Virus record (IMG/VR): IMGVR_UViG_3300009093_000034
Coordinates: 186,001 to 250,000 of that record
DNA length: 64,000 nt
Direction: 5' to 3' (one strand)
The notes under the pieces are model-generated. The model searched no databases. It was not told where the DNA came from and saw nothing but the letters and a program-made list of their open reading frames with translations. Shown piece after piece: positions 1 through 64,000 of the stretch. Each line of letters begins with the position of its first letter. Within the stretch, counting starts at the first letter, position 1. The translations under genes were made by a program, and so were the position numbers.

Positions 1-1
1 A

Positions 2-709
2 CAACTCAAGAAGTTCGGTCAAGCTCTTGATCCTCTAGCAGACTCCATGATGAAACTCGCAGGAGTCATGGACAAGATCAAGGGAGTTGGAGACCAAAGC
101 AAGGCGGCACAAGCTGCTGTTGCAGCTACCTTGAGCTTAGCTAACACGGTTGGAATGATCCAAACCACCAACCAAGAACTAGATAACTCCAAGAGATTCC
201 AAGAAGCTTTAAATCACATTGGAGATGGTATCGCTGACTTCACTAGAAAGGTGAGCTCAGGCCAAAATGATGGCTTCGACAAATTGGCCAAGTCCTTAAC
301 GACCATCTCAAGTCTTAACCTTCATCAAGTTTTTGAACCTCTCATGACGGCACTAAATAGAAATGGTGATCTTGATAGGATGGCTGCCACCCTAGAAAGG
401 ATTGTCAAAGCAGTCGGTGCCAACCCTAACGGAGGTCTGTTTGAGTCTGTTGGAAGTCTTCTTAACGGAGGAACCCAAGGAAAGTCTCAACAAGAATCTG
501 TAGCAAGCGGCGTCCAATCAAGCGGACACAACAGAGACGTTGATCAAGCAGTTCTTGGAATGTATGGTCTTCTTCAGAAATGGGATAATCAGATCACTCA
601 GAATGGTGTTCTTCCTGGTCAGCCTGTGACCAATCCAGTCACCATCGTTCAACAGCAAGCCGCCGCAGTTAATCCTTCGGCAGGAAGAGGAAAGTTCCAG
701 TCTCAATAA
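2..709 (+). CDS. C-terminal part of a tail tape-measure-like protein (5'-truncated by window)
   Basis: Frame is open from position 2, upstream of the ATG at 47; Ala/Gln/Gly-rich helical sequence directly before the baseplate genes. Confidence 0.5.
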   Translation, partial: QLKKFGQALDPLADSMMKLAGVMDKIKGVGDQSKAAQAAVAATLSLANTVGMIQTTNQELDNSKRFQEALNHIGDGIADFTRKVSSGQNDGFDKLAKSLTTISSLNLHQVFEPLMTALNRNGDLDRMAATLERIVKAVGANPNGGLFESVGSLLNGGTQGKSQQESVASGVQSSGHNRDVDQAVLGMYGLLQKWDNQITQNGVLPGQPVTNPVTIVQQQAAAVNPSAGRGKFQSQ

Positions 710-733
710 ACTGGAAAGGAAAGTTCTAAATAG

Positions 734-1792
734 ATGAATCTTTATCAAGTTAACGACGGAAGTCCTAACCACTACATTCATCCCTCAAAGATCATCCAGC
801 TCAACTCTGCTGGACTGGACTGGAGAAAGGCTCTCCTAGGACCTAACGTCAACCCAGACGACTACATCGCTCCAGGTATTGCTCTTACGGTTGAAGATCC
901 TGAGTCTATCGCGTTTACGTCATCCATGGAAACGGATCTTCCTCTTCAATCGTTGATCAACAAGCTCTCACAATCCACTGTTGGTCAGATCGCTAGTGCT
1001 ATCACCAAAGTCGGTGACGCTGTTGCTGGTGCCACAGGAAAGAGCATCAGCGTTGTTCCTCCTAACGTTCGTTTTCAAACAACACTCTCTCAACTTCCAG
1101 CATGGAAGAGCTCTGATGCCGCAGGTATCTCAGATATCACCTTCAAGTTTTACTTTGGTCAAGGTGGAGTCTTTGATGGAAGAACCGAGGTCTACAACCC
1201 CGTCATTCTTCTCAGCCGAGTAAACGTTCCAGACCTTGTTGGTCAGAACACTCACATCCTAAGAGGACCTTTACCAAGCATCGCTTACATCTACGGAGCT
1301 CTAGGAGCTTCTGTTGCTCAATCTGTGGCAGACATCGCCAAAGGTGTAGCAGGAAACGCTACCACCTCTCAATCAGCTGAAGCTAACTTTGAATCTCAAG
1401 TCAACTCTCTACTTACCGGAATGGAAAACAGAATGTGGAACGCCATGAAAGGTTTCAAGGGCGTCATGACCATGAGAGTCGGAACTAGGATCTTCCTTCC
1501 AGAGTTCTATGTCAAAGAAACGAAGTACCACTTTGGAACGGAGGTCGATGACTATGGTTTCCCAATTTACGGAGAAGTAACTTGGTCCGGAATCAAAACC
1601 ATCCAACTCGTCAACAGTGGAATGCCTCAGTACCAGCTCTACGGAAGTGCTGGTACTCCACCAGACCCCAAGGATCCTACGGTTCCATCTCCATATCCAA
1701 CTGTGGAGAAAGAGCCTACGACCATGCCAAATGCGCCTAATAATCCTCCTGATTCTAACACAATCGACCCAGCTATGAAGTACGGATACTAA
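734..1792 (+). CDS. Tail tube initiator / baseplate-tube junction-like virion protein
   Basis: 352 aa; lies between tape-measure-like gene and wedge/hub genes; C-terminal beta-rich segment (MRVG...FYVKETKYHF...GFPIYGEVT) resembles tube-fold proteins. Confidence 0.45.
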   Translation: MNLYQVNDGSPNHYIHPSKIIQLNSAGLDWRKALLGPNVNPDDYIAPGIALTVEDPESIAFTSSMETDLPLQSLINKLSQSTVGQIASAITKVGDAVAGATGKSISVVPPNVRFQTTLSQLPAWKSSDAAGISDITFKFYFGQGGVFDGRTEVYNPVILLSRVNVPDLVGQNTHILRGPLPSIAYIYGALGASVAQSVADIAKGVAGNATTSQSAEANFESQVNSLLTGMENRMWNAMKGFKGVMTMRVGTRIFLPEFYVKETKYHFGTEVDDYGFPIYGEVTWSGIKTIQLVNSGMPQYQLYGSAGTPPDPKDPTVPSPYPTVEKEPTTMPNAPNNPPDSNTIDPAMKYGY

Positions 1793-1794
1793 AG

Positions 1795-2160
1795 ATGGTA
1801 GATCAAACACAAACCTTTTCATCAGCAACACCTTCTACCTCGATGTACTCCAGATACGATCTTCTTGGTCAATCCATGGTCACAGACAAGGAGTCTGGTC
1901 AAGCTTATCCTGATCCTCTCTCCAAACTATTCAACACTCTCCAATTGACAGCGTTGCCATTGAGTACAACTTTATCAAGTGGAGACCTAGCTAAGTTTTG
2001 GTTCTGGTACTATCAGAAGTACAACGGGGCAACTGACGGTGATGACATTCTCTTGATCATGAACGGAATTCCTTACTTAGGAAGCGTCACCCCAGGAGAT
2101 ACCATTTACCTTCCAGGATCCTCAGACATCAGAACTCCAACTTTCGCACAGGTATCTTAA
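1795..2160 (+). CDS. Baseplate wedge protein, gp53/LysM-like
   Basis: YSRY...QKYNG...DILLIMNGI...VTPGDTIYLP matches the LysM/gp53/tail-X pattern; synteny. Confidence 0.6.
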   Translation: MVDQTQTFSSATPSTSMYSRYDLLGQSMVTDKESGQAYPDPLSKLFNTLQLTALPLSTTLSSGDLAKFWFWYYQKYNGATDGDDILLIMNGIPYLGSVTPGDTIYLPGSSDIRTPTFAQVS

Positions 2161-2161
2161 C

Positions 2162-3397
2162 ATGCAAAGAGCTTATCTAGAAGTAACACTCGTGGACGAG
2201 GGCAATGCTAAATTGCCAGCTGAGTTCATTGAGACGTTCAAGGTTTCGACCAGCATCTACACCTCATACCCAATCGCCGAGATGATCATCAATGACAATG
2301 AAGGCCGTATGAATGCTATGCTCACCATCAAGCCTGGAAACTTCATTCAGTTCAACTTTCAAGACGTAGATTCTGGAGCCAACTACCAACTCACTCCTTT
2401 TGTTGTTTCAGGTATCGAACAAGTTGGACACTCAGAAGGTCTTCCTAACTCAGGAAAGATGGCTTCTCTTGGTGGCATGGTCAAGATTCACATGTGTCAT
2501 CCTTGGGAGATCTACACAGACTGGAGTGATCAAGCTTTTGACACGAACATCAGTTCTATCGTTTCTGACCTGGCTAACCAGGCTAAGAAAGGTTGGTCAT
2601 TCTCTTCGGTCAAGGTAGACAAGACAGATGATAGTCAAGGAACCATCAGATACAAACTTCAAGAGTCTGAGACTGAGTTCATATTAAATAAACTTTTACC
2701 TTATGCTACAATTGACCATCAAGCCGTTTACACTTTTGTAAACGAAAAGAACGAGTTTCACCTTCATGACTTTGCTTCTATGTTCTCTGCTGTTTCAACG
2801 GCTGTTATCCTTCCTAGACCAGAAGAACTATCCCAATCTCCAAGCGTAGCTACGGCTTTGAAAGGAGAGTTAGGGAGTCTTCCTCCTCATTTCATCACAG
2901 ATGGAACTTGGTACCTAGGTCGAGACTTTAAGAACATGATCAGGGCCATTCAGCCTAACTTGTTGATGGAAGAACCAAAAGCCGGAATTGCTTTTGGTGG
3001 AAATTTCAGTTATCAGACCCCGATCCCAGGTTACACTCTCCTTAAGAACACGTATGTCACATCGTTGACTAACACGTCATCTTATGCCATTCCACATAGA
3101 GTCTTGGATGACGGTCTCAGATTGTTGATCAACCAAGTCGGTATCTTGAACTCTTTTCTAGAGATCAAGATCGTTACCACTTTGATCTTTGACATAGCCT
3201 TGGTAGGCGGAGTCATCAACCTTCTTTTGGCATCAACTCCTGAAGTTGCCACTCATTGGATGAATGGAAAGTGGTTGATCTCTGGAGCGGATCACTTTTT
3301 GTCTCAAGGACAATACTTTACTCAACTAACTTTGATCAAACCGGTGATTGAGACACCAACAACAGACCAGCAAGCTGCTCTGTACAAGTCAAGCTAA
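2162..3397 (+). CDS. Baseplate hub protein (gp27/gpD-like)
   Basis: 411 aa; QESETEFI..LL and C-terminal NGKWLISGADH...YFTQLTLIK typical of hub proteins; precedes spike gene. Confidence 0.6.
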   Translation: MQRAYLEVTLVDEGNAKLPAEFIETFKVSTSIYTSYPIAEMIINDNEGRMNAMLTIKPGNFIQFNFQDVDSGANYQLTPFVVSGIEQVGHSEGLPNSGKMASLGGMVKIHMCHPWEIYTDWSDQAFDTNISSIVSDLANQAKKGWSFSSVKVDKTDDSQGTIRYKLQESETEFILNKLLPYATIDHQAVYTFVNEKNEFHLHDFASMFSAVSTAVILPRPEELSQSPSVATALKGELGSLPPHFITDGTWYLGRDFKNMIRAIQPNLLMEEPKAGIAFGGNFSYQTPIPGYTLLKNTYVTSLTNTSSYAIPHRVLDDGLRLLINQVGILNSFLEIKIVTTLIFDIALVGGVINLLLASTPEVATHWMNGKWLISGADHFLSQGQYFTQLTLIKPVIETPTTDQQAALYKSS

Positions 3398-4140
3398 TGC
3401 AATCCCAATTCGACATCAAACAAAGACAAGTTTCTCCAGCAGTCGACAACCTTCAGTTGTACAGAGCAAGGATCTATCAAAAGATGGAACCAGGAGATGA
3501 CCGTCTTCAAGTTAGGATCATGCCACAGATGGCAGCTCTTCCAAACCCAAGTCGATATCTTCCAAAGTTTCCTCCTTTCTTTCAAGGTCAGATCATCACA
3601 GGAAGAACAGAGATTAAAGAAGGTCAGTTAGCAGATTTTGTCTGGGTCGCAGCTCTCCCTGACTTCTCCGTTGGTTACGTTCTTGGTCTTGCTAACGGTT
3701 ATGGTAGAGCTTACGAGGTCATGCAGAACAGCTTGAACTTTACCAGTGTTCTCCAAGGATTGATCAACAGAGGCATCGCGTCAGGAGACCTTGACTACAA
3801 GAACATTCAAGTCCTTCATAGAAGTCAAAATCACTTAGACATGGTTGACACTGTGAACGGAGATAGGTTCACTATGCTCAGCAACGGTACCATCTTCTCA
3901 ATCACAAGAAACCAGATCTACATGAGAGTTGGAACTCCAGACACGACTCAAGGACGAAACGATTTCTCGGCCATCAGAATCTCAAGAGACGAGATCAACT
4001 TGTCTACACCAACTTTCAGAGTCAAAGCTACGAACGTCATTCTAGGAAATAAGGGAATGAGTGTTGTTGCAACTCCAACAGAGTTCGCTCACTCAGTAGA
4101 AGGAACAAGCCATGTTCCTCAGAACAACATTAGGGTTTAA
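3397..4140 (+). CDS. Baseplate central spike protein (gp5/VgrG-like OB fold)
   Basis: YRARI...DRLQVRIMP...VWV...GYVLG OB-fold pattern followed by beta-repeat region. Confidence 0.6.
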   Translation: MQSQFDIKQRQVSPAVDNLQLYRARIYQKMEPGDDRLQVRIMPQMAALPNPSRYLPKFPPFFQGQIITGRTEIKEGQLADFVWVAALPDFSVGYVLGLANGYGRAYEVMQNSLNFTSVLQGLINRGIASGDLDYKNIQVLHRSQNHLDMVDTVNGDRFTMLSNGTIFSITRNQIYMRVGTPDTTQGRNDFSAIRISRDEINLSTPTFRVKATNVILGNKGMSVVATPTEFAHSVEGTSHVPQNNIRV

Positions 4141-4143
4141 GAG

Positions 4144-5484
4144 ATGTCAGACACACCACAGAACGGACCAATCGAAGACCTAATTCCTCCTTTCACTCCT
4201 TTGTACAACAGGTATCTTCCGTCAGACTTCACTCCAGGAACTGACAACCTCAACCCAAAGAGACCTATCACAGCAGAGGACAACTCTGCTCAACAGATCT
4301 CTCAAGTTCAGGCTATTCTCTTCTTAACCTATCAGAACACCCTTGCTAAGTTGGCTGCACTAGGAGACAACGCTCAAGGACTTCCTCCTGGAGCCGTTGG
4401 TATTCCTTACTCTCAAAGAACTCAGGTTCAAGGAACCGCGGACCTTGGAAACAGGACTCCATTCTCAAACATCCCTCCAGATCCTTCCATTCCTTTGGCC
4501 TACAACTTAGGAGTCTTGTCAGTTGTTACGGGAGGAGTCATCACCAGTAGCTCTGGTATCTTGACCATCATCCCTCAAGAAGATTTGACCATCGATGCTT
4601 TGAAACAAGCAGCTTTGAGAGAACTTCCTTACGACTTTTGTAGCACGTACTCTGGAATCACGAACAATGGTATCAACAGTTTCGCTCAAGCATCAAACTC
4701 GAACCTTTCAAGTGACCAACAAGCTCTTGTCACGGCCTTAACCTCTGCTCTTGATGGTCTTCCTAACGTTGCTCAACTTTCAGGAAACTCGTCTCCTGCT
4801 GCTTGTTTGGCTCTAGAGCTTCAATGGCTAAAGATGATCCTTTGGCTTCTTGGACTTCTTCAGCAAGTCATGCAGCTTGAGAGAACCGTTCTAGCCATCA
4901 TCTGGCCTATCATCAACATCGCCACGATGATCGCTAACATCTGGAACAACCCTTCAGAGATCGGACGAATCGCTAGGTACTTGGTAGGCATTGCTCAAGC
5001 CATCATCACAGGCGCCTTGACTCAAGCCATAGAGACCTTGATCGATAGTTGGGGTTTAGATTGTCTTCTCCAAGGAACCTTGGAAGCTGTTCAACAAATC
5101 CTAGGAACTCTCACAGGTGTTTCAGACATCGGAGCTTCGATTGGAGCCTTTGTTCAATTCAATGAGAACCTAAACAACTCCTTAACATCAAGCCTTCAGA
5201 TTATCACAAGCAGTTTTACAAACAGAATGAACCAACTCGATGCAGAAGGAAAAAACCCTATCACTGAGATGTTGGGAGCTTTCACCTCTGCTGCCTTTGG
5301 TCAAGTTCAAGTAGTTGGTCAACAGTACTTGAAGGATGCTGAAGCTCCTGTAACAACAGCAAAGGTCGTTGCAGCTCAGATCGACAATGGTGTCAAGAAT
5401 CTAGAAAAGAACGTAGCTCAGTTATCTTCTGACGGTGCCGCAAATGTCATCACCACAAGAATGACAAATGTGACCGTTTACTAA
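4144..5484 (+). CDS. Putative virion/baseplate-associated protein
   Basis: 446 aa, Gln/Asn/Thr-rich with hydrophobic helices, in structural operon. Confidence 0.45.
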   Translation: MSDTPQNGPIEDLIPPFTPLYNRYLPSDFTPGTDNLNPKRPITAEDNSAQQISQVQAILFLTYQNTLAKLAALGDNAQGLPPGAVGIPYSQRTQVQGTADLGNRTPFSNIPPDPSIPLAYNLGVLSVVTGGVITSSSGILTIIPQEDLTIDALKQAALRELPYDFCSTYSGITNNGINSFAQASNSNLSSDQQALVTALTSALDGLPNVAQLSGNSSPAACLALELQWLKMILWLLGLLQQVMQLERTVLAIIWPIINIATMIANIWNNPSEIGRIARYLVGIAQAIITGALTQAIETLIDSWGLDCLLQGTLEAVQQILGTLTGVSDIGASIGAFVQFNENLNNSLTSSLQIITSSFTNRMNQLDAEGKNPITEMLGAFTSAAFGQVQVVGQQYLKDAEAPVTTAKVVAAQIDNGVKNLEKNVAQLSSDGAANVITTRMTNVTVY

Positions 5485-5502
5485 CTAGACTAATTCCTTA
5501 AC

Positions 5503-8500
5503 ATGGCAAAAAACGGCGTCACGGCGGCTTACACCCAAGCCACCATCTCTCAACAACAGTTGATCACGGCTCAAGCTGCTCAAGCTCAAGCCATTCAACA
5601 GTTCAAGAACCTCTATCTATCTCCACAAGGAGATGCCAACAGTCGAGTTGGAACAACGATCTCGACAACTAAAGACCCTGTCGACGCTTCAGCCTTCCCT
5701 CCTTTTCAAAACATCTCTGTTGAACCAGACCCAACCTTAGGAACTGCTTTAAGATCTGGTGGTTTTATCCAAGTTAACAAACAGATCAACGACCTTCAGA
5801 TGGTTGTTTTGTTTCTCACAGGCCAGATCAGAACGAAGTTGACTGAGTGGGACATCTCAATTTACCTTCAAGAAGGATTAATTGATAAAGATGTATCTAA
5901 TGTAGAAGAACAAGTAAAGGCACAAATCCAAGCTACTCAAGCCAGAGACACGGCGTTAGGAATTCCAAAGCCTCCATTGTCTGCCTACTACTTGACAGGA
6001 CATTTCTATTCTCTCTTGTACAACATGGTCAAAGACAATCCAATGGGTTACTCTGAACCAAGACAAGCCGCTGTTTTTGGAATGCTCAACGCAGCTCTCA
6101 CCTCGTGGAGACATGAGACTTGGGATCCTAGATTCGATCCTGACCTTCAGTATTGGGTTTATCCAACCACGATCAACAGTCTCATCTCATTATCAGAGAA
6201 CTTTGCTAAAGAGCAAGCTGCTGCTAACAACATCTTTGGAGATTATTCAACTGTTGTTAGAACGAATCTTCCAGCTTCTTCTACACAACCAACACCTTTG
6301 GCAACTTTGCTCAAGGAACACAAGAATGATTCTTATTGGATCAAGCAGATCAGAGCTTATTGGGGAGGAAATCCTCTCTTAGGCGATCTAGAACTTCCTA
6401 AGTATTGGCAACTTTTCTTTACAAGTCCAAACTATCTCCCAACCTCAAACGATCAGCAGAATTTTGAGAGCTACTACGACTCTTACCGAACAACTGACCA
6501 AGCTGCTCCTTCTTCTACTAACGCCATTGGACTTAACACGGCTTCCAGTATTGGCTTGAATGGAAACTCGGTTGAGGACTCAAGTCCAATCTTCTCTGGA
6601 GGACCTTACGGTTCAAAAGCAGATCCTAGATCCTTGGGTTCTTTCTTCGTTTCAGGTTATGATTTTCCAAAGCTTCCACCAACAAGAGGAAGTATCATCT
6701 CTCAGTCGTACATCTCGTCAGATCCTTACGATGAGTTCTTCCAGCTAAACGCTGCATGGTTTAGCCAAACTCCTATCTTAAGTGCTTCTAGCTACGCCGT
6801 TCCTGCTGTCAGCGTGACCAATGTCACCAAGAACAACTACGGTCAAATAACGGGTAGCTCTACAGCCATTGAAAAAGTTCTATCTCCAGTTCTAAGAAGT
6901 GTCTGGGCCATCTTGAACCCAACCACCGAAAGAGCCTACGGATATGGTGCTCAACAGAACGTTACCATACCAACTTTCCAAGCCACAGGTTCATACAACC
7001 AAAAGACTGGATATTGGCCAAATGGAGTCTTGGTCACTCAAAATGCTGTCCCTAACATCGTAGATGGAATCATCGTTGGTCCAAAGTCTAAGATCACCTT
7101 GGTTCCTTACGGTGATGCCACCAACGTGTTCTCCCAGTTGTCCGTTGGAGAAAGTGCTGCAATCACCTTGGTCACCCAAGACAAGAAGTATGTTGTCGAG
7201 GCTGTCATCAAGCACGAGACTAGAACGATCTACGTTCCAGGAACGACTTACAAGTTCTTGTCATGGACATGGACTCCGTCTGTTGCTGTTACTCAAGACA
7301 TCTTGACCATCGATGCTTACACAGGTGTTGACCTTTATCCTGTTGATCTTTCAGACTTTACCCAAGAAGACGTCACAACTCCAAGACTTACGAGCATCGC
7401 ACAGTTCTTTGCTAACCCAGGAGTAACTTTCCAAGGATTGTACTTCAGCATTCCACAAAGAACCTTGACCAACACTCAAAGTGTGATCAGAGACGGTTGG
7501 ACGACTCTAGGAACCCCAATCCCACAAGATCAAGGTATCGCTCTAGCTCGATCCAGACTTACCTTCCTTTGGAGAAACGGAGACCTTGTCTCCTTCCCAT
7601 CATCTGTTGCTCCTTTCAGAGGAATGCTCAAAGCCTTCCACAGAACGATCTCTCCTCTTTTCTCAAGGATCCAAGAGAGCATCATCCCTATCCTTGATAG
7701 CTTAAGTCTCAGTGCTCTTCAACTTGTGTTCACGCCTGGACAAGTGCTAGACGCATCTACCTTGAGTTCAATGGTGGACGTTCAGAACTATTTTATGAAC
7801 TCCAACTTGACTCAGCTATCCAACGAGTTTGTTCAAGCTAAGCAGACCTTCCAGAACTTTGTCAACATCTTCATCGACCAAACACCAGGTTCCAACGATC
7901 CTACTCAACTTGGTCTTCTTTCTTTGGTCGAGTATCTTTGTGGTCTTGGAAGTTATGCTGTTCCAGTTGGAACAAACGTTACTCACACCTTGGATCAACG
8001 ATTTACCTTAGCTGCTTACAATCAGTTTAAGAACTTCTACTTTACTCAGCTTTCTAACTTCACAACAGCTACCTCTCAGACCTTGCAACTCTACAAGATG
8101 CTAGATAAGTACTTGAGAGTTCTGTACGAAAGAAGATTCTCTATTCTCAAAGCTAGACTTAACATCTCCGGAGGAACTCTTCTTCAAGTAGCAAGAATGG
8201 AAAGTGCCATCCTTCTTGTTCAACAGACAACTCAACCTCCTACCACGTCTAGTTTAGGCCAATCTCCTCTTGAAGATCTTCCTGTAGTTTTCCAAGTCAC
8301 GAGTCAAACCCAATCGATGAAAGCCATAGCATTGGCCAACAATATCACTCTTCCTCCAGAACTTTTGTTGATCGTTTACACTCCGGTTCAATATGACAAC
8401 AGCAACAACATCATTAGACCTTCCACAGGAACTTACTACTTGGTCTCAATGGAGTACGCACTAGATACGAAAGGAAAAGTTCCTCAGGTGTCTTTCCCAT

Positions 8501-8874
8501 TGACCTTCGTAGAAGGAAATGCTCCGCCTATCATCCATGGAGTTCCAACAGGAATTGACACTGTCAAGTTTGCTGAAGCTCAAGCTCAAAACGCCTTGAC
8601 TCTTCAAGAGAAGATTTGTTTTGCTGTTCAGATCAATGACCTTTGGGAGATTGTTATCCCAACACCTCAACCTCTTCGTTCAGACTACTTGACCAATCTT
8701 CACTTGATGACCATGCCTCCAACTCAAGCCATTGAAGATGTTACCGCTATCTTAGGTGGAGGTACTCCATCGCCTGTTCACGAACAACCTACCAACACGC
8801 CAATTCCTGCTTCTACTTGGATCTCTGCGCCTAATTCTACACAAACTGCAGCAGGACTTTCTTCCGACGCGTAA
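5503..8874 (+). CDS. Large putative virion structural protein
   Basis: 1123 aa, T/Q/S/P-rich, low charge; end of structural operon; ACTAATT motif just upstream. Confidence 0.5.
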   Translation: MAKNGVTAAYTQATISQQQLITAQAAQAQAIQQFKNLYLSPQGDANSRVGTTISTTKDPVDASAFPPFQNISVEPDPTLGTALRSGGFIQVNKQINDLQMVVLFLTGQIRTKLTEWDISIYLQEGLIDKDVSNVEEQVKAQIQATQARDTALGIPKPPLSAYYLTGHFYSLLYNMVKDNPMGYSEPRQAAVFGMLNAALTSWRHETWDPRFDPDLQYWVYPTTINSLISLSENFAKEQAAANNIFGDYSTVVRTNLPASSTQPTPLATLLKEHKNDSYWIKQIRAYWGGNPLLGDLELPKYWQLFFTSPNYLPTSNDQQNFESYYDSYRTTDQAAPSSTNAIGLNTASSIGLNGNSVEDSSPIFSGGPYGSKADPRSLGSFFVSGYDFPKLPPTRGSIISQSYISSDPYDEFFQLNAAWFSQTPILSASSYAVPAVSVTNVTKNNYGQITGSSTAIEKVLSPVLRSVWAILNPTTERAYGYGAQQNVTIPTFQATGSYNQKTGYWPNGVLVTQNAVPNIVDGIIVGPKSKITLVPYGDATNVFSQLSVGESAAITLVTQDKKYVVEAVIKHETRTIYVPGTTYKFLSWTWTPSVAVTQDILTIDAYTGVDLYPVDLSDFTQEDVTTPRLTSIAQFFANPGVTFQGLYFSIPQRTLTNTQSVIRDGWTTLGTPIPQDQGIALARSRLTFLWRNGDLVSFPSSVAPFRGMLKAFHRTISPLFSRIQESIIPILDSLSLSALQLVFTPGQVLDASTLSSMVDVQNYFMNSNLTQLSNEFVQAKQTFQNFVNIFIDQTPGSNDPTQLGLLSLVEYLCGLGSYAVPVGTNVTHTLDQRFTLAAYNQFKNFYFTQLSNFTTATSQTLQLYKMLDKYLRVLYERRFSILKARLNISGGTLLQVARMESAILLVQQTTQPPTTSSLGQSPLEDLPVVFQVTSQTQSMKAIALANNITLPPELLLIVYTPVQYDNSNNIIRPSTGTYYLVSMEYALDTKGKVPQVSFPLTFVEGNAPPIIHGVPTGIDTVKFAEAQAQNALTLQEKICFAVQINDLWEIVIPTPQPLRSDYLTNLHLMTMPPTQAIEDVTAILGGGTPSPVHEQPTNTPIPASTWISAPNSTQTAAGLSSDA

Positions 8875-8877
8875 GTG

Positions 8878-8886
8878 TGAGATATT
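8878..8886 (+). promoter_or_regulatory. TGAGATATT extended -10-like (early) promoter motif
   Basis: Exact 9-mer recurring upstream of at least 9 accessory genes; followed by GCAAGGAG SD. Confidence 0.7.
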
Positions 8887-8912
8887 GTATGACGCAAGGA
8901 GAACAACCGGAG

Positions 8913-9062
8913 ATGACTAAAGGTAAGACTGAGGTTCAGAAGGTTGTGGATTACGCCATGAAGAAAGCTCTTCGTGAACGGATCCGGCACGAGATGAAAA
9001 AGCCCGAGTATGCTGCTCGGATTCAGATTCTCGAAGAGAACGATCACCTGGCCTACAAGTAA
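8913..9062 (+). CDS. Small hypothetical protein (start re-assigned to ATG 8913)
   Basis: Downstream of TGAGATATT and AAGGAG/GGAG SD. Confidence 0.55.
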   Translation: MTKGKTEVQKVVDYAMKKALRERIRHEMKKPEYAARIQILEENDHLAYK

Positions 9063-9065
9063 GGA

Positions 9066-9254
9066 GTGAGAGTGAGAACTTTCAAGGTCGTCGCTGATTT
9101 CAACAACTTTGCCTTTGGTGGCAAGTTGAGCTTTTTCGTTCAGGCCAATTCGAAAGAAGAGGCTGAGCAGATCGGTTTGAAGAAACTGAGCATCCACTTC
9201 AGTGGGAACAGTACTGTGTACGAAGCCCAGGGAGTGAAGGTTTACAACGCATAA
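9066..9254 (+). CDS. Small hypothetical protein
   Basis: AAGGAG SD; followed by terminator. Confidence 0.55.
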   Translation: MRVRTFKVVADFNNFAFGGKLSFFVQANSKEEAEQIGLKKLSIHFSGNSTVYEAQGVKVYNA

Positions 9255-9295
9255 ACGTTGTAACCTAGTTTAAGTAGAGATACGATCTTCACTAG

Positions 9296-9330
9296 AAAGG
9301 GGTCTGGAAGTTTTCCAGACCCTTTTTTTT
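9296..9330 (+). terminator. Rho-independent terminator between convergent genes
   Basis: GGGTCTGGAA-GTT-TTCCAGACCC followed by T8. Confidence 0.85.
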
Positions 9331-9332
9331 AT

Positions 9333-10109
9333 TTAGGCTGAGATCTTCGCTGTTCGAGTGTTTACGTACGGAACACCATAAGTTTTGGCGTAGATGTGCC
9401 TTGCTTGGTTTCTTGTTTTAGCCTCAATCGGCTCAACAGGATCTCCAGGGTTCGTTGTAGAGATCTCCCAAACCCCCATCTCAGGATGAGCAACAGGTTC
9501 AGCAGAGGCATCAACAACTTCTAATTGTTGAGAGATCTTGTCGGTCAAGCTACTCAACATGTCAAGAGCTTGTTGAATATGCTTGGTGATTCTAACGTTG
9601 GATCTTCTTAGATTTCCAGAAGCTGCGTGATAAGATCTCCAAATTCCATTTCCAGGTGTTCCTTGAAAAGGGAACACCGTTCCATTCTCTCTAGCCAAGT
9701 CTTCCCAAGCTCCTTGGTAATAGAAAGAAGCATCATCTGAGTGAACTTGGATTGGACAGTTCCTCAACATCTGGGTGACCAAAGTTCTTTTGTTCTGGGT
9801 CTGAGAGTAGCTTTGAGGGTCTCCAAGAGCAGATGACACGTTCAAAAATCTGATCAAGATCTCATAGAGGTTGGTAGTGGTCATGCGACCATGGTTGTCT
9901 GTCTGTTGACCTGTGTTCTCAGTAGGTTCTGCTGCGAACTCTAAAGTAACACAATCTTTAGTTAGATCCCACTCAACTCCGATCAATTCCATTCCAGAAT
10001 AATAGTCTGGATTGGTCATTCTCTCTTCCCACGAGTTTGTGGTGATGCCTGAGAGGGCTTGGCTCTGCACGTCTTTGAGAAAGATGTCTTCCCACAGTTG
10101 AATTTTCAC
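9333..10109 (-). CDS. Hypothetical protein, possibly late/virion
   Basis: 258 aa ORF with GAGG SD and ACTAAATA motif upstream. Confidence 0.6.
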   Translation of the reverse strand: MKIQLWEDIFLKDVQSQALSGITTNSWEERMTNPDYYSGMELIGVEWDLTKDCVTLEFAAEPTENTGQQTDNHGRMTTTNLYEILIRFLNVSSALGDPQSYSQTQNKRTLVTQMLRNCPIQVHSDDASFYYQGAWEDLARENGTVFPFQGTPGNGIWRSYHAASGNLRRSNVRITKHIQQALDMLSSLTDKISQQLEVVDASAEPVAHPEMGVWEISTTNPGDPVEPIEAKTRNQARHIYAKTYGVPYVNTRTAKISA

Positions 10110-10153
10110 TGATTCCTCTTATATTATTTAGTGGAAAGAAGAGGACTATTCAC

Positions 10154-10384
10154 TTGGCAACTAAGAAACTTCAAGAGTTCGTCTATGAGAAAGACGGAAC
10201 AAAATCAACAAGAAAGGTGATCGCATTCACCAATAACGACCAGTTTGTAGAAGGTATTGACCTGAAGGAGCTCACTCCAGCTGAACAAGCTGATTTGATC
10301 TCTAAGGTCGAGAAGTTTGAAGAAGATCTTGCCCCTTACGTAAATAAGGGTTGGCGTCGATTCCTTAAATCAAAGATCAGCTAA
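10154..10384 (+). CDS. Hypothetical protein
   Basis: GAGGA SD, TTG start, 76 aa. Confidence 0.6.
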   Translation: MATKKLQEFVYEKDGTKSTRKVIAFTNNDQFVEGIDLKELTPAEQADLISKVEKFEEDLAPYVNKGWRRFLKSKIS

Positions 10385-10385
10385 G

Positions 10386-10976
10386 ATGATGGGGTCTATC
10401 CATCTCATCTTAGGGCCGATGGCATCAGGCAAGAGCTCTGAGTTGCTTCGGCTATTAACTCGAGCATCCATCGCCAAGAAGAAACCAGTCATCTTGTTTA
10501 GAAGTCAAATGGACACAAGAGACTTCTTGACTAGAAACAAGACTGTGCTAGATCCTAGCATCCTTCAACTACAAGTTAAGGATAGTTTATTGGGCTATGT
10601 CTCAGAAAATTCTGAGTACTTGGTTAACAAGACCATAGGGATCGATGAAGGTCAGTTCTTCAAAGACCTAGCTATGGGTTGTCAGATCCTTACTAGTTTT
10701 GGTTCTGATGTTGTAGTCTCAGGACTAAACGGAACCTCAGAAAGAGGTGCTTTTTCAGAGATCTCTGAGTTGATCCCTTACGTTGAGACCATCACAAAAC
10801 TCAATGCGATCTGTTCTTGTTGTGGCTCTGAATATGGAGCCTTTACTCATTATAAAGGCGACAAGACCAAAGATACGGAGATTAAGGTTGGTGGAGATGA
10901 TCTCTACGAAGCCTTGTGCAGAGATTGTTATCACGAATCACTCATATCGGAGTCACTTCATGGAAAACAAGCCTAA
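10386..10976 (+). CDS. tdk: Thymidine kinase (type II, TK1-like)
   Basis: GPMASGKS P-loop, IDEGQF, CSCC...CRDC zinc site, VGGDDLYEALCR. Confidence 0.95.
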   Translation: MMGSIHLILGPMASGKSSELLRLLTRASIAKKKPVILFRSQMDTRDFLTRNKTVLDPSILQLQVKDSLLGYVSENSEYLVNKTIGIDEGQFFKDLAMGCQILTSFGSDVVVSGLNGTSERGAFSEISELIPYVETITKLNAICSCCGSEYGAFTHYKGDKTKDTEIKVGGDDLYEALCRDCYHESLISESLHGKQA

Positions 10977-11166
10977 GATCGTTCTAGAGTTTGACTCTAT
11001 CGAAGTGTTCAAAGAACACACAGACAAGATCGATCTTTTAGATTCTTTTCTTCTTGGTCTTAAAGAGCTGAGCAGGTACGATCCTGCTACACAAATCGCC
11101 ATCAAAAGAGTTCTCGCCATCTTTAAGAAACATGGCGTTCCTATGGAGTTAGCTAATGAGAATTAG
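10960..11166 (+). CDS. Hypothetical protein (start re-assigned to ATG 10960)
   Basis: GGAG SD before MENKPK; overlaps the tdk stop. Confidence 0.5.
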   Translation: MENKPKIVLEFDSIEVFKEHTDKIDLLDSFLLGLKELSRYDPATQIAIKRVLAIFKKHGVPMELANEN

Positions 11167-11746
11167 AAAGTCTTTCGTTCATTTGGGACGAAAAGTAACA
11201 CTCACGTTGAATGATGCTGGTCAGAATCTGGATCAAGAGATCGGTCTTCTACATCTTAAGATTCAACTTTATCCCACAATGGAAGATACCATCAAGTACA
11301 TGTTTGCTACGATCTCAACAGAGTTAGAAAGATCCGAAGCTAGTCTTGCATCAGTAGAGATGTTCTACACTGTCAATGGTATTGAAACGTCTCTCTTGTA
11401 TACTAGAGAAGACTATCTAGACGATACAGGTGGATGGGTAAGTTTCACTTCCCCTGGAAACGGAATCTTTGATTCGAAGAGATTCAAAGAGGCCTGGTCA
11501 AGAGAGATGGGAGAGTATTGGAAGACGATGAACTCGATCGCTACCATGAGCCCAGAATTTTTTATCAATCAATCTAAAGAAGATCCTCCTTCCATTTCTG
11601 AGTACACTCAGAAACTTGTTGAAGAAGGACTTATCACCCAAGAACAAGCCGATCGAACAGTTCGATATTGGGAGATCGCACAGTCCTATCCACAATGTGC
11701 TTGTGGTCAAGATTGTGAATGTTCCACAAAGAAGGAAGGAGAATAA
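11156..11746 (+). CDS. Hypothetical protein
   Basis: 196 aa, coupled ORF with Cys-rich C-terminus. Confidence 0.6.
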   Translation: MRIRKSFVHLGRKVTLTLNDAGQNLDQEIGLLHLKIQLYPTMEDTIKYMFATISTELERSEASLASVEMFYTVNGIETSLLYTREDYLDDTGGWVSFTSPGNGIFDSKRFKEAWSREMGEYWKTMNSIATMSPEFFINQSKEDPPSISEYTQKLVEEGLITQEQADRTVRYWEIAQSYPQCACGQDCECSTKKEGE

Positions 11747-11747
11747 A

Positions 11748-11924
11748 ATGGACGAAGGACTTAAAGTAGGAGACATTGTCTACCTACGATCAGGAAGTGT
11801 TGCTCTCACAGTAGCTGAAGACCAAGACAACGATGACGAAGTCAAGGTTTATTGGTTCAATGGAGAGTTCAACGAAGAGTATCTTGCAGCTGGAACTTTG
11901 ACAAAAACAAAGCCTAACCAGTAA
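11748..11924 (+). CDS. DUF2158/YodC-like small protein
   Basis: LKVGDIVYLRSGS..LTV...VKVYWF pattern; AGGAG SD. Confidence 0.7.
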   Translation: MDEGLKVGDIVYLRSGSVALTVAEDQDNDDEVKVYWFNGEFNEEYLAAGTLTKTKPNQ

Positions 11925-11933
11925 GGAAACAGA

Positions 11934-12608
11934 ATGGACCAAAATTACACAGAGATTCTTGCCATTGTTGACAAGTCTGGCTCAATGGAGCATCTCACAA
12001 AAGATACCGTTGGAGGTATCAACTCTTTTATCTCAGATCAGAAGGCTCTGCCTGGAAAGGCTAACCTTTCTGTTCTTCTCTTTGACAACACCCCTCACTA
12101 TTGGCAGTCAGCTGCTGACGTGACCAAGGTCAAGGAGTTCACTGAAAAGGATTACAAAGAAGGTGGCATGGGCGGAACAGCTCTTTATGACGCCATCGGC
12201 TTTGGGTTCGAAGAACTCGGTTCTCGCCTGAAGGGAATGAAGGAAGAAGATCGACCTGGAAAGGTCATCATTGCCATTCTTACTGATGGTGGTGAGAACG
12301 CTAGTACTAAGTTCTCTCTTGAGAAGATTCAAGAGATGATCAAAACTCAGACTGAAGTTTATAGTTGGGGTATTCTTTACTTGGCCGCAGGTCCTGAAGC
12401 ATTTGAGGCCGGCCAGAACATCGGACTTCACTTGAACAACTTGGTCTCCTTTGCTAACAACGCAGGAAACACAAAGTCTGCTTACTCTACTATCAGTAGG
12501 TCAGTCAAGACCTTGAGAGCTAGTAAGAAGTCTGGAGCTGAGTACGCCAATGAACTCAATCTTACCGCAGCTTATACCGCTGAAGGCGGAGAGGCAGATA
12601 ACGTCTAA
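11934..12608 (+). CDS. vWA domain protein
   Basis: MIDAS motif DKSGSM, GTALYDAIG, ILTDGGENAS. Confidence 0.9.
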   Translation: MDQNYTEILAIVDKSGSMEHLTKDTVGGINSFISDQKALPGKANLSVLLFDNTPHYWQSAADVTKVKEFTEKDYKEGGMGGTALYDAIGFGFEELGSRLKGMKEEDRPGKVIIAILTDGGENASTKFSLEKIQEMIKTQTEVYSWGILYLAAGPEAFEAGQNIGLHLNNLVSFANNAGNTKSAYSTISRSVKTLRASKKSGAEYANELNLTAAYTAEGGEADNV

Positions 12609-12808
12609 TGGCATCGTCAGTAGAGTTTACAAACCTTAAAAACCTCGTTGAAAAAAACATCTCTGAACAAGAACTCAGACGAATGGCAGAACTAGCTATT
12701 CGTTCTGGAGCTTTGTACGATTATGCTCCCACCAAAGACAAGGTCTTCTTGAAAGAGACCAAGGTCAGTGAGTGGGTTGCTGTTCAATGGGCACCATCTC
12801 CAGCATGA
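12608..12808 (+). CDS. Hypothetical protein
   Basis: TAATG coupling with the vWA gene. Confidence 0.55.
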   Translation: MASSVEFTNLKNLVEKNISEQELRRMAELAIRSGALYDYAPTKDKVFLKETKVSEWVAVQWAPSPA

Positions 12809-13116
12809 TAAGACTCTACGATAGAAATAACCCACCAGAAGTGGACAGAGTGGCTGTTCTTTACTTAACTGCAGCCAACGATGGATCACGAGCTACTTAT
12901 TCAAAGATCTTGGAAAAGCTCTCTGATGAGTTCACTCAGATCCCTGTCTACATGGTGGAATTAGAAGATCATCCAGATCTCGTCATGACCTTTAGGGTTG
13001 TTGGAGTTCCTGAGCTGGTTGCTTTCCCCATCAAGAATGGAGAACCAACCGATAGAATGATCGGAGCTAAACGTAAAGGTGAAACCTTAGCATTTTTTGA
13101 AGGACTACTAGTATGA
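12805..13116 (+). CDS. Thioredoxin-fold protein lacking CxxC
   Basis: VELEDHPDLVMTFRVVGVPELVAF..GE..DRMIGA thioredoxin C-terminal pattern; ATGA overlap; no active-site cysteines. Confidence 0.65.
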   Translation: MIRLYDRNNPPEVDRVAVLYLTAANDGSRATYSKILEKLSDEFTQIPVYMVELEDHPDLVMTFRVVGVPELVAFPIKNGEPTDRMIGAKRKGETLAFFEGLLV

Positions 13117-13712
13117 GTGACGCACCAGTAAGAAAAGTAAGAACCATCAACAATTCAGAAGATCAACGAGTCACTCAATTCGAACCTGAACCTTCTTTAG
13201 AAAAAGAGATTGATGCAGAAGCTAAATTGATGAAGTTCATCGGCGATGAGATCGACAAGATGAAGCAATACACCAATCTTTCTGGTTCATCAAAGGAACC
13301 TACTTTTTATGATGTTGACAGAGCTCTTACTGCTTACCAAGACGTTCAGTTAGGTCTTCTTGCTTCACACAACTTAGCTAAGATGAACGCAACTAAAGCA
13401 AAGGAAGCCTTTGAAGACTGGTACGCCGGAGCTTATCTCGATGTTAGAGAGAAGATGAATCCAAGAGCTTTGTCTGCTCAGAAGTGGTACTCTCAAAAAG
13501 AGATTGAGATGCAGGTCCGTAGAGATTACGGAAATGAGTATCGAGAAAGAAATGAAGCTCTCATGCTGGCAGAGCATGAACTTAACTTCTTTAGACGTCT
13601 TCTAGATTCCTGGGAAAGATATGCTTTCGTTCTCAACAACTTGAGCAAGAACTTGATCGCTGAGGTTCGTGGTCTGGGTGTGTCATCTGACATGCTGACA
13701 GATAAAACTTAA
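13113..13712 (+). CDS. UvsY-like recombination mediator (tentative)
   Basis: Helical; WY.G...KEIEMQV...FFRRLLDSWERYAFVLNNL resembles the T4 UvsY C-terminus. Confidence 0.45.
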   Translation: MSDAPVRKVRTINNSEDQRVTQFEPEPSLEKEIDAEAKLMKFIGDEIDKMKQYTNLSGSSKEPTFYDVDRALTAYQDVQLGLLASHNLAKMNATKAKEAFEDWYAGAYLDVREKMNPRALSAQKWYSQKEIEMQVRRDYGNEYRERNEALMLAEHELNFFRRLLDSWERYAFVLNNLSKNLIAEVRGLGVSSDMLTDKT

Positions 13713-13733
13713 CTTCCCACTAATTACCTCAGT

Positions 13734-14141
13734 ATGACTGAGATTAGAGTTGCCTGCCAAACCCTTAGACAACTGGTCCCAGCCCTCTTTAGAAGAGAGT
13801 CAGACTTCAAGAAACACGTTTTCTTGATCTCCCCAGCAGCTACTCTTAAATCGCTTAAGAGTACGTTTGGGGTGACTCTGATCGGGTCCATGTCTATCAA
13901 TTTACCATCCAAAAAACGTCCGACAACAGGTCCACAGAAAGTTGACATCAAGGTAGATGTTAAAGGTCTCGAGTGGAATAGTATGGTTGACATCAATCTT
14001 CAAAACCTGATCAAGGGAGAGAAGAAGGAGCTGATTCAGGCTCTGTTCTTAGTTTGCTTGATGGAGTTGGGGATCTTCAATAACTCTGACAAAAGAAAGA
14101 GTTTTCAGTTCTTAGTCAACTGGCCCGAGGAGAAGGCCTAA
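13734..14141 (+). CDS. Hypothetical basic protein
   Basis: 135 aa; ACTAATT immediately upstream. Confidence 0.55.
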   Translation: MTEIRVACQTLRQLVPALFRRESDFKKHVFLISPAATLKSLKSTFGVTLIGSMSINLPSKKRPTTGPQKVDIKVDVKGLEWNSMVDINLQNLIKGEKKELIQALFLVCLMELGIFNNSDKRKSFQFLVNWPEEKA

Positions 14142-14166
14142 CATCTTAATGAAAGGAGTAAACACA

Positions 14167-14361
14167 ATGACATCAGCGATGACCATTCAAGAAGCATCCA
14201 GAGTTGCTCACGATCTTTTTAGCTTTAGAGAAAGCTCTTCAGATCGATCATCCTCAGGGTATCAAACAATCACCTTGAAAGAAGCCGCCGTCCTTAATGG
14301 AGATACTCATCTCCCAAAGAACACCAAGCTTTATGTAGAATTAGCGCCTGCTGGAGTATAA
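14167..14361 (+). CDS. Small hypothetical protein
   Basis: AAAGGAG SD before ATG 14167. Confidence 0.5.
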   Translation: MTSAMTIQEASRVAHDLFSFRESSSDRSSSGYQTITLKEAAVLNGDTHLPKNTKLYVELAPAGV

Positions 14362-14390
14362 CGTCTCCAATTAGCAGGCGATTTTTATTT
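14345..14390 (+). terminator. Probable terminator hairpin between convergent units
   Basis: CGCCTGCT...AGCAGGCG stem with inner GGAG/CTCC pairing, then T-rich tail. Confidence 0.5.
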
Positions 14391-15868
14391 CAGGCCGTAC
14401 TTTCTATGAACGGCCAAGAGTCTATCGCGCCACTTAACGTGTCATCAATATGACAGGCGCGGTGAGTATTGCAAATGTAGTACGTTTCACCCTTAACTAT
14501 TGACTTCCAAACAGCGAGCTCAGGATGGCGCTTTCCATCTAGACCATAAAAGTTCCAGATAGCGCCAGCAGCTCTTACCTTTTTAGCTTCCTCTTTATCT
14601 AAAGGAGTCTTGTGTTTCTCAAGAGTCTCCCAACGAGGATGCTTTCTTTTTGTCTTCTCTTCAAGATTATAGATCACATCATTGTCTGGAAAAGTGATCC
14701 AAAAAGCTGTGTATTTAGGAATACCAAAAGCTTCTTTTGTTTCAGAACCTGGAATTTTGTCTCCAATCATCTTCATGAATCTTCGATACAAAGATAGCTT
14801 TCCCTTCTCTTGAGTTTTACAGCTAAAAGTAATTCCATGGACAGTAGCATCAATCTCCGCTAGTTCTTTGATGAAGATAAAAAGTTCTTGTTTGATGACT
14901 GTAAACAACTTTCCAACGATAGAAAAATCCGATCTTTTGATCATGTCGTACATATCAGATCTAGCGTCCATCTTGCTATCATAAAACTCTACTGAGATTA
15001 TGTGAGAGACTGGGTTCAAGTAAAGTTCAATTATTATCTCTACATCACCATGAATGAACTCTACTTTCTTAGTTCTAGGATATTCATCCTCGTCAATGAT
15101 CGTCAACTCAACATCATCTAGAGTAGCATCAAGCATCTCAACAAGTCTAGCAGACTCATCAAACAACTCTTTCACAGTCTTGTTGTAAGCCTTAACTTCT
15201 TTACTATGGCTTCGGCTAGGTGAACCATCAAACAAGCCAACGATCCTAGGTTCTCCGTCTACCACAGCAAATGAGAAGGTGACAGGATCTTGCCAGTCTC
15301 CACCTGCTCTAAACTGAAGGTAGTCATCACCAACATAGACCATGTCGCAGTTCTCAAGATCTAGTTCTTTTGGGAAACCAGGGAGATCTTTGAGGTGATA
15401 GTGTCCATCTTGATGGTAGATCTTATTGAAGATCTTCATGAACTCTGGATCATCTGTCTTGAGCTTGGTGCTTTCATGAAGTTTTTTGGAGTTAGCGTAA
15501 GCATTATCCATTGGATCATCAGAAGACTTAAGACCAAGTCCATTCAGTCCAACCATGTTCTCAGGAGCAAAGCCTGAGAAGTTTCCAGACATTCCTACTC
15601 CAACACTCGCGTCCTCGGCCAATTGGTCGGGCAATAAGAACCCATGTTCTCTGAAGATCGGGATCAAGAGGTCATAGTCTCTCAACTCAGTTCCGCACTC
15701 TTTGTGACAGAACTCACAGTCAACGTAGATGTCGTTAGAGTCTAGATCTGTGACATGACCGCCATGATAGTTTCCAGGTGTGATGGTCTCCCAGTAGTAA
15801 AGACCTTCTTTTGCACCAAGGTCAGGTCGACGAGCATAGAGTTTGGCGATCTTGTTTGAGATTGACAT
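14390..15868 (-). CDS. Modular acidic protein, putative head internal polyprotein; one copy of a ~140-aa repeated domain
   Basis: EMLDATLDDV...VGKLFT...LYRRFMKM domain shared with neighbour; L-x-E sites between modules. Confidence 0.55.
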   Translation of the reverse strand: MSISNKIAKLYARRPDLGAKEGLYYWETITPGNYHGGHVTDLDSNDIYVDCEFCHKECGTELRDYDLLIPIFREHGFLLPDQLAEDASVGVGMSGNFSGFAPENMVGLNGLGLKSSDDPMDNAYANSKKLHESTKLKTDDPEFMKIFNKIYHQDGHYHLKDLPGFPKELDLENCDMVYVGDDYLQFRAGGDWQDPVTFSFAVVDGEPRIVGLFDGSPSRSHSKEVKAYNKTVKELFDESARLVEMLDATLDDVELTIIDEDEYPRTKKVEFIHGDVEIIIELYLNPVSHIISVEFYDSKMDARSDMYDMIKRSDFSIVGKLFTVIKQELFIFIKELAEIDATVHGITFSCKTQEKGKLSLYRRFMKMIGDKIPGSETKEAFGIPKYTAFWITFPDNDVIYNLEEKTKRKHPRWETLEKHKTPLDKEEAKKVRAAGAIWNFYGLDGKRHPELAVWKSIVKGETYYICNTHRACHIDDTLSGAIDSWPFIESTA

Positions 15869-17217
15869 TATGGTAGGTCCTCGTGAACAATGAACTTTGA
15901 TTTTGGATGATGATCAGCATACCACTCAGTTTGACCATCGCCTTCTGAGTACTCGTCTATCCCACAATCATAAATAGTATCCACGATGTCAGAGAGCTCA
16001 TTTAGGATAGAAACAGCTTCTTGAATTGGATGCTTAGAGTTTTTGCTAAAGGTGTAACCAGTAGTTTTGTTGAGATCAAAGCCTGCAGCAAATGCCATTC
16101 CAGCTTCTCCTTTATCAATGTCATCAAACGAAGTGTGAGCATTTTGATTTCTAGTAGGTCCACCATTTTTCCAGTAGTTTGGAGAGATAGATTCTTGAGT
16201 TCTAGGTGGAATAAGAGTAATATCAAACAGTATCTCTTCATTGGCAGCTGGACTTTCATGCCAGTACCACCCTAGTTTATCTGCAATCATCTTTGCAAAT
16301 CGACGATAAAGAACAGTTCTACTTGGTTCTCCAACTTTGGATGTGAAATAAATGTTATCTACTTCAGGTTTTTCTTTCAAAATTTGTTCAAGTTTTTTGG
16401 AAATGAATGTAAAAAGTTTGAACATGATGCCTGGATTGTCTCTAGGATGAAGATCGTAACCAGAAGTAACTGAGTCTCTAAAGTTAATTGATATGGTATC
16501 TGGAAATCCAGAGTCAAAGTTAACAGTTAGATAAGCTCCACCATACTGAAACTTGTAAAAGTGTCTTTCAGGATAAGGCTTGATGATAGTGACATCGTCA
16601 AGAGATGAATCTAGAGTTTCTTTTAGAGTAGATTTTTTCATCTTTTCTTTTTTAGAAGAAAAATCAATGTAAAAAGCAATGTTATCTGATCTAGTTGTTT
16701 CTGTCACATTACCTTCAAATTTTTTAGCTAACATCTTAGAAAATGTTCTATAGAGTTTTACTCTAGAAGATTCAGAAGACTTACTCAAAAACTTGATCTC
16801 ATTAATTCTTTGTCCTTCTTCACTATCCATGATAGACATCAGTTCTTTGTTGATAAACGTAAATAATTTTCCAACTAAAACAGGATCATTTCTTGGAATT
16901 AACTCGTAGCCTTCGTATTCTCCAGGAGGATTAAAATCTGAAAAAGTAATTGAGATCAAATGAGTATCATTGTAACTTTCTATAGCAAAATTTATCTCTA
17001 AGGTTATATCTTTGTAATCAAAAAAATATTTTTTGATGACCCATGAGTCTGTAGGACGAAGATCTGGCATTTTCTCAATTTTAACATCGTCTAAAGATGC
17101 ATCGAGCATCTCAACAATTCTATCCATATTCTCAAAGAGTTGATCAATGCTTTCTTTTTTGGTCTTTGGTTTCTTTCCAAAGGTTCTTTTTTCTTGGAGT
17201 TGATTAGAAGACGGCAT
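15868..17217 (-). CDS. Modular protein with two copies of the same ~140-aa domain, putative head internal polyprotein
   Basis: EMLDASLDDV...KLFTFI...SR..LYR.F.KM.A.K occurs twice; AT-rich DNA. Confidence 0.55.
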   Translation of the reverse strand: MPSSNQLQEKRTFGKKPKTKKESIDQLFENMDRIVEMLDASLDDVKIEKMPDLRPTDSWVIKKYFFDYKDITLEINFAIESYNDTHLISITFSDFNPPGEYEGYELIPRNDPVLVGKLFTFINKELMSIMDSEEGQRINEIKFLSKSSESSRVKLYRTFSKMLAKKFEGNVTETTRSDNIAFYIDFSSKKEKMKKSTLKETLDSSLDDVTIIKPYPERHFYKFQYGGAYLTVNFDSGFPDTISINFRDSVTSGYDLHPRDNPGIMFKLFTFISKKLEQILKEKPEVDNIYFTSKVGEPSRTVLYRRFAKMIADKLGWYWHESPAANEEILFDITLIPPRTQESISPNYWKNGGPTRNQNAHTSFDDIDKGEAGMAFAAGFDLNKTTGYTFSKNSKHPIQEAVSILNELSDIVDTIYDCGIDEYSEGDGQTEWYADHHPKSKFIVHEDLP

Positions 17218-18094
17218 TTGGTAACATCCATGGCTTAATTCCCCCAGAGTAGTGGAGAAGTTTTACATTTTTATACTCTATGAGATCATCACTTGAAAGA
17301 ACGTCTTGAAGATAAGCATCTGCACTAACAGCAGGAATATAGGAACCTAATTGCATAGCTCCGTTGAACTCTTGCTCAACAACGAGATAGTACTCAGTGT
17401 GAAAGTTGTATCGAAGAGGGAGGACCGCATAAGGAAACATCTCGCCTAGTTTTTGGATGAACCAACCATCAAACAACCAATCTGGCATTGTTTGAATGTA
17501 AGGAGTTGGGGAGTTTCCTCTTAAGACTGGATCTTTGTCAGAATTTTGGTACAAAGCCTGAATCTCTGTAGCATGATTTCTCCAGTAGGTAAGGTTGAGA
17601 AGAAGGACACCTGAGTGAATGTTCTCCATGTCTCCAATGATGAGTTTTCCGTTGATCTCACCCTCAGGAGTTGGACTATAATCATGAGAAGCACCAAAGA
17701 TCTTGTTGGTAAGATCTGTGGTCCAAAGACCAGTCAAATCTCCTTTACAGAGAACATCAGTATCAAGGTAGATGACTTTTGAGATCTCGTCAGGAAGAGA
17801 ACAGTAAAGCCAAAGTCGGTAATAGCTTGGTTCCGACCAGCTTCTGCTGTGAATGAAGTCAGGAGTGTAACCGCCAAAGTTCAAGGGAAAGTAATTCAAG
17901 ATCCAACCAGCGTTGTTGGCGATCATGACTAGATCCGACCAATCTTCATCTTGAGTCACGTCGTCTCTAGACACGAAACAAACAGAGTGTTTTCCAGGGT
18001 TGTTCTTGATCAAGCTCTTTAAGGAAGCTTTAGAGTACCTGAGGTAAGATGAGTCAACTGTGTAACAAAAAACCATGGTTAGATCTCCCTCCAT
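17204..18094 (-). CDS. Glycosyltransferase family 8 (GT-A fold)
   Basis: YYRL...KVIYLDTDVL..GDL..LW, HSGVLLLNL..WR, YN, LLHYSG.IKPW motifs. Confidence 0.9.
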   Translation of the reverse strand: MEGDLTMVFCYTVDSSYLRYSKASLKSLIKNNPGKHSVCFVSRDDVTQDEDWSDLVMIANNAGWILNYFPLNFGGYTPDFIHSRSWSEPSYYRLWLYCSLPDEISKVIYLDTDVLCKGDLTGLWTTDLTNKIFGASHDYSPTPEGEINGKLIIGDMENIHSGVLLLNLTYWRNHATEIQALYQNSDKDPVLRGNSPTPYIQTMPDWLFDGWFIQKLGEMFPYAVLPLRYNFHTEYYLVVEQEFNGAMQLGSYIPAVSADAYLQDVLSSDDLIEYKNVKLLHYSGGIKPWMLPNAVF

Positions 18095-18576
18095 CCTGGA
18101 ATCACTGAACGTTCTTCAACAAGAAGAACCCTTAAAAATCTTTGACTACTTGGGCTAAAGAAGACCTTTGTTCCACCCAGCTTCAAGATCTTTAGAGCTT
18201 CTTTGGTGTTAAAGGAATCTTCTCCAAAGACCTCATTTCTGATTGATAGCCACTCTTGAATCCTAGCGTCATTAGCTTCAGAGCTTCTAAATAGTCTGAA
18301 TGTTGGAGTAGAAGGAAACATAACTTTTCTGTAATGTAAGAATAAAGCGTAGTGATAAAGTTTTTGAGAAGGAGTTTTGCTCTGAGGTTTCCACAGAGGA
18401 AGAGTCTTTAACTCCCAAGGAAACACCTTGTCATAAGGTGGGGAGTTATGTTCTAGATCGTAGAACAAAGTTTCGTTCTTCCAGTTGTAAAAACCTCTTA
18501 GGTCTGTAGGATCACTTGGGTTAGCGAGATAGTCTGTCCAATCCAAGTTGTTGAAATTAAGATCTGCTACACTCAT
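18079..18576 (-). CDS. Hypothetical protein
   Basis: 165 aa in minus-strand operon. Confidence 0.6.
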   Translation of the reverse strand: MSVADLNFNNLDWTDYLANPSDPTDLRGFYNWKNETLFYDLEHNSPPYDKVFPWELKTLPLWKPQSKTPSQKLYHYALFLHYRKVMFPSTPTFRLFRSSEANDARIQEWLSIRNEVFGEDSFNTKEALKILKLGGTKVFFSPSSQRFLRVLLVEERSVIPGWREI

Positions 18577-18577
18577 C

Positions 18578-19108
18578 TTACCACCCTAACATCCCGCGTC
18601 TTCTAGCCATAGCATCAATCATCTCGATGATCGAAGATGGAAGTTCTTGATTGTAATAAACCACGTTGAATTTTCCAAAGATCACAGATTGTGAACCAAA
18701 AGTAGCAAGAGACTCAACAACCTGATAGCACATAACCAAAGGTGTCTCCACATCTGGTTCTAGAACAACTCTAAAGAGTAAGTCGTCTAGATAGACCTCA
18801 GAAAAGTAAGCTGTGTATACTTCAATAGGAAAGAGTTCGTTTGCGGCTGGAAGTGTTTCCAGTTGCCAAGTCTTGTTCTCTCCTTGAATCATTCTTCTTA
18901 GAGGAACGTCTTTAAGAGGTGGGAAGACAAAGGGGAGAACCTTAGCATCATCAATGATTCTAGTTTGAATATCTCCCTGCTTATTGTTGGTCGTTCTGAC
19001 CCTGATGTAGTCAGTGGCAGCGCCAATCAATGAGATGGAGTTATCAAAGAGTTTTCTACGAATTCTATCATGGAAGTGTCCCATTCGACTTTGGACGGTT
19101 CTGGTCAT
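18578..19108 (-). CDS. Hypothetical protein, possibly head-tail connector/neck protein
   Basis: First gene of minus-strand unit; ACTAATT motif 4 nt upstream of ATG 19108. Confidence 0.45.
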   Translation of the reverse strand: MTRTVQSRMGHFHDRIRRKLFDNSISLIGAATDYIRVRTTNNKQGDIQTRIIDDAKVLPFVFPPLKDVPLRRMIQGENKTWQLETLPAANELFPIEVYTAYFSEVYLDDLLFRVVLEPDVETPLVMCYQVVESLATFGSQSVIFGKFNVVYYNQELPSSIIEMIDAMARRRGMLGW

Positions 19109-19138
19109 TAACAATTAGTCAAAAACAAGGAGAAACAA

Positions 19139-19678
19139 TTGGCGTTTAGTGAAGAAAGATATGATATAGGTATGCAAGCCTTACAAAAATTTGTAATGCC
19201 TCAAATAGAGATGTTTGGGTACGAGATACACGGTTCGTTAAGGAAGTCTGTTCAAGATTTACACTACATAACAGACGGGGTCATTACTGACGACACAGGC
19301 CAAACTAAGATCCTGTTTGAACACAAGCATGGAAAAAATGATGAGACTACAACTTTAGTAGTTAGGTACAAACAAAAAAAGTGGCCAACTTCAGACTTTG
19401 ACAAGATCATCTCAAATCATCCTAAGATTTTAGCTAGGTTACCTAGACTTTGGTTTGTTAGAACTTATGGTTCTGTTGACCATGGATCTGGAAACATAAC
19501 TTGGGTCTCTGGTAAAGACGTTTTTGATTGGTGTAACAAGAATAAAGAGCGCGTTATGAAATCTTTTAAGGAAAAAGATGAAACATTGTTCACCTTAAAG
19601 ATCGAAGATTGGTTCTTATTGATCCCTCTCTCAGAACTTAAGGTCGAGAAGATTCCTCCTTGTCTAACTAATTCTTAA
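19139..19678 (+). CDS. PD-(D/E)xK-like endonuclease (tentative)
   Basis: TDGVITDD...ILFEHKH resembles the D...ExK catalytic pattern; divergent stand-alone gene. Confidence 0.4.
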   Translation: MAFSEERYDIGMQALQKFVMPQIEMFGYEIHGSLRKSVQDLHYITDGVITDDTGQTKILFEHKHGKNDETTTLVVRYKQKKWPTSDFDKIISNHPKILARLPRLWFVRTYGSVDHGSGNITWVSGKDVFDWCNKNKERVMKSFKEKDETLFTLKIEDWFLLIPLSELKVEKIPPCLTNS

Positions 19679-19691
19679 TCAGGAGAAGAAG

Positions 19692-20360
19692 ATGCCACGA
19701 AGGTCTGTGACCGAGACTCTAGACAGTCTTGAAAAGAAACTAGACAAATTACTAGAGACTGAGGTCTCAGATCTCGAATCAAAGGTCTTGAAAGGCGCTT
19801 GGAGAAAGAAGAAGCATGATGATCTTTCTTCAAACCTAAAAGACAATCATGGTTGGTTTAGCGTTGAAGACGTCATGTCTGCACCTGAAGACACCAAAAA
19901 AGGCATCGATTCTCTTATCAAGAAAGGTCTTTTGACCATCTTAACTGATGAAGAAAATTCAGATGACCATGAGTTCAAGCCCACTGAAAGAGGTCTTGAG
20001 GTCATGTACGACTTGTTTGACAAGTCTGGAAAATCCAATCGAGCTGGGGCTGGAAAGAAATTCCCAGTTAGAAAAGATCCAAAAGCTCCAGTCACCAAAG
20101 ATGACATTGCTAGAGTTGGAGAGTTTCTTCAAGAGTTTTATCCTGAGATTGATTGGGACTTTGAAGAAGGCCTTGGTCTTGGTCGCCGAGGTCCAAAGTT
20201 CGCCTTCATCTTTGTCAATGGTATCTCTCATAACAAAGACGAGATTCAAACCACAGCCAAGAGAATTGTTCTTGATTTCAAAGGTCAAGGTTTCTTAAAC
20301 ACCACTGAAGACATCAGTTTTGAGAATGGCTTTGCTGTGATTGAGTTGGAGGTGTGGTAA
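19692..20360 (+). CDS. Hypothetical protein, possible head internal protein
   Basis: AGGAG SD, ACTAATT upstream, N-terminal V-T-E/L-L-E sites. Confidence 0.55.
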   Translation: MPRRSVTETLDSLEKKLDKLLETEVSDLESKVLKGAWRKKKHDDLSSNLKDNHGWFSVEDVMSAPEDTKKGIDSLIKKGLLTILTDEENSDDHEFKPTERGLEVMYDLFDKSGKSNRAGAGKKFPVRKDPKAPVTKDDIARVGEFLQEFYPEIDWDFEEGLGLGRRGPKFAFIFVNGISHNKDEIQTTAKRIVLDFKGQGFLNTTEDISFENGFAVIELEVW

Positions 20361-21730
20361 TGAAGTTGACCAAGTTCATCCCATTAAGAGAAGACGATCA
20401 TACCATTCCTCATGAAGAGAACTTCTATGACTTGAACCCAGATCTTCAGATCGGTCCTAAGTTTGAAACTGGGGTTGATGAGTATTGTATTGAGTGTGGA
20501 GAACCTATGGATCCTCCAGACATCGATGAAAGTGGCAACCTGGTTTGTCCACATTGTGGCTTTGTAGAAGAGGATGACGTAGAAAGATGGCTTCGCTCTC
20601 GAACTGGCACTAATTACATAAGAGAGGCTATCAGAATGGCACGAGAACTAACCAAATTCATCTCGATTGACGAACAAGTCAGTCCTAACTACAAGATGGT
20701 GTCAGGAAAGAACCAAACTACACCACAAGGCAACGGAAGTGTTGCTACACCACTTAAGAAACAAGGATCCCCATCGGATCCAGCATCTTCCCCAGGTGGA
20801 CTTCCTAAGGGCGGAAAGCTCTCTGGAAAGTTTACCAACCACAGTGAGCTTAGTACTTACAACAGCAAGGAACCAATCACAGAGTCTACCAAGCTAGAAG
20901 AAACAACTCACGATGATTTTGTTGCCAACTATGGCGTTGAAATTAAGAGAGCTATTAAGAACTTGAAGTCTATCGGAAAGATCCTCAACGCTCTTCCTGA
21001 AGATTCTCCTTTCTTTGCTAAGTGGGAACAGGATCCTCATGATCCATTGAAACTAGCTGACCAAGTTATCGCTCAAGCTATTGAATCTTGGGCCGGGTCT
21101 GCTAATGACGTTTCAGTTGGAGAGATCGCAAGAGCAGCTGTTGCTAATCAAACTAGAAATGGAACTGAACCACAACAGGTTCTCTTCACCATTGAAGACC
21201 TTCTTAAGTACCTTGAGAGAAACACCAAGGGACTTGAGAAAGCCGTTGTTCATGAGTCCGTAGAAGTTTTGAACGAAAAAGAATCTCCTGAAAGCCATGG
21301 TCCTGGAGAAGATCCAGAGAAGCTTGCTGATGCTAGAGCATATGCTTATGCTAAGCTCGTTGACGACTTCGGTCTTAATGATGATGAAGCCTTTGAAGCT
21401 GTTGCATCAGCAGATGTTGGTCCATCAAGAGACCTTGATGACATGATTGATGCCATCGTTTGGGACGTAGTTGTCAACGACATCTCCCCATCCGACTTCT
21501 CTGAATCACAAAAGACACTTACAACCTTCAAACCTCTCAATGAGGATGGTGCCGCAGGCCGAACCACTGAGTATGCTACTGAGTCCAAGGAGATTGGAAA
21601 AGATTCTAAGACCCCTCTTCCAAAAGGTGGAGAGCTCTCTTCTGAGTTCAACAACGGAGAGAAGATTTCTCGTGGTCAAGAGATGATGCCAGAGAGTGGA
21701 AAGTTCACCAAGTTCACCCCTCTCAAATAA
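20360..21730 (+). CDS. Acidic modular protein with Zn-ribbon and repeated (L/F)TxFxx(L/I)xE motifs, putative head polyprotein
   Basis: CIEC...CPHC; four TKF/TTF motif copies; LPKGG.LS..F.N repeated twice. Confidence 0.6.
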   Translation: MKLTKFIPLREDDHTIPHEENFYDLNPDLQIGPKFETGVDEYCIECGEPMDPPDIDESGNLVCPHCGFVEEDDVERWLRSRTGTNYIREAIRMARELTKFISIDEQVSPNYKMVSGKNQTTPQGNGSVATPLKKQGSPSDPASSPGGLPKGGKLSGKFTNHSELSTYNSKEPITESTKLEETTHDDFVANYGVEIKRAIKNLKSIGKILNALPEDSPFFAKWEQDPHDPLKLADQVIAQAIESWAGSANDVSVGEIARAAVANQTRNGTEPQQVLFTIEDLLKYLERNTKGLEKAVVHESVEVLNEKESPESHGPGEDPEKLADARAYAYAKLVDDFGLNDDEAFEAVASADVGPSRDLDDMIDAIVWDVVVNDISPSDFSESQKTLTTFKPLNEDGAAGRTTEYATESKEIGKDSKTPLPKGGELSSEFNNGEKISRGQEMMPESGKFTKFTPLK

Positions 21731-21740
21731 GAAGGAAATA

Positions 21741-23471
21741 ATGGATTCTATTCTAAGAGAAGCTACTCTCCCCAAGTACGGTGTTTCGTTATCGCCAACT
21801 CGAGATCACGGTCAATTCATTGACTTTTTAGATACTCAATACAAGGTCCAAACAGCATCAGAATGGTTTAGAGATCCTGATCTAAAGAAATTAGAAGACA
21901 AAGTTAGGGATTGGTTTGTAGATAGAGAGATCACTTATGACATCTCTTCTATAAGAGGAACAAGAGACTTTTTGAAAACTTTATCCTTTCCAGACAATTG
22001 GGAAGATCTTCTAGACTCTTGTGATGTTTCAGTTATAACAGCTAAAGATTTACGATCAGCTATAGCTCTTGCTCGTAGTGAATCCTATGATGAGAGTACA
22101 AAAAAGACACTTACTCCCTTCAAAACTATGAACTCTTTCAAGTCTCTCCACGAAAATTGGACAGATGACTATGAAGATGGGGACATCGACGAACACTGTG
22201 TTGGTTGTGGTGCTCCTATTGATGATTACTTTGAAAGTGAGAACGGTGAGTTTGTTTGTCCTATTTGCGGTTTCAACGTAGGACCAAACGAAGAAGACCA
22301 AGAGTACTTTGACGAACTAGAAGTTCCAGGTGCCAGCATTGGTCGAGAACGTCCAGGTCTCTCAGACGAACAACAAGCTTACATTGATGCATGGGGTGAA
22401 CATGATCCAGATGACATCAACTTCGATGATTTTGAAGACTTCGAGTGGATGGAAGAATCAACACATCCCATCCTAAGAAAAAGATACTTTCAGGTTATGC
22501 TTGAACTAGATGCTCTCATGAGAACAGAAAAGACACCTCGAGTTCAGAAGCAAATTGAGATTCTTGAAAAAGAATTTGATGAACTAGAACGCGAGTTTGA
22601 TGCTGAACAACTTAAAGAAGCTTCAAGGAAGCCATTACCTTCGTGGGAAGAGCTTCAAGAAGTCTTAGATATCATCTCAAATGGAAAATGGTATCTTGTT
22701 GAAGATGATATCAAAAATTGGCCAAAGGTTCTTAAAGACAAAGTAGTCTCTCTAGCTGAGATGTTTGAGGAGATCTACAACATTAACTTTGGAGCTTCTG
22801 AATCTGGTGATCGTCGAAGACTTTCACTTGAGAATCAGATAGCTAGAAAGTGGGGATCGATCGAGAGACTAGTTAAGTCTCGTGTGTCTGAGTCTGCCCA
22901 ACAAAACATCCATGATGTAGAAAAGACTGAAGAACAACTTCACGTTGATATTGACATGGATGGAGAGAAGGGAGAATCTGCTGAACATCGAAAGAAGGTG
23001 TTAGGAGAGTCTAGAAGCGGATACCTTCTTAGCTTAACTCTTAAGTTCAAAAAAGGAGAAATTTCTATTTGGAAGGTTAGAGAAGCTCAAGCAGAAGCTG
23101 GGTGGACTGATACTAAATTGGAAACTTTTTGGAAAAAGTGGTCAAGTAAGATAGATCCTAAATCTGGATTTATTCGTACCCCAATCTTAGACGAATCCTG
23201 GTATAACAACTCAGAAGATCTTAATGAGATCAGTGAGATCCTTCAAATGCTTCCACCTGGTGAGATCAACAAGCTTAGAAAAGAACTAGATCTAGATGAT
23301 TGGGAGCTCTCTGTTTTGTCAGGACTTACAGTCAATAAACCTTTGGCTGAGAGTACCACACCTATTGTCCAGGACGACTCAGAAGCGTCTCCAGTTCAAG
23401 GCAATGGTGATGAGATAGGTGATTACTACAATGCTTACAAAGAAGCAGTTAAACTAGTAGATAGACTGTAA
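21741..23471 (+). CDS. Acidic modular protein with Zn-ribbon, putative head polyprotein (start re-assigned to 21741)
   Basis: AAGGA SD; CVGC...CPIC homologous to neighbour; many (L/I/V)-x-E-(S/A) sites. Confidence 0.6.
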   Translation: MDSILREATLPKYGVSLSPTRDHGQFIDFLDTQYKVQTASEWFRDPDLKKLEDKVRDWFVDREITYDISSIRGTRDFLKTLSFPDNWEDLLDSCDVSVITAKDLRSAIALARSESYDESTKKTLTPFKTMNSFKSLHENWTDDYEDGDIDEHCVGCGAPIDDYFESENGEFVCPICGFNVGPNEEDQEYFDELEVPGASIGRERPGLSDEQQAYIDAWGEHDPDDINFDDFEDFEWMEESTHPILRKRYFQVMLELDALMRTEKTPRVQKQIEILEKEFDELEREFDAEQLKEASRKPLPSWEELQEVLDIISNGKWYLVEDDIKNWPKVLKDKVVSLAEMFEEIYNINFGASESGDRRRLSLENQIARKWGSIERLVKSRVSESAQQNIHDVEKTEEQLHVDIDMDGEKGESAEHRKKVLGESRSGYLLSLTLKFKKGEISIWKVREAQAEAGWTDTKLETFWKKWSSKIDPKSGFIRTPILDESWYNNSEDLNEISEILQMLPPGEINKLRKELDLDDWELSVLSGLTVNKPLAESTTPIVQDDSEASPVQGNGDEIGDYYNAYKEAVKLVDRL

Positions 23472-23474
23472 ATT

Positions 23475-23504
23475 AAAAAGGTCCCTTTCGGGACCTTTTC
23501 TTTT
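23475..23504. terminator. Bidirectional rho-independent terminator
   Basis: AAAAGGTCCC-TTTC-GGGACCTTTT between convergent genes. Confidence 0.85.
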
Positions 23505-24462
23505 ACCTGTTCAACTTGACTGCCAACATTGCATCGATTGCTCTTCTAGCAGGCTCAATTAACTCTTCAGCCACAGTCACCTCAGGCAACTCGTTCTGAA
23601 GAGCAAGAAGAACCTTAGGAAGGGTGATCTTCTTCATGTGGGGACAAAGGTTACAGGGCCTGATGAACTCGGTGTCAGGGAAGTTGATGGCTACGTTGTC
23701 GGCCATCGAACACTCGGTGATTAACGCGATCTTCTCAGGCTTGTTCTTCTCCACATACTTGATCATCTGTGCCGTCGAACCAGCAAAGTCTGCAGCTTCA
23801 ACAACAGGAACAGGACATTCAGGGTGAGCGATGACCATCAGCTTCTTTCCATGCTGTTCACGAAGAGTCGTGATCTGTTCAGGAGTGAAGAGCTCATGGA
23901 CCATGCAGCTTCCGTTCCAAAGATGAAGTTTCTTCTTGGTCAGTTTCTGGATGTTTCTTCCAAGGTACTGGTCAGGGATGAAGATGATCTCGTCAGCATC
24001 CAAGCTCTCAACAACCTCGAGAGCGTTACCCGATGTGCAGCAAACATCCGTGACTGCCTTAACCGCAGCACTCGTGTTAACGTAGGTGACGACAGGAGCA
24101 CCAGGATGTTGTCTCTTCATCTCCAAAACGTCTTCAGCTGTGATGCCTTCACTGAGTGAACAACCAGCAGCCAAGTCAGCGATCAGAACCTTCTTGGTAG
24201 GGTTGAGGATCTTCACCGTCTCGGCCATGAAGTGAACACCACACATCACGATGATGTCAGCATCCGTGTTCACAGCTTCCTTTGCCAAAGCAAGAGAATC
24301 ACCAACGATGTCAGCGATCCCATGGAAGATGTCTGGGGTCATGTAGTTGTGGGCCAAGATAAGAGCGTTCTTCTCTTTCTTCAGCCGGTTGATCTCATCG
24401 ATGATGGGACCAATGATGGCCCACTCGACGTCGGGCACAAAGTTCTTAAGTTTGGGATTCAT
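23503..24462 (-). CDS. nadA: Quinolinate synthase NadA (start re-assigned to ATG 24462)
   Basis: ILAHNY, GDSL, CGVHFMAET, GCSL, TYVNTSA, CCTSGNA, GSCMVH, AHPEC, CPHMKK with three Fe-S cysteines; AGGA SD before MNPKL. Confidence 0.97.
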   Translation of the reverse strand: MNPKLKNFVPDVEWAIIGPIIDEINRLKKEKNALILAHNYMTPDIFHGIADIVGDSLALAKEAVNTDADIIVMCGVHFMAETVKILNPTKKVLIADLAAGCSLSEGITAEDVLEMKRQHPGAPVVTYVNTSAAVKAVTDVCCTSGNALEVVESLDADEIIFIPDQYLGRNIQKLTKKKLHLWNGSCMVHELFTPEQITTLREQHGKKLMVIAHPECPVPVVEAADFAGSTAQMIKYVEKNKPEKIALITECSMADNVAINFPDTEFIRPCNLCPHMKKITLPKVLLALQNELPEVTVAEELIEPARRAIDAMLAVKLNR

Positions 24463-24473
24463 GATGTCCTGCC

Positions 24474-24494
24474 TTATGCTCAATCTGAGCATAA
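24474..24494. promoter_or_regulatory. 21-bp inverted repeat matching the NadQ operator consensus
   Basis: TTATGCTCA-ATC-TGAGCATAA, between the -10 element and the nadA start; fits ttATRCTCannntGAGYATaa (consensus recalled from memory). Confidence 0.75.
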
Positions 24495-24509
24495 TTAGTA
24501 TTCATCAAT

Positions 24510-24518
24510 AATATCTCA
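24510..24518 (-). promoter_or_regulatory. TGAGATATT promoter motif for nadA
   Basis: AATATCTCA on + strand, upstream of the operator. Confidence 0.7.
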
Positions 24519-24547
24519 AAAAGAAAAAGCTCTGCCTAGGCAGAGCT
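24518..24547 (-). terminator. Terminator for the upstream paralog pair
   Basis: Perfect palindrome AGCTCTGCCTAGGCAGAGCT followed on the minus strand by TTTTCTTTT. Confidence 0.75.
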
Positions 24548-24584
24548 CTAACTTCTTCACAAACCTGCTATTTTTCGTACAGGT

Positions 24585-24971
24585 TTAGACAATGGCCATC
24601 TTGATGACTTTGTACTTAGCTGTCTCAAGTCGCTCAATCAATCTTTGATTAATTGCTGAAGCCAAAAGAGTATCAACAACGTTGTCAATCTCTGTATGCT
24701 TGTCATCATGACTAAAAGAACTAAAAGAATAAATTCTTTCTCCAGTGACATCAGGACATTCATTTTGAATTATGGCTTTCAGTTCCCATCTTTCAAAAAG
24801 AGTTCCTGTTCCAATTTTGTCACAGTCACTTTTGTTATGTTCATTCTTGTTGTAGATAACTTCCATACCATCCAACATAAGATTGAAGCACTTAGCTCCC
24901 TTCTCTGTGGCCTCGGAAACTCCTCTCCACCGACCAAGTTCAAACCGACCAAAAGCTGTTCGTGTAGCCAT
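24585..24971 (-). CDS. Hypothetical protein, paralog A of tandem pair
   Basis: RFELG..RGVS..T..GA.CFN and EIDNV..T.LASA...YKV shared with 25025-25348. Confidence 0.75.
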   Translation of the reverse strand: MATRTAFGRFELGRWRGVSEATEKGAKCFNLMLDGMEVIYNKNEHNKSDCDKIGTGTLFERWELKAIIQNECPDVTGERIYSFSSFSHDDKHTEIDNVVDTLLASAINQRLIERLETAKYKVIKMAIV

Positions 24972-24999
24972 GATTTATGTTTCTCCTCGCAGTGTTTAC

Positions 25000-25008
25000 A
25001 ATATCTCA
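25000..25008 (-). promoter_or_regulatory. TGAGATATT promoter motif
   Basis: Followed by GAGGAG SD and ATG 24971. Confidence 0.7.
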
Positions 25009-25024
25009 AGAAGAAACAAAAAAG

Positions 25025-25348
25025 TTAAACGTATTCCCAGTTTACCTTGTACATGCCTTCGAAAACTCTGTCGATGACCTTCTGTCGAACAGCAGAAGCA
25101 AGGATGGTTCCCATGACATTGTCAATCTCTCTGGACTTGTCTTCTCCAAAGAGGTAAGGACGTTCTCCGGTAATACCGTGTCCAAATTGTTCAATGTACG
25201 ATTTGAACTCTTGGCGAGAGAAGGTATCACTATCGATATCTTCAAGAAGATCTAAGAACTCATTAAAGCAACGAGCTCCTTCAATAGTTTCATCGCTTAC
25301 TCCTCTGTTTTTACCTAATTCAAAACGAGGAAAAGATTTTCGTGACAT
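25025..25348 (-). CDS. Hypothetical protein, paralog B of tandem pair
   Basis: See paralog A; own TGGATATT...AAGGAG leader. Confidence 0.75.
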   Translation of the reverse strand: MSRKSFPRFELGKNRGVSDETIEGARCFNEFLDLLEDIDSDTFSRQEFKSYIEQFGHGITGERPYLFGEDKSREIDNVMGTILASAVRQKVIDRVFEGMYKVNWEYV

Positions 25349-25407
25349 AGATATGTTCTCCTTAAGTGTTCAATATCCAATTAGTTATTTCGTATATTAA
25401 GGTAAGA

Positions 25408-27450
25408 ATGATTTCACTTCATGAACTAAACATAAAGAACTTTATGTCCATTGATTCTGCAGATTTTGATTTCTCAGACGGTGGATTCTTCGTTTTCAAA
25501 GGCCAATTCGGAGCAGGAAAGAGCTCTGTTTTGGCAGCTATCGCTCTTTGTTGGATCGAACATAGGCGAGGCGACTCTTACAAAGACTTCATTAAACAGG
25601 GAACTGAAGACTGTTCAGTACACCTAACTGGCATGCTATTGGGTCATCCTATCGAGTTTGAAACTACGATCAACGACAAATATGGTGTCAACAAAAAGAT
25701 CATCTACAAAGGTACTACGTACAAAAACTCAGAGTGTACCACCTTCTTAGCGTCTCTTGACATAGACTATCTCCAACATATCATGTTCTCCATGCAGGGT
25801 GAGGGTAACATCACTGACCTCAAGCCAGCTGAGAGAACTAAACTTCTTAAAAAGATCTTTGATTTTGAGTTTCAATCAGAGCTATCCGAGCTTGAGAAAA
25901 GACAGAATGAAGCCATAGAAAAAGGCCACACTCTTCGTGTTCAACTAGAGATGTTGAATCGTCGAGAGTTCAAAGATCAAGAGCTTCGTCCTGTTCTTTC
26001 TCCAAGTGAGAAACAAAACAAGAAGGTTGAACTTGAGAGACTTGAGATCGAGGAACAACACAATCAACGAGTTCGGTCTCAATATCAACTCACGTTAAGT
26101 AACAAAGAAGCTATCCAAAGAAGCTATGATTCTTACTCTGCTCAGATTGCTAGCATCGGTTCCCAATGTGAAAGTCAAGAGAACTATCTTACTTCGTTGA
26201 GATCTAACTTGACTTCTACCGAAGGTCATCTAGTCAATCTCTCAAATGAGAAGGACATTCAAGATCAGATCGATGAACAGAAGAATCTGGCCAACAAGTT
26301 CAACATCTTTAGAGAGTCTGAGCTCAAACAACTTCTGAACTTAAAAGATAGGTCTCATGAAGAACTTCAGAGAAAGCTTGAGATAGAGACTCACATCAAA
26401 GCTCATAGTCAAGGTATCTGTTCTCAATGTGGTCAAGCAACACATCCTGAGAACCTTCCTCAAATGGCTGACGAACTAGTAAGAGTTTCTGAGAACTACA
26501 AGAACTATAAAACCGGATTAGATGAGAAAGAGAAGAACCTATCAGCTAGAAACCGACAGATTTATGAGGCTGAGTCTAGACAACGTCAGTTAGAAGAAAC
26601 CTTGATCTCAAGCAGAGCCCAAAGAGAAACTGTCTCTAAGAGAATCAACGAACTCAAGTCTCAGATCACTCAAACAGAACAATCCTTGTCTAAGTTGAAG
26701 GACTCAAAGAGAAAAGCAGAGATGGATAAAGAGATGGTTGGAAAGCAACTTGATCTTGCCAACGTTGCTATTCTTCCTGAACCTAAGAGTAATCAATCGG
26801 CCATAGCAGACCTTCAGGCTATCTTGAGCTCTGATGATACAGCTGTTGAGGTGAATAAGGTTCTTCAGAATCAGAACAAGAAACTTCAAGAAGAGAAGAT
26901 TCAGAACAAGAAAGATGTTGATGAGAACATCAAGCAACAACAAGTCTTGGCTTCTGAAACAGTAGCTCTTCGAGAAGCTCAAAAGATCATTGAGGTAGAT
27001 CTTCCTAATTACATCATTGTCAAAGCATGTGGAAAGATCGAGAAGTACATCAATGAGTTTATCCAAGAGGTAAAGCCTGAAATGGCTGTCCGTCTTCTTC
27101 AAAAGAGAGGTGGAGTTGACTTCTTCTACAGTCCTCTTGAAGGGGTTTCTGAAGACAAGTGGTTATCAACTAAGATGGCCTCAGGCTTTGAGAAAGAACT
27201 ATTGAGTATCGCCTGGCGAGTAGCCTTGGCTAGAGCTTACCATCTTCCTATCTTGATCTTAGACGAGATCGATAGTGCAGCAAATCCCGCTGCTTCAGAA
27301 GCAACTTACAAGACATTAGCAAGACAAGAAGAGTTTGAACAAGTTTTTGTCATCTCTCACAAAGAAGAAATTGCTAACACACTAACTCTTGAAGCAGAGA
27401 ACGTAGCAGTTTGGCTCGTAGACTCTGGAACATTCACAAGAGAAATTTAG
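25408..27450 (+). CDS. SbcC/Rad50/T4 gp46-like recombination ATPase
   Basis: IKNFMS, Walker A GQFGAGKSS, CSQC zinc hook, coiled coil, ASGFEK signature, ILILDEID, VISH. Confidence 0.93.
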   Translation: MISLHELNIKNFMSIDSADFDFSDGGFFVFKGQFGAGKSSVLAAIALCWIEHRRGDSYKDFIKQGTEDCSVHLTGMLLGHPIEFETTINDKYGVNKKIIYKGTTYKNSECTTFLASLDIDYLQHIMFSMQGEGNITDLKPAERTKLLKKIFDFEFQSELSELEKRQNEAIEKGHTLRVQLEMLNRREFKDQELRPVLSPSEKQNKKVELERLEIEEQHNQRVRSQYQLTLSNKEAIQRSYDSYSAQIASIGSQCESQENYLTSLRSNLTSTEGHLVNLSNEKDIQDQIDEQKNLANKFNIFRESELKQLLNLKDRSHEELQRKLEIETHIKAHSQGICSQCGQATHPENLPQMADELVRVSENYKNYKTGLDEKEKNLSARNRQIYEAESRQRQLEETLISSRAQRETVSKRINELKSQITQTEQSLSKLKDSKRKAEMDKEMVGKQLDLANVAILPEPKSNQSAIADLQAILSSDDTAVEVNKVLQNQNKKLQEEKIQNKKDVDENIKQQQVLASETVALREAQKIIEVDLPNYIIVKACGKIEKYINEFIQEVKPEMAVRLLQKRGGVDFFYSPLEGVSEDKWLSTKMASGFEKELLSIAWRVALARAYHLPILILDEIDSAANPAASEATYKTLARQEEFEQVFVISHKEEIANTLTLEAENVAVWLVDSGTFTREI

Positions 27451-27460
27451 GAGAATCATT

Positions 27461-27772
27461 GTGGCATCATTAGCAGACGAGATGTTCGAATTTATTCAAG
27501 ATCTAGTTGATACAGACGCAGACCAAGAGACCATTGAAGAAGAGTTGATGCACACTTATGGCATTAACAAGGGCGAGGCCGTCGAGATTTATCGAGACTG
27601 GTTAAACGACAAAACTGGAGATTATGACAAGATCTCAAATGGAGACATTGAAGCTAAGTTTGAAACTTTAGTTGAAGACGGCTTCGAAGATTACGAAGCA
27701 CTTGAGATTCTTCAAAAGAAAACAGGTTACTCTGTCTCTGAGTTAAAAAAGATCCTTAGTGAGTATTTCTAA
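27461..27772 (+). CDS. Small acidic protein with two internal helical repeats
   Basis: AGGAG SD; LV.....E...L....G.....L..I....(L/F) pattern twice. Confidence 0.6.
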   Translation: MASLADEMFEFIQDLVDTDADQETIEEELMHTYGINKGEAVEIYRDWLNDKTGDYDKISNGDIEAKFETLVEDGFEDYEALEILQKKTGYSVSELKKILSEYF

Positions 27773-27784
27773 GACTTATACTAA

Positions 27785-27875
27785 TTCTTTGTGTCGTCGT
27801 TGACGCACAAAGAAGAAAAAGACCTACAATGGTCAAAAATAAAACGATCCGTTTGTGATCAAAAAGGACATCATT
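27785..27875 (+). promoter_or_regulatory. Structured 5' leader of the SSB gene (three hairpins with A-rich linkers)
   Basis: 13-bp bulged stem 27785-27814, GACC/GGTC 27821-27834, GATC/GATC 27846-27860. Confidence 0.55.
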
Positions 27876-29171
27876 ATGTCAGATATTAATGAACTCGATG
27901 ACGAGTTTATGGCAGCAGCCGACGAGTATGCTCAAGAAGAGCAGAACAGAACTTCTCGTCGAGGAACTGGTGGAAACCAAGAGTACATTCCTCTTAAGTG
28001 GACTGGCTTGGTCACCAAACAACCCAAGATCATTCGCGTGTTAGGCGGTGTTCCTAACAAGCCAAACCCTCTCAACACAGACGCAAGACTTACTCAGGTA
28101 GCTCGAATCAAGGGCGATGACGGAAAGTATTTTAGGTGTATCCTTCCCCTTAAGGAAGAAGGTGCAGACCACGTTCTTTGGCGTATCATCAACCGAATCA
28201 ACGAGACCGCCTACGTCAACAGGAAGCGCATCTCTGTTAATGAGACCAAGCACAAGGAGATCTTCGATCTTGTCAACTACAACGGACTAGTTGAAGGTGA
28301 CAAGGGAAGGATGTACGAGCGTGGTTGGGAAGGTTCCAAGGTCATCGTCATGAACGTGATCGACCGTGAGCAGATGTCTTGGCACCGTGAGAACAAGCAC
28401 ACCATGCTTCTCTCTAAGAACATCAACAAGAATGGAGACCGAGAGTACGTCACAGAGGGAGTTCCTTCTTTTGGTTTCTACACCTTGATCGTTTCTAGTT
28501 TGTTCAAGAACTACGGTAGTTGGGAGAACTATGACATCCAGGTCATCAGAACTGGTAACACACAACCAGCTTACGAGGTACTTAATGCTTCTGCTTTCGT
28601 TAAGGGAAAGATCCCTCAGATCCTTCCAAGTCTTGTTCCTCTCGTTTCTCTTGAGGAGCATCTCACTGAAGAAGAGAAGAGCTGGGAACGCTATGACCTT
28701 TCTAAGCTTTACCACCCAACCAGCTACACCAAGATCTTCAACAAGTTGAAGGTTGCGGTCCAGAAGATCGATGCTCGCCTTAACACCAAGTTCTTTCAAG
28801 AGCTTGAGCACGAAGTAGAGAAGGAAAAGGCTGCTCGTGCAGCAGCTCAACCTCAGGAAGCAGGGCCTGCTTCTGAAGCTCCAGTCGTTGAAGAGGCTAA
28901 GCCAGCCGCAGCTCCTGCTGTTGCTTCTAGGCCGATCATCCGTGAAGGTACCAAGTATCATCTCTCTGCAGAGGAGATCTCTTCTCTCAAGGGATATGGA
29001 CTCTTGACCCCTGAACAAGCTTCTATCATCCGTGGTGTGAAGATCAAGAACGGAGAGGTTGCTGAGATCGATTTCGATACTCAAGAACCAATCGTTGCTT
29101 GTCCTTCTTGCCGAGTAGCAAGCCCTGAGTTCTTTGATAAGGGTTGTGTTGCTTGTGGTATTTCTTGGTAA
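27876..29171 (+). CDS. gp32-like single-stranded DNA-binding protein with C-terminal Zn-ribbon
   Basis: IIRVL, VMNVID, YDIQVIRTG...YEV, YDLSKLYHPTSY pattern; Ala/Pro linker; CPSC..CVAC; precedes loader and helicase. Confidence 0.65.
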   Translation: MSDINELDDEFMAAADEYAQEEQNRTSRRGTGGNQEYIPLKWTGLVTKQPKIIRVLGGVPNKPNPLNTDARLTQVARIKGDDGKYFRCILPLKEEGADHVLWRIINRINETAYVNRKRISVNETKHKEIFDLVNYNGLVEGDKGRMYERGWEGSKVIVMNVIDREQMSWHRENKHTMLLSKNINKNGDREYVTEGVPSFGFYTLIVSSLFKNYGSWENYDIQVIRTGNTQPAYEVLNASAFVKGKIPQILPSLVPLVSLEEHLTEEEKSWERYDLSKLYHPTSYTKIFNKLKVAVQKIDARLNTKFFQELEHEVEKEKAARAAAQPQEAGPASEAPVVEEAKPAAAPAVASRPIIREGTKYHLSAEEISSLKGYGLLTPEQASIIRGVKIKNGEVAEIDFDTQEPIVACPSCRVASPEFFDKGCVACGISW

Positions 29172-29190
29172 GATTCTTACTGTAAATACA

Positions 29191-29217
29191 AGGGCCCTGA
29201 GCATTCAGGGCCTTTTT
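29191..29217 (+). terminator. Rho-independent terminator
   Basis: GGCCCTGA-GCAT-TCAGGGCC then T5. Confidence 0.85.
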
Positions 29218-29239
29218 CATTTATACTGACAAGATCAAA

Positions 29240-30019
29240 ATGGAAGATCCAAAATTCATCCCATGCAGAAAATGTGTCTCAAAGCGTGGCCCGAAACCAG
29301 GTTACTTCTACTCCCAAGTTCAATGGGAGGGGAAGAGTTACATAGTTGCGGAAGAGTGCGATTGCCACAAAGAGTACATGAAGACCAGAACCTTCTATCA
29401 CAAAGCTGTGATAGCTGGAATCTACCCTCAGTCCTTTGACTATGATCTAGACAGAGAGTATCAAGGAAAAAAGTCTCTTGTAAACGTAAGCAAACTCAAG
29501 AAGTATGCCTTAGGTTTCTCAGACCAATTTCCTGATGCCATGGTTTACATCTATGGACCAAACGGAACTCAAAAAACAACCTTAGCTCATTGGGTTGGTG
29601 CTCAAGTCATCTCACAAGGAAAGTCGGTCAAGTTCATCTTGATGCAGAACCTTCTTTCACTTTTATCTCGAGACCCTTTCAAAAAGGATGAAGAGACTAG
29701 TGATGAATTGGAAGCTTTGAACAGGACAGACTTGATCATAGTTGACGAGGCCTTTAGTAGTGACAAGGTGACTCTATATAAGTCAGGCTATCAAATTCCT
29801 TTCTTAGACGAGTTCATTAGAGGTCGAATTGAAGGTCAAAGAAAAGGGATCTTGTTCATAAGTAATACGAACCCTGACCAACTTGAACCTCAAGGGTTCT
29901 CTCGGTCTATTCAAGATCTGGTGTCTCGTAACACCATAGCTAAGGGAACAGCTTTGGAGTTTGTGGATAATTACATCCAAGAGAAGAGTAACTTCCCAGT
30001 TAAAGGGCTATTCGATTGA
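29240..30019 (+). CDS. DnaC/IstB-like AAA+ helicase loader
   Basis: N-terminal CxxC...CxC, GPNGTQKTTL Walker A, LIIVDE, FISN; adjacent to helicase. Confidence 0.85.
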   Translation: MEDPKFIPCRKCVSKRGPKPGYFYSQVQWEGKSYIVAEECDCHKEYMKTRTFYHKAVIAGIYPQSFDYDLDREYQGKKSLVNVSKLKKYALGFSDQFPDAMVYIYGPNGTQKTTLAHWVGAQVISQGKSVKFILMQNLLSLLSRDPFKKDEETSDELEALNRTDLIIVDEAFSSDKVTLYKSGYQIPFLDEFIRGRIEGQRKGILFISNTNPDQLEPQGFSRSIQDLVSRNTIAKGTALEFVDNYIQEKSNFPVKGLFD

Positions 30020-31458
30020 GCAACAACACACGACCAGATGATCGACCAATCGCAATAGCTGAGTACAGACTTCTCAATGCTCTTGTCAAGAACCCTGTCT
30101 TCTTGGCTGACACAAAGATCAATGAGGACCTGTTCTATCACACAACAGCACAATCTCTCTTTCACGCTCTAGTCTCTCTTGTTGAAGATGGAGTTCCTCT
30201 CTCAGAGGCTGCCTTCTACCAGAAGGCTAACGAGGTTGACTACCGAATCACACAAGAGTCTATTGACCACGTGTTCAAGGTAGATGACAACGGAGCAACT
30301 TACCTAGACGACATTCTTGAGACCTTGCACAAGGCTAAGATCAAGCGTGAGGTTTTGAACAGCACTCAAAACGCTGTCATTGAAGCAGGTAAGAACGGAG
30401 ACCTTAACGTCGAGGCTGTTTCTCAGTATCTTGAAGAAGCCCAAGAAGCTATCCTGAGCAAGATGTCAAAGTCTAAGATGAAGGACTTTGATGCACTTCT
30501 CAGAGATTACCAAGATCAGCTTAGAGCCCGGCTGGACGGTAAGCAATATCCGTACGGAGATCTTCACTTAGACAAGTTTTCTCTAAAGGGAGCTTATCCA
30601 GGAGCTTACACTGTCATCGCTGCTGACACAGGAATGGGAAAGACCACATTCGTCTTGAACTTGATCAATGGTATGATCAACCAAGGCATTCCTTGCATGT
30701 ACTTCTCTTTGGAGATGTCTGAGACTGCCATCATGGACAGACTCATGGGAATTAGGCGTAACCTTCCTCAGTCTGCATTGTTCGATATCAATGCCATCGA
30801 TAACTTGATTGAACTGGTTGAACAAGAACGTCAGTCCTTGGTCTCCCAGAGAATCCCCTTTGAGATGGTAGATGATGCAGGTATCAACTTGAAAGGTATC
30901 AAGAAGTGTATCAGGGACTTCAAGAGAAAGTACAACGTTGATTACCTCGTGATCTTCGTTGACCTTTTGACTCAGCTTCCTGAGTTCACGGATACCGGCC
31001 GAGGTGGTGGAAACCTTGCCAATAAGATTGAGGCAGGTATCAATGAGTGGAACAGACTTCTAAAGGACGAAAATGTCCATGGAGTTGGCGTTGTCCAGTT
31101 TAGACGAGATGTTGAGTCAGGCATTAGGATCAAGAGTTATGATGATCTTTACCTTCTTCGTCCGATGTTGCATCACATCAAGAACTCTGGTGCCATCGCA
31201 GAACGATCTCGGTTGGTCTTGAGTTGCTTCAGAGCGAAACACTATGGGATCAAGTACATCCCAGATGATCCTCAAGTCATAGAGATGGATGACCAAATGG
31301 AGATCTCCATCATGAAGCAAAACGATGGTGAGTTAGGACGGTTCTATTATACTTTTGATGGACAAGTCTTCACGATCACGCCGATCTTGGACCAAAGTCA
31401 AGAGCTTACACAAGAAGAACTTGATAAAAAAGAAGCAATAAAGCATCTAAGTTACTAG
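30016..31458 (+). CDS. dnaB: DnaB-like replicative helicase
   Basis: IAADTGMGKT, FSLEMS, IFVDLL, VVQFRR, SGAIAE, KQNDG. Confidence 0.92.
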   Translation: MSNNTRPDDRPIAIAEYRLLNALVKNPVFLADTKINEDLFYHTTAQSLFHALVSLVEDGVPLSEAAFYQKANEVDYRITQESIDHVFKVDDNGATYLDDILETLHKAKIKREVLNSTQNAVIEAGKNGDLNVEAVSQYLEEAQEAILSKMSKSKMKDFDALLRDYQDQLRARLDGKQYPYGDLHLDKFSLKGAYPGAYTVIAADTGMGKTTFVLNLINGMINQGIPCMYFSLEMSETAIMDRLMGIRRNLPQSALFDINAIDNLIELVEQERQSLVSQRIPFEMVDDAGINLKGIKKCIRDFKRKYNVDYLVIFVDLLTQLPEFTDTGRGGGNLANKIEAGINEWNRLLKDENVHGVGVVQFRRDVESGIRIKSYDDLYLLRPMLHHIKNSGAIAERSRLVLSCFRAKHYGIKYIPDDPQVIEMDDQMEISIMKQNDGELGRFYYTFDGQVFTITPILDQSQELTQEELDKKEAIKHLSY

Positions 31459-31496
31459 ATTCACTAATTAAAGAATAGGAAAGGGAGGGAAGCTAA

Positions 31497-32384
31497 ATGG
31501 CTGAACGAATGTACGAATCGATTCCGAGTTTTCAGAGTTATCTATCTGACGCAGCTAAAAAGGAAGCCTTGGACACTTGGTCTCCTAAGATGGCGACTCG
31601 CGAAGGTCAGATTGAGATCCTCGACGCAGGACGAAACAGAGTTCCCTCAGCAATTAACTTTCTATTCCTCAAAACCATTCCACAGACCTCCAAGTCCTTT
31701 TGGAAGTACTTTCTTGGACCTAACCCTAAGTGGCAGAGAAGCAGAATCGCTCACGAAGACGCATTCAACGTCTACGCAGGTATGGTCATGGAGACTCTTC
31801 TAAACCACGGCGAAGAAGGTGGTTCTGCTCCGTTGATGAACTTCGACCCAGAAAAGATGCCTAACACTGATGACTTGATCAACAAGTTTGGTTACTACAT
31901 GGAGAACTCCATGGGTAACGAGTCTCGTAAGTTCAACAGTCAGAGAGATCGAGCTGGCTTCACTGGAAACATCAGCAAAGAAGATCAAAAGTTTGCTAAG
32001 GTTGGATCTCTAGACGACGCTCTAATTAAGAACTCTTCAGGATCGCAAAAGCACACAGATCTTCCTAGCGAAGATACCTCTTTTGATGTCACCTCTGACG
32101 TCGATGCTTGGGGTTCTTTCTGTGAAGATGAAGAGCTTGACGAAGGTAAGTCTCCAACCCCAAGAGAGGTTCTTGTTGCTTACCTTGAGATTCAGGCAGA
32201 GAATGGTTCTAAGTGGACCATTCAAGACGTCATTGATAAACTTGGAAATGTTTCCAAACCAGCACTCATGAAGCGACTTGAGACAATTCCTACTATCTTA
32301 GAGGATCACGGTCTTGATCAGCAAGCTCTGACCAGACTTATGTCTTCCCTAGGAGTAGAAGAGCTTCTAGACGTTCTAAAGTAA
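31497..32384 (+). CDS. Phage-encoded sigma-70-family factor (divergent)
   Basis: Region-2-like NFDPEK...KFGYYMENSMGN, SLDD, and region-4 HTH PREVL..Y...WTIQDVIDKLG.VSK. Confidence 0.6.
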   Translation: MAERMYESIPSFQSYLSDAAKKEALDTWSPKMATREGQIEILDAGRNRVPSAINFLFLKTIPQTSKSFWKYFLGPNPKWQRSRIAHEDAFNVYAGMVMETLLNHGEEGGSAPLMNFDPEKMPNTDDLINKFGYYMENSMGNESRKFNSQRDRAGFTGNISKEDQKFAKVGSLDDALIKNSSGSQKHTDLPSEDTSFDVTSDVDAWGSFCEDEELDEGKSPTPREVLVAYLEIQAENGSKWTIQDVIDKLGNVSKPALMKRLETIPTILEDHGLDQQALTRLMSSLGVEELLDVLK

Positions 32385-32406
32385 ATTTTAAGGGGTTTCT
32401 CCATAA

Positions 32407-33513
32407 ATGGCGAAAACATTCAATGTCAACGATCCTACACCAGCTAAGCCAGATCTTAGCAAGATGAAGGACGTAAAGTTGTCCCAACAGACGACACCTC
32501 CACCGGGATATATCCCGGTGGAGCTCTCAACTAAGGGGTTTGTTGGAGCCCCTAAGCTTTTTCACATCAGAAACTTTGACACCGCAGACCTTGTTGGTCT
32601 TGCTCTCACCGATGAAGATAGACTTCCTATCATTGTCAGTGAGATGTTAGACGGTTTGATCTGGGAAAAAGATGTTTCAGTCTCTACCTTCCACGAAAAG
32701 GAAGTCGTCGAGACCATCGTTCGTCTCTACCAAGCTTTCTACTCAGATGTTCTCAAGGACGTTGAGTTCCCTTGGAACGAAGAGGACATCGATGCCTTGA
32801 AGAACAAGCTTGGAGACTCTGATGAGACTCGAGCTCAGATTCAAGATCTTAGAACTAGAAAGTGGATCCCACGAGTAGATATTCAGTTATCTAAAGATGT
32901 CAATACATTTGACATCAATCCAGATGAGCTCAAGAAAGAACTCTATCTTAAGGACAAGACCGGCTTCACAGTAGGTTTCAGCTACCCAAGGTACGGTGAC
33001 ATCCTTACTCTTCGTGAGTTCATGAAGGAAGCCTACAAGGACACAGATCAACAGTTTGCTTCTTTGAAGAACACCTTGAAGTTCCGTCAAGATGCCGAAG
33101 AAAGAATGAGACAAGGCGAGAACATCGTCATGTCAAGAATTCCAAACGTTCCTGACTTCGAGAAAGACAAGTACATCCAGTATGAGTCTGAGAAGCAAAA
33201 GTTCGGTATCCAAGCCATCAAAGCTCTTCACCTTGTTTACTACGAAGGCCAAGACGTAAGAAACCTTCCTCTCGCAGAAAGGACCACCCTTGTAGCCTCA
33301 GATTTCCGTATTGATTATAGAATGACAAAGGCAGTCAACGAGTACTTCTCAAACTGGAAGATCGGGTTGAAGCCTGAGATTGAGATGGCAAACCCATTGA
33401 AGGGGGTCGTGGAGTCACGTAAGTACTCCTTTCGACTCGTGGATCTTCTTCAAGCCATTAAGTTATACGACACTACTGAGTATGACTACGACTTTGAGCC
33501 GCCACACAGCTAA
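32407..33513 (+). CDS. T4 gp26-like baseplate hub assembly / tail chaperone protein
   Basis: PVELSTKG...HIRNF...L and GFSYPRYGD patterns. Confidence 0.55.
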   Translation: MAKTFNVNDPTPAKPDLSKMKDVKLSQQTTPPPGYIPVELSTKGFVGAPKLFHIRNFDTADLVGLALTDEDRLPIIVSEMLDGLIWEKDVSVSTFHEKEVVETIVRLYQAFYSDVLKDVEFPWNEEDIDALKNKLGDSDETRAQIQDLRTRKWIPRVDIQLSKDVNTFDINPDELKKELYLKDKTGFTVGFSYPRYGDILTLREFMKEAYKDTDQQFASLKNTLKFRQDAEERMRQGENIVMSRIPNVPDFEKDKYIQYESEKQKFGIQAIKALHLVYYEGQDVRNLPLAERTTLVASDFRIDYRMTKAVNEYFSNWKIGLKPEIEMANPLKGVVESRKYSFRLVDLLQAIKLYDTTEYDYDFEPPHS

Positions 33514-33703
33514 TGACGTCAACTCTCTTATGAAACAACCGTTCCACTTCGTCCTAGGCTTGTACAACACCTTGATCAAGCAGACAGAAGAAGAGAACAA
33601 AAAGCAAAAGGAAGCTCAGGCTTCGGCTAAATCCCAACAGCCTAAGCTTCCTTACATGCCTTCAAGTGTGAACGTTGGTGGAAAAAAGATTTCTGTTCGG
33701 TAA
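33431..33703 (+). CDS. gp51-like extension, probably reached by a +1 frameshift at TCC-TTT-CGA
   Basis: +1 frame open from 33401; FFKP..Y..LL...V..LM..P...EEENKK; no SD at ATG 33482. Confidence 0.5.
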   Translation, partial: FDSWIFFKPLSYTTLLSMTTTLSRHTANDVNSLMKQPFHFVLGLYNTLIKQTEEENKKQKEAQASAKSQQPKLPYMPSSVNVGGKKISVR

Positions 33704-33708
33704 ACTTG

Positions 33709-33717
33709 TGAGATATT
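33709..33717 (+). promoter_or_regulatory. TGAGATATT promoter motif
   Basis: Followed by GAGGTG SD and GTG 33739. Confidence 0.7.
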
Positions 33718-33738
33718 GAAGTCACGAGGTGAAGTCGA

Positions 33739-34047
33739 GTGAATCTCACTTTTACGAGTAAGACAGGAGAAAAGATCAGGATTCCTATGGGAGCTCCTGG
33801 TCATTCCGAGATGAACAGGATCTTGTGGATCAGTTTCATCAATGCAGGTTTCAACTTTTTGAGCAGGATCATTGCCTTCTTTGGCGTGGTCTTGACGATT
33901 GTTGCGGCCCTTGGTGATCATAACTTTTCTACTTCGATTTGGTGGTGTGGTACGGCCATTGTGCTGTGGTTCGCTACCTTCGGTATCGGAAAGTTTCTTG
34001 GTTTTCGTTCCATCCGAATCTTGAAAAAGATCGGTATCATCAAGTAA
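33739..34047 (+). CDS. Membrane protein (2 TM)
   Basis: Two hydrophobic segments. Confidence 0.65.
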   Translation: MNLTFTSKTGEKIRIPMGAPGHSEMNRILWISFINAGFNFLSRIIAFFGVVLTIVAALGDHNFSTSIWWCGTAIVLWFATFGIGKFLGFRSIRILKKIGIIK

Positions 34048-34056
34048 GGACAATGT

Positions 34057-34977
34057 ATGATCCCTCTACCATATGAGGGGTTTTCGATCTCAGAAGACGC
34101 TACTCAAGTTAAGACCCCGGAAGGGGTCTTTTCTTTGATTCCCGGAAAGAACTTCTATTTTGTCAACCCCAACACCGGCACAAAAACATTTGCCAAGCCT
34201 AACGAGCTCCTTGAAAGAGCTAAGAGATTTGTCGAGACTGGTGGAGTTCTTCCACCAAAGAAAGTTCCGGCTAAGAAATCAGCTCCAAAGAAAAAAGTCC
34301 AAAAAGTCAAGGTTCCTACTCCGGCTCAGCTTGAAAGAGCTCGCCTAAAGAAAGAACGAGAAGACAAGAAGAAGGCCAAAGAGGCCGAGAAAGTTGCCAA
34401 GGCTCACAAGCGCGAGATGAGAAAGAAGGCAGCAGAAGAGAAGAAGATCAAGGTTGCTAAGAGAAAGCATCAGCTTCTTCCAGACTTCGTAGCTGACAGG
34501 TTCAGAGAACAGTTGGCCAACAGACGAAAGCGTGAGTCTGGAGAAAATCCTAAGGCTCACGTTTGGAACGGTTTGTTCATCGACTACGAGAAGACCAATC
34601 GAGTCACAGAGCTTGTAGCTAACGCTGCTCTCGGAGTCTCTGTAATTCACATCGTAGGTCCTCAGAACTGGCGAGATGGTTACTTCTTCTACAATCCCAT
34701 CACGGAAAAGTACACGAAGTTCATCTTCGAGATCCACAAGCCCGGCATTGGAAATGACAAGATCATTTGGCCTACGGATCTTGGTGGAGAACATCTTCTT
34801 GGTGCCAAGCACCAAGAACTTCGATTGAAGAAAGAGATGGCAAGGCTCACAACGAAGAGAACTGCTGCTCCTTCTGAAAATCCTGAAGACTCGGTGAAGA
34901 ACGTTAGTAAGAGAAAGATCGCCAAGTTGCATGAGACTCTTGGAGTTTCTCAGCAAGAGGAAAATGAAGATGAGTGA
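34057..34977 (+). CDS. Lys-rich hypothetical protein
   Basis: 306 aa with histone-like K/A-rich centre. Confidence 0.65.
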   Translation: MIPLPYEGFSISEDATQVKTPEGVFSLIPGKNFYFVNPNTGTKTFAKPNELLERAKRFVETGGVLPPKKVPAKKSAPKKKVQKVKVPTPAQLERARLKKEREDKKKAKEAEKVAKAHKREMRKKAAEEKKIKVAKRKHQLLPDFVADRFREQLANRRKRESGENPKAHVWNGLFIDYEKTNRVTELVANAALGVSVIHIVGPQNWRDGYFFYNPITEKYTKFIFEIHKPGIGNDKIIWPTDLGGEHLLGAKHQELRLKKEMARLTTKRTAAPSENPEDSVKNVSKRKIAKLHETLGVSQQEENEDE

Positions 34978-35578
34978 TTGGGCTGCGAAGTTTGAAGACA
35001 AAGAGAACCACATCAAAGGTACAAAAGGCTACCTCCATAGTGTGATCCGGTGTTTGAAAAAAGAAGCAGAAGACATTCAAGGGAAGCTGACGTTTTCTGA
35101 GGATCGTTACAACACTCTCTTTAGTTTGTTTCCTACAGACTTCTCAAGAAAGCATCACTACATGTACCTCGGAAAGATGCTGATGTTCGTAGCTCTCTAC
35201 GCTCTTATGGCCTTACTTTTTCCTGGACCTAACAACATGGACATTCGAGGGATCACTTGCCTCTTTGGAGGCATGACGATCTTCGTTCATCTTCTTCATA
35301 TCTACCAGTCGACCAGCCAGATGAAGACACTTTGGTCTCTTCTTAAGGCAAAAGAAAAGTATCTTGATGACATGAAGAAACTTGATAAAGGAAACGAAGC
35401 TTTCCTCAACGAGATCAAGATATTTAAGGAAAAGGAAATCAAGAACATCCTGGCTTGGACCGACTTTTACTCTCGGTACAATAACTTTGTAAGTGATCTT
35501 GAAGAGACTCAGATCTGGAATGAAGTCGATCTGAAAGACGAGTACAAGAAGGCAAAAGATGCGGGTGTTCATTTTTGA
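34970..35578 (+). CDS. Membrane protein with coiled coils
   Basis: Two TM segments; GAGG SD. Confidence 0.6.
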   Translation: MSDWAAKFEDKENHIKGTKGYLHSVIRCLKKEAEDIQGKLTFSEDRYNTLFSLFPTDFSRKHHYMYLGKMLMFVALYALMALLFPGPNNMDIRGITCLFGGMTIFVHLLHIYQSTSQMKTLWSLLKAKEKYLDDMKKLDKGNEAFLNEIKIFKEKEIKNILAWTDFYSRYNNFVSDLEETQIWNEVDLKDEYKKAKDAGVHF

Positions 35579-35924
35579 GGACATGGAAGATAGACTCAAG
35601 TTCTTCAAAAAGATCTTAGTCGACCATGATCTTCAACACACAGACCAGATTGAGAAAGCAAAGAAGATCCTTCTTAATGAGAAGTGGGACTTTGTTTTTC
35701 TTGATCACGATATGGAAGAAAGGTTCATGGACTCTAAGACCACTCAGAACAATGGCTATCAGCTGGCCAAGTGGATCGTAGAGAACAAGATCAAGATCGA
35801 ACAGATCATCATTCATTCCATGAACTCTGTCGGAGCTGGAAACATTCGTGAGGCTTTGAGAGAGTCTTACCCGACAGTGAACTATGTTCCGTTCAATGTT
35901 CTTCGACAAAGCTTAAGAGGTTAA
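35559..35924 (+). CDS. Cyclic-phosphate-processing receiver-like domain protein
   Basis: FIFED..DR, FLDHDM, GYQLAKWI, IIHSMNSVGA.NI motifs. Confidence 0.75.
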   Translation: MRVFIFEDMEDRLKFFKKILVDHDLQHTDQIEKAKKILLNEKWDFVFLDHDMEERFMDSKTTQNNGYQLAKWIVENKIKIEQIIIHSMNSVGAGNIREALRESYPTVNYVPFNVLRQSLRG

Positions 35925-35928
35925 AACC

Positions 35929-36249
35929 ATGATCAAGAGATCATTTACTGGCGCGAGAAGCATCGTCATCAAGAATGGCCAAGTCATCATCGACGGAAAG
36001 AAGATCGAACTGGAAGATGTTCCCGAGATCACTTTGGAAATCTCGGGTGACGCTCTGAGAATCGACGCCGACAATGTTCAGGAGATCACTGTCAACGGAA
36101 ACGTGACAGAAGATGTCAAGACCATGAGTGGAAACATTCGAGTTCAGGGTTCAGTCGGCGGAAACGTCAAGAGCATGAGTGGAGACATTCATTGCGGTGA
36201 CGTTGCCGGAAAGGTTGAGACCATGAGCGGAGATATTACAAGGAAGTAG
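35929..36249 (+). CDS. Beta-helix repeat protein (DUF4097/bactofilin-like)
   Basis: V.(T/S)MSG.I repeated three times. Confidence 0.7.
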   Translation: MIKRSFTGARSIVIKNGQVIIDGKKIELEDVPEITLEISGDALRIDADNVQEITVNGNVTEDVKTMSGNIRVQGSVGGNVKSMSGDIHCGDVAGKVETMSGDITRK

Positions 36250-36259
36250 GAGGATCAAA

Positions 36260-36430
36260 ATGCCAGATAACGAAGAAAAAATCATGTGGTCAGCTGGCAT
36301 GAGTGTCCGAGACTACAAAACCGACACTATGGTTCACTGGGTCCTACAGGAAGAAGCTGAAAAGAAAATTCGGGAGCTTCAAGCCGAGCTCAACAAGCTG
36401 GCCGAAACCATCTACCAAAAGAAGGGATAA
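36260..36430 (+). CDS. Small protein not in ORF track (56 aa)
   Basis: AGGAGG SD; MPDNEEKIMW...QKKG; fills gap before ligase. Confidence 0.55.
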   Translation: MPDNEEKIMWSAGMSVRDYKTDTMVHWVLQEEAEKKIRELQAELNKLAETIYQKKG

Positions 36431-36432
36431 CT

Positions 36433-37527
36433 ATGGCTGACATTAAAAGAAAACTTGCCACCATCCGGACCATCAAGTCCGTTGAACCCATTGAAGGCGC
36501 TGACTCCATTGTCAAACTGACCTTCGAGAGCATGAACTGGGTCTGCGTCACCAACAAAGACTCCAACCCTGTTCCTGGCCAACGCCGAGTGTACTTTGAG
36601 ATCGATTCGGTTTTGCCGGATCTTCCGATCTTCGAGTTCATGAAGCCCTACCGCTTCCGCGTCAAGACCATCAAGCTCCGAGGTCAAGTCTCTCAGGGCC
36701 TCTCAATTCCTCTTGAAGAAATCTTCGATTCTTTTAAGGACGAATACTTCGGAGCCATTTCTGACTATGCTAATGAGGGTGATGACCTCACCGATCTGAT
36801 CGGAGTGGTTAAGTATGAGATCCCTGAAGACGTGAACATCGGTGGAGATACCAAGGGATCTTTCCCTGGTTTCATCACCAAGACTGACGAAGAGCGTGCT
36901 CAGAACATCGACCATATCGAAGATGTTCTTGCTACTCAGGATCTTTCAACCTCGGTCAAGGTCGACGGTTCTTCTGCTACTTTCTACCTCTACGAAGGTG
37001 AGTTCGGTGTTTGTTCCAGAAACCTGGAGCTCAAGGACACCGAGACCAATACTCTTTGGAAGCTTGCTCGTAAGTACAAGCTCAAGGAGAGGATGGAAGC
37101 CTTTGCTCTTGGGACTCCTCAGGCAACCGAAGAACTTCAGAACTTTGCTCTTCAAGGCGAGGTAGCAGGACCTGGCATCCAGAACAACCGAGCAAAACTT
37201 CTCGAGGTCGGTCTCTACATCTTCACAGCTCAGGACATCGACAACACTTCTCGTCTTGATCCTGAAGAACTGAACAGGTTGATTGACCTTCTGAACCAGT
37301 ATGAACCTGATGCTCCGAAGATCATGAAGGTACCTTTCCTTGGAGTTTATCCTGCTGGAACCTTCAAGACCATCAAGGATCTTGAGGACTTCTCTAAGGG
37401 TCCTACTGCTTTGGACGGAACTTCTGACAAGAACGTTCAGAGAGAAGGTGTGGTTTTCCGTAGTGTTGATGGGAACATCTCGTTCAAGTACATCAACCCT
37501 CAGTACCTGCTCAAACACGATCTATAA
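36433..37527 (+). CDS. RNA ligase, Rnl2/DRB0094 family
   Basis: N-terminal RKLATIRTI...YFEIDS OB domain; KTDEER, KVDGSS, LQGEVAG, REGVV, FKYIN motifs. Confidence 0.93.
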   Translation: MADIKRKLATIRTIKSVEPIEGADSIVKLTFESMNWVCVTNKDSNPVPGQRRVYFEIDSVLPDLPIFEFMKPYRFRVKTIKLRGQVSQGLSIPLEEIFDSFKDEYFGAISDYANEGDDLTDLIGVVKYEIPEDVNIGGDTKGSFPGFITKTDEERAQNIDHIEDVLATQDLSTSVKVDGSSATFYLYEGEFGVCSRNLELKDTETNTLWKLARKYKLKERMEAFALGTPQATEELQNFALQGEVAGPGIQNNRAKLLEVGLYIFTAQDIDNTSRLDPEELNRLIDLLNQYEPDAPKIMKVPFLGVYPAGTFKTIKDLEDFSKGPTALDGTSDKNVQREGVVFRSVDGNISFKYINPQYLLKHDL

Positions 37528-37529
37528 CT

Positions 37530-37796
37530 ATGGTCTACGTTGATCAAAGTAAGATCAAGTACGGTTGGATGATCATGAGTCACATGATCTCCGATAACGA
37601 GGCCGAGCTTCATGCCTTTGCGCAAAAGCTCGGCCTTAAACGTTCTTGGTTTCATAGGGACCACTACGACATCTCTCAATCTAAGAAACAAGAAGCTCTT
37701 GCTCTAGGAGCTCAAGACGTTACCATCCGATGGGCTGTGAAGTTCATGATGGAGAAACGTCGAGGAAAAAGAAATGGATCTCAGAATCAGAATTGA
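37530..37796 (+). CDS. DUF4031-family protein
   Basis: MVYVD...SHM..D...ELHAFA..LGLKRSWF...HYDI...ALALGA. Confidence 0.85.
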   Translation: MVYVDQSKIKYGWMIMSHMISDNEAELHAFAQKLGLKRSWFHRDHYDISQSKKQEALALGAQDVTIRWAVKFMMEKRRGKRNGSQNQN

Positions 37797-38046
37797 CGGA
37801 GAGCTATTTGATCTACTAAAAGATCGGCTTCTTCAGTTTCATAAAAAAAGTCCTACTTGGAAGCAAGGTGAACTCAGTTTTTGGATCTTCGGAGATCATT
37901 GGGGAGAACTCTCTATGATCATTCCAGCAGAAGGAAATCATTGGACTCCTAAAGACGTGGCACTTGCTGTTCCTCTTTTCAATAAACTTTTAGACGAGAA
38001 CCATCTTATAGAACATTTGAAAGGTCAACAAGTCTTTCTAGGATAA
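37774..38046 (+). CDS. Hypothetical protein
   Basis: Coupled ORF. Confidence 0.55.
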   Translation: MDLRIRIDGELFDLLKDRLLQFHKKSPTWKQGELSFWIFGDHWGELSMIIPAEGNHWTPKDVALAVPLFNKLLDENHLIEHLKGQQVFLG

Positions 38047-38047
38047 T

Positions 38048-38332
38048 ATGGAAACAACAATAAAACTAAACGACGATGATAGTTTGATCATCAAGAACTC
38101 TTCTGGAGAAGAACTTAAGATCTCTATCTCTAAAGACTACCATCATTTTTATGTTGTCTATGGTAACGAATTTCATGAACTTGCTCCTGGCTATACTCAC
38201 TCAGGAAAAGTTGTACGAGAAGAGACAAAACCTATGAAATGGGTTCCAAGTGACGACGAATGGTGTGGTAGCGCCCCTAACCCAGAAGGTTATGGTAGAG
38301 ATCGATATAGAGATGGTATGTGCTATGAATGA
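38048..38332 (+). CDS. Hypothetical protein
   Basis: Coupled ORF. Confidence 0.55.
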   Translation: METTIKLNDDDSLIIKNSSGEELKISISKDYHHFYVVYGNEFHELAPGYTHSGKVVREETKPMKWVPSDDEWCGSAPNPEGYGRDRYRDGMCYE

Positions 38333-38359
38333 TTATACTACCTTTCAAAGGAAGGAAGT

Positions 38360-38611
38360 ATGATCTTTATCTTAGAAGAAGCTTTCATGAATGGCACCGT
38401 CACAATGGCAACTCTAATAACAGGAGTTGAAGCTGAGTCTTTTGATGATGCTGTGATTAAGGTTCGAAAAGTCCCTAATCTTCTATCTTTAGAAGCAGAA
38501 GGTAAAGTTGCCTGGTATCAAAAAGATGGAGAAGTGGGATACACCATTCAAGGCGGAGATTTTCCTACGGTTGGTAGGATGACGAATAAAGTCTTGAACA
38601 TGTTGGAGTAG
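38360..38611 (+). CDS. Hypothetical protein
   Basis: TATACT and AAGGA upstream. Confidence 0.55.
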   Translation: MIFILEEAFMNGTVTMATLITGVEAESFDDAVIKVRKVPNLLSLEAEGKVAWYQKDGEVGYTIQGGDFPTVGRMTNKVLNMLE

Positions 38612-38614
38612 TAA

Positions 38615-39094
38615 ATGCCTGAAGCAGACGATCAACACAATGAGCATGAAAAAGAGATGTTAGAACGACAGGAAAATCTGGATAAACTATATGCACAATC
38701 TAGATCTCTTAAAGAAGGGATGTCTGTAGTTCAGCTTAGAGACTTCTTGAACAGATGCATTGATAATGGACTATCAGAGAACCGAGTAACCATCGATACC
38801 GAAGCTGCCACTTTTACCTGTCATCTTGTAGATGTTCAAGCAGCTAGTGTCATGCTAGATTGGGGCCAAGGTGACATGGTCACTCTTCATCCTGAGTACA
38901 GGAATGGCGAGATGCTTCACGTTCCAGATCAAGCTCTTACAGAAACTGACATTGATGGGATCATTGAACTTCTTGATGACTGCATCTTAGTTAAGACCAC
39001 CCATCGTGGCGGTGAAGAGTGTGGAGAAGACGAACCTTACATCAACAAAGATAGAGCAAAGAAACTCATCAAAGAGTTCTTGGAGCTACCATGA
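38615..39094 (+). CDS. Hypothetical protein
   Basis: 159 aa acidic ORF. Confidence 0.6.
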   Translation: MPEADDQHNEHEKEMLERQENLDKLYAQSRSLKEGMSVVQLRDFLNRCIDNGLSENRVTIDTEAATFTCHLVDVQAASVMLDWGQGDMVTLHPEYRNGEMLHVPDQALTETDIDGIIELLDDCILVKTTHRGGEECGEDEPYINKDRAKKLIKEFLELP

Positions 39095-39231
39095 AAGTTT
39101 TCTTTCAAGTCTTGGGTTTAATAGTTTTGATCGTGTTCCTTTGCTTGTTTTTCGGAAACATCGACCACCCTGAGAGAATTGGGGAATGGTTTGGAAAGAT
39201 CGTTAACGGATTTAAGGAGAGTGTAAAATGA
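39091..39231 (+). CDS. 46-aa TatA-like membrane peptide (not in ORF track)
   Basis: MKVFFQVLGLIVLIVFLCLFFGNIDHPERIGEWFGKIVNGFKESVK; ATGA overlaps at both ends. Confidence 0.5.
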   Translation: MKVFFQVLGLIVLIVFLCLFFGNIDHPERIGEWFGKIVNGFKESVK

Positions 39232-39497
39232 GTGATTGGGCTATCAATGTACTGAACGGTCTTTGGTTAGGTGCCGTTCTTCTTCTTATTGGTATCGTAG
39301 GTCATAACTTAGATCTAGATGCTACCAGAAAACATGAAGAAGAGCAAACCAAGATTAGTCTTCAACACCACTGGTTGGACCTTCAGCAGGCCAGACTTGA
39401 GTATGACAAGCAAAATCATATCACCTTCGTCATGGATCAATATCCATTCGGAACTCAAGTTGTTACTCAAGGACAGTCTGTTAGCGTAACTCGTTGA
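39228..39497 (+). CDS. Membrane protein
   Basis: N-terminal TM; AAGGAG SD. Confidence 0.6.
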   Translation: MSDWAINVLNGLWLGAVLLLIGIVGHNLDLDATRKHEEEQTKISLQHHWLDLQQARLEYDKQNHITFVMDQYPFGTQVVTQGQSVSVTR

Positions 39498-39503
39498 GAT
39501 ATT
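39495..39503 (+). promoter_or_regulatory. TGAGATATT promoter motif (probably leaderless transcript)
   Basis: ATG 39513 only 9 nt downstream, no SD. Confidence 0.6.
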
Positions 39504-39512
39504 ATACCAGAA

Positions 39513-39788
39513 ATGAAAGACTGGAAAGAGCTGGGTCTCAAAGGACCTCCGGATGATCCTGAGGTTTTGGCTATCCTAGCTAAAAACAAAGAGATCACCA
39601 AGAGACAGAACGAACTCATTCAAGAAGCCCATGCCTTAACTAAAGCAGTTAAGCCTCCCTGTGAATGGTGCAGGTTTGATGGAGAGTTCAGGTGCGAGGC
39701 TTGTTCTTCCAATAACTATGAAGGGTTCAACATCAGAGATTATCCGTCCTATGACGTGGAGTTTGTCCCTGACGCGTATGAAGAGTAA
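39513..39788 (+). CDS. Small Zn-finger protein
   Basis: CEWC...CEAC. Confidence 0.6.
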   Translation: MKDWKELGLKGPPDDPEVLAILAKNKEITKRQNELIQEAHALTKAVKPPCEWCRFDGEFRCEACSSNNYEGFNIRDYPSYDVEFVPDAYEE

Positions 39789-40176
39789 CGCTGTGAAAGA
39801 CATTGAAGAGATGATCTCAAACTTTAGGATCAATGATCCTTTTTGGTTGAGATACAGAGAAGGCGATTGTGCCTTCTTTGCCATGGCTCTTCATGATATC
39901 ATAGGTCTTCATGAATCTACCATTGTCTCTCTTTGGGTAGACATTGGAACGGCGAAGTCTCCTTGTTGGCTTCATGATACCGTTCATTGGAATGGATTTC
40001 TTTGGGACGTTGACGGTCCAGCTACAATAGCTGAGAAACTCAAGTCCTGGGAAAAACGAGAAGAAGGCCGTGGGTTCTATTGGAAACAAGGAACCGGGAT
40101 CGAAAAAGAATATGAGATCAAGCTTGAAGACGTCCGTCTTCTGAAGCACCAGATCTTAGGGAAGATTTACGCATGA
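39778..40176 (+). CDS. Hypothetical protein
   Basis: YREGDCAFFAMALH...H....DVDG; start re-assigned. Confidence 0.6.
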   Translation: MKSNAVKDIEEMISNFRINDPFWLRYREGDCAFFAMALHDIIGLHESTIVSLWVDIGTAKSPCWLHDTVHWNGFLWDVDGPATIAEKLKSWEKREEGRGFYWKQGTGIEKEYEIKLEDVRLLKHQILGKIYA

Positions 40177-40682
40177 AAGAAAGTAAAGTGATTGAACTCA
40201 TCTGCACGGATCACAGAGGTAATTACACAGCAGAAGGAAAAGCCTTAGTTACTGTTTTTAAGGAGAAGTTCCCTGAGAATGTCGGAGAAACTTCAGGCTT
40301 TTTTATTAGGGACTCACAAAGAGTTTGGGTTCCTCTGGATTACCTTGGCTCTAACAATGCGTATCTTCACAAAAATAGGACCGTAAGTTATTACACCTAC
40401 GAGAAAGTTGAAACTCCTCAATCATTCTTAGGATTTAAGACAAAGCCTAAGATTGAGATTGAATGGGTGGGTTCCGAGGTGGTCTTGGAGATCATTGACG
40501 ACAAGCTCGTGGTCCATAATACCGTGCTAGCTAAGAAATTCATGAATCTTCTTAGTGCTGCTTTGATCGAAGAACGAGAAAAAGAAATTCAAGAACAAAA
40601 ACAGAAAGAGAAAGATGACAAGGAAAAAGAAGAGACTAGACTAAAGCTCCTAGAAGCTTTAGATATCGATGCAGGAGAGTAA
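40173..40682 (+). CDS. Hypothetical protein
   Basis: ATGA coupling. Confidence 0.6.
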   Translation: MKESKVIELICTDHRGNYTAEGKALVTVFKEKFPENVGETSGFFIRDSQRVWVPLDYLGSNNAYLHKNRTVSYYTYEKVETPQSFLGFKTKPKIEIEWVGSEVVLEIIDDKLVVHNTVLAKKFMNLLSAALIEEREKEIQEQKQKEKDDKEKEETRLKLLEALDIDAGE

Positions 40683-41256
40683 CATGTACATTGATTGGTT
40701 TCCTTTCGTCGGAGCGATGATCTCATTCACTGGAATCTTGATCATCGTCGGTGTTGCTATCTCTTCTTGTTTTTACAAGAAGGGAACGACCAAGTGGATC
40801 TTCTCTATCGGTAAGAAAGAGATCAAAGGTCTTATCACCTCTTCTTTAGCTATCACTGGACTTATCTTTCTCAACCTTCTTCTTTGCAAGAATTGGGCTC
40901 CTGAGTTCTACAAACCAGGTGATACCTTCTACTATACCCCTTCTTTCATTGATGTGAAAGACCCTTTCATTGATGCTAAGAAGAAGGTTCCTACCAGGAG
41001 TTTCACTGTCAAGGAAGTTAAGGATGGTTATGTTCTTTACGAAGAGATCTTCTACGATGAGTGGTGGGCATTTGGTGATGATCGTTTCTTTGATCTGAGA
41101 AGCGAGCCCATTGACAGATTCCACTATCACATTGAGAACATGTCTAGGATCCCTTATGGTCCAGTTCCCAGCAAAGAAGAGATGCAGAAGAAGGTTGACC
41201 TTAGGAACAAGGCCATCGACGAGTACCTGCGTTTGTTTGAAAAAGGTAAAAAGTAG
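40669..41256 (+). CDS. Membrane protein
   Basis: Two N-terminal TM segments. Confidence 0.6.
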   Translation: MQESNMYIDWFPFVGAMISFTGILIIVGVAISSCFYKKGTTKWIFSIGKKEIKGLITSSLAITGLIFLNLLLCKNWAPEFYKPGDTFYYTPSFIDVKDPFIDAKKKVPTRSFTVKEVKDGYVLYEEIFYDEWWAFGDDRFFDLRSEPIDRFHYHIENMSRIPYGPVPSKEEMQKKVDLRNKAIDEYLRLFEKGKK

Positions 41257-41291
41257 ACCATAAAGGTCTAGAAAAATAAAGGAGAGTATCC

Positions 41292-41618
41292 GTGGAAGAT
41301 ACCAAGACCCTACCTTCTGACGAAAGTTCGAAGGAGTTCAAAGAAGCTTTGGCTGCAGCAGTAGCTGAAGGTTCTGAGAACATGACCCCAAAGAAAAAGA
41401 CGACAGGCCGAAAGAAGGCTGCTGAGAAAACTGAAGTCGAAACCAAGACTGAGTTGACCCCCTTCCAGAAGTACTGGAAGAATCTCGGTTCCAAGAACGA
41501 ACCTCGAGTTTTCCCAGATCACTATCGGTTTCATCTGACCAAGAAAGAGCGTAAGGGAAAGACTTACGAACAGATCCAGGAACTTCGAAAGGAACTTTTC
41601 AGTCTGTCCAAGATGTAA
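41292..41618 (+). CDS. Hypothetical protein
   Basis: AAGGAG SD. Confidence 0.6.
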   Translation: MEDTKTLPSDESSKEFKEALAAAVAEGSENMTPKKKTTGRKKAAEKTEVETKTELTPFQKYWKNLGSKNEPRVFPDHYRFHLTKKERKGKTYEQIQELRKELFSLSKM

Positions 41619-41638
41619 CCAAAAAAGTTAAATTTATT

Positions 41639-41667
41639 TTTACTCTTGTCATCCCTTGTGAGATATT
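41639..41667 (+). promoter_or_regulatory. Sigma70-type promoter: TTTACT-17 nt-GATATT with TG extension and AT-rich UP region
   Basis: Spacing counted directly; contains TGAGATATT 41659-41667. Confidence 0.75.
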
Positions 41668-41688
41668 GTATCCGCAAGGAGATGGCAA

Positions 41689-42381
41689 ATGACCAGTTCC
41701 CAGTTCTTGACTGAGATTAAGGCTTACGCTAAAGAAGCGAACAACCTCTATTTCGACGGAGAATTGGACTTGAACAAGATTCACTTCGTGGTCTCCACGA
41801 GGATGTTCAGGACTCTGGGACTTGCTAACCATCGCTTCAACAAGCGCCTCAATCGTGTGGTTTACTCCATTAAGATGGCGAGTCTGTTGTCTGGAACCGA
41901 CACCCACAACTGGCACAACGTTCTGGTCCATGAGATGGTTCACATCTGGCAGTACATGAATGGTTATTTCGACCATCACGGAAACTCCTTCTTGATGAAG
42001 GCTGCTCAGATTGGCCGAATTGATCCTGACATGCACATCGAGAGACTTTGTCATCTGAATGACCACAAGAACAGGTCGGTCTTGGCCAAGGTTCTTGCTG
42101 TGAAGGCTGCTCGTTCTTCTGCTGCTACTAAGAAGACCCAGTACCTGGTTTCCAAGAATGGCAAGTTCTTCTTCATCACCTGTATCAAGGTGAAGGGAAT
42201 TGCTACTCTTCAGAAGAAAGGATACTCTGTTTTCAGGCTCAAGAAGCAGATCACCAGGGTTCAGAACACCAGAAACCTGGAGAAACTCCTTGAAGAACGT
42301 CGGTACTACAGCAAAGAGATTCTTCTTAAGAACTTTCCTGAACTTCCGAGCTTGATGGTCAAGCTCAACCCCACAAAGTAA
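41689..42381 (+). CDS. SprT-like zinc metalloprotease
   Basis: N..YFDGEL, VLVHEMVH, HHG..F motifs. Confidence 0.85.
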   Translation: MTSSQFLTEIKAYAKEANNLYFDGELDLNKIHFVVSTRMFRTLGLANHRFNKRLNRVVYSIKMASLLSGTDTHNWHNVLVHEMVHIWQYMNGYFDHHGNSFLMKAAQIGRIDPDMHIERLCHLNDHKNRSVLAKVLAVKAARSSAATKKTQYLVSKNGKFFFITCIKVKGIATLQKKGYSVFRLKKQITRVQNTRNLEKLLEERRYYSKEILLKNFPELPSLMVKLNPTK

Positions 42382-42387
42382 GATTTG

Positions 42388-42419
42388 AAGGACCGCACTA
42401 AGCGGTCCTTTTTCTTTTT
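42388..42419 (+). terminator. Rho-independent terminator
   Basis: AAGGACCGC-ACTAA-GCGGTCCTT then T-run. Confidence 0.85.
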
Positions 42420-42431
42420 ATACTACTGCTC

Positions 42432-43418
42432 ATGGCAGTAACAATCATCATTGAAGGCCCGAATCTATCGGGAAAGAGTACCTTATCCAAGGCTCTGTCA
42501 GAACGACTTGGAATTCCAGTCGTCCACAACTCTAAGCCTGAAGACGGCTTCAGAGACAATCTCAAGTTCTCCATGGAGAACAAAGAGAACATCATTCTAG
42601 ATCGACACCACCTCGGAGAAGTCGTTTACCCTGCATTGAAGAGGGACGGACGACAGCCCCTTGAGCTATGGGAACAACATATGATCGAGAGAGTTCTTGA
42701 ATCCAAGGGAACGATCTTGATTCTTTGTAGTGCAGACCTTCAGTTTCGACTACAAAAGTTCGATGAGAGAGGTGAAGACTTTGTCACCAAGAATGAGCTT
42801 AAAGATGAAGGAGATCTCTTCGAAGATGCCTTCAATCGAAGCCTTCTCTCCAACAAGTTTGACTATCGTCTTCCTTTTACCGATGAAGATAAGACTGAAC
42901 GATTTCTTGATTTTATAGAAGAAAGATACAACTATCTTCTTGAAATCTCTGAAGAGTTTGAAGAGTATGAACACCAAGGTTATCTTCCTTCAGATCCTTA
43001 CTCTGAGCCCACGGCAGTTATTATCGGAGATAGCTATGGTGACAAAACATCTGTTGGATCTGGAACAAAGAGAGCTTTTGTATCTCCTATTGGATCAAGC
43101 AGACACCTTGCTCAAGCTCTAGCTATGATTCATCGTCCAACAGATAAACTTTACATCACCAATGCTTGGAAGTACATTGATAACAGAGAAGTAAGTCGTC
43201 AAACTCTTGTTGAAGAACTTTATTTTGTTGGAGCTTCCAAATGTCCTATTATTGTTCTTGGTTATGAAGCCAAGAAAGCTTTGGATGGAATCAATACAGA
43301 TGGTCTCTTTTCCCATTATACTTTTGTAAACCATCCTCAGTTTGAGTTTAGGTTCAAGAACAAAGAGATCGGGAGATACGCTAAGGCTCTCGACATTGCA
43401 TTGGGAGTCAACAGGTGA
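42432..43418 (+). CDS. dNMP kinase fused to a uracil-DNA-glycosylase-like domain
   Basis: IEGPNLSGKST, ILDRHH.GE.VY; C-terminal IIGD...YITNA...IVLG..A...NHPQ UDG-superfamily pattern. Confidence 0.75.
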   Translation: MAVTIIIEGPNLSGKSTLSKALSERLGIPVVHNSKPEDGFRDNLKFSMENKENIILDRHHLGEVVYPALKRDGRQPLELWEQHMIERVLESKGTILILCSADLQFRLQKFDERGEDFVTKNELKDEGDLFEDAFNRSLLSNKFDYRLPFTDEDKTERFLDFIEERYNYLLEISEEFEEYEHQGYLPSDPYSEPTAVIIGDSYGDKTSVGSGTKRAFVSPIGSSRHLAQALAMIHRPTDKLYITNAWKYIDNREVSRQTLVEELYFVGASKCPIIVLGYEAKKALDGINTDGLFSHYTFVNHPQFEFRFKNKEIGRYAKALDIALGVNR

Positions 43419-44713
43419 GTCAACAAAACAACAACGGAGTAGCCCAGTCTTTATTCATGGCTCTCAAGTATCTATACGATGAAGGAAAGTTTGTTCCGGA
43501 TAAGACAGGAGTCAAGACTGTTGAGATCGTCAACGGAAGTATCTCTCTAGATCCGCAGTTTCCTTACTTAGACCTGGGAATTTTCAAGGCCAAGGAAGAA
43601 TACATCAAAAAAGAACTTGAGTGGTATCTCTCTCAAAAGTTAAACATCCATCCTATAATGGATGATGTAAAGATTTGGAATGAAGTCTGTGGTAGAAATG
43701 GAGAGATCAACTCCAACTATGGTTGGGCAGTTTTTAGTCCAGAAAACTGGGATCAATTTGGGTATGTTCTCAGTTGCTTAAAGAAAGATAAGTGGTCTCG
43801 TAGAGCTGTTATGCAATACAACAGACCTGTCATGGTAGTAGACTATAACAGAGATGGAATGTCTGATTATCTTTGTACTCTTTCTGTTCAAGTGTTGATC
43901 AGAGATAGCAAACTTTACTACATCGTCACTCAACGATCTTGTGATTTTAGAACAGGTCTTCCTAACGACTTTGCTTGGCACGCTTGGGTTTACAAGTCTC
44001 TTTTCAACTTGTTGAAAGAGGAGTATCCAGATCTTGAATATTCAGAAGATGGTATCCAAATGAACTTTGGGTCTGTTCATCTCTACGAGAGAAATTTTGG
44101 ACTCTTCCAAAAGTGGGAAGAATATCTTCAAGAACAGTCTAAGATCGAACAAGATAAGTTAACAAACTCGATAGCCATTGTTCCTAGAAAAAAGTGGTAT
44201 CCCGCTATGTACTTCACAAAGGTACGAGACGTTCAAAGTCCATTGAGAGCCCATGATACCGATGCGGGTATGGACTTCTATGTTCCTAAATTCTCCGATG
44301 ATTTCATCAGAGACTTTGAAGTAAAGAATCCCAAGATCAAAGTGATCGACAAGATCAACATTGAACTTAAGCCTCATGAAAGAGTCTTGATCCCAAGTGG
44401 AATCAAGGCACACGTTCCTGAGAACCACATGCTCATGACCGAGAACAAATCTGGTGTCGCTTCTAAGCTAGGACTTGACGTTATGGCTAAGATCGTTGAC
44501 GAACCTTACAATGGAGAGATACATCTTTCATTGGCCAACACTTCCAACGAAACCGTACTGATTACAGAAGGACAGAAGTTGGTTCAGTTGATCGCTGTTC
44601 CGGTTTCTTATGTTGTCCCTACAGAGATCACAAACGAAGAGTACCAAAGCCTTCCTCGATGGCAAGAAACTTCCAGAGGTGAAGGTGGGTTTGGCTCAAC
44701 AGGAACAAAGTAA
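43415..44713 (+). CDS. dCMP hydroxymethylase-like (T4 gp42/thymidylate synthase family) fused to trimeric dUTPase
   Basis: GEINSNYGW, RRAVMQYNRP, DGMSDYLCT, QRSCD...GLPND (Asp at the specificity site), GSVHLYER; C-terminal AGMDF, NKSG, VDEPYNGEI, RGEGGFGSTG. Confidence 0.85.
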   Translation: MSQQNNNGVAQSLFMALKYLYDEGKFVPDKTGVKTVEIVNGSISLDPQFPYLDLGIFKAKEEYIKKELEWYLSQKLNIHPIMDDVKIWNEVCGRNGEINSNYGWAVFSPENWDQFGYVLSCLKKDKWSRRAVMQYNRPVMVVDYNRDGMSDYLCTLSVQVLIRDSKLYYIVTQRSCDFRTGLPNDFAWHAWVYKSLFNLLKEEYPDLEYSEDGIQMNFGSVHLYERNFGLFQKWEEYLQEQSKIEQDKLTNSIAIVPRKKWYPAMYFTKVRDVQSPLRAHDTDAGMDFYVPKFSDDFIRDFEVKNPKIKVIDKINIELKPHERVLIPSGIKAHVPENHMLMTENKSGVASKLGLDVMAKIVDEPYNGEIHLSLANTSNETVLITEGQKLVQLIAVPVSYVVPTEITNEEYQSLPRWQETSRGEGGFGSTGTK

Positions 44714-45102
44714 TGGTATTGACACTGCCTCATGGCGAGTTAACCTATGGATGGAAAACACCTAGAGAGCTTAGACTAGAAGAAGATGATGAAAACTATC
44801 TTCCTCCAGGAATTGAGAAAATCCTTGAGTTAGATGAGTTGTTAGTTGATGACGCGTTTAGAAATAAAGGAATAGGAGGTCTACTTGTAAAGTGGTTTTT
44901 TGCTACTCCTGAAGCAGAAGAAGCTGATGCCTTCTTTCTCGATGTCTCTCCTTCTTATCTAGAAGATGAAGGACTAACGGAAGCTGAAGCTGAGCTTTAC
45001 TTGAGACACTTTTACTCTAAGTTTGGTTTTAAGTCTAAGACTCCACACTCAAGAATGTGGGTCTTTAAGAAACCTCTTCCTATTGAGGACTATCCTTTAT
45101 GA
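44713..45102 (+). CDS. GNAT acetyltransferase
   Basis: LLVDDAFRNKGIGGLL and L..FYSKFGF motifs. Confidence 0.85.
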   Translation: MVLTLPHGELTYGWKTPRELRLEEDDENYLPPGIEKILELDELLVDDAFRNKGIGGLLVKWFFATPEAEEADAFFLDVSPSYLEDEGLTEAEAELYLRHFYSKFGFKSKTPHSRMWVFKKPLPIEDYPL

Positions 45103-45560
45103 GCGAGTTTCTAAATGACCTCTTCTTCATGAAGTGGGCAGAAGACGTTTCAGAAGCTTCCACATGTGCCAAGATCAAGGTCGGGTCTGTCATCACCAAG
45201 AACAAAAGAGTCGTTTCTCTTGGTTACAATGGCGTCCCTTCTGGAGTCGACCATTGTTGTAATCACTTCTCTGGAGATCTTTCTAGAGAAGTCTTAGGGG
45301 AAGATGAGTTCTTGAAACTCCACTCTGAGTTCTCAAATAACTTTGAACTTCATGCTGAGTCTAACGCCATCATTGATGCCTTGAACAGACAACAAGATCT
45401 TACAGGTACCACGTTATACTGTACTTACTCTCCTTGTTCTCACTGTAGCAAGTTGATCATTCAAACAGGGATCAAGAGAGTTGTCTTCAAAAAGTTCTAC
45501 TCAGTCGAGCCTGTTCAATGGCTTAGCCAATTCATATCTGTAACTCACCTTCCAGACTAA
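45099..45560 (+). CDS. dCMP deaminase
   Basis: STC...VG.VI, GYNG.P.G, HAESNAI, SPCSHCSKLI. Confidence 0.93.
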   Translation: MSEFLNDLFFMKWAEDVSEASTCAKIKVGSVITKNKRVVSLGYNGVPSGVDHCCNHFSGDLSREVLGEDEFLKLHSEFSNNFELHAESNAIIDALNRQQDLTGTTLYCTYSPCSHCSKLIIQTGIKRVVFKKFYSVEPVQWLSQFISVTHLPD

Positions 45561-45568
45561 GGATCTTC

Positions 45569-46738
45569 ATGACCACCACAAAGTACTATGACGAGTTTCT
45601 TCGCTATCACGCTATGGCCAAGAAACAGCAAGAGCTGTGCAACCTTGGAACTACTCCCTACTCCCAATCAGGAGTGAACGATGATCTCATGGAGAACGTG
45701 TTTCTCTATGACGTCGTAGAGAGAAAGTACGCAGGGTTCTCGGCTATCATCAACGATTGTTTTTATGGATCAAGTCCAGAACATCCTTACTTTCAGAAGA
45801 TGCAGTTTATTCCTCCTTCACATGATAGAGTTAGAACGATCTTTCTCTGGGACGACGCCAGAAAGAAACTCAGCACTCAAGCTTGGTTCTATGTTTTTCT
45901 TGTTCATCGTTTGACAGGAAGTGGCATCAACTACGCTAAGAATCCTTCAGGCTATCACAACACCATCCTTCCTGCTTTGTCTCAGGCCACGACAATTCCT
46001 GACATGACCGACATCATCAGAGGCTACAAGGGAGGACCTTTCTACACCTCTGTCGGATATCAGTTTCCATCGTTCCCTAAGCCTCTTGGAATTCAAGCTC
46101 GAGCTCTTTATAAGAGAGGTGGAGATTATTTCCTTTGTGAGTACCTACCAGAGTTGGTCCAAAAAGTTTACGAGTATCTCGAGAAAGCCCATTGGTCTGG
46201 AAAGAAGGTTACCTTTAGAGAACTTGGAACTCTCATGTTCGATTGGAACAAGTCAAAAGGTCTCAAAGCCTTCAAGTTCCAATACTCAGCTTTCTTAGCT
46301 GACATCGCAGACTGGTTCCCTGAGTTCATGGATAGAGAATCTCCTTTCTACTATGGAAGCAACGCAGTCCAGTGTCTCTCTTATCTTGTTCAAGGTGGAA
46401 GTAAGTCTGAGACTGTCTTTGACAAGTTGATGGAGAAGATCTACCAAGACACAGGCTCAGTTCCTTACAACGCAGAGGACGTTTGTTGTGACTTCATCAG
46501 ATACGTTGAGAACTATATCCGTCCAGGTGCTGATTACGGACATCTAGATATGGATAAAATTTGGTCTAGTTCAAAGATCTTGGATCATCCTTTTGGCCGA
46601 CAAAAGGCCATGTTGGATCTAAGGCTTGTTCAATCATTTAACAATCTCTCCTTCCACCCAACTGGAGATACTATTCTCTCAAACAGTGGTTTCTCTGTTG
46701 ACCAATACAGAGAAGCAATCAAGAAAGGACACTTCTAA
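45569..46738 (+). CDS. aGPT-pyrophosphorylase-superfamily HhH-fold DNA-modification protein (clade uncertain)
   Basis: FQY...ADI....F....S..YYGSNA..CL and EDVCCDFIRY resemble the 5-hmdU DNA kinase helical / amino acid:DNA transferase families; cluster context. Confidence 0.55.
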   Translation: MTTTKYYDEFLRYHAMAKKQQELCNLGTTPYSQSGVNDDLMENVFLYDVVERKYAGFSAIINDCFYGSSPEHPYFQKMQFIPPSHDRVRTIFLWDDARKKLSTQAWFYVFLVHRLTGSGINYAKNPSGYHNTILPALSQATTIPDMTDIIRGYKGGPFYTSVGYQFPSFPKPLGIQARALYKRGGDYFLCEYLPELVQKVYEYLEKAHWSGKKVTFRELGTLMFDWNKSKGLKAFKFQYSAFLADIADWFPEFMDRESPFYYGSNAVQCLSYLVQGGSKSETVFDKLMEKIYQDTGSVPYNAEDVCCDFIRYVENYIRPGADYGHLDMDKIWSSSKILDHPFGRQKAMLDLRLVQSFNNLSFHPTGDTILSNSGFSVDQYREAIKKGHF

Positions 46739-47625
46739 TGTCACATGACACTCACGTAGTAGACGGCATCAATAAAGATGCTTTTTATCTAGATGATGAG
46801 AAGACACTTGTCAAAGCCCAAGAAACCATAGATTACTACAAAGAACTTGCTAAGGGTTGGAAGACTTATCTCCCAGATCCTGTTGTCATGACCCATGACA
46901 ACGTGAGAGTAGTTAGAGATGACTTCATCATCGGAACTAAGGCTAGAGCTGCTGACTTGGTCCTTTCTAGGATTCAAGAGGAAGAAGTGGTTTATTGTCA
47001 ACCTCGAGTTGGTTTGGCTGGAGTCTCTGTCATTGAAGCATCTAAGATTCATGGAAAAAGGGTAACTCTGTTCATGCCTTCTTCTAAGAAGATCTCCTAC
47101 CACCAAGCTTGTACCATTGAGCGTGGAGCAAACCCAATCTTCAAGAGAATCGCTGCCATGCCCAACTTGAATAGAGAAGCAGATATTTACGCCAAAGAAA
47201 ATGGAGCTTACTTCATTCCTCTCGGACTAAAGCATCCTCTTGCTACAGCTGCCATCATGCTTACCGCTCTCCAAATTCCAGAACCTGAAGAGGTCTATGT
47301 TGCAACCTCCACAGGAGTTTTAACCAGAGCTCTTCAGATCGCTTGGCCAAACGCCAAGTTCATCAGCGTAGCTGTAGCTAGAAACATGAAAGCTGGAGAA
47401 CTTGGTCGAGCTCAAGTTATCTCAGAAGCTTTGGACTTCCAGACCCCTGAGAAGAAAGAGAATCTTCCTCCGTTTCCTTCTGTGTCGACCTACGATGCCA
47501 AAGTTTGGAAGTACATTCCAAAAGACGGAAAGGTTGACAGACTCTTTTGGAACGTAGGCCAAGAACCCATCTTGTTTGACCAAACAATTATTGATAGAAC
47601 TTTATCTTACCGAGACTGGAAGTAA
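46738..47625 (+). CDS. PLP-dependent enzyme, fold type II
   Basis: VRDD..IGTKAR (PLP lysine), VATSTGVL, STYDAK, LFWNVG; same class as hypermodification decarboxylases. Confidence 0.75.
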   Translation: MSHDTHVVDGINKDAFYLDDEKTLVKAQETIDYYKELAKGWKTYLPDPVVMTHDNVRVVRDDFIIGTKARAADLVLSRIQEEEVVYCQPRVGLAGVSVIEASKIHGKRVTLFMPSSKKISYHQACTIERGANPIFKRIAAMPNLNREADIYAKENGAYFIPLGLKHPLATAAIMLTALQIPEPEEVYVATSTGVLTRALQIAWPNAKFISVAVARNMKAGELGRAQVISEALDFQTPEKKENLPPFPSVSTYDAKVWKYIPKDGKVDRLFWNVGQEPILFDQTIIDRTLSYRDWK

Positions 47626-47643
47626 GATATTAAAGGAACGAAT

Positions 47644-48687
47644 ATGTCATCACTTTTACTAACACCATTTGCCCCAATGTCCAACAGGATTGGATCTCAC
47701 CGAGCTGCTCAAGGCATGATCTATGCCGATCAGATTCGACGTCTAGTTGATAGAGATCTTGAGATCGAAACTTCTGAAGAGATGAAGGATCTGTCTCAGT
47801 ATGACAAGATCTATGTCTATCACGGAAACGATTGGGGTGGAACCTTGAACCTCTTTGGAGGACTCAAGGAGTACACGGCTACTGACAGGTTTGAGAGACT
47901 TACCCACTACAAGGGAATTGTCTACTCTCTTCAGATCCCTTTCCCTGACTACGCCGGGATGATCAAGGACAGATTAGACAAAGCAACTGCCAAGGGCGAC
48001 AAGGTCCAGGATGGTTGGTTGTCTGCCGACTACGACAACCTTCGTAAGATCCAGACAACCTCGGTTGTGTTGGACATGAAGTTCTTTGAGACCACAGATA
48101 ACTTGGTCATTGGAGACAGCCACGCTATCTCCTTGTATCGTCCTGGTTGGAACGTGAACTCTGTTCCCTTCAAGACTCTTCATGGGGCTCTTGATCTAGG
48201 ACTCAAGAGCTTTTGTGCCCCAGAATCGAGTAAGTATCTTGTCCTAGACGATCTTGACATCTACTTCGGAAACATCGATATCCGTCACCATCTTCTTAGG
48301 CAACCAAATCCTGAAGAAGCCACGAGGAGTTTAGTAGCTCAGTACTTTGAGCAAGCCAATGAACTTCCTGTTCGTCAGGCCAACATTTACGAACCTCTTC
48401 CTATCAACCCTGATTCTAGAAAGGTCCCTCAGACTGGCTGGTACAAAGGTACCCCATTTTTTGGAACGTGGGAAGAGAGAAACAAGATCAGAGACATCTT
48501 CATCGAAGAAGCTAAGGCTCAGACCATCAAGTATGGCCCTAAGGTTCAGTTGAAGAAATGGGCTTCTTACCTTCAGAACGAGAAGGGAGAGCTTGATGAG
48601 AAGTTCATGGAAGTTCCACAATCGGTCCACCTTTCAAGAGCAGCTTATCCTTACTGGCAAATTCCTGTAGATCTTCCTCCTTTCTAA
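47644..48687 (+). CDS. SGNH/GDSL-fold protein
   Basis: IGDSH, FGNID, SVHL blocks. Confidence 0.55.
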   Translation: MSSLLLTPFAPMSNRIGSHRAAQGMIYADQIRRLVDRDLEIETSEEMKDLSQYDKIYVYHGNDWGGTLNLFGGLKEYTATDRFERLTHYKGIVYSLQIPFPDYAGMIKDRLDKATAKGDKVQDGWLSADYDNLRKIQTTSVVLDMKFFETTDNLVIGDSHAISLYRPGWNVNSVPFKTLHGALDLGLKSFCAPESSKYLVLDDLDIYFGNIDIRHHLLRQPNPEEATRSLVAQYFEQANELPVRQANIYEPLPINPDSRKVPQTGWYKGTPFFGTWEERNKIRDIFIEEAKAQTIKYGPKVQLKKWASYLQNEKGELDEKFMEVPQSVHLSRAAYPYWQIPVDLPPF

Positions 48688-48712
48688 ATTTTTTAGAAAA
48701 ACTATAAACTCG

Positions 48713-48721
48713 TGAGATATT
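48713..48721 (+). promoter_or_regulatory. TGAGATATT promoter motif
   Basis: Followed by AAGGAGG SD and ATG 48750. Confidence 0.7.
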
Positions 48722-48749
48722 GTACCAGCCCAAAGGAGGTTGGCACAGT

Positions 48750-49265
48750 ATGACGGCTCAATGGATTCTTCTAACAGCTCTCATGCATGGCCAACCTTCA
48801 CTCCCTCAAGTGGCCATGGTTCAGTACAGTTACGAACCGATGGTTTACTTGATCGCTGATGCTTTTCTGGTTCCCAGAGACATCGCGATGAGCGTGGGTT
48901 ACAACGAGAGCACCTTCCGTCCTTGGAAGATCACTAAGAGTGGAAAGGACCATAAAGGTCGTTCCCGTGGTCTTTACCAGATCGACAAGAGCAACGAAAA
49001 AGAACTTGTTGAAAAGTCTGGTCTGAACCATAAGTTTCGTTGGAACAACGCTTACGATTCGGCCTATGTCGGGATCGCTTACTTATCCAGACTTCACAAG
49101 CAGTTTGGAAACTGGATCTTGGCTGTCGCTGCTTACAACGCGGGACCCGGCGCCATCACTAAAGCTCTCAAGACTGGAAAGCGCTGGCCCAAAGAAACTC
49201 AGGTCTACGTAAAGAGAATCTTCGGTGATGATCTTGCTCTTGCCTTTCTGAGATATTATAGTTGA
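48750..49265 (+). CDS. Lytic transglycosylase (SLT domain)
   Basis: NES, GLYQI, YLSRL..FG.W.LAVAAYNAG, ETQ.YV motifs; hydrophobic N-terminus. Confidence 0.9.
   Translation: MTAQWILLTALMHGQPSLPQVAMVQYSYEPMVYLIADAFLVPRDIAMSVGYNESTFRPWKITKSGKDHKGRSRGLYQIDKSNEKELVEKSGLNHKFRWNNAYDSAYVGIAYLSRLHKQFGNWILAVAAYNAGPGAITKALKTGKRWPKETQVYVKRIFGDDLALAFLRYYS
49249..49257 (+). promoter_or_regulatory. TGAGATATT promoter motif
   Basis: Followed by GAGGAG SD and ATG 49276. Confidence 0.65.
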
Positions 49266-49275
49266 GGAGACACAG

Positions 49276-49401
49276 ATGAAAGCCAGGTACATCGTTCTTT
49301 ACGGACTTTTTGCACTTGAGATTCTCATGTTTCTCTTTGGGTTCAAGCTTGAACTTGGTCTCTTTCCTTTGAAATTTCATTTTGCTCTAGGACCCTTCTA
49401 G
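49276..49401 (+). CDS. 41-aa hydrophobic peptide (not in ORF track)
   Basis: MKARYIVLYGLFALEILMFLFGFKLELGLFPLKFHFALGPF; strong SD and promoter motif. Confidence 0.55.
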   Translation: MKARYIVLYGLFALEILMFLFGFKLELGLFPLKFHFALGPF

Positions 49402-49423
49402 AGAAATCTACTGATAAACCACC

Positions 49424-49747
49424 ATGAAGATTATACCATGCCCGCATAAAGCGGGAGACGTTGTTGTTTTACTTCCTCCTTCCAATGTTTCTATCTACCC
49501 TAACTGGCTCTTGCCATATGTAGGGAAAGTAACCTTTGTTGCTGCGATAGCAGAGAACAGTCAAAGAAACGCCTTCATGTCAGAAGACCTAACAACCGGA
49601 ACTTACTCGGCTGTAAGAGTCCCGTACTCTGATGAGTGGATGAACCCGTTCAGGTTTGTTCCTTATGATCCTCCTAAGAAAGAGGAAAGGATCTTGGAGT
49701 ACATCGAGAACTTTGACGCTGAAAAGATCTACGACTATGCACACTAA
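49424..49747 (+). CDS. Hypothetical protein
   Basis: 107 aa ORF. Confidence 0.55.
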   Translation: MKIIPCPHKAGDVVVLLPPSNVSIYPNWLLPYVGKVTFVAAIAENSQRNAFMSEDLTTGTYSAVRVPYSDEWMNPFRFVPYDPPKKEERILEYIENFDAEKIYDYAH

Positions 49748-49985
49748 CCATAGAAGACACTTTGTTGCCACTTACTACGGCGGTCAACGTCGGATGGTTT
49801 GGGACAGAACCTTAATAGACAAAGATCTCGATATCTCCCTTCATGCATTTGTTGGGAACGATTTTACTGACGGACACAGAGGAGAAGCTAGAGCTCACAA
49901 AGGAGCTAAAAAATTTCTTAACTCTCGTCATAGAGCAAAATCTAAAGAAAAGATCCAGGAGATTTTGATTCAAGAAGGAGTTTAA
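49737..49985 (+). CDS. Hypothetical protein
   Basis: Start re-assigned; basic. Confidence 0.5.
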   Translation: MHTNHRRHFVATYYGGQRRMVWDRTLIDKDLDISLHAFVGNDFTDGHRGEARAHKGAKKFLNSRHRAKSKEKIQEILIQEGV

Positions 49986-49986
49986 T

Positions 49987-50322
49987 GTGCCAGACCTTAG
50001 TCAGACCCACTTTGCTAAACGCTTTCAAGAACGGTACCATGAAAGGTTCACTTTTCAAACCAAAACAGAACTTCTTAGGAAGATGAAAGATCCTACGACC
50101 AAAACTTGGCCTAAGGCTCAGAAGGTCTATGGAGACGGAAAACTTCACACTCAGCATGTTTTCATGTTCGAATGGAACGAAGAAAAAACGATTCTTGTAG
50201 TAGATGATCTGGGACATTTTGTCTCTATCTATCCTTATGAACCCTGGAAGAAGGGTGAACGTCAAGCTCGTAGAGAGGCAGGAACATGGCAACCCCCAGA
50301 CGGAAGCATCGAACTATTGTAG
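49987..50322 (+). CDS. Hypothetical protein
   Basis: AAGGAG SD; HF..RFQERY pattern. Confidence 0.55.
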   Translation: MPDLSQTHFAKRFQERYHERFTFQTKTELLRKMKDPTTKTWPKAQKVYGDGKLHTQHVFMFEWNEEKTILVVDDLGHFVSIYPYEPWKKGERQARREAGTWQPPDGSIELL

Positions 50323-50522
50323 TCGGAGGTAAGACCTACCGATACTTGATAGGGCGGTCCAACGTTTCTATCCGAAACGAAGACAACACTCGGTTTGATG
50401 TTGTGGACTTCTCGTGGCTCATGCATACCAGTTGGTCCAACATCGAAAGAGCTCAGTGGAAAAGATACTTCCACATCACACCGAGAGATATAGCTTTGTT
50501 CATCTCAGCTTACCAAAAGTAA
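50286..50522 (+). CDS. Hypothetical protein
   Basis: R.IVVGG..YRY.IG...ITPRDI. Confidence 0.55.
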   Translation: MATPRRKHRTIVVGGKTYRYLIGRSNVSIRNEDNTRFDVVDFSWLMHTSWSNIERAQWKRYFHITPRDIALFISAYQK

Positions 50523-50536
50523 GTTATACTAGTATC

Positions 50537-50782
50537 ATGTTTTCACTCGGATGGTCCTACGAAGCAAGGTCTATTACATTTTCTTTAGACAAGAATGTTA
50601 CGATACACGAATCTGTCAAACAAGAGTTCGAAGTTTTCATAGAGAGTATCTTTGTCAACATGTATGGGAAAGCCATGACAGAGACCTTACGACATCAAAC
50701 AACGAATCAGATAGAGTCTAAGTTATTGTACCTGAAAAGTCAAAACCTAGTGACTATTGATGATCTTCAACTAGCTCACTAA
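50537..50782 (+). CDS. Hypothetical protein (leaderless start)
   Basis: TATACT 6 nt upstream of ATG. Confidence 0.5.
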   Translation: MFSLGWSYEARSITFSLDKNVTIHESVKQEFEVFIESIFVNMYGKAMTETLRHQTTNQIESKLLYLKSQNLVTIDDLQLAH

Positions 50783-50794
50783 CTACAACATCGG

Positions 50795-50824
50795 TAGGAA
50801 TCTCACGGAGAGATTCTGAAAGGA
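50795..50824 (+). promoter_or_regulatory. Leader hairpin copy 1 (GGA loop) before NadM-Nudix
   Basis: TAG-GAATCTC-ACGGA-GAGATTC-TGAAAGGA. Confidence 0.6.
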
Positions 50825-50831
50825 CAACATC

Positions 50832-51905
50832 GTGGATAAGGAATTCACACTAGCAGTTTTTATCTGCCGGGCTCAGCCTTTTCATAAGGCTCATTACGCT
50901 GCTCTTCTCCATGCAGCAAAATATGCTACTCGTTTACTCATCCTAGTAGGAAGTGCAACTAGTGGTCGTAGCACAAGAAATTCTTGGACATATGAAGAAC
51001 GCGTTCGCTTCATTAAAGAATACATCATGTCTAAGGATGAGAGACTCGATTACTCTCACAAGATCGAAATCCGCCCTATCGCAGATAGTGCCTATGATTT
51101 CCATGATTGGCTATTCAGAGCCAAGAAAATCATCCAAGAAACCCAATTCGTAGATCTCCCTCAGGGACAACACAAGATAGCCATCATCCGTCACTACAAA
51201 GACGACACGAGCTACTATCTCAACTACTTCCCAGAATACCAGACCATAGAAACTCCCACGTACGATGATGGGTTTGGAGCTACACAGATCCGTGAAGCTT
51301 ACTTTAGCATAGAGTATGGCGTTGACGGATTTATGTCAAGAATAGCTCTTGAAAAAGAATATCCTTATCTTAAGACGTGGCGAGAAGCCAACAAAGAAAT
51401 TTTCCTCCAACTTCAGCGAGAGTTCGCCTTTGTCAAGGCTTACAAGAAGAGCTGGGAAGGAACTCCCTATCCTGTCAACTTCAGTACCTGCGATGCAGTC
51501 TGTGTCTGCTTGGGTCATGTTCTCTTGATCAAGAGAGGAAGGAATCCTGGAAAAGACCAGCTAGCTTTGCCTGGTGGTTTTTTGAACTTGGATGAGACCT
51601 TTCAGCAAGGCGCTATTCGTGAGCTCCGTGAAGAAACTCACATTGGCCTTTCTGTTCAAACTCTAGAAACTACCATCGCCAATCAACACATCTTCGACCA
51701 TCCTCTTCGTGATCCTCGTGGTCGTTTCATCACCAATGCTTTTCTCTTTGACCTTAAGAAAGAAAAGAGTCTTCCTGAGATAAAAGCAGACGATGATGCT
51801 TCGGAAGCCCTTTGGCTTCCTCTTCAGGATCTTGAGAAGAGAGAAAATGAATTTTTCGCTGACCACGCTCAGATCATCAAGTGGTTCAGGAACAGGATGC
51901 GCTAA
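50832..51905 (+). CDS. Bifunctional NMN/NaMN adenylyltransferase - Nudix ADP-ribose pyrophosphatase (NadM-Nudix)
   Basis: RAQPFHKAH, VGSA, GATQIR; Nudix box GGF...ET....A.RELREET, RDPRGR, ADDDA. Confidence 0.93.
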   Translation: MDKEFTLAVFICRAQPFHKAHYAALLHAAKYATRLLILVGSATSGRSTRNSWTYEERVRFIKEYIMSKDERLDYSHKIEIRPIADSAYDFHDWLFRAKKIIQETQFVDLPQGQHKIAIIRHYKDDTSYYLNYFPEYQTIETPTYDDGFGATQIREAYFSIEYGVDGFMSRIALEKEYPYLKTWREANKEIFLQLQREFAFVKAYKKSWEGTPYPVNFSTCDAVCVCLGHVLLIKRGRNPGKDQLALPGGFLNLDETFQQGAIRELREETHIGLSVQTLETTIANQHIFDHPLRDPRGRFITNAFLFDLKKEKSLPEIKADDDASEALWLPLQDLEKRENEFFADHAQIIKWFRNRMR

Positions 51906-52151
51906 ATGCCAAAACTAGTTCAAGAGCCTTTGATCACATACAAGTGTCAGTGTGGAGCAACTTCTTCAGCAGAGCCTGAAGAGTTCAAAGCCAAGAACAC
52001 TATGCCACCAACTTGGGTCATCAAGTGCGCTTATTGTAACCTTGACGTAGTTTGTTCCCCTAGCGCTATGATCAGTCGTCAAGTTGGATCAATGTCAGAT
52101 CGTGAAGTTCACGGTTACCTAGTCGATAGACTTAGTTTACTTAGAAAATAG
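51906..52151 (+). CDS. Small Zn-ribbon protein
   Basis: CQCG...CAYC. Confidence 0.6.
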   Translation: MPKLVQEPLITYKCQCGATSSAEPEEFKAKNTMPPTWVIKCAYCNLDVVCSPSAMISRQVGSMSDREVHGYLVDRLSLLRK

Positions 52152-52174
52152 ATCACGTTGTGATCTTAGAAATT

Positions 52175-52203
52175 TAGGTCCTCAATGGAGAGGACTGAAA
52201 GGA
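52175..52203 (+). promoter_or_regulatory. Leader hairpin copy 2 (GGA loop) before pncA
   Basis: TAG-GTCCTC-AATGGA-GAGGAC-TGAAAGGA. Confidence 0.6.
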
Positions 52204-52210
52204 GAAAAGA

Positions 52211-53014
52211 ATGATTCGCACAGCACTCGTAATCATCGATCCTCAGAACGACTTCGTTTTGACCGATCAAGATGGTGCTGCTCTTCCTGTTCCAGGAGCT
52301 AAGGCAGACATGGACCGCCTCAGCGACTTTATCAGGAAGAACATCACCAAGTTCAATGAGATTCAGGTCACCCTGGACTCTCACCACCAGTTCCAGATCT
52401 TCCATCCTATGTATTGGACGGATGGAAAGGGTAAGCAGCCGAAGCCTTTCGATAGGATCACGGCCGACGACATTGAGAAGGGAGTTTGGACCACCAAGGT
52501 TCCTTCCCACCGTCAGAGAGCTCTTGAGTACGTCAAGGCTCTGGAGACCGGAGGACGTTATGTCCTCATCATCTGGCCTTACCACTGTCTGATCGGCAGT
52601 TGGGGCGGACAGATCTACGAGCCTCTCTTCAAGACCCTTCTTGATTGGGAGACCACCAACATCGGTATGTTCGGAAAGGTGACCAAGGGTTCCAATCTGT
52701 TCACCGAGCACTACTCGGCTGTCAAGGCTGAAGTTCCGGATCCTCAGGATCCCACAACTCAGTTGAACCAGGACTTCATCGACATTCTGGCAAACCCGGA
52801 CATCGATCAGGTTCTCGTCGCTGGTGAAGCTTTGGACTTCTGTCTTTACAACTCGGCTCTCGACGTGGCCAACGCCCTTGGTGTTGATCAGGCCAAGAAG
52901 ATCAAGGTTCTTGAGGACTGCACAAGTCCCATCTACCCTGATGCTGTGGCTCGTGTCAAGGCAGATCTCGGAGCCAAGGGTGTTCAGTTCATCACCACGG
53001 CTACCGCGTTCTAA
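52211..53014 (+). CDS. pncA: Nicotinamidase (isochorismatase family)
   Basis: IIDPQNDF, LPVPGA, TLDSH, WPYHC, KG, GEALDFC. Confidence 0.9.
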   Translation: MIRTALVIIDPQNDFVLTDQDGAALPVPGAKADMDRLSDFIRKNITKFNEIQVTLDSHHQFQIFHPMYWTDGKGKQPKPFDRITADDIEKGVWTTKVPSHRQRALEYVKALETGGRYVLIIWPYHCLIGSWGGQIYEPLFKTLLDWETTNIGMFGKVTKGSNLFTEHYSAVKAEVPDPQDPTTQLNQDFIDILANPDIDQVLVAGEALDFCLYNSALDVANALGVDQAKKIKVLEDCTSPIYPDAVARVKADLGAKGVQFITTATAF

Positions 53015-53028
53015 AAGGAAGGTTCAAC

Positions 53029-53775
53029 ATGCCTATTTTCAACACTGTTGACGATACTGTCAACGCAAAGATCGGCGGCTCGAACTTCGGATTCTCTCAC
53101 ATCAAGGTGGAGCGTCTGAAGGCCAACGAGTACACCTTGGTCACCATTGCCATTGACATCTCGGGTTCGATCTCTGGGTATCAGTCCCAGTTGGCTCAGA
53201 TGCTCAACACGATTGTCGACGCTTGCCGACCTCCGAAGAACCCTCGAGGAGACAATCTGCTGCTTCGCGTGATCGTGTTCAACGACTACGTCAAGGAAGT
53301 TCACGGCTTCTTGCCTGTGACTTCCATCCAGCAGTACGACGACTCCGATCTTCACACCGGAGGCGGAACAGCTCTCATCGACTCTTTGTACTCGGCCATC
53401 GCCAGTACCAAGACCTACGGTGAAGACCTGGTTGACCAGGACTACGACGTCAACGCCGTTACCTTCGTTGCTACCGACGGACAGGACAATGCTTCGAGCT
53501 ACACCTTGGCTAAGGTCAAGGCTGAACTTGAGGCTGTTGCTACCGAAGAAAAGCTCGACAGCTACCAGACGGTTTTGATTGGTCTTGGTTCCAACCTTGA
53601 TCACTACTTGACCAGAGTGAAGGATGATGGAGGACTGTCTCAGGTGGTTCTCCTTGGAGACGTCACGACTGGAAAGCTTGGAAAGCTTGCTGGTTTCATC
53701 AGCAAGTCCATCTCGAGTTCGTCACAGAGCCTCGGCACTGGAGCTCCTGCCCCGGCTGCTTCGATGGTGTTCTAA
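53029..53775 (+). CDS. vWA domain protein (TerY-like)
   Basis: DISGS MIDAS, GGTAL.D, TDGQDNAS; ISKSISSSSQS C-terminus. Confidence 0.85.
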   Translation: MPIFNTVDDTVNAKIGGSNFGFSHIKVERLKANEYTLVTIAIDISGSISGYQSQLAQMLNTIVDACRPPKNPRGDNLLLRVIVFNDYVKEVHGFLPVTSIQQYDDSDLHTGGGTALIDSLYSAIASTKTYGEDLVDQDYDVNAVTFVATDGQDNASSYTLAKVKAELEAVATEEKLDSYQTVLIGLGSNLDHYLTRVKDDGGLSQVVLLGDVTTGKLGKLAGFISKSISSSSQSLGTGAPAPAASMVF

Positions 53776-53791
53776 GAGTTCTTTGAAGTCT

Positions 53792-53819
53792 TTCCCCTGT
53801 GAAAACAGGGGAACTTCTT
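53792..53819 (+). terminator. Hairpin/terminator after pncA-vWA
   Basis: TTCCCCTGT-GAAA-ACAGGGGAA then CTTCTT. Confidence 0.65.
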
Positions 53820-53831
53820 GAGGGAATTAAA

Positions 53832-54233
53832 ATGACACGATTTGAAGAGCTATCTAAGCAGATCGAAGATCTTCTTGAAAAGAGAGATCAAGACTTGGAA
53901 AAACTCCATAAAGATAGTCCTAACCACTCGTTTGACGACTATCGAAAAACGATTTCTCCTTACATCAAGTTGCTCAAACCATTGAGCATGGAAAAGAGAT
54001 TCGAACAGACTCCTCATTTCACAGAACTTCCTGACTACGGCGATCACATGACCTTTGAACAATTCAAGGCCGCATGTGACGCTGGCGGTTTTGTTGACGA
54101 CGATGGAAGTGGTTTCTATGCCACAGCTACCAACGAAGCAGATATTCCAATCTACCCTAGCGATTTTAAGTACTCGTTCGGGGAGAAGTGGATCAGAAAA
54201 GATTTTACTCATGTTGTTTGGTACAACAAGTAG
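53832..54233 (+). CDS. Hypothetical protein
   Basis: YGDHMT..F...C..G.F.D.DG.G.YA...HVVWYNK. Confidence 0.65.
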   Translation: MTRFEELSKQIEDLLEKRDQDLEKLHKDSPNHSFDDYRKTISPYIKLLKPLSMEKRFEQTPHFTELPDYGDHMTFEQFKAACDAGGFVDDDGSGFYATATNEADIPIYPSDFKYSFGEKWIRKDFTHVVWYNK

Positions 54234-54241
54234 GAAAGAAA

Positions 54242-54493
54242 ATGATTGTGATCAAGCTTACAGAAGATGAAGCTGCTCGGTTAGTTTACTCTTTAGAAGA
54301 TGGAACTGCCAAGCGTATGGAAGGCGGACACTTGACGAACATGGATGTTGTCGTGCCTTTTGCTCAAAAGATCTCTGAGCTAACTGGAAGACATCAAGAT
54401 CTAAAATACTTAGACCAACTTAAGAAACATGAAAATGGATTCATGTTTGCATTTGGTGGTCCAAGAAATTTAGACATCCAGAAAACGGAATAA
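54242..54493 (+). CDS. Hypothetical protein
   Basis: AGGA SD; start re-assigned. Confidence 0.5.
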   Translation: MIVIKLTEDEAARLVYSLEDGTAKRMEGGHLTNMDVVVPFAQKISELTGRHQDLKYLDQLKKHENGFMFAFGGPRNLDIQKTE

Positions 54494-54663
54494 TAAAATG
54501 AAGATTCAATACCTAGCTTGGCTCTCCTCTGAAGGTGAGAGACGACATAAGAATGAGAAAGGTGTTCTTTGGGCCGGAATGGTTCGTAACCTTCCTGAAC
54601 AGTACAAGCATCTTCTTGATGCCAAAGACACACGTCAGTATGCTATTGTTTGGGACTTAGATC

Positions 54664-54945
54664 ATGTTCAGTAAAGGTACCAAGGTCAAGCTCAAGCCTT
54701 TTTGGCATGCCAATTCTCCTGAGATGTCTAAGTGGATGAAAGACCATGAGCATGATGTCTTCACAGTCAAGAACAGCTGGAGTCTTTTGATCCAACTTGA
54801 AGGTGTTGATTTTAGCATCTCAGCCATTTTGTTGGACGAGGTTCACATAGAAGAACCTAAGGTCAAAGACATTTACGAAAATAGTCTCTATCCCCATGCT
54901 CTCTTGGATAGAGACTACTTAGAAAGGAGACAAGCAAATGGGTAA
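54664..54945 (+). CDS. Hypothetical protein
   Basis: F.KG.KVKL SH3/KOW-like N-terminus. Confidence 0.55.
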   Translation: MFSKGTKVKLKPFWHANSPEMSKWMKDHEHDVFTVKNSWSLLIQLEGVDFSISAILLDEVHIEEPKVKDIYENSLYPHALLDRDYLERRQANG

Positions 54946-55417
54946 AGAAGTACCTGTTGGCTATTCTAAAGCCGAGACCTACGAGCACAAAGCTCTGGTT
55001 CTCAAGTACCTCAATCGTGTGATTCAGGATCTTATCGCCAGAGCAGAGGTCCATGACGATTCCAAGTTGGAAGAACCTGAACTCTCTGCTTTCGATAAGG
55101 CAGCTAGAGATTATCCTTTAGGTACTTTGACCTATGGATCTCCAGAATACCAAGAATCTGTGAGACTTCTTGGCCCTGCTCTTGAACATCACTATGCCGT
55201 CAATCGTCATCACCCTCAGCATTTCCCAGACGGAGTTCGAGGAATGAACTTGGTGGACTTGATCGAAATGATCTGCGATTGGAAAGCTTCGACTTTCCGT
55301 CAGCCAGGCGGAAATCTTTTGAAGTCCATCCACATGAACGCTACTCCTGATAAGTTCAACTACACTCAAGAGTTGTCTCAGATCTTTGAGAACACAGCAG
55401 ACTTCTTGGAGGACTAA
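54938..55417 (+). CDS. DUF5662-like HD-related protein
   Basis: HK..V, HDDSKL, HHY..NRHHP.H, EM.CDW. Confidence 0.8.
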   Translation: MGKEVPVGYSKAETYEHKALVLKYLNRVIQDLIARAEVHDDSKLEEPELSAFDKAARDYPLGTLTYGSPEYQESVRLLGPALEHHYAVNRHHPQHFPDGVRGMNLVDLIEMICDWKASTFRQPGGNLLKSIHMNATPDKFNYTQELSQIFENTADFLED

Positions 55418-55687
55418 ATGGAACTTCAAGCCGAGTTTGATTACACACTTAGAAAATTGAACCACCTCGTTAGTAAGGTTAAAAACCACAATGAGTTTGA
55501 GTTCGAGGTTGCTATCTTCAGAGATGGACCTTACTACACGATCATTATCGGTGGAAATGGTCAGATGAACTTTGGAGACATGAGCAAGGCTTGTTTCCAA
55601 AAACTTAGAGATGAAGGCTATCTTGAGGAAGATTCTTATGGTGGTGGAAAGAATCGAAGCTACTACAAGTTTCTTAAAAAGTCATGA
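55418..55687 (+). CDS. Hypothetical protein
   Basis: GGAGG SD. Confidence 0.55.
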   Translation: MELQAEFDYTLRKLNHLVSKVKNHNEFEFEVAIFRDGPYYTIIIGGNGQMNFGDMSKACFQKLRDEGYLEEDSYGGGKNRSYYKFLKKS

Positions 55688-56007
55688 CATTTCACGAAAA
55701 GTACTTGAAGCTGATAAGGTACAGTGAAGATGTAGCTCAGCTGGATCTTCATTATCCTAAGTTGACTAGGGGGTTACTAGACATTGAGTCTATCTACTCA
55801 GACGAAGTGTATTATTGTCATTTGAATTGTTGTTCAGAGTTCTTAAAAAGAATAATTTCCGGTCCAGGAGAAAAACCTAAGAACATCAGCAAAGAACAAA
55901 TGACCAAACTCTATAAAGAGTGTTGTAGGCCCTTCAAGATTATTCTCCAACAGAAATTTTCCTTTGAGATGCAAAATCTGGGTTTACTCGTATTCGAGAA
56001 TTTATAA
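55684..56007 (+). CDS. Hypothetical protein, tandem paralog 1
   Basis: LLD..S.YSDEVY...IL..KF..EMQ..G shared with next gene. Confidence 0.65.
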   Translation: MTFHEKYLKLIRYSEDVAQLDLHYPKLTRGLLDIESIYSDEVYYCHLNCCSEFLKRIISGPGEKPKNISKEQMTKLYKECCRPFKIILQQKFSFEMQNLGLLVFENL

Positions 56008-56008
56008 A

Positions 56009-56311
56009 ATGACACACGAAAATTTTACCTATTTGAGATTAAACTCAGATATTGTACACGCCCTGTTCTCAGAGTTTTCTCAAAAGACTGAAGAGTTGTT
56101 GGACTGTGATTCGTTCTACTCTGATGAGGTTTACCAGGCCTTTGAAAGAGAGACACATCATCGGTACTCATATTCTAGCCTGAAGTACATGGAAGGCGGT
56201 TCTGATGAAGAGTGTGAACTCTATCGGAAAAGAATGCTCTTAGCTAGAGAAAACTTTGAGAATATCCTCAGAAAAAAGTTTGCATGGGAAATGCAAACAA
56301 TAGGAGTTTGA
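56009..56311 (+). CDS. Hypothetical protein, tandem paralog 2
   Basis: See paralog 1; start MTHENF parallels MTFHEKY. Confidence 0.65.
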   Translation: MTHENFTYLRLNSDIVHALFSEFSQKTEELLDCDSFYSDEVYQAFERETHHRYSYSSLKYMEGGSDEECELYRKRMLLARENFENILRKKFAWEMQTIGV

Positions 56312-56313
56312 AC

Positions 56314-57243
56314 ATGCGCAAGTTTTTGGTGCTGGTAGGAATCTTGTTCCTTCTGGCTTCGGTTGACGCTTTCGCCAAGGGCGGATTTAGTTCTGGAGGT
56401 GGACGTTCGTTCTCTTCCTCTTCTTCCATCCGTCTCAGCAGCCCGTCAAGGTCTCTCAGTAGCCCTTCCCTCAAGTTGGGAAGTAGCCCCAGTCGTCCGT
56501 CTCTGATCAAGTCCCCGAGTCTTTCGGGTTCGACCGGATCGAGTGGTTTGTCAAGCACAGGCTCTTTGAAGCTCAGTGGTAATGGTTTCACTAAGACCAC
56601 GAACCCTTTCACTGCAAGGCCTGCTACTTCGACCACCTCGACTCTGTCGTTGAACGGTGGACGCTCTACCACTTCGACCATCCCTCTGGTTGGTTATCCC
56701 AGGTCTCTCTATACTCCTTCAGTTTCTGTGGGTGTAGGGATCGGCGTTCCTCCTCCGTATTACTACGGACACACTCGTGGCGGTTTGGTCATTGTTCCTA
56801 CCCTCTACGATACCCAGTACGCCTACTTTCCTCACTACTACGGTTACGGAACTGCCCTCCCCGTCGTGAACACTTACGACAATAACGGTTACCAGGAAGC
56901 TGTGTTCAATTTCGACAATGTCGGTACCATCAAGGTTGCCGCTTACCAGCCTGTTGATTCTCTTCAGCAGACCGACAAGGGAGTGATCATCACTCTCAAG
57001 GGAACCCCGTACACCTTCGAAGCTAAGAAGGCCAACTGGCTGTTCTTCTACGCCGATACCCAGACCGTTAAGGTTGCCAACGGTATCGTGTCCTCCTCTG
57101 GTCTCGATTGGGGAGCAGCGATCTTCGGAGGAATCCTTTTGATTCTGGTGTTGATCGTGGTCCTCTCTGTTGTTGGTTACTTCATTAAGGAGTGGCTTCA
57201 GAACAGAGAGTACGACAACCGTACGACCTTCGGAAGGTGGTAA
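56314..57243 (+). CDS. Exported, C-terminally membrane-anchored Ser/Gly-rich protein
   Basis: Signal peptide ..DAFA, GGFSSGGGRSFSSSSS low-complexity region, C-terminal TM. Confidence 0.7.
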   Translation: MRKFLVLVGILFLLASVDAFAKGGFSSGGGRSFSSSSSIRLSSPSRSLSSPSLKLGSSPSRPSLIKSPSLSGSTGSSGLSSTGSLKLSGNGFTKTTNPFTARPATSTTSTLSLNGGRSTTSTIPLVGYPRSLYTPSVSVGVGIGVPPPYYYGHTRGGLVIVPTLYDTQYAYFPHYYGYGTALPVVNTYDNNGYQEAVFNFDNVGTIKVAAYQPVDSLQQTDKGVIITLKGTPYTFEAKKANWLFFYADTQTVKVANGIVSSSGLDWGAAIFGGILLILVLIVVLSVVGYFIKEWLQNREYDNRTTFGRW

Positions 57244-57245
57244 CC

Positions 57246-57497
57246 GTGGACAACAACACTCAGAAGTACTTCATCGCTTCCTACCTTTCCTACGCGAACA
57301 TCGACGACTATGGTGACTTCACCTATACGTTGACCACGCAGGAAGTTTGGGCTGATACCCCTGAAGAGGTTGTTGGTCTCCTTGAGACCCATCACAACTT
57401 TGCTCGGGTTCGTCCCATCGACTACAACAACATCCAGGTCTTGGAGATCTCTCCGAAGACCGCTGAGGAGATCATCGCTCGAAGCCCGATGATCTAA
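57246..57497 (+). CDS. Hypothetical protein
   Basis: GTG start after AAGGTGG. Confidence 0.5.
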   Translation: MDNNTQKYFIASYLSYANIDDYGDFTYTLTTQEVWADTPEEVVGLLETHHNFARVRPIDYNNIQVLEISPKTAEEIIARSPMI

Positions 57498-57504
57498 GAA
57501 CAAC

Positions 57505-57951
57505 ATGAGACTAAGACAGTTTGACTACACGAGCCTTGAAACCTTCTATGAGTTTGGACAAAAATACTTCAAGTCTCGTGTAGGCTCTGTTGCCGTTTTT
57601 AACAAGACCAAAAGAATCCTCCCTAGTTATAGGGAGTGGGTTCCTGATCCTTTTACCTGTGCTATGCTGGGCAAGAAGTATCAGGAACCTACTCATCTTA
57701 ATTGCAATGAAGTTGATGAGAACGGGAATTGGGGTAAAGATTTATCCATTCCTTTCTCAGAGATCGAATCCCTCGAGTGGGAAGAAGTTCTACGAGAGCA
57801 AGAGAGTTGGGCCAAAGAGGAAGCTCTTTGGAGAAAGAAAAACCCTCCTCAACTAGAACTTAACTTAGACAACCCAAACCATGAACCAGACATAGAGTAC
57901 ATTTGTTTGTCATACGTCCCCTTCTATTCCACAAAGGAACTCTCAGCATGA
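57505..57951 (+). CDS. Hypothetical protein
   Basis: 148 aa ORF. Confidence 0.55.
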   Translation: MRLRQFDYTSLETFYEFGQKYFKSRVGSVAVFNKTKRILPSYREWVPDPFTCAMLGKKYQEPTHLNCNEVDENGNWGKDLSIPFSEIESLEWEEVLREQESWAKEEALWRKKNPPQLELNLDNPNHEPDIEYICLSYVPFYSTKELSA

Positions 57952-58292
57952 AATTTATCGTCTTAGCCCTTTTTCTTGTCTTAACTTCTTGCGGAGGACA
58001 CCCTCCAGTTTCGACCTTAAGTCCCCAACAAAAACTTCAACTCTTGGATAGACGATGGTGGGGAGATGGCTTCGGACAGTCTTATGACTACACCTTTAGT
58101 GAAAGATTGTCTCTTCTGACTCCTCCTGTGATCTTCTACAAAGAAGCGCCCATCGTGAGCAGAGGAGTCTCGGATTATACTAAGGTCTATCTTCAAGACG
58201 CCAACGGTGCAATCCTTACGATGAGCTTTCCGTTAGAAGATGCGTGGTTGAAAGCCTTCAAGGTTGGCGACGTGATTGTAAAGGAAAAGTGA
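57948..58292 (+). CDS. Lipoprotein
   Basis: MKFIVLALFLVLTSC lipobox; ATGA overlap; AAGGA SD. Confidence 0.7.
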   Translation: MKFIVLALFLVLTSCGGHPPVSTLSPQQKLQLLDRRWWGDGFGQSYDYTFSERLSLLTPPVIFYKEAPIVSRGVSDYTKVYLQDANGAILTMSFPLEDAWLKAFKVGDVIVKEK

Positions 58293-59146
58293 AAGTGCTT
58301 AAGTACAACGTCAATGACCGGGTGGTCATCAAGTCTTTAGAAGAAATTCAAAAGTGTGAAGAGTACTCTAATGCTAATGCAGCTGGAGAAGAAGTAGAAA
58401 GATTCATATCCGACATGGAACCATTTTGTGGTTGTGTGTTAACTATTTCATCAAAAGGATTTGAATCAGATCAAGCTCCATCCTACTCTGTTTTAGAACC
58501 TGGAGCAAGTAGATGGCATTGGCAAGATTGGATGATCTCCCGTCTTGCTGAACATGTTGAACCAGACAAACCTTGGCCTAGGATCAAGACCATGATCATT
58601 GACCAAGGTAGAGACGACCAAGATCATCTTCGTCAAGATGAAGGAGTCTATCGTATTCGATACGATATTTCCTACATCGCTATCGCTCCTTCCAAAGACG
58701 GAGCCATCTTGATTGGAAGCCCCGTTCACATTGAAAGTTCAGGTGATGGTGAGTACACTCTATGGGGTATCATGAGGGTGGGAACAAGACATCCTTACCC
58801 TGTCAATGACGTCCGTCACTTTAACAGTCACTCGGATTTGAAAAAAGCTCTGGAAGGCGTCGAGGTCATCCTTGACAAGGCCTACGCAAGAAAGAAAATT
58901 GACCTTCTCCAAGCAGAGATCACGAAGCTAGAGGAAGACTACAAGCTCTACTCTATCGGAGACGATACTAGAGAAGGTCTTTTTGCTGGATATATCTCAA
59001 GTGCTGAAGAACTCTCTAAGTTCCCAGGAATAGAGAACAGTTGGATCGAAGCCTCAATCTCTTTCAAAGGCGGAGTCAATGGTCTGAGAGATGTCAAGAT
59101 CGGAGATCGTTTCAAGTTCTGGGACAAGGCATGGCATCCACTATGA
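58289..59146 (+). CDS. Hypothetical protein
   Basis: KYNVNDRVVIKS...M..FCG...TI N-terminal phage domain. Confidence 0.6.
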   Translation: MKVLKYNVNDRVVIKSLEEIQKCEEYSNANAAGEEVERFISDMEPFCGCVLTISSKGFESDQAPSYSVLEPGASRWHWQDWMISRLAEHVEPDKPWPRIKTMIIDQGRDDQDHLRQDEGVYRIRYDISYIAIAPSKDGAILIGSPVHIESSGDGEYTLWGIMRVGTRHPYPVNDVRHFNSHSDLKKALEGVEVILDKAYARKKIDLLQAEITKLEEDYKLYSIGDDTREGLFAGYISSAEELSKFPGIENSWIEASISFKGGVNGLRDVKIGDRFKFWDKAWHPL

Positions 59147-60027
59147 TTGACTATGTGATGAAACAAAAACCCAAGGCCTTCATCTGCCAAGACTACATCG
59201 TTGTCGACATCTTTGACTTCGGTGCAAAGTTTCAGATCCCTTTCATTGCCGTTACAGACGGTTGTACAGGTGGCCAAAGGACAGAGACTGGAAGCCAGTT
59301 GCTCTGTCACATCTCAAGGATCGAAACCCTCAAGTATCTTGAGGAGTGGGACCTTGGACGTCCTGACACTGGTTTTGGTCGATCAGACCTTCTTGAGATC
59401 TTGAACAGGATTCAAAACAAGTTGACAGCGATCTCGACAGAGTTGAGCTTCAACTATGATCAGTTGCTTGCTACTCTTCAATTTCTGTTCATCATTGACA
59501 ACCATGTCTATGGTATCAGGTCTGGGGACGGTGTGATGTTCACCTTCGATAAGAAGAAGATCATCAGAACCTCAGTGATCGAGTACACTCCTAACATGCC
59601 AAACTACTTGGCTTATAGAACCAACCCTGTTGCTTGGAGAGATCTTAGAACCACGGTTCATGGAGATCCTTACAGACCTTGTTTCAAAACCGTAACAACG
59701 TATGAGAGCACAGCTACCGAACCTACTACGACAGAAGACAGACAAGACTACTTTGAGATCACTTTCATTGATGAAGAGTTAAGCCCTGATTTAACCCATA
59801 TCGGACTTGCTTCCGATGGCGTTGAGTCCTACATGAACGAGAGTTCGAATCAAGGAATTCCTGTTTGGGGTTTGATCAAAGAACTCTCTGAGATCAAGAA
59901 CCCTGAAGGAAACTTCTTGGTCCGAAGATTTCAGAAGATGGACAAGGGCTATCACTCAGCTGGCTTTGAGAACAAAGACGACGTAGCTATTGCCATGATC
60001 GATCTAGAAGCTTACAGAAGACTTTGA
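59143..60027 (+). CDS. PP2C-family protein phosphatase
   Basis: CQD, AVTDGC.G...GS, ATL, GDG, LASDG, DDVA. Confidence 0.88.
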   Translation: MIDYVMKQKPKAFICQDYIVVDIFDFGAKFQIPFIAVTDGCTGGQRTETGSQLLCHISRIETLKYLEEWDLGRPDTGFGRSDLLEILNRIQNKLTAISTELSFNYDQLLATLQFLFIIDNHVYGIRSGDGVMFTFDKKKIIRTSVIEYTPNMPNYLAYRTNPVAWRDLRTTVHGDPYRPCFKTVTTYESTATEPTTTEDRQDYFEITFIDEELSPDLTHIGLASDGVESYMNESSNQGIPVWGLIKELSEIKNPEGNFLVRRFQKMDKGYHSAGFENKDDVAIAMIDLEAYRRL

Positions 60028-60028
60028 C

Positions 60029-60313
60029 ATGGAACAAACTTGCGATACTTGTTTCTTTTGTAGGGACATAATTGTAGGATCCAGTTGTTTTGGAAGATGG
60101 CCAGCTAGAGAGATCACAAGTTGTATTGTAGGTCGTGAAGGCGATCGTTTTCCAAAACCTGTTCCCGTTTCTAAATCAAACACTTGTCACAAGTGGGCTT
60201 CCAAGAACGAAAAATTCAAGATTCAAAAATTGCTAGATGGTAGAGGAATTTGGACACCAGCAGAAAAATGGGTCCCACCTTATAATCCAGAGAGGTCTAA
60301 GTACTATGACTAA
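60029..60313 (+). CDS. Cys-rich small protein
   Basis: CDTC.FC...C...C.KW. Confidence 0.55.
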   Translation: MEQTCDTCFFCRDIIVGSSCFGRWPAREITSCIVGREGDRFPKPVPVSKSNTCHKWASKNEKFKIQKLLDGRGIWTPAEKWVPPYNPERSKYYD

Positions 60314-61988
60314 AACAGTTGTCTACCAAAACAAGAACATCGTTCTCTCTGATAGCAACTACCTCTCTGCAGGTGGAGAAGGAGAGATCTATCTCAAAGG
60401 TGGAGTGATCTTCAAGATCTACACCAAGCCTGTGAATCCTCAGCTTCTTGACAAGATCAAAGAACTCTCGGTTTTGGATCGGCCGAACATCATCAGGCCT
60501 CTAGAGTTAATCTTTGATCCAAACACAAATCAACCTGTTGGTTACACCATGGCCTACGCAGATAACAGCGTTGGTCTTCCTCTTCTCTTCACCACTTCCT
60601 TCTTAGACCGGACCAACATCAGTCTTAAGTCAATCCAAGAGTTGATCGAAGAGATGGCCAAGACCTTGGCCTTCATCCACTCGAAACAGGTCTTGGTGGT
60701 CGACCATAACGAGAACAACATTCTAGTCTCCAAGGGAAAGAAGTACACACAACCTTACTTCATCGATGTTGATAGTTGGCAGACTTCCAGGTTTCCTGCT
60801 ACTGCCATCATGCCATCGATCAAGGACTTCAGAGCTTCAAAGTTTAGTGAGTTCACCGATTGGTACTCTCACGCCGTTCTCTCGTTTCAACTCTTGACAG
60901 GCATCCACCCTTACAAGGGAAAGCATGACGTCTTCAAGAACATTGAAGAACGAAGAAAGAACTTGGTCTCTGTGTTCCATAAGGATGTCCGTCTCCCAGC
61001 TTCGGTAAGAGACTTTGCCAACATCCCTCCTGCTTACCGATCATTGTATGAAGATATCTTCGACAAGGGTCTTGAGGTTCTTCCTCCAGCCATGGTCGCT
61101 ACTCCTACTGTCAGAATCAAGAGAAAGTACTCGAACGTTCACTTCATCGTTGAGAAGATCCTTGAGACCAAGGAACCTATCGTCTACAGCGAGTGGATCA
61201 ACGGGACTCTTGTGGCTGCCACAGAACATTACGTCTATGTTAACAAGGTTGAGTACAACAGACCTACACCTGATGCCAAGGTTTTCTTTGGAGACGAGGG
61301 AGGTCTTTACTTTGCCTTTATGGAAAATGGAGACCTGACCATTCAGCCGGTGAAGAAAGGTGAAAATGTCAAGGACATCTATATCAAGCCTACGAAGCTC
61401 TTCACCATTGGTGGACGATTGTACGCTCTTGATATTGGACGGCTCTATGAGTTCTCTCTTCGTGAGAAGATGAATGTCTTAATCACTGTGATGTCTCCTA
61501 TGATCAACACCTTGTCTACCAAGGTTTACGATCAAGTGGTTCACACAGAGATGTTCGGAGAGAAGTACTTCTACTGTTTGCCTGCAACCAAGACCTTCGT
61601 TCCTTTTCACGCTAAGGGTTTGAAAGAATACAAGATCTGGGATGCTCAAATGAGAGGAACAAGACTCCAGATCATCGCTACTACGAAGACTGGTGATCCT
61701 GTCATCATCACTTATCAGCTCAGCAAGACCTGGGACAAAGGGCTCTTGATGAACCAAGAGCCTCTCCCGGCTATTCGAGAGTTGAACTCGATCACCATTG
61801 CTAATGGGATGGTAGTTGATTACGATGCAGATGACGATCAAGTGAAGATCACAAGTGCAGACCTTACTCAAGAGAAGATCATCAAAGATGCTGGTCTTCC
61901 TCAAGGTGCTCAATTGGTTTCTGGTTCGACAAGCGTATACTACCAAGTAGACAACGAGGTCAGAAAGATCTCGATGAAACAACCATGA
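60306..61988 (+). CDS. Ser/Thr protein kinase with C-terminal beta-rich domain
   Basis: GGEGEIY, FKIY, IH...VVDHNENNILV, FIDVDSW, TDW...LLTGIHPYKG. Confidence 0.88.
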   Translation: MTKTVVYQNKNIVLSDSNYLSAGGEGEIYLKGGVIFKIYTKPVNPQLLDKIKELSVLDRPNIIRPLELIFDPNTNQPVGYTMAYADNSVGLPLLFTTSFLDRTNISLKSIQELIEEMAKTLAFIHSKQVLVVDHNENNILVSKGKKYTQPYFIDVDSWQTSRFPATAIMPSIKDFRASKFSEFTDWYSHAVLSFQLLTGIHPYKGKHDVFKNIEERRKNLVSVFHKDVRLPASVRDFANIPPAYRSLYEDIFDKGLEVLPPAMVATPTVRIKRKYSNVHFIVEKILETKEPIVYSEWINGTLVAATEHYVYVNKVEYNRPTPDAKVFFGDEGGLYFAFMENGDLTIQPVKKGENVKDIYIKPTKLFTIGGRLYALDIGRLYEFSLREKMNVLITVMSPMINTLSTKVYDQVVHTEMFGEKYFYCLPATKTFVPFHAKGLKEYKIWDAQMRGTRLQIIATTKTGDPVIITYQLSKTWDKGLLMNQEPLPAIRELNSITIANGMVVDYDADDDQVKITSADLTQEKIIKDAGLPQGAQLVSGSTSVYYQVDNEVRKISMKQP

Positions 61989-62085
61989 AAATCGTGAATA
62001 AGAAAAAGTCAAAACAAAAAGTTGAATTTCAAGAGATCGCTGAAGGCGTTTACCGAGTCATTCGAAAACGACCAAGGAAAAGAAA

Positions 62086-62454
62086 ATGAAAGCATCGTTT
62101 TTTACAGCAAAGGTTTTGGGGGCAGTAATTGTAGATATTGCCAGAATCGAAGAAGCTGTTAAACAACATCGTGATCTTCATGGCAGATATCTAGCTATCA
62201 GGCACGCTAAGATCGCAGATGATCCCATGTGGGATAGTTCATCTCACCAAAAGTCCACGAGTTATTCTGAGGTCTTAGAGTCTTTGATAAAGAAGAAAAA
62301 TCTTCTAGAAGGAACTGACCAAGAAAAGATCTCCATCAGTGAAAATGAGTACGACGAGATCTTTACTCAAGAGTATCCTCTTCTTCATACTGAAGACTTC
62401 GTAAAACACATTGAAGCAATTGAAGGAAAGTTGGAAAAAACTAAAAGGTCTTGA
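62086..62454 (+). CDS. Hypothetical protein
   Basis: 122 aa ORF. Confidence 0.55.
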   Translation: MKASFFTAKVLGAVIVDIARIEEAVKQHRDLHGRYLAIRHAKIADDPMWDSSSHQKSTSYSEVLESLIKKKNLLEGTDQEKISISENEYDEIFTQEYPLLHTEDFVKHIEAIEGKLEKTKRS

Positions 62455-62478
62455 GATATTGTACTCCGCAAGGAGTAC
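62452..62478 (+). promoter_or_regulatory. TGAGATATT promoter followed by SD-containing hairpin
   Basis: GTACTCC-GCAA-GGAGTAC 62461-62478. Confidence 0.65.
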
Positions 62479-62483
62479 CGAAA

Positions 62484-63284
62484 ATGGGCCAAACGAGCTA
62501 TGGACGTGTAAAGGCTGAGATGGACATCGGAACCTCGATGCCCTCCGGTCGCATGATCAAGGAAGGAACTCTCGGAGAGATTGTGTCTTTCGACGACAAC
62601 AGTCTTACTGTCAAGTTCAAGGGTCATGGTCCTCTTCATTCTTTCGATCGCGGAAGCTATATGCTTCGCTATGCTCCTCGGCTCGCTTCTCACGGCACTC
62701 TCGACGCGGTCGAGATCATCACCATATTCGGTATTTCGGACAAAGCATGGGAACGTCTTCCCAGCCTCTACAAGCATCTTCGCTTGAGCCGTACAACGGC
62801 TTCCAAGAGAGGTTTCTACGACCGTCTGGTGGAGTACAACAAGCCGATCAGTGACCATATCCATGGTGCTCTGACGGATGCAGGTTTTGCCAATGGCGAG
62901 CCTGCTAAGAACACACCTGAAGCGAACCCTGATGCTGCTTTTTGGTGGGCTTTGTACAACACCTGGTGCAACATTGTCTACTCCCCCAACCACATGTCCA
63001 TCCATCCCAACCATCACTCGACGGCTTTCGATCGTAACGAAGCCCTGATCGCCGAGATTGAGTATCTCATCGATTCGATGGAGCTGATTGGCAAGACCAA
63101 GAAGTTCATTCGTAAGATGATCGATACTGATTTCTACGAGAACGGGGTTCACGATCCTCGAGACCAGAAGAACCGCCTTGTGGCCTTGATTCAGGCTTAC
63201 CTGAAGATCGAGATCAATCAGGCTCACAAGTTCCTCAAGGATCACTTCCCTGAGATCGACGCTAAGATCGGCGGAGAGTGGTGA
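62484..63284 (+). CDS. Hypothetical early protein
   Basis: Start re-assigned to ATG 62484 after promoter and SD. Confidence 0.65.
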   Translation: MGQTSYGRVKAEMDIGTSMPSGRMIKEGTLGEIVSFDDNSLTVKFKGHGPLHSFDRGSYMLRYAPRLASHGTLDAVEIITIFGISDKAWERLPSLYKHLRLSRTTASKRGFYDRLVEYNKPISDHIHGALTDAGFANGEPAKNTPEANPDAAFWWALYNTWCNIVYSPNHMSIHPNHHSTAFDRNEALIAEIEYLIDSMELIGKTKKFIRKMIDTDFYENGVHDPRDQKNRLVALIQAYLKIEINQAHKFLKDHFPEIDAKIGGEW

Positions 63285-63505
63285 AAGTCCTTTTGATCGT
63301 TGTGATCCTCTTGATTCTTTCTCCGATCCACATTCACATTTCGTTCTAAGAGGTTTTTCATTATGGCCAAACAACCGAAACGTGAAAGACTTTGGAACTT
63401 TGTAGAAGATCTTTCTAACTTTCTTTATTCGTTTGGAGATCTCCTTCCTGCTATTATCCAGTGGATCGTCTCTATCTTTGAAAACTTTTCGTAAAGGCTA
63501 ACACC

Positions 63506-63898
63506 ATGGATTCCAGAATCGAAGAACTGATTGATTATTGTTTTTCTCTTGGTCAAGGTGGTTGGAACAACACCGAAGACAAAACCTATTACATGACTCA
63601 GGCTCTGGCAAAAGCCAAGGAGTTGAAACTGAATCCTCTTCCTGGTCCAGCTTTCGCGGCCTCGAGTCCTGAGTACGAACCCGACTATGCTTTTACTCGT
63701 GAAGAGCAGATCGGAAAGTTCGCGGTAGATGCTACCGACTTGGAAGAGCTTCCCATGGGGGAGTGGAAAAAAGTTCTCGAAGCTTATGAGCATTTTGGAC
63801 GAGTGAAGGCTCTTCAGGTCGCCTACGGCCTCAAAGAGTGGACCTACAAAGAAACAGTTCGAGCTGTAGACAGGATCATCTATCGAGGTAAGGTATGA
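63506..63898 (+). CDS. Hypothetical protein
   Basis: 130 aa; C-terminal KA.....GLKE...VD L7/L12-CTD-like pattern. Confidence 0.55.
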   Translation: MDSRIEELIDYCFSLGQGGWNNTEDKTYYMTQALAKAKELKLNPLPGPAFAASSPEYEPDYAFTREEQIGKFAVDATDLEELPMGEWKKVLEAYEHFGRVKALQVAYGLKEWTYKETVRAVDRIIYRGKV

Positions 63899-64000
63899 GA
63901 AAGACCATTCTTGTTTGGGTGACCAGAGACTCTTCCTGGAACATGGCCTCAGATCCTGAAAGGATCGAGATCAAGATTGATCAAGACTTGAGCTTCATGC

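What the first reader, a model, noticed from the sequence alone, without database searches (positions are those of the whole stretch)
20360..23471. Putative head polyproteins with internally repeated capsid-targeting-like motifs
Seen: MKLTKFIPLRE (20360), ELTKFISIDE (~20645), KTLTTFKPLNE (~21512), KFTKFTPLK (C-terminus), KTLTPFKTMNSFKSLHE (~22104), and many (L/I/V)-x-E-(S/A/T) sites (ILREA, IREA, ITES, LEET, VHES, LKEA, VSES, LGES, LDES, LAES) bounding short unrelated modules. Both genes share a DE.C..CG.P.D.....E.G..VCP.CGF Zn-ribbon, and LPKGG.LS..F.N is repeated. Known: T4 internal proteins carry one N-terminal targeting peptide (MKTYQEFIAE) removed by gp21 cleavage after Glu. Inference: these are multi-cargo precursors cut into several small proteins injected with the DNA, possibly an anti-defence payload.
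Basis: partly seen in the sequence, partly recalled or inferred. Interest (0 to 1): 0.7.

Follow-up and report, generated by a model that had tools for sequence, protein, structure and literature searches.

The report
Modular protease-cut phage precursor proteins
Two neighbouring genes of an uncultured 306-kb soil phage encode acidic, cassette-built proteins whose cassettes are separated by a repeated basic peptide and by Leu/Ile-x-Glu junctions of the kind cut by the phage's own T4-like head protease. They are therefore probably head-targeted precursors cut into small pieces, but nothing yet shows that they are in the virion.

Summary
Gene A (window 20360-21730, 456 aa) carries four copies of a K-x-L-T-x-F-x-P-L-x-E peptide. 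Gene B (21741-23471, 576 aa) carries a doubled copy. The peptide occurs nowhere else among 441 ORFs of this 305,833-bp phage. A and B share only this peptide plus a CxxC...CxxC zinc ribbon.

- The phage has a T4 gp23-like capsid protein and a protease domain whose only significant fold match is T4 gp21, which cuts after L/I-x-E.
- In the single known relative, cassettes are gained, lost or replaced. Four of seven boundaries fall exactly on hydrophobic-x-E|S/A/T sites (P<1e-5).
- One cassette of A is a confidently folded helical domain with no fold match. Its 89 relatives are mostly small proteins that carry short T4 targeting-peptide-like leaders ending in L/I-N-E-S/G just before the domain.
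- [LI]REA is over-represented 4-fold in the proteome. It sits in the capsid protein N-terminus, the protease, A and B.
- The operon follows a gene-start motif also found before head and tail genes.

Against: there is no virion or RNA evidence, the neighbours are replication genes, site enrichment within A and B is modest, and the "anti-defence payload" idea is untested. This is a new variant of a known kind.

The parts
19667..19673 (+). Gene-start-proximal motif ACTAATT ('class 1'), 25 nt upstream of the ATG of orf222. It is the likely promoter element of the orf222-A-B operon.
   Evidence: 57 of 89 genomic copies of ACTAA[TC]T lie within 60 nt upstream of a start codon, although that space is 4.3% of the sequence. 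Copies stand before head-module, tail-fibre and baseplate genes. The relative has one 22 nt before its A gene.
19692..20360 (+). orf222, the first gene of the operon. Its stop overlaps the ATG of A (TAATG). It is also mosaic relative to its 320-aa homologue in the relative.
20360..21730 (+). Gene A, 456 aa, pI 4.65
20360..20392 (+). Motif copy 1 (MKLTKFIPLRE), an N-terminal basic leader ending in L-R-E
   Evidence: conserved in the relative
20486..20563 (+). Zinc ribbon of A (CxxC...CxxC, residues 43-68)
20609..20638 (+). Internal ACTAATTA + GAGAGG + ATG (Met93), overlapping the YIREA site. A possible internal start that would give a product beginning MARELTKFISIDE.
   Evidence: This is the peak of nucleotide and codon identity with the relative: 10 of 12 identical codons against 50% overall, and 0.91 nt identity. 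The motif is conserved at L003 8876. The inference is not significant after correcting for the number of windows.
20645..20674 (+). Motif copy 2 (ELTKFISIDE)
20801..20839 (+). LPKGGKLSGKF repeat 1, inside a disordered stretch that is nearly invariant in the relative
20903..21256 (+). Helical domain (residues 182-299), flanked by ITE|S, LEE|T and VHE|S
   Evidence: 89 profile hits all fall on this module. AF2 gives pLDDT 91 and pTM 0.82. No fold match in PDB, BFVD, VIA-wide, the ESM Atlas or AFDB clusters.
21257..21511 (+). Variable acidic cassette (residues 300-384), absent from the relative
   Evidence: boundaries VHE|S and FSE|S
21512..21544 (+). Motif copy 3 (KTLTTFKPLNE)
21617..21655 (+). 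LPKGGELSSEF repeat 2
21701..21727 (+). Motif copy 4 (KFTKFTPLK) at the C-terminus. In the relative this copy ends in L-E-E and is followed by a further 65-aa cassette.
21741..23471 (+). Gene B, 576 aa, pI 4.5
21750..21764 (+). ILREA at residues 4-8 of B, the same pentapeptide type as SELREA near the N-terminus of the capsid protein
21762..22097 (+). N-terminal cassette of B (residues 8-119), absent from the relative, ending in YDE|S
22104..22154 (+). Doubled motif of B (KTLTPFKTMNSFKSLHE). It is N-terminal in the relative's B.
22197..22274 (+). Zinc ribbon of B (residues 153-178)
22287..22892 (+). Variable region (residues 183-384), replaced in the relative, ending in VSE|S
22893..23009 (+). 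Conserved acidic island (residues 385-423), nearly identical in the relative, ending in LGE|S
23010..23195 (+). Basic cassette (residues 424-485) inserted between LGE|S and LDE|S, absent from the relative
23196..23468 (+). C-terminal part: a conserved WYNN module ending in LAE|S, then a divergent tail. The relative carries DUF7678 here instead.
23476..23499 (.). Bidirectional hairpin terminator that closes the operon

Best explanation
A and B are modular precursor proteins that are substrates of the phage's own T4 gp21-type prohead protease.

Proposed sequence of events:
1. They are made from the orf222-A-B operon, behind a gene-start motif shared with head and tail genes.
2. The short basic K-x-L-T-x-F-x-P-L-x-E peptides act as capsid-targeting or docking propeptides. 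They are N-terminal in both genes of the relative and reiterated internally here. They bring the chain into the assembling prohead core.
3. The protease then cuts after Glu in (L/I/V)-x-E|(S/A/T) junctions.
4. Cutting separates a zinc-ribbon piece, a helical domain and several other 40-200-residue cassettes.
5. Some of these pieces stay in the head and could enter the cell with the DNA.

Because each cassette is flanked by the same junction, cassettes can be inserted, deleted or swapped without disturbing the rest.

Shown: the motif and its restriction to A and B; the cassette architecture and its boundaries; the gp21-fold protease and gp23-like capsid protein; the folded helical domain and its leader-bearing relatives.

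Inferred: targeting, cleavage, presence in the virion, injection, and any function after injection.
For: 1. A T4-type head machinery is present.
- The capsid protein matches PF07068 Gp23 above the cut-off.
- The 663-aa protein at genome 34119-36110 has a weak PF03420 hit.
- The AF2 model of its conserved domain has T4 gp21 (5JBL) as its only significant PDB match: E=9e-6, probability 1.0, TM 0.54-0.59.
- gp21 cuts after L/I-x-E, and T4 internal proteins carry 10-19-residue N-terminal targeting propeptides (PMC9026906).

2. Every motif copy ends in (L/I)-x-E.

3. Cassette boundaries against the only relative fall on junction sites. Four of seven lie exactly on hydrophobic-x-E|S/A/T (random mean 0.11, P<1e-5). 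Six of seven lie within 3 residues (P=3e-5).

4. The helical cassette has 89 relatives.
- Almost all are preceded by [LIVF]-[NK]-E-[SGT].
- The stand-alone ones carry leaders such as MKLKTFKQLNES, MKIKLFNQINES and MYTKFNDFKKINEG.
- Unrelated neighbouring genes on two of those contigs carry similar leaders.
- The multi-module relatives hold 137 such sites against 66 expected.

5. [LI]REA occurs 11 times against 2.5 expected in the proteome. Four copies are in the head module, including the capsid protein N-terminus and the protease, plus one each in A and B. [LI][RT]E[AS] occurs 30 times against 12.5 expected. An L-x-E just upstream of the protease domain is conserved across the clade. The protease-scaffold protein is the ORF richest in [LIV]xE[SAT]; B ranks 9 and A ranks 16 of 441.

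6. The ACTAA[TC]T motif stands before head, tail-fibre and baseplate genes and before this operon. In the relative it stands directly before A.

7. The junction stretches flanking the helical domain have lower model confidence (pLDDT 53-66), as linkers would.
Against: - There is no proteomic, structural or transcript evidence. No RNA run was listed.
- The genes lie 170 kb from the head module, next to SbcC-like, DnaB-like and nadA genes.
- The repeated peptide is absent from every other ORF, so it is not a general targeting signal in this phage.
- A matrix built from the leaders of other phages does not pick it out, so the likeness to those leaders and to the T4 targeting peptide is generic.
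- Site enrichment inside A and B is only p about 0.02-0.03.
- The comparison rests on one relative, and the boundary positions were read from MAFFT alignments.
- A and B are strongly acidic, whereas from memory the T4 internal proteins are basic.
- The conserved x-N-E-S before the helical domain could be part of the fold rather than a cleavage site.
- It is not shown that ACTAA[TC]T is a late promoter. It contains TAA and also precedes nadA.
Confidence: 0.5

Rival explanations
1. A and B are non-virion, intracellular multi-domain proteins made for host take-over or as accessories of transcription, replication or recombination. The zinc ribbon binds nucleic acid or a polymerase. The reiterated basic peptide and the invariant disordered stretches (YKMVSGKNQTTPQG, LPKGG.LS..F) are short linear motifs that bind a host or phage hub protein several times over. 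The x-E-S tetrapeptides are simply inter-domain linkers at which recombination shuffles cassettes.
For: The neighbours are an SbcC-like ATPase, a DnaB-like helicase and nadA. The best, sub-threshold, match of the ribbon is the TFIIB type. The motif is private to A and B. Both proteins are acidic and largely disordered: the Atlas model of A has pLDDT 0.43. This is common for early phage proteins (stated from memory). The disordered segments are almost invariant between the two phages, as binding motifs would be.
Against: This reading does not explain several things. The linkers have the specificity of the phage's own protease and recur at the capsid protein N-terminus and in the protease. Homologues of the helical cassette carry short removable-looking leaders. 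The motif is N-terminal in both genes of the relative. The operon carries the element seen before structural genes.
Confidence: 0.25
2. A and B do enter the prohead and are cut, but as sacrificial core or scaffold-like assembly proteins comparable to T4 gp22, gp67 and gp68. Their fragments are mostly expelled before DNA packaging. They would be assembly aids, not an injected payload.
For: T4 core proteins are cut at many L/I-x-E sites into small fragments that leave the head (PMC9026906). SPN3US propeptides are also cut at several sites (PMC10052503). A and B are acidic, like scaffolds. Many sites lie in disordered sequence.
Against: Essential assembly proteins are usually conserved and sit in the head module. 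A and B have one relative among 5.8 billion proteins and are absent from four IMG/VR phages that share the protease, although those records are only 37-76% complete. Their cassettes come and go between close relatives. They contain folded domains (zinc ribbon, helical domain) that are not expected of a scaffold. The phage already has a protease-coiled-coil fusion and a 416-aa Ala/Lys/Glu-rich protein in the head module as scaffold candidates.
Confidence: 0.15
3. The pattern is a by-product of internal duplication and composition. The motif copies are decayed repeats with no present function, and the coincidence of x-E-S with boundaries is an alignment artefact.
For: There is only one relative. 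The patterns were defined after seeing the data. E, S, L and K are common residues in these proteins.
Against: All motif copies and the ribbon are conserved between phages whose remaining sequence has diverged or been replaced. The shuffle tests give P<1e-4. The junction rule also holds in about 70 independent family members.
Confidence: 0.03

Closest known systems
T4 internal proteins IPI, IPII, IPIII and Alt, with their capsid targeting sequences and gp21 processing
   Same: A short N-terminal propeptide ends in L/I-x-E. The phage has a gp21-fold protease and a gp23-like capsid protein. The bodies behind a constant leader are highly variable and fast-evolving. The genes lie outside the head gene cluster. 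Alt is trimmed at both ends (PMC9026906), as A would be at its C-terminal motif.
   Different: There is no sequence homology to any T4 internal protein. The leader-like peptide is reiterated inside long chains, four times in A, instead of standing once at the N-terminus. Several unrelated cassettes are strung into one polypeptide. The proteins are acidic. The peptide is private to two genes rather than shared by a set of head proteins. Targeting and cleavage are untested.
Multiply cleaved head, inner-body and ejection proteins of phiKZ, 201phi2-1 and SPN3US
   Same: These are jumbo phages with a diverged gp21-like protease that cuts after Glu at several sites per substrate. Paralogous substrates are encoded side by side (gp53/gp54 of SPN3US).
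   Different: Those proteases prefer S/A-x-E. That motif is not enriched in A or B (14 against 10.6 and 9 against 12.7 expected). In those phages it is mostly a long N-terminal propeptide that is diced and discarded, leaving one mature body. Here the chain looks like a string of separate bodies. There is no homology.
T4 prohead core and scaffold proteins gp22, gp67 and gp68
   Same: They are acidic and are cut at many L/I-x-E sites into small peptides.
   Different: Core proteins are conserved, essential and encoded in the head cluster. A and B are nearly orphan, have variable cassettes, contain folded domains and lie elsewhere in the genome.
Polyvalent proteins of phages and conjugative elements (Iyer et al. 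2017; recalled from memory, not checked here)
   Same: Several unrelated modules sit in one chain, the module content varies between relatives, and the proposal is delivery with the DNA followed by proteolytic release.
   Different: Polyvalent proteins are recognised by known enzymatic or anti-defence domains and often by their own peptidase. None of the modules here matches a known family.

Membership tests
T4-type internal proteins bearing a capsid targeting sequence | N-terminal propeptide of about 10-19 residues ending in L/I-x-E | tested here: met
   A begins MKLTKFIPLRE, with L-R-E at residues 9-11. B begins MDSILRE, a shorter 7-residue leader. Both orthologues in the relative begin with the K/T-L-T-x-F motif. 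The feature is defined in PMC9026906.
T4-type internal proteins bearing a capsid targeting sequence | The phage encodes a gp21-family prohead protease | tested here: met
   The Foldseek top and only significant PDB hit of the modelled domain is T4 gp21 (5JBL): E=9e-6, probability 1.0.
T4-type internal proteins bearing a capsid targeting sequence | Sequence homology to IPI, IPII, IPIII or Alt | tested here: not met
   No Pfam or PHROG family matches A or B. tblastn against 50,697 phage records found nothing.
T4-type internal proteins bearing a capsid targeting sequence | The protein is in the head, the propeptide is removed, and the peptide suffices to target a foreign protein | not testable with these tools
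   This needs virion mass spectrometry and fusion experiments. The phage is uncultured and comes from a soil or rhizosphere metagenome.
Peptidase S77 (T4 gp21), for the genome 34119-36110 protein | Pfam PF03420 match above the gathering score | tested here: not met
   15.7 bits against a cut-off of 27, E=1.3e-3. One 69%-identical homologue does carry a precomputed PF03420 hit.
Peptidase S77 (T4 gp21), for the genome 34119-36110 protein | gp21 / herpesvirus-protease fold | tested here: met
   TM 0.54-0.59 over about 140 residues to 5JBL; the next hit has E=0.12. The model is only moderate, with pLDDT 68.7.
Peptidase S77 (T4 gp21), for the genome 34119-36110 protein | Catalytic His and Ser in equivalent positions | tested here: inconclusive
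   An invariant His (in LADHP) and an invariant Ser triplet (in GFSSSG) are seen in 26 homologues. Their superposition on the catalytic residues of gp21 was not examined.
TFIIB-type zinc ribbon (PF08271) | Four Cys as CxxC...CxxC and a score above the gathering cut-off | tested here: not met
   The four cysteines are present in A and B. The scores are 19.0 and 17.4 bits here and 26.7 in the relative, against a cut-off of 29. It is a generic zinc ribbon, and assignment to TFIIB is not justified.
phiKZ-like processed inner-body / ejection proteins | Several S/A-x-E cleavage motifs and homology to the phiKZ or SPN3US paralogue families | tested here: not met
   [SAG].E is not enriched in A or B. 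No PHROG hit.
DUF7678 (PF24726), carried by the relative's B | Pfam match | tested here: not met
   The domain is present in P0004 (55 bits) but absent from window B and from the whole genome. That C-terminal cassette differs between the two phages.

The most novel reading that the evidence does not exclude
A and B are 'plug-and-play' cargo polyproteins. They would be chains of unrelated small effectors, each flanked by a standard prohead-protease junction, with a reiterated targeting peptide. The phage could then load several proteins into the head from one gene and exchange single cassettes by recombination at the junctions. The fold-orphan helical domain, found in about 90 protein clusters of uncultured phages behind T4-like leaders, would be a new widespread class of packaged and injected protein. 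The internal promoter-like element plus Met93 would add a second, leader-first isoform.
Probability: 0.3. Interest if true: 0.75.

Novelty: new variant of a known kind. Interest (0 to 1): 0.55.

Why it matters
Head-packaged, injected proteins are the first phage products to meet host defences. In T4 they include a restriction-enzyme inhibitor (IPI) and an RNA-polymerase modifier (Alt). They are almost unknown in uncultured jumbo phages because they have no recognisable domains.

If the junction-plus-leader grammar seen here marks protease substrates, candidate packaged proteins could be read straight from metagenomic sequence. It would also show how such cargo evolves, by exchange of cassettes at protease sites. 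It would further offer natural targeting peptides and cleavable linkers for loading foreign proteins into large capsids.

If the rival is right, the reiterated peptide is instead a new multivalent binding motif of an intracellular phage protein.

Tried and rejected
- Known-family searches of the whole proteins and of ten separate modules found only sub-threshold generic zinc-ribbon hits. This covered Pfam, PHROGs, and Pfam at E<=1 on pieces.
- tblastn and blastn against 50,697 phage records gave no match for the A-B region, for A, or for a family member.
- Word-indexed searches of 5.8 billion proteins found one relative each for A and B.
- Scans of IMG/VR and of JGI metagenome contigs found no further relative.
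- Four IMG/VR phages that share the protease hold neither the helical domain nor the motif-ribbon unit, but they are only 37-76% complete.
- The helical-domain model had no significant neighbour in PDB (Foldseek and VIA-wide), BFVD, the ESM Atlas or AFDB clusters.
- The ESM Atlas feature search for A and B gave nothing usable. The Atlas model of A is poor, with pLDDT 0.43.
- I rejected the idea that the motif is a proteome-wide targeting signal, because no other ORF has it.
- I built a position matrix from the leaders of family members, expecting it to rank the window's motifs first in the proteome. It did not: they ranked 54, 187 and 200 of 90,221. The likeness is therefore treated as generic.
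- phiKZ-type S/A-x-E specificity was rejected because the motif is not enriched.
- The HK97-type protease PF04586 is absent.
- A sequence search of the protease region against PDB found only designed helical repeats. The link to gp21 needed the fold comparison.
- No RNA run was listed for gene A. DNA runs from three other soil or rhizosphere studies hold fragments of the same phage at 100% identity, so they gave no variants.
- No complex prediction was run. A transient enzyme-peptide pair with a moderate protease model was judged unlikely to give an informative verdict.

Full report
**What the window is.** The window is bases 186001-250000 of a complete 305,833-bp virus record with direct terminal repeats. 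It was assembled from a rhizosphere metagenome, and fragments at 100% identity occur in three further soil or rhizosphere runs. It has no nucleotide or protein match among 50,697 deposited phage genomes in the region studied.

**The genes.** The finding covers two co-directional genes.
- Gene A is 20360-21730 (456 aa). Its ATG overlaps the stop of the upstream orf222 as TAATG.
- Gene B is 21741-23471 (576 aa). The ATG at 21741 follows a good Shine-Dalgarno sequence, although the frame opens at a GTG at 21696.
- A strong bidirectional hairpin at 23476-23499 closes the unit.
- Neither protein matches any Pfam or PHROG family.

**Check of the observation.**
- The core T-x-F-x-[PSTK]-[LIM] occurs four times in A against 0.04 in composition-matched shuffles, and once in B.
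- A stricter form occurs three times in the whole 441-ORF proteome (0.38 expected), all three in A.
- The motif copies are basic islands in otherwise very acidic proteins, with pI 4.65 and 4.5.
- A and B share nothing detectable except this peptide and a CxxC...CxxC zinc ribbon, which is 17/35 identical with E=2e-8.
- The ribbon's best Pfam match is the TFIIB type, but below the cut-off.
- LPKGG.LS..F is duplicated in A.
- (L/I/V)-x-E-(S/A/T) sites are enriched only modestly: 5 against 1.7 expected in A, and 7 against 2.6 in B.

**The one relative and the cassette structure.** Searches of 5.8 billion proteins found a single homologue for each gene. Both lie side by side on a 14.7-kb contig (L003), again just upstream of the SbcC-like gene. 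The alignments are mosaic.

These parts are 80-100% identical:
- the motif copies;
- the ribbon;
- two disordered stretches of A;
- an acidic island of B (HDVEKTEEQLHVDIDMDGEKGESAEHR.KVLGES).

Whole cassettes differ:
- Residues 300-384 of A are absent from the relative.
- The relative's A has an extra 65-aa cassette after the last motif.
- B has an extra 119-aa N-terminal cassette.
- B has a replaced 200-aa middle part.
- B has a 62-aa basic cassette inserted between VLGE|S and ILDE|S, where the relative reads VLGE|SWYNN.
- The relative's B ends in a DUF7678 domain that this genome lacks.

In the relative both proteins begin with the motif followed by the ribbon.

I scored the seven boundaries that can be placed on the window proteins. 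Four coincide exactly with a hydrophobic-x-E|S/A/T site (random mean 0.11, P<1e-5). Six lie within three residues (P=3e-5). Two caveats apply: there is only one relative, and the boundaries were read from MAFFT alignments.

**One cassette is a real, widespread domain.** A profile of A and its relative, searched against 1.84 billion representative proteins, gave 89 further hits. All fall on residues about 176-300 of A.
- With a 69-sequence alignment AlphaFold2 gives a confident all-helical model, with pLDDT 91 and pTM 0.82. Confidence is lower (53-66) in the flanking junction stretches.
- The model has no significant neighbour in PDB, BFVD, an exhaustive VIA-align pass, the ESM Atlas or AFDB clusters.
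- The hits have no Pfam or PHROG family. The function is unknown.
- The way the domain is embedded is informative. In nearly all members it is immediately preceded by [LIVF]-[NK]-E-[SGT].
- In A the corresponding residues are K-L-E-E-T, directly before THDDF.
- Stand-alone members (110-130 aa) carry 10-20-residue leaders such as MKLKTFKQLNES, MKIKLFNQINES, MKHIKLFEGFLNES and MYTKFNDFKKINEG.
- Multi-module members have further x-N-E-S sites between modules: 137 sites against 66 expected in 44 proteins.
- On two AT-rich contigs that carry such genes, unrelated neighbouring genes start with the same kind of leader, for example MKTLKTYKLFTEA and MLKLKKYNEFLFES. One of the contigs encodes a baseplate wedge protein, so it is a myovirus.
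- This is the pattern of the T4 capsid targeting sequence. [quoted passage not shown]

**The phage has the matching protease.** The head module lies at genome 30-40 kb, outside the window.
- The 614-aa protein at 37881-39725 matches PF07068 (T4 Gp23) above the cut-off. Its likely start gives MSGGITGRMNSELREA....
- The 663-aa protein at 34119-36110 gave a weak PF03420 (gp21) hit.
- Its residues 80-240 are 55-76% identical to hundreds of the 701 proteins that matched, some on contigs of up to 594 kb.
- A model of that domain (pLDDT 68.7) has T4 gp21 (5JBL) as its top and only significant PDB match: E=9e-6, probability 1.0, TM 0.54-0.59. The next hit has E=0.12.
- A His and a Ser triplet are invariant. 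I did not check their superposition on the catalytic residues.
- The rest of the protein is coiled-coil-like, and it is the ORF richest in [LIV]xE[SAT] in the genome, with 12 against 3.9 expected.
- An L-x-E 12-15 residues before the domain is conserved across the clade.
- Proteome-wide, [LI]REA occurs 11 times against 2.5 expected, and [LI][RT]E[AS] 30 times against 12.5.
- The [LI]REA copies include the capsid protein N-terminus (SELREA), two in the protease protein, one in the 346-aa head-module protein, YIREA in A, and SILREA at residues 3-8 of B.
- The phiKZ-type S/A-x-E motif is not enriched, and an HK97-type protease is absent.

**Expression signals.** Two upstream motifs stand out.
- ACTAA[TC]T has 89 copies. 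Of these, 57 lie within 60 nt upstream of a start codon, which is 4.3% of the sequence space, with peaks 5 and 11 nt before the ATG.
- It precedes the head-module genes, a tail-fibre-like protein, a baseplate wedge protein and other large minus-strand genes at 269-295 kb. It does not precede the primase, SbcD, ribonucleotide reductase or DnaB genes.
- One copy lies 25 nt before orf222, at window 19667.
- The relative has a different neighbour upstream, and there a copy lies 22 nt before A itself.
- I take this as a probable late or structural-class promoter element. That is an inference: the motif contains TAA and also precedes nadA.
- The second motif, TGAGATATTGTA with AAAAGTTT about 20 nt upstream, precedes mostly small genes.

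**What argues against the head reading.**
- There is no direct evidence of virion association, and no RNA run was listed.
- The genes sit among replication and recombination genes.
- The peptide is private to A and B.
- A matrix built from other phages' leaders ranks the window's copies only 54th, 187th and 200th of 90,221 positions. The resemblance to those leaders and to MKTYQEFIAE is therefore one of general type (basic, aromatic, then L-x-E), not demonstrable homology.
- The conserved x-N-E-S could be a structural cap of the helical domain.
- The proteins are acidic.
- No module resembles a known anti-defence protein.

**Verdict.** The best reading (about 0.5) is that A and B are substrates of the gp21-like protease. 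On this reading they are head-targeted modular precursors cut at (L/I/V)-x-E junctions into small proteins.
- Whether the pieces are retained and injected, or expelled like T4 core fragments (rival, 0.15), cannot be told.
- An intracellular protein with a multivalent binding motif is the main alternative (0.25).
- Compared with what is known, this is a new variant. T4 has one leader per small internal protein. The phiKZ group dices long propeptides. Here the leader-like peptide is reiterated within chains of exchangeable cassettes.

Noticed in passing
window 20609-20638 (inside gene A); L003 8876-8905: A copy of the gene-start motif ACTAATTA, a GAGAGG Shine-Dalgarno-like sequence and the ATG of Met93 lie inside A. 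This stretch is the maximum of nucleotide identity (0.91) and identical-codon use (10 of 12, against 50% overall) with the relative. It suggests an internal start giving a product that begins with motif copy 2 (MARELTKFISIDE). T4 gene 21 also has an internal start (PMC9026906). The signal is not significant after correcting for the number of windows.
   Followed up: partly
genome-wide; in the window e.g. 19119 (-), 19667, 24499 (-), 25385 (-), 27780, 31463: ACTAA[TC]T is 15-fold concentrated in the 60 nt upstream of start codons, with sharp peaks 5 and 11 nt before the ATG. Many transcripts may therefore be leaderless or nearly so. It precedes head and tail genes.
   Followed up: partly
genome-wide, 45 copies; in the window e.g. 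8878, 24518 (-), 25008 (-), 33709, 39495, 41659, 48713: A second upstream motif, TGAGATATTGTA, is preceded about 20 nt upstream by AAAAGTTT. It lies mostly before small genes and looks like a distinct (early or middle?) promoter class with an extended -10-like element.
   Followed up: no
window 23503-24492 (-), 24585-24971 (-), 25025-25348 (-): A full-length quinolinate synthase gene (NadA, PF02445, E=3e-113) lies between B and the SbcC-like gene, together with two small paralogous genes (43% identical, E=3e-27). This is an inserted block. In the relative, B is followed directly by the SbcC-like gene. nadA carries both upstream motif types.
   Followed up: partly
genome 34119-36110 (outside the window; L007 14119-16110): The gp21-fold protease is fused to a roughly 400-residue coiled-coil, scaffold-like region. 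The protease domain is 55-76% identical in hundreds of the 701 proteins matched, on contigs of up to 594 kb. The phage therefore belongs to a large clade of jumbo or huge phages with a protease-scaffold fusion.
   Followed up: partly
window 19692-20360 versus L003 6913-7875: orf222, the gene upstream of A, is itself mosaic. It shares its N-terminus and a central block with a 320-aa protein of the relative, which has an 85-aa insertion right after SSLE and further insertions.
   Followed up: partly
window 15868-17217 (-): By eye, the 449-aa protein contains two similar halves (LDASLDDVKIEKMP... and LDSSLDDVTIIKPYP...), that is, an internal duplication. It sits next to a family 8 glycosyltransferase (17204-18094, PF01501).
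   Followed up: no
L020 12372-14075: An AT-rich (27% GC) myovirus-like contig that carries a helical-domain gene also encodes a eukaryote-type topoisomerase IB (Topoisom_I_N + Topoisom_I + Topo_C_assoc). This is unusual for a phage.
   Followed up: no

What the first reader, a model, noticed from the sequence alone, without database searches (positions are those of the whole stretch)
23503..24518. Phage nadA retains a perfect NadQ-type operator between a phage promoter and its start codon
Seen: 21-bp inverted repeat TTATGCTCA-ATC-TGAGCATAA (24474-24494), 15 nt downstream of the genome-wide TGAGATATT promoter motif and 11 nt upstream of the re-assigned ATG. Known (recalled from memory): NadQ, the Nudix-like regulator of de novo NAD genes in alpha/beta-proteobacteria, binds ttATRCTCannntGAGYATaa. 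The N-terminus (VPDVEW...INRLKKEKNALILAHNY) resembles the alphaproteobacterial NadA type. Inference: the phage gene is wired to the host NAD/ATP sensor and is de-repressed when NAD falls, for example during NADase-based defence, or replicating genomes titrate NadQ and switch on host nadABC. It is also a clue to the host or gene donor.
Basis: partly seen in the sequence, partly recalled or inferred. Interest (0 to 1): 0.8.

Follow-up and report, generated by a model that had tools for sequence, protein, structure and literature searches.

The report
Phage nadA kept its host's NadQ operator
A giant soil phage took the NAD-synthesis gene nadA from a spirochete together with the binding site of the host's NAD-sensing repressor NadQ and has kept that site in perfect form, so the viral gene is probably switched by the host's own NAD sensor.

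Summary
A perfect 9+3+9 palindrome, TTATGCTCA-N3-TGAGCATAA, lies at 24474-24494. It is 15 nt after a TGAGATATT promoter motif and 11 nt before the nadA ATG at 24462. It matches all 18 specified positions of the published NadQ consensus. It also scores above all 78 bacterial NadQ-type sites collected here.

The closest NadA proteins (80-87% identity) are not alphaproteobacterial. They come from uncultured, about 62% GC, soil Spirochaetota. These bacteria encode a true NadQ and carry two tandem NadQ boxes before nadA.

The phage box, ribosome-binding site and start codon align without gaps to donor box 2, RBS and ATG. So the operator arrived with the gene.

Since then:
- fourfold-degenerate sites have reached 25% identity, which is saturation;
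- the phage NadA branch is 5-20 times longer than its sisters';
- box 1 has decayed into the phage's own promoter motif;
- 16-17 N-terminal codons were lost.

Box 2 nevertheless keeps 15-16 of 18 arm positions, and its two changes both move toward consensus. That argues for selection.

NadQ binding, and a host that has NadQ, remain untested. No sister phage was found. The phage encodes no NadQ, but it does carry NadM-Nudix and a PncA-like gene. This is a new member of a known kind, a phage metabolic gene under a host regulator.

The parts
23476..23499 (.). G+C-rich hairpin with T/A runs on both sides. It lies between the convergent genes 21696-23471 (+) and nadA (-) and is probably a bidirectional terminator closing the nadA cassette.
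   Evidence: Terminator scan; sequence
23503..24462 (-). nadA, quinolinate synthase, 319 aa including the stop codon, start ATG at 24462. It is intact and lacks the 16-17 N-terminal residues of its closest bacterial relatives.
   Evidence: Pfam NadA 2.7e-113 over 2-294 of 295 positions. NCBIfam NadA 372 bits against a cut-off of 294. Matches T. maritima NadA 4P3X at 1.1e-68, with cysteines at the three positions I recall from memory as its Fe-S ligands. N-terminal alignment.
24463..24473 (-). Leader GGCAGGACATC holding the ribosome-binding site. It is homologous to the donors' GGGAGGTCCC.
   Evidence: 5 of 6 identical to four of the five donor sequences (3 of 6 to L098), in the same register
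24474..24494 (.). NadQ-type operator TTATGCTCA-GAT-TGAGCATAA. It is a perfect palindrome and the positional homologue of donor box 2.
   Evidence: 18 of 18 consensus positions. 31.7 bits, above all 78 bacterial sites. Arms 15-16 of 18 identical to donors, spacer 0-1 of 3.
24495..24516 (-). Decayed remnant of donor box 1, with 8 mismatches to the NadQ consensus. It now overlaps the phage promoter motif.
   Evidence: 10-12 of 22 identical to donor box 1 without gaps. Permutation p = 0.016, and 0.55% of window 22-mers reach that identity.
24510..24518 (-). TGAGATATT, the phage's recurrent promoter-like motif, of extended -10 type (TG-n-GATATT). Its GATATT aligns with the donors' -10 hexamer TATACT.
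   Evidence: 9 copies against 0.87 expected. All lie upstream of start codons. Register with donors.
24526..24549 (-). Intrinsic-terminator-like hairpin plus T-run ending the upstream gene (24585-24971). This makes nadA a unit of its own.
   Evidence: Terminator scan
50832..51905 (+). Bifunctional NMN adenylyltransferase / Nudix (NadM-Nudix type), a second NAD-metabolism gene of the phage. It has no NadQ box upstream.
   Evidence: Pfam CTP_transf_like + NUDIX. NCBIfam 5.8e-86, below its curated cut-off. Atlas clusters of the same name, many viral.
52211..53014 (+). Isochorismatase-fold protein, possibly a nicotinamidase (PncA-like). The assignment is weak.
   Evidence: Pfam Isochorismatase 9.3e-09. 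NCBIfam nicotinamidase/pyrazinamidase 4.3e-07, far below its cut-off.

Best explanation
**What it is (shown).** The palindrome is a NadQ operator. It entered the phage together with nadA from a NadQ-bearing soil spirochete. What was transferred ran from the donor's -10 region through both NadQ boxes and the RBS into the coding sequence.

**What happened in the phage (shown).**
- The -10/box 1 part was remodelled into the phage's own TGAGATATT promoter.
- The region upstream of it was replaced by the neighbour gene's terminator.
- 16-17 N-terminal codons were lost.
- Box 2 was kept and sharpened to a perfect consensus palindrome.

**How it most likely works (inferred).**
- The promoter can be read as an extended -10. 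Transcription would then start a few nt after GATATT, and the box would lie at about +9 to +29.
- It can also be read as TTGAGA-17 nt-AATTAT. The box would then overlap the -10 hexamer.
- Either way a bound repressor would block RNA polymerase.
- In a host that makes NadQ, phage nadA would be held off while the NAD/ATP state keeps NadQ on DNA. It would be released when NAD falls, for example through viral demand or NAD-degrading defence.
- The phage would then add the oxygen-sensitive Fe-S step, quinolinate synthase, to the host's de novo pathway.
- The phage's NadM-Nudix and PncA-like genes would act further down NAD metabolism.
For: **The site is a NadQ-type site**
- It matches 18 of 18 positions of the published consensus.
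- It scores above all 78 bacterial sites collected here.
- In those bacterial loci, 78 of 79 sites lie within 260 nt upstream of nadA.
- A box is present in 35 of 37 loci that hold nadQ and in 15 of 46 that do not (Fisher p = 3.5e-9).

**It is homologous to the donors' operator**
- The closest NadA proteins sit on bacterial contigs with the gene order gatCAB-nadQ-...-nadA-nadB.
- Their regulator matches the solved 'NADQ transcription factor' 7Q91 over both domains (7.6e-70).
- They carry two boxes 1 nt apart, followed by GGGAGG and ATG. The phage box, RBS and ATG align to these without gaps.

**Direction and age of the transfer**
- Phage NadA nests in the donor subclade (support 99/93). Its terminal branch is 0.28, against 0.01-0.06 for its sisters.
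- Fourfold-degenerate sites are 25% identical to the donors.
- GC3 has dropped from 0.76-0.83 in the donors to 0.60 in the phage gene.

**Signature of constraint**
- Box arms are 15-16 of 18 identical and the spacer 0-1 of 3. The box 1 region is 10-12 of 22 identical, and DNA further upstream 5-8 of 40.
- The chance of at least 16 of 18 identical is 2e-8 at a per-site identity of 0.25, and 1.4e-4 at 0.45.
- Both phage-specific changes in the arms (C1 to T, A16 to G) move toward the consensus.

**Promoter geometry**
- The nadA leader is about 20 nt longer than those behind the other eight TGAGATATT copies. That is the length of the box.

**No phage-specific explanation**
- This is the only strict box in the 305-kb contig.
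- No NadQ homologue was found in the window or in IMG/VR.
Against: - No binding or expression data exist.
- The host is unknown. Phage G+C is 43.6%, against about 62% in the donors. The donor clade therefore need not be the present host, and the present host might lack nadQ.
- No related phage carrying this nadA was found, so conservation within the phage lineage could not be tested directly.
- The only variant seen, in run X4, does not cover the box.
- Part of the divergence could have arisen in an unsampled bacterial intermediate. The box could then be younger in the phage than the long branch suggests.
- If this jumbo phage shields its DNA from host proteins, NadQ could not reach the site. 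This was not examined.
- That the contig is a phage rests on its IMG/VR label and its gene content. No structural genes were recognised in this window.
Confidence: 0.6

Rival explanations
1. Decoy or titration. NadQ does bind, but the main effect is that many replicating phage genomes, each with one very strong site, soak up the scarce repressor. This would de-repress the host's nadAB, and with it phage nadA. It is compatible with the best explanation and differs only in which effect matters.
For: The site is stronger than any of the 78 bacterial sites (31.7 bits against a maximum of 31.6 and a median of 25.6). Only 3 of 78 bacterial sites have perfectly complementary arms. Both phage-specific changes strengthen the site. 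The phage lacks nadB, so phage NadA depends on the host enzyme (NadB) that makes its substrate.
Against: There is only one site per 305-kb genome, whereas a dedicated sponge would be expected to carry several. The site sits exactly where a repressor controls nadA itself. NadQ copy number and phage genome copy number are unknown.
Confidence: 0.12
2. Inert passenger. The box came in with the gene and has simply not decayed yet. It has no role in the phage, for example because the present host has no NadQ.
For: Homology with the donor operator alone explains why the box is there. No sister phage is available to show conservation. The G+C gap between phage and donors leaves the host open.
Against: Neutral sites in the same gene are saturated (25% identity at fourfold sites). 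The adjacent box 1 and the DNA further upstream have decayed or been replaced. The spacer has changed while the arms have not. The two arm changes go toward consensus rather than away from it.
Confidence: 0.15
3. RNA element. The palindrome acts as a 9-bp hairpin in the 5' leader of the nadA mRNA, protecting the transcript or tuning translation, independently of NadQ.
For: The leader folds with the 9-bp stem at -14.6 kcal/mol, z = -2.9. Perfect arm complementarity is rare among bacterial NadQ sites (3 of 78), so it could have been selected for pairing.
Against: The sequence, not merely the pairing, matches the NadQ consensus at every position. The homologous donor boxes are imperfect palindromes conserved in sequence. 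The stem does not cover the RBS. None of the other eight TGAGATATT leaders carries such a hairpin.
Confidence: 0.07
4. Operator of a phage-encoded regulator that happens to resemble a NadQ site, or a phage-encoded NadQ-like protein.
For: Jumbo phages encode many unknown proteins. Most ORFs of the window have no family match.
Against: No NadQ or winged-helix NrtR-type homologue is in the window (tblastn) or in IMG/VR by pattern scan. This is the only such site in the 305-kb contig. Homology to the donor operator already explains the sequence.
Confidence: 0.03

Closest known systems
NadQ (COG4111) regulon operators upstream of nadABC in bacteria (Leyn et al. 2016, PMC5343134; NadQ structure 7Q91)
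   Same: Same 21-bp palindrome consensus, and the same place between promoter and nadA start. The phage site is directly homologous to the promoter-proximal box of its closest bacterial relatives.
   Different: It lies in a viral genome that has no nadQ of its own. It has one box instead of the donors' two. It sits behind a phage-type promoter motif. It is a stronger match than any bacterial site collected here.
Cyanophage metabolic genes under the host PhoBR system (pstS in P-SSM2; S-PM2d genes with Pho boxes, PMC10976474)
   Same: A phage-borne gene of host origin keeps or gains a binding site for a host nutrient-sensing regulator. Its expression then follows the host's physiological state.
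   Different: PhoB is an activator of a two-component system responding to phosphate. NadQ is a repressor responding to adenine and pyridine nucleotides. The cyanophage cases have binding and expression data. This one has none.
Phage NAD reconstitution pathways NARP1 and NARP2 (bioRxiv 10.1101/2024.02.11.579819) and KVP40 NadV/NatV salvage
   Same: Phage-encoded NAD supply, thought to offset NAD loss during infection or defence. This phage also carries an Nmnat-Nudix gene like the NARP2/KVP40 adenylyltransferase.
   Different: Those pathways rebuild NAD from nicotinamide and ADPR or PRPP. The NARP paper does not mention de novo synthesis, NadA or quinolinate. No Nampt was found in this window. 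No host-sensor control is described for NARP. The paper notes that NARP2 overproduces NAD at a cost, which is the kind of cost a repressor site would limit.
Marine low-G+C viral contigs with Pelagibacterales-type nadA (L002-L015)
   Same: Viral contigs that carry nadA alone, without nadB.
   Different: Only about 55% identical. They were acquired from a different bacterial lineage. They have no NadQ box, as in the Pelagibacterales loci themselves.

Membership tests
NadQ-binding operator (NadQ regulon site) | 21-bp palindrome fitting ttATRCTCannntGAGYATaa | tested here: met
   18 of 18 specified positions. 31.7 of a possible 33.1 bits on a matrix of 78 bacterial sites.
NadQ-binding operator (NadQ regulon site) | Lies in the promoter or leader of an NAD biosynthesis gene | tested here: met
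   15 nt after the promoter motif and 11 nt before the nadA ATG
NadQ-binding operator (NadQ regulon site) | Positional homology with sites before orthologous genes in related genomes | tested here: met
   Ungapped register with donor box 2, RBS and ATG; arms 15-16 of 18 identical
NadQ-binding operator (NadQ regulon site) | The cell in which it acts encodes NadQ | tested here: inconclusive
   The phage has none. The donor clade has one near nadAB. The actual host is unknown.
NadQ-binding operator (NadQ regulon site) | Bound by NadQ protein, with binding modulated by ATP/NAD | not testable with these tools
   Needs a gel-shift or footprint experiment. The ATP/NAD response of NadQ is known to me only from the title and from memory of Minazzato et al. 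2022, which is not held in the library.
   No NrtR matrices were available. The only Nudix protein seen is NadM-Nudix, which has no winged-helix domain.
Quinolinate synthase NadA | Full-length match above curated thresholds | tested here: met
   Pfam 378 bits against a cut-off of 27. NCBIfam NF006878 372 bits against 294.
Quinolinate synthase NadA | Three cysteine ligands of the 4Fe-4S cluster | tested here: met
   Cysteines stand at the three positions that I recall, from memory, as the cluster ligands of T. maritima NadA 4P3X. All cysteines invariant in 25 relatives are present in the phage protein.
Phage metabolic gene controlled by a host regulator (PhoB/pstS type) | Expression of the phage gene depends on the host regulator and its signal | not testable with these tools
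   No RNA data. The runs found are DNA only.
NARP2 (Nampt + Nmnat) | Both Nampt and Nmnat encoded by the phage | tested here: inconclusive
   Nmnat-Nudix is present. No Nampt/NAPRTase domain was found among the 59 window ORFs scanned against Pfam or NCBIfam. The other 240 kb of the genome were not seen.

The most novel reading that the evidence does not exclude
The phage has turned the host's NAD-sensing repressor into a trigger for regulated counter-defence. A single super-consensus NadQ box keeps phage nadA silent in healthy cells. When NAD-degrading immunity or viral demand drains NAD, NadQ lets go. Titration by the many copies of the phage genome helps, and both phage nadA and host nadAB come on. 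NAD is then rebuilt de novo rather than by the known salvage-type reconstitution pathways.
Probability: 0.2. Interest if true: 0.8.

Novelty: new member of a known kind. Interest (0 to 1): 0.6.

Why it matters
Phage-encoded NAD supply is currently understood as salvage-type rebuilding (NARP1, NARP2, NadV/NatV). These pathways are expressed without known control, and NARP2 is reported to overproduce NAD at a cost.

This case adds two things:
- a de novo step, quinolinate synthase, carried by a virus;
- sequence evidence that it stays coupled to the host's own NAD sensor.

It is also a clear example of how a transferred gene is domesticated. One operator was recycled into a viral promoter while the other was sharpened.

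It gives a concrete host lead for an otherwise orphan 305-kb soil phage: NadQ-bearing soil Spirochaetota, a group from which, to my knowledge, few phages have been described.

The claim is directly testable with one protein, one 21-mer and a reporter.

Tried and rejected
**Searches for a sister phage, to test conservation of the box**
- IMG/VR by NadA returned only this contig, plus marine contigs about 55% identical without a box.
- The 5.8-billion protein set holds no other N-terminally short copy above 87% identity.
- The JGI metagenome pattern scan for motif plus box returned only the source contig and one chance hit inside a coding region.
- Laying public runs gave identical pieces (X2, X3). 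One about 95% variant (X4) covers only 23431-23693, not the box.

**Other dead ends**
- GenBank phages have no DNA match. Only 9 records hold a distant NadA at 31-39% identity, mostly fragmentary or unannotated records.
- A phage-encoded NadQ was not found: none in the window by tblastn, and none in IMG/VR by pattern scan.
It returned nothing closer than 63%, so the donor species could not be named from it.
- Cluster look-up gave no names.

**Donor taxon.** It was inferred instead from GatB, NadA and NadQ neighbours, whose nearest named relatives are Spirochaetota (all named hits for GatB).

**Other strict NadQ-like palindromes in IMG/VR.** There are 111 stretches. None besides this phage lies near nadA, nadB or nadQ. 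I take them as mostly chance, but I did not check them against other NAD genes.

**Rejected readings**
- An alphaproteobacterial origin of the gene.
- The start codon at 24492.

**Could not be read.** The NadQ structure paper is not in the library.
Full report
**1. Observation**

On the minus strand the region reads: terminator hairpin, T-run, TGAGATATT, 15 nt, TTATGCTCA-GAT-TGAGCATAA, GGCAGGACATC, ATG.
- The palindrome is at 24474-24494.
- At up to three mismatches the pattern occurs twice in 64 kb, against 0.03 expected. The second hit is a weak one inside a gene.
- TGAGATATT occurs nine times against 0.87 expected. Every copy faces a start codon.
- The other eight copies lie 9-28 nt from their start codon. 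The nadA copy lies 47 nt away. The nadA leader is therefore longer by about the length of the box.
- Hairpins followed by T-runs flank the gene on both sides. nadA is thus a one-gene unit with its own promoter and terminators.

**2. The gene**

The ORF is a complete quinolinate synthase.
- Pfam NadA scores 2.7e-113 over the whole model. NCBIfam is above its curated cut-off.
- It matches T. maritima NadA 4P3X at 1.1e-68. Cysteines stand at the three positions that, from memory, ligate its Fe-S cluster.
- nadA is rare in deposited phage genomes. Only nine records match, at 31-39% identity, and most are fragmentary or unannotated.
- The window belongs to a 305,833-bp IMG/VR contig from a rhizosphere metagenome. 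Identical pieces occur in two other soil or rhizosphere runs.
- Most ORFs of the window have no family. Those that do are typical of large phages: DnaB, a thymidylate synthase-dUTPase fusion, thymidine kinase, dCMP deaminase, RNA ligase, an SbcC-like ATPase and a lytic transglycosylase.

**3. Is the motif really the NadQ motif?**

- Sites with at most three mismatches number 79. Of these, 78 lie within 260 nt upstream of nadA, which is 1.4% of the DNA searched.
- A box is present in 35 of 37 loci that hold nadQ within 10 kb, and in 15 of 46 that do not (Fisher p = 3.5e-9).
- On a matrix built from these 78 sites the phage site scores 31.7 bits out of a possible 33.1. That is above every bacterial site (maximum 31.6, median 25.6). 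Only 3 of 78 bacterial sites have perfectly complementary arms.
- The matrix was built from sites chosen by similarity to the consensus, so it is partly circular. It ranks sites; it does not prove binding.

**4. Where the gene came from**

- The closest proteins (80-87% identity, 324-335 aa for correctly called starts) are metagenomic. They sit on plainly bacterial contigs with the conserved order gatCAB, a 332-350 aa regulator, tauE, tilS, a hypothetical gene, nadA, nadB, msrB, ftsJ.
- The regulator matches the solved 'NADQ transcription factor' 7Q91 over both domains (7.6e-70).
- The nearest named relatives of the clade's GatB (all named hits), NadA and NadQ are Spirochaetota. The donors are therefore uncultured soil spirochetes of about 62% G+C. 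They are not alphaproteobacteria, whose NadA is about 55-60% identical.
- In a maximum-likelihood tree the phage protein nests inside one donor subclade (support 99/93). Its terminal branch is 0.28, against 0.01-0.06 for its sisters. The transfer therefore went from bacterium to phage and was followed by much change.
- Fourfold-degenerate sites are 25% identical to the donors, which is saturation. GC3 has fallen from 0.76-0.83 in the donors to 0.60. The other phage genes measured have GC3 mostly near 0.40 (range 0.27-0.55).

**5. The operator came with the gene**

All donors share one layout: TTGACT, 18 nt, CATTAT; box 1 (TTATACTCA-N3-TGAACATAA) starting inside that -10; one nucleotide; box 2 (yTmTGCTCA-N3-TGAnnATAA); GGGAGG (GGGGGC in L098/L099); four or five nucleotides; ATG. 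I anchored the comparison on box 2 and allowed no gaps.

| Segment | Identity, phage vs donors |
|---|---|
| Box 2 arms | 15-16 of 18 |
| Box 2 spacer | 0-1 of 3 |
| 6 nt after the box (RBS) | 5 of 6 (3 of 6 for L098) |
| 22 nt of box 1 | 10-12 of 22 (permutation p = 0.016) |
| Next 40 nt upstream | 5-8 of 40 |

- The homologous tract therefore begins at about the donor's -10 hexamer.
- In this register the donor's TATACT aligns with the GATATT of the phage motif.
- The former box 1 now has eight mismatches to the NadQ consensus and holds the phage promoter motif.
- Box 2 differs from the sister bacteria at two arm positions (C1 to T, A16 to G). Both changes move toward the consensus and make the palindrome perfect.
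- The phage ATG at 24462 aligns with the donors' ATG. The phage then lacks 16-17 codons that are variable among the relatives anyway.
- The ATG at 24492 lies inside the box and has no RBS. Several database gene calls in the donors make the same upstream mis-call through the boxes.

**6. Is it still in use?**

The argument is indirect.
- The gene's neutral sites are saturated, and neighbouring non-coding DNA has decayed or been replaced.
- If the box evolved neutrally, the chance of keeping at least 16 of 18 arm positions is 2e-8 at a per-site identity of 0.25, and 1.4e-4 at 0.45.
- The pattern is what a protein-binding site under selection shows: arms kept, spacer changed, changes toward consensus.

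Three caveats apply.
- The per-site rate in the leader is not known.
- Part of the long branch could belong to an unsampled bacterial intermediate.
- No second phage with this nadA exists in IMG/VR, in the JGI metagenomes or in the protein set. The direct test, conservation among diverged phages, could not be run. A roughly 95% variant in another soil run covers only the 3' end of the gene.

**7. Mechanism**

- The phage encodes no NadQ. None is in the window, none was found in IMG/VR by pattern scan, and there is no other strict box in its 305 kb. Any binding protein must therefore be the host's.
- If TGAGATATT is an extended -10, as its closeness to the RBS in the other eight copies requires, the box lies at about +9 to +29.
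- The sigma-70 scan also finds TTGAGA-17 nt-AATTAT, whose -10 overlaps the left arm of the box.
- In both readings a bound repressor blocks initiation or promoter escape.
- NadQ is listed among repressors of NAD synthesis genes. Its ATP/NAD response I know only from the title of, and from memory of, a paper that the library does not hold.
- The likely logic is that nadA stays silent when NAD is sufficient and is released when NAD falls.
- The phage also carries NadM-Nudix (50832-51905) and a weak PncA-like gene (52211-53014). Neither has a box upstream.
- The window has no nadB. Phage NadA therefore depends on host NadB and on the rest of the host's de novo pathway.

**8. Rivals**

- **Decoy.** A strong site on many genome copies soaks up NadQ. 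This fits the unusual strength of the site, but there is only one site per genome.
- **Inert passenger.** This is disfavoured by section 6 but not excluded.
- **RNA hairpin.** The fold is -14.6 kcal/mol with z = -2.9. It would explain the perfect pairing. It would not explain why every base fits the NadQ consensus or why the donor homologues are imperfect palindromes.
- **Phage-specific regulator.** Nothing supports it.

**9. Comparison and novelty**

- Host regulators controlling phage-borne metabolic or toxin genes are known. Cyanophage pstS and other cyanophage genes under PhoBR have binding data.
- Phage NAD supply is also known, as NARP1, NARP2 and KVP40 NadV/NatV. Those are salvage-type pathways. 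The NARP paper does not mention de novo synthesis, NadA or quinolinate.
- I found no paper that links quinolinate synthase with phage auxiliary metabolic genes.
- This case is a new member of a known kind. It has an unusually clear evolutionary record and a link to the NAD arms race.

**10. Verdict**

- The identification as a retained NadQ operator is strongly supported.
- The donor is corrected to soil Spirochaetota.
- Regulation by host NadQ is the best explanation (0.6) but is untested.

Noticed in passing
window 50832-51905 (+) and 52211-53014 (+): The phage carries more NAD-metabolism genes about 26-28 kb from nadA. One is a bifunctional NMN adenylyltransferase/Nudix (NadM-Nudix type). 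The other is an isochorismatase-fold protein that weakly resembles nicotinamidase. Neither has a NadQ-like site upstream, and no Nampt was seen in the window.
   Followed up: partly
L002-L015 (IMG/VR contigs, about 30% G+C): A second, unrelated set of viral contigs carries nadA alone. Only the gene itself resembles Pelagibacterales nadA (about 55% identity to the window's protein). The flanks of the one contig examined (L011) hit phage protein families. There is no NadQ box, as in the Pelagibacterales loci. nadA thus seems to have entered viruses at least twice.
   Followed up: partly
L019, L027, L031, L034-L036, L038, L046, L068, L084, L085 (nadA loci of named genomes): nadQ next to nadA, with NadQ-type boxes upstream, occurs in Spirochaetaceae, Acidobacteriota, Actinomycetota and Gammaproteobacteria. 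This is wider than the alpha/beta/gamma-proteobacterial range described in the 2008 and 2016 papers.
   Followed up: partly
window 24585-24971 (-) and 25025-25348 (-): Two small paralogous proteins of unknown function lie just upstream of nadA. They share an N-terminus of the form ..FxRFELGxxRGVSxxTxxGAxCFN. The nearer one is preceded by a TGAGATATT motif. Neither matches a Pfam family.
   Followed up: no
window 20354-21730 (+) and 21696-23471 (+): Two adjacent large acidic proteins each carry a similar zinc-ribbon-like stretch (CxxCG...(E/D)(N/S)G(E/N)(F/L)VCPxCGF). They are probably paralogues. Neither has a family match.
   Followed up: no
window 59041-60027 (+) and 60237-61988 (+): A PP2C-type phosphatase lies next to a protein with a Ser/Thr kinase domain. 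This looks like a kinase/phosphatase pair in a phage genome.
   Followed up: no
window 8878, 25008, 33709, 39495, 41659, 48713, 49249, 62452 (motif starts): TGAGATATT, usually followed by (g/a)ta, sits 9-28 nt before start codons. It is too close to the RBS to be a -35 element. It behaves like an extended -10-only promoter of this phage. It is not known which polymerase or sigma factor reads it.
   Followed up: partly
window 23431-23693, run X4: A soil metagenome from another study holds a variant of the nadA 3' end. It has 12 differences in 263 nt. The 11 that are listed all lie in the coding part at steps of three, which fits synonymous change. A diverged relative of the phage therefore exists, but only as a short contig.
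   Followed up: partly
window 43415-44713 (+), 45099-45560 (+), 10386-10976 (+), 42432-43418 (+): A nucleotide-metabolism set: a thymidylate synthase fused to dUTPase, dCMP deaminase, thymidine kinase and a weak thymidylate-kinase-like protein.
   Followed up: no
window 27926-27946: The second-best NadQ-matrix hit (GTATGCTCAAGAAGAGCAGAA, 14.8 bits, 3 mismatches) lies inside the ORF 27855-29171. I take it as chance.
   Followed up: partly

What the first reader, a model, noticed from the sequence alone, without database searches (positions are those of the whole stretch)
42432..48687. Hybrid DNA-modification cluster: cytosine-type hydroxymethylase with thymidine-hypermodification-type enzymes, GNAT and SGNH proteins - candidate new modified base
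Seen: seven tightly packed co-oriented genes (dNMP kinase-UDG, TS-family-dUTPase, GNAT, dCMP deaminase, HhH protein, PLP enzyme, SGNH protein). The TS-family enzyme reads RSCDFRTGLPND with Asp (codon 43967-43969) where thymidylate synthase has Asn (RSCDVFLGLPFN). It also shares GEINSNYGW and DGMSD.(L/M)CT with T4 gp42. Known: Asp at this site specifies dCMP in T4 dCMP hydroxymethylase. aGPT-Pplase-type HhH proteins plus fold-II PLP enzymes build amino-acid-derived adducts on 5-hmdU in ViI- and M6-type phages, and an acetyltransferase finishes the base in PaMx11. Inference: either (a) 5-hmC is activated, given an amino acid, decarboxylated and acetylated, producing a hypermodified cytosine, or (b) the dCMP deaminase converts hmdCMP to hmdUMP as an alternative route to hypermodified T. 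I do not recognise either as a described pathway.
Basis: partly seen in the sequence, partly recalled or inferred. Interest (0 to 1): 0.9.

Follow-up and report, generated by a model that had tools for sequence, protein, structure and literature searches.

The report
Phage pathway for hypermodified cytosine
A 306-kb uncultured phage carries a packed gene set that should put 5-hydroxymethylcytosine into its DNA and then attach an amino-acid-derived group to it. That chemistry has so far been shown only for thymine, and the core genes are common in uncultured aquatic phages.

Summary
g2 is a T4 gp42-type dCMP hydroxymethylase (45% identity) with all three diagnostic Asp residues, fused to a complete trimeric dUTPase domain. 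g6 belongs to the same PHROG as M6 gp52, the PLP decarboxylase of DNA-bound amino-acid adducts. g7 has an SGNH fold. g3 is a GNAT and g4 a dCMP deaminase.

g5 is a confident all-alpha protein of a large unnamed family. It matches no Pfam aGPT-Pplase model and no solved structure. Its only structural relatives outside its own family are proteins named amino acid:DNA transferase or HhH glycosylase-like.

The core (hydroxymethylase, g5, g6, g7) recurs in uncultured T4-like and jumbo phages, and g7 and g5 are fused in seven lineages. No 5-hmdU-DNA-kinase homologue is present.

Best reading (about 0.55): 5-hmC is made before replication, then modified on DNA by amino-acid transfer (g5), decarboxylation (g6) and acetylation (g3). 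g7 either activates the hydroxymethyl group or trims the product. The deaminase-to-hmU route is not supported. This is a new variant of a known kind, and the product is unknown.

The parts
42387..42411 (+). Terminator-like hairpin (10-bp stem, T run) between the SprT-like gene and g1. Likely upstream boundary of the transcription unit.
42432..43418 (+). g1, 328 aa. N-terminal P-loop (d)NMP kinase of the phage 'thymidylate kinase' type. Proposed to phosphorylate hm-dCMP. The C-terminal domain is weakly UDG-superfamily-like.
   Evidence: phrog_761 at 9e-13. PDB YorR 2axp at 1.3e-5. Pfam UDG at only E 0.088. The same two-domain architecture occurs in Stenotrophomonas phage AXL3 and Actinomycetia phage DSL-LC01, where it is annotated 'thymidylate kinase'. 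No specific similarity to 5-HMUDK.
43415..44713 (+). g2, 432 aa. T4 gp42-type dCMP hydroxymethylase (residues about 1-240) fused to a trimeric dUTPase-family domain (residues about 270-432). Catalytic Cys154 (43874-43876). Asp151 at the ThyA L143 position (43865-43867). Asp177 at the ThyA D169 position (43943-43945). Asp185 at the ThyA N177 position (43967-43969).
   Evidence: Diagnostic rules are taken from PMC13326640.
44713..45102 (+). g3, 129 aa. Small GNAT acetyltransferase with the R-x-x-G-x-G acetyl-CoA motif at residues 50-55. Proposed to N-acetylate the final amine. Not conserved in related clusters.
   Evidence: Pfam Acetyltransf_7 at 27.9 bits against cut-off 27. Absent from 79 related loci. 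No specific similarity to PaMx11 gp48.
45099..45560 (+). g4, 153 aa. dCMP deaminase with HAE and PCxxC zinc motifs. Supplies dUMP.
   Evidence: Pfam 9.8e-25 and phrog_174 at 3.6e-45. Motifs read.
45569..46738 (+). g5, 389 aa. All-alpha protein of a large unnamed viral family. Proposed amino-acid:DNA transferase-like enzyme acting on 5-hmC. Near-invariant E303-D304-x-x-C307-D308 (Cys codon 46487-46489), plus H113-R114-x-T116-G117-S118, D245 and G263.
   Evidence: AF2 pLDDT 95.1. BFVD Foldseek hits. No PDB fold match. No Pfam, PHROG or NCBIfam hit. Conservation. 959 and 142 homologue clusters. 556 IMG/VR stretches.
46738..47625 (+). g6, 295 aa. Fold-type-II PLP enzyme of phrog_7093, the family of M6 gp52. 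PLP lysine is K68 (46939-46941). Proposed decarboxylase of the DNA-bound amino-acid adduct.
   Evidence: phrog_7093 at 7e-34 for g6 and 2e-159 for M6 gp52. BLASTP to M6 gp52 at 6e-6. Aligned Lys and the C-terminal PFP..YD.K.W / FWN.G motifs.
47644..48687 (+). g7, 347 aa. N-terminal alpha/beta domain (about 1-140) plus an SGNH/GDSL-fold domain (about 150-340). Invariant GDSH at 157-160 (Ser159 codon 48118-48120) and GNID at 209-212. Proposed to O-acylate (activate) the hydroxymethyl group or to de-esterify an intermediate. The 47644 start is preferred over the database's 323-aa call, because the invariant S18 and H19 lie upstream of that call.
   Evidence: AF2 pLDDT 88.8. Foldseek against PDB: PAF acetylhydrolases, esterases and PatB, E 3e-6 to 1e-3. 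Invariant columns. phrog_13881 at 7.5e-51. Fusions with g5.

Best explanation
This is a DNA base-hypermodification cluster aimed at cytosine. It has a pre-replicative and a post-replicative part.

Pre-replicative part, by homology to phage T4. The g2 N-domain converts dCMP to 5-hydroxymethyl-dCMP. The g1 kinase domain takes it to the diphosphate, and host NDP kinase to the triphosphate. The dUTPase-family domain of g2 and the dCMP deaminase g4 shape the pyrimidine pools: dUTP, and possibly dCTP, goes to the monophosphate, and dCMP goes to dUMP for thymidylate. The phage polymerase then puts 5-hmC into DNA.

Post-replicative part, inferred by analogy with the ViI, M6 and PaMx11 thymidine pathways. 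g5 binds the flipped 5-hmC. Its single conserved Cys307, with E303/D304 one helical turn before it, attacks C6 to generate an exocyclic C5 methylene, and an amino acid adds to that methylene. g6 removes the carboxylate of the DNA-bound adduct using PLP. In this phage, the GNAT g3 acetylates the resulting amine.

g7, an SGNH-fold enzyme fused to g5 in seven lineages, takes the partner position held by the 5-hmdU DNA kinase in the thymidine systems. It most likely turns the hydroxyl into a better leaving group by O-acylation. Alternatively it trims an ester after transfer.

Shown here: the gene identities, the active-site signatures, the conserved linkage and the fusions. Inferred: the DNA-level substrate, the order of steps, the amino acid used, the role of g7 and the final structure.
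For: - **g2 is a 5hm-dCMP synthase.** It is 45% identical to T4 gp42. PDB 1b49 scores E 1.4e-50, against about 1e-11 for thymidylate synthases. It has Asp at the ThyA N177 and L143 positions and keeps Asp at D169, which is Asn in 5-hydroxy-dCMP synthases.
- **The same signature holds in relatives.** All 15 TS homologues checked next to g5 relatives carry it.
- **g6 is in the family of a characterised enzyme.** It shares phrog_7093 with M6 gp52 and has the PLP lysine and family motifs. The same domain is fused to ParB plus a DNA methyltransferase in Erythrobacter phage R6L gp1, which points to a DNA substrate.
- **g5 looks like an amino acid:DNA transferase by structure.** The model is confident. 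Outside its own family, its top Foldseek hits are proteins named amino acid:DNA transferase (prob 1.0), a PhiW-14 protein named for the 5-hmdU DNA kinase helical domain (0.97) and endonuclease III (0.33). A 53%-identical homologue carries the UniProt name 'Amino acid:DNA transferase domain-containing protein'.
- **g5 has a plausible active site.** A single Cys is conserved in 49 of 50 sequences, within E-D-x-x-C. PaMx11 gp46 has E243-T244-x-x-C247 with the same spacing (PMC11472151).
- **Gene order matches M6.** g5 followed directly by the PLP gene mirrors M6 gp51-gp52.
- **Linkage is conserved.** Hydroxymethylase-g5-(335-aa gene)-g6-g7 lies among T4-like replication genes. In IMG/VR, g6 is near g5 in 34 of 79 loci, g7 in 33 and the hydroxymethylase in 26. 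The hydroxymethylase is directly upstream in every g5-g6-g7 locus that has upstream sequence.
- **g7 and g5 are fused.** Seven g7-g5 fusion representatives were found.
- **g7 has the SGNH fold** with an invariant Ser in GDSH.
Against: - g5 and 50 homologues hit no Pfam aGPT-Pplase model.
- Profile-profile comparison with the PF18724 family gives a probability of only 2-8%. Its weak best local alignment does not place C307 on the known catalytic Cys.
- Foldseek finds no solved structure, although PaMx11 gp46 has been crystallised.
- No homologue of the 5-hmdU DNA kinase, the one enzyme shared by all thymidine pathways, is in the window or in about 95 related loci.
- About 45 of 79 g5 relatives sit in another context, without g6, g7 or a nearby hydroxymethylase: HhH-GPD glycosylase, g5, a 162-aa gene and a 331-aa gene. 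So g7 and g6 are not universal partners.
- GNAT and g1 are not conserved in relatives.
- Nothing here shows that the substrate is DNA rather than a mononucleotide.
- No chemistry has been measured.
Confidence: 0.55

Rival explanations
1. The hydroxymethyl base that is decorated is 5-hmU, not 5-hmC. The dCMP deaminase g4 would deaminate hm-dCMP to hm-dUMP, and g5-g7 would then build a thymidine-type hypermodification.
For: A dCMP deaminase lies inside the cluster, and also in L009, L012, L031 and a few other loci. All characterised amino acid:DNA transferases and phrog_7093 decarboxylases act on 5-hmdU derivatives (PMC8989533).
Against: - The deaminase is near g5 in only 10 of 79 related loci, against 26 for the hydroxymethylase. 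Many complete hydroxymethylase-g5-g6-g7 clusters lack it.
- Phages that make hmU use a dUMP hydroxymethylase with Asn at the specificity site. Here every neighbouring enzyme has the dCMP-type Asp.
- T4 has gp42 and a dCMP deaminase together without making hmU (general knowledge).
- g5 belongs to a family distinct from the thymine-specific clade-2 enzymes.
Confidence: 0.07
2. The tailoring enzymes act before replication on hm-dCMP or hm-dCTP, or on another small molecule. A fully modified nucleotide is then polymerised, or the product is not a DNA base at all.
For: No DNA-level kinase is present. g5 has no proven DNA-binding motif. The cluster is dominated by mononucleotide enzymes: g1, g2 and g4. 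Fold-II PLP and SGNH enzymes usually act on small molecules.
Against: - The nearest characterised relatives of g6 act on DNA (PMC8989533), and the domain is fused to ParB plus a DNA methyltransferase.
- The structural neighbours of g5 are DNA-glycosylase-like proteins.
- In one clade g5 is paired with an HhH-GPD glycosylase homologue.
- The clusters sit among replication genes.
Confidence: 0.13
3. The phage DNA contains plain 5-hmC, or 5-hmC with some other known decoration. g5, g6 and g7 are unrelated neighbours, for example a repair-type helical protein, an amino-acid-metabolism PLP enzyme and an esterase. The apparent pathway is an accident of gene packing.
For: - No HMM connects g5 to any known family.
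- Most g5 relatives lack g6 and g7 nearby.
- Phage early regions are densely packed with unrelated genes.
Against: - The hydroxymethylase is directly upstream of g5 in every g5-g6-g7 locus with enough sequence, across T4-like and jumbo phages whose g5 proteins are only about 55% identical.
- Seven independent g7-g5 fusions exist.
- g6 shares a family with a proven DNA-adduct decarboxylase.
- Translational coupling: overlaps of 1-4 nt.
Confidence: 0.15
4. A reverse-polarity route. g6 acts as a beta-replacement enzyme, like O-acetylserine sulfhydrylase. The 5-hydroxymethyl oxygen of hmC attacks a PLP-bound aminoacrylate. g5 only presents the flipped base, and g7 handles the acetyl ester.
For: The closest solved sequences to g6 are cysteine synthases (E 0.015). 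SGNH enzymes typically handle acetyl esters. No kinase is needed in this scheme.
Against: The cysteine-synthase similarity is marginal. g6 is far closer to M6 gp52, a decarboxylase. g5 has its own conserved Cys/Glu/Asp constellation, which suggests catalysis.
Confidence: 0.05

Closest known systems
Thymidine hypermodification pathways of phages ViI, M6, PaMx11 and PhiW-14: 5-hmdU DNA kinase, clade-2 aGPT-Pplase (amino acid:DNA transferase), PLP decarboxylase, and in PaMx11 an acetyltransferase. Sources: PMC5889632, PMC8989533, PMC11472151.
   Same: - A TS-family hydroxymethylase supplies a 5-hydroxymethylpyrimidine.
- A helical, glycosylase-like protein is followed directly by a phrog_7093 PLP enzyme, the same gene order as M6 gp51-gp52.
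- An acetyltransferase is present, as in PaMx11.
- The putative transferase has a conserved Cys one helical turn after a Glu.
   Different: - The base is cytosine (dCMP-type hydroxymethylase).
- g5 is not a Pfam PF18724 member, and profile comparison is not significant.
- There is no 5-HMUDK.
- An SGNH-fold protein, absent from all described thymidine clusters, is the fused or adjacent partner.
- There is no radical-SAM or FAD enzyme.
Phage T4 5-hydroxymethylcytosine pathway: gp42 dCMP hydroxymethylase, gp1 dNMP kinase, gp56 dCTPase/dUTPase, cd dCMP deaminase, alpha- and beta-glucosyltransferases.
   Same: g2 is 45% identical to gp42 and has the same active-site signature. A dNMP kinase, a dNTP pyrophosphatase function and a dCMP deaminase accompany it. 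Many carriers of the core are T4-like phages.
   Different: The hydroxymethylase is fused to a trimeric dUTPase-type domain. No glucosyltransferase is seen. The tailoring genes are of the amino-acid type, not the sugar type.
5-carbamoyloxymethylcytosine made by a 5-hmC carbamoyltransferase in environmental phages (MetaGPA, PMC8670742).
   Same: A non-sugar decoration of 5-hmC, found in uncultured phages.
   Different: It needs a single carbamoyltransferase. None of g5, g6 or g7 is related to it.
Metavirome C5-methyltransferase/TET clusters that carry a P-loop kinase and an aG/PT-PPlase (PMC8256090).
   Same: Those authors already speculated that 5-hmC could be phosphorylated and further modified by thymidine-type enzymes.
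   Different: There, 5-hmC is made after replication by a methyltransferase plus TET, and the partners are the canonical kinase and aG/PT-PPlase. No product was shown. Here 5-hmC is made before replication and the partners are different families.
5-hydroxycytosine arabinosylation in RB69 and DLP3 (PMC13326640).
   Same: The pathway starts from a gp42-like TS homologue with the dCMP-type Asp.
   Different: Those enzymes carry Asn at the ThyA D169 position and make 5-hydroxy-dCMP. g2 and all 15 neighbours of g5 relatives that were checked keep Asp.

Membership tests
T4-type dCMP hydroxymethylase (5hm-dCMP synthase) | Full-length homology to gp42, closer than to thymidylate synthase | tested here: met
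   PDB 1b49 at E 1.4e-50 against about 1e-11 for TS. 45% identity to T4-type gene 42.
T4-type dCMP hydroxymethylase (5hm-dCMP synthase) | Catalytic Cys, with Asp at the ThyA N177 position (dCMP specificity) | tested here: met
   Cys154 and Asp185, aligned with T4 gp42 and E. coli ThyA.
T4-type dCMP hydroxymethylase (5hm-dCMP synthase) | Acidic residue at the ThyA L143 position (hydroxymethyl rather than methyl product) | tested here: met
   Asp151 in DGMSDYLCT. Rule from PMC13326640.
T4-type dCMP hydroxymethylase (5hm-dCMP synthase) | Asp kept at the ThyA D169 position (Asn marks 5-hydroxy-dCMP synthases) | tested here: met
   Asp177 in QRSCD. Rule from PMC13326640.
T4-type dCMP hydroxymethylase (5hm-dCMP synthase) | Enzymatic conversion of dCMP to hm-dCMP | not testable with these tools
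   Needs an enzyme assay or expression followed by LC-MS.
Amino acid:DNA transferase, aGPT-Pplase clade 2 (Pfam PF18724) | Match to the family HMM or profile | tested here: not met
   No Pfam hit for g5 at E up to 10, nor for 50 homologues at E up to 0.01. True members all carry PF18724. hhalign probability 2-8%.
Amino acid:DNA transferase, aGPT-Pplase clade 2 (Pfam PF18724) | All-alpha, HhH-glycosylase-like fold | tested here: inconclusive
   The model is all-alpha with pLDDT 95. BFVD hits to proteins named AADT (prob 1.0, TM 0.43-0.50), to a protein named for the HMUDK helical domain (0.97) and to EndoIII (0.33). No PDB hit at all.
Amino acid:DNA transferase, aGPT-Pplase clade 2 (Pfam PF18724) | Conserved catalytic Cys with a Glu one helical turn upstream (E243/T244/C247 in PaMx11 gp46) | tested here: inconclusive
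   g5 has E303-D304-x-x-C307, conserved in 49 of 50 sequences, with the same spacing. The two motifs are not aligned by profile comparison.
Amino acid:DNA transferase, aGPT-Pplase clade 2 (Pfam PF18724) | Co-occurrence with a 5-hm-base DNA kinase (5-HMUDK) | tested here: not met
   tblastn with the M6 gp54, PaMx11 gp49 and PhiW-14 gp37 kinases finds nothing in the window or in about 95 related loci.
Amino acid:DNA transferase, aGPT-Pplase clade 2 (Pfam PF18724) | Transfer of an amino acid to a 5-(activated)methylpyrimidine in DNA | not testable with these tools
   Needs in vitro reconstitution.
phrog_7093 PLP-dependent DNA-adduct decarboxylase (M6 gp52 type) | Match to the family profile over its full length | tested here: met
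   g6 at 7e-34 covering profile positions 9-279 of 279. M6 gp52 at 2e-159.
phrog_7093 PLP-dependent DNA-adduct decarboxylase (M6 gp52 type) | PLP-binding lysine and family C-terminal motifs | tested here: met
   K68 aligns with the M6 gp52 Lys. PFP..YD.K.W and FWN.G are shared.
phrog_7093 PLP-dependent DNA-adduct decarboxylase (M6 gp52 type) | Decarboxylation of a DNA-bound amino acid | not testable with these tools
   Biochemistry is required.
SGNH/GDSL hydrolase superfamily | SGNH alpha/beta fold | tested here: met
   Foldseek against PDB: 2hsj, 1bwq, 3mil, 4s1p and PatB, prob 1.0, E 3e-6 to 5e-3, over about 200 residues.
SGNH/GDSL hydrolase superfamily | Block I GDS (Ser nucleophile) and block III GxND | tested here: met
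   Invariant G157-D158-S159-H160 and G209-N210-I211-D212 in 42 sequences.
SGNH/GDSL hydrolase superfamily | Block V DxxH (Asp and His of the triad) | tested here: inconclusive
   H329 and E323 are invariant, but the spacing is not DxxH.
GNAT acetyltransferase | Pfam match above the curated cut-off, and the acetyl-CoA motif | tested here: met
   Acetyltransf_7 at 27.9 bits against 27. R50-x-x-G53-x-G55 read.
Trimeric dUTPase | Five conserved motifs | tested here: met
   Pfam 1.7e-14 and TIGR00576 at 4.6e-25. Motifs at residues 283, 344, 359, 388 and 421. The nucleotide preference (dUTP or dCTP) was not tested.
Uracil-DNA glycosylase superfamily (C-terminal half of g1) | Family HMM match and motifs A and B | tested here: inconclusive
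   Pfam UDG at E 0.088. An HPQ where family 4 has HPS. A stand-alone UDG-like gene (E 0.0014, with HPSP) sits directly upstream of g5 in L009.

The most novel reading that the evidence does not exclude
A kinase-independent route to a new hypermodified cytosine. An SGNH-fold enzyme (g7) O-acylates 5-hmC in duplex DNA. A previously unnamed transferase family (g5, with Cys307 as nucleophile) replaces the ester with an amino acid. A fold-II PLP enzyme decarboxylates the adduct, and in this phage a GNAT acetylates the amine. The product would be, for example, an acetamido-alkyl or acetamido-alkoxy-methyl cytosine. The core of this route would be widespread in abundant uncultured aquatic T4-like and jumbo phages.
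Probability: 0.3. Interest if true: 0.88.

Novelty: new variant of a known kind. Interest (0 to 1): 0.78.

Why it matters
Amino-acid-derived hypermodification is documented only for thymidine. Known 5-hmC and 5-hydroxycytosine decorations are sugars or a carbamoyl group. A cytosine branch would add a new natural DNA base. It would also add a new transferase family, and possibly a new way of activating a hydroxymethyl group on DNA (an ester instead of a phosphate).

The core genes occur in at least 556 IMG/VR stretches and roughly a thousand 90%-identity protein clusters. Many of these are in T4-like phages from lakes and seas. Such a base could therefore be common in environmental viral DNA. 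It would affect restriction and CRISPR sensitivity, sequencing and bisulfite or enzymatic-conversion artefacts, and metavirome recovery.

The enzymes would also be candidate tools for site-selective derivatisation of 5-hmC.

Tried and rejected
- **Close cultured relatives.** Megablast of the cluster and tblastn of g5 against GenBank phages gave no match. No cultured phage carries g5.
- **HMM searches for g5.** Pfam, PHROGs and NCBIfam gave nothing for g5. Pfam also gave nothing for 50 family members or for seven fusion proteins.
- **PDB by sequence.** A single-sequence search and a profile search both found nothing.
- **Profile-profile comparison.** hhalign of the g5 family against PaMx11 gp46/M6 gp51 relatives was not significant, even after adding PhiW-14, Rhodoferax, Rhizobium and Acinetobacter phage members.
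- **Other g5 comparisons.** The g5 family against the C-terminal half of Aeromonas phage 44RR ORF233c, and against the HhH-GPD neighbour, showed no relation.
- **g1 and g3 against PaMx11.** g1 against the PaMx11 5-HMUDK shares only the P-loop. g3 against the PaMx11 acetyltransferase shows only generic GNAT similarity.
- **The 335-aa partner gene.** No Pfam, PHROG or PDB hit.
- **IMG/VR search with g1.** It found only the source contig.
- **GTDB genomes.** Eight hits, all aquatic MAG contigs and no isolates.
- **Source names.** They were uninformative. JGI's 'ApaH/PP2A phosphatase' label on g7 homologues is not supported by the fold.
- **Literature.** Searches for amino-acid or aminoalkyl adducts of cytosine found nothing.
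- **5-hydroxy-dCMP synthase.** I considered this identity for g2 and rejected it on the D169 rule.

Full report
**Observation**

The window holds seven + strand ORFs between 42432 and 48687. Gaps or overlaps between them are -4, -1, -4, +8, -1 and +18 nt. A 10-bp-stem terminator-like hairpin at 42387-42411 precedes them. No comparably strong terminator-like hairpin lies on the + strand inside the block.

The source contig is IMGVR_UViG_3300009093_000034. It is 305,833 bp long, so this is a jumbo phage. Only 4 of the 20 other large ORFs tested in the window match a PHROG. The cluster has no nucleotide-level relative among GenBank phages.

**g2, the hydroxymethylase**

- The N-terminal 240 residues match T4 dCMP hydroxymethylase (PDB 1b49) at E 1.4e-50. 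Thymidylate synthases score about 1e-11.
- The best phage matches are T4-type gene 42 at 45% identity.
- A 2026 paper (PMC13326640) shows that gp42-like enzymes split into 5hm-dCMP and 5-hydroxy-dCMP synthases. It gives three diagnostic positions in E. coli ThyA numbering:
  - N177D marks dCMP as substrate.
  - L143D/E marks a non-methyl product.
  - D169N marks the 5-hydroxy product.
- Aligned with ThyA and T4 gp42, g2 has Asp at all three positions. It is therefore predicted to make hm-dCMP, not dTMP, hmdUMP or 5-hydroxy-dCMP.
- The C-terminal 160 residues are a trimeric dUTPase-family domain with all five motifs. Whether it prefers dUTP or dCTP cannot be told from sequence.

**g1, g3 and g4**

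- **g1.** The N-terminal half is a phage 'thymidylate kinase'-type P-loop (d)NMP kinase. The two-domain architecture recurs in phages AXL3 and DSL-LC01. The UDG-like call for the C-terminal half is weak (E 0.088). A stand-alone UDG-superfamily gene does sit directly upstream of g5 in a related T4-like contig. g1 shows nothing beyond the P-loop in common with the 5-hmdU DNA kinases.
- **g3.** A minimal GNAT that just passes the Pfam cut-off.
- **g4.** An ordinary dCMP deaminase.

**g6, the PLP enzyme**

g6 matches phrog_7093 at 7e-34 over the whole profile. M6 gp52 is the PLP-dependent decarboxylase that acts on a DNA-bound amino-acid adduct (PMC8989533). It is a full-length member of the same PHROG at 2e-159.

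g6 and M6 gp52 align directly at E 6e-6. They share the PLP lysine (K68 in g6) and two family-specific C-terminal motifs.

The same domain is embedded in a ParB plus DNA-methyltransferase protein in Erythrobacter phage R6L. In Microcystis phage Mae-JY30 it sits next to two ParB genes. Both cases argue for a DNA substrate.

**g5, the crux**

No HMM library recognises g5 or 50 of its relatives. Genuine clade-2 amino acid:DNA transferases all carry PF18724. Profile-profile comparison with that family stays at 2-8% probability, even after divergent members are added. By sequence, g5 is therefore not a member of the described family.

The AF2 model is very confident (pLDDT 95.1, pTM 0.93) and entirely helical. 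It matches no solved structure.

Against predicted viral structures, beyond its own family the best matches are:
- a protein named 'Amino acid:DNA transferase domain-containing' (prob 1.0, TM 0.43-0.50);
- a PhiW-14 protein named for the 5-hmdU-DNA-kinase helical domain (prob 0.97);
- an endonuclease III (prob 0.33);
- a mycobacteriophage amino acid:DNA transferase (prob 0.30).

A 53%-identical homologue also carries the transferase name in UniProt. That is a source's label, and I could not reproduce it with the Pfam copy at hand.

The family has one conserved cysteine, C307, present in 49 of 50 sequences. It lies in the near-invariant string E303-D304-x-x-C307-D308 on one helix. PaMx11 gp46 uses E243-T244-x-x-C247, where Cys attacks C6 and Glu and Thr hold the metal at O4 (PMC11472151). 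The spacing is the same. The change of Thr to Asp would suit a 4-amino group, but this correspondence is an inference and is not an alignment result.

**g7, the SGNH protein**

The model (pLDDT 88.8) has an N-terminal alpha/beta domain and a C-terminal domain. The C-terminal domain matches SGNH/GDSL enzymes: PAF acetylhydrolases, esterases and the peptidoglycan O-acetyltransferase PatB (E 3e-6 to 5e-3, prob 1.0). GDSH (Ser159) and GNID are invariant in 42 sequences.

**Comparative evidence**

- g5 has 959 relatives (90%-identity clusters) at E up to 0.001, and 142 representatives at the 50% level.
- 556 IMG/VR stretches encode a g5 relative.
- In GTDB genomes there are only eight hits, all aquatic MAG contigs.
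- In uncultured T4-like phages the order is hydroxymethylase, (deaminase or a UDG-like gene), g5, (a 335-aa unknown), g6, g7. This block is set among gp43, gp44/62, gp45, uvsX, gp41 and gp46/47.
- Among the 79 other IMG/VR loci, g6 is near g5 in 34, g7 in 33, the hydroxymethylase in 26 and the deaminase in 10. g1 and g3 are near g5 in none.
- Every g5-g6-g7 locus with upstream sequence has the hydroxymethylase directly upstream. All 15 such enzymes checked carry the T4 signature.
- Seven representatives, mutually below 50% identity, are g7-g5 fusion proteins.
- About 45 of the 79 loci show a different context: an HhH-GPD glycosylase homologue, g5, a 162-aa gene and a 331-aa gene. The 331-aa gene is homologous to the 335-aa gene above.
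- No homologue of the 5-hmdU DNA kinase, PaMx11 gp46, the radical-SAM isomerase, the FAD lyase or the PaMx11 acetyltransferase occurs in the window or in about 95 related loci.

**Interpretation**

The pre-replicative half is a T4-like 5-hmC pathway. That part is well supported.

The conserved core of hydroxymethylase, g5, g6 and g7 is best read as a post-replicative tailoring pathway on 5-hmC, analogous to thymidine hypermodification. Three observations carry this reading:
- g6 belongs to the DNA-adduct decarboxylase family;
- the structural neighbours of g5 are transferase-like or glycosylase-like proteins;
- the g5-g6 gene order is the same as M6 gp51-gp52.

In this scheme g5 installs an amino acid, g6 decarboxylates it, and here g3 acetylates the amine.

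The missing kinase is the main gap. The fused SGNH protein is the obvious candidate for activation by esterification, since SGNH enzymes form acyl-Ser intermediates and some are O-acetyltransferases. It could equally be a late esterase. The g5-only clade shows that g5 can work without g6 or g7.

I put the overall reading at about 0.55 and the ester-activation version at about 0.3. The deaminase-to-hmU route is disfavoured, because the deaminase is dispensable in relatives and T4 has the same pair of enzymes.

**Novelty**

The searchable literature contains no amino-acid-type adduct on cytosine. The nearest idea is a speculation that TET-made 5-hmC might be phosphorylated and processed by the canonical kinase and aG/PT-PPlase (PMC8256090). 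Known decorations of 5-hmC or 5-hydroxycytosine are glucose, arabinose and other sugars, and carbamoyl (PMC8670742, PMC13326640).

I class this as a new variant of a known kind. It has the same logic as thymidine hypermodification, but a different base, a different transferase family, no kinase and an added SGNH enzyme. The product is unknown until nucleosides are measured.

Noticed in passing
window 50832-51905 and 52211-53014: An NMN-adenylyltransferase-like (CTP_transf_like) plus NUDIX fusion, matching phrog_395 at 5e-61. It is followed by a protein with an isochorismatase/nicotinamidase-type domain. Together they look like a phage NAD+ salvage pair just downstream of the cluster.
   Followed up: partly
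window 41689-42381 and 48720-49265: The cluster is flanked by a SprT-like metalloprotease-domain protein (Pfam 2e-12) and an SLT lytic transglycosylase (2.7e-17). Neither is conserved next to g5 elsewhere.
   Followed up: partly
L014:9207-9983 and neighbours; also L026, L069 and about 45 IMG/VR loci: More than half of the sampled g5 relatives sit in a different conserved block: an HhH-GPD glycosylase homologue (Pfam 1.4e-8), g5, a 162-aa unknown and a 331-aa unknown. No PLP, SGNH or hydroxymethylase gene lies within reach. This may be a second, simpler modification system using the same transferase-like protein.
   Followed up: partly
L007:11133-12140 (335 aa); homologue at L014:11640-12635: A recurrent unknown protein lies directly after g5 in many T4-like clusters and in the g5-only clade. 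It has no Pfam, PHROG or PDB match and is absent from the window. It could be an alternative activating enzyme.
   Followed up: partly
L001:6001-8388 (Aeromonas phage 44RR2.8t ORF233c; also phages 31, Aes012, phiAS4 and IME13): Cultured T4-like Aeromonas phages encode a 795-aa protein whose N-terminal 340 residues are homologous to g7 (31% identity, E about 1e-38). Its C-terminal 450 residues are unrelated in sequence to g5. It sits next to a sodium:solute symporter-like gene. It may be a testable cultured handle on g7 function.
   Followed up: partly
L002:4792-7212 (Erythrobacter phage R6L gp1) and L003:5995-6705 (Microcystis phage Mae-JY30): The phrog_7093 PLP domain is inserted in a ParB plus DNA-methyltransferase polyprotein in R6L. 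In Mae-JY30 it stands alone next to two ParB/sulfiredoxin genes, where it is annotated 'DNA modification methylase'. This suggests further PLP-dependent DNA modifications that have not been described.
   Followed up: partly
L007:8974-9357, L009:8189-8548 and L009:9636-10004: Related T4-like clusters carry a weak DUF1599 ('nucleotide modification associated domain 1') gene just upstream of the hydroxymethylase. One carries a stand-alone UDG-superfamily gene with an HPSP motif directly upstream of g5. This echoes the UDG-like half of g1.
   Followed up: no
L025 (IMGVR_UViG_3300043446_001970): A rearranged cluster in the order g7-like, g6-like, a dUTPase domain, dCMP deaminase, g5. The dUTPase and deaminase functions therefore travel with the module in at least one other lineage.
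   Followed up: no
window 47644-47715: The public gene call for g7 is 323 aa (P0262) and starts at Met25. The invariant S18 and H19 lie upstream of it, so the 347-aa ORF starting at 47644 is the better model.
   Followed up: yes
window 25366-27450, 30016-31458 and 36433-37527: SbcC-like nuclease subunit, DnaB-like helicase and RNA ligase genes. They were the only four PHROG-recognisable proteins (with a VWA-like one at 53029-53775) among the 20 other large ORFs tested in the window, which shows how divergent this jumbo phage is.
   Followed up: no
g7 homologue cluster P0359: JGI names several g7 homologues 'diadenosine tetraphosphatase ApaH/PP2A family phosphatase'. The predicted fold is SGNH, so the label looks wrong.
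   Followed up: partly
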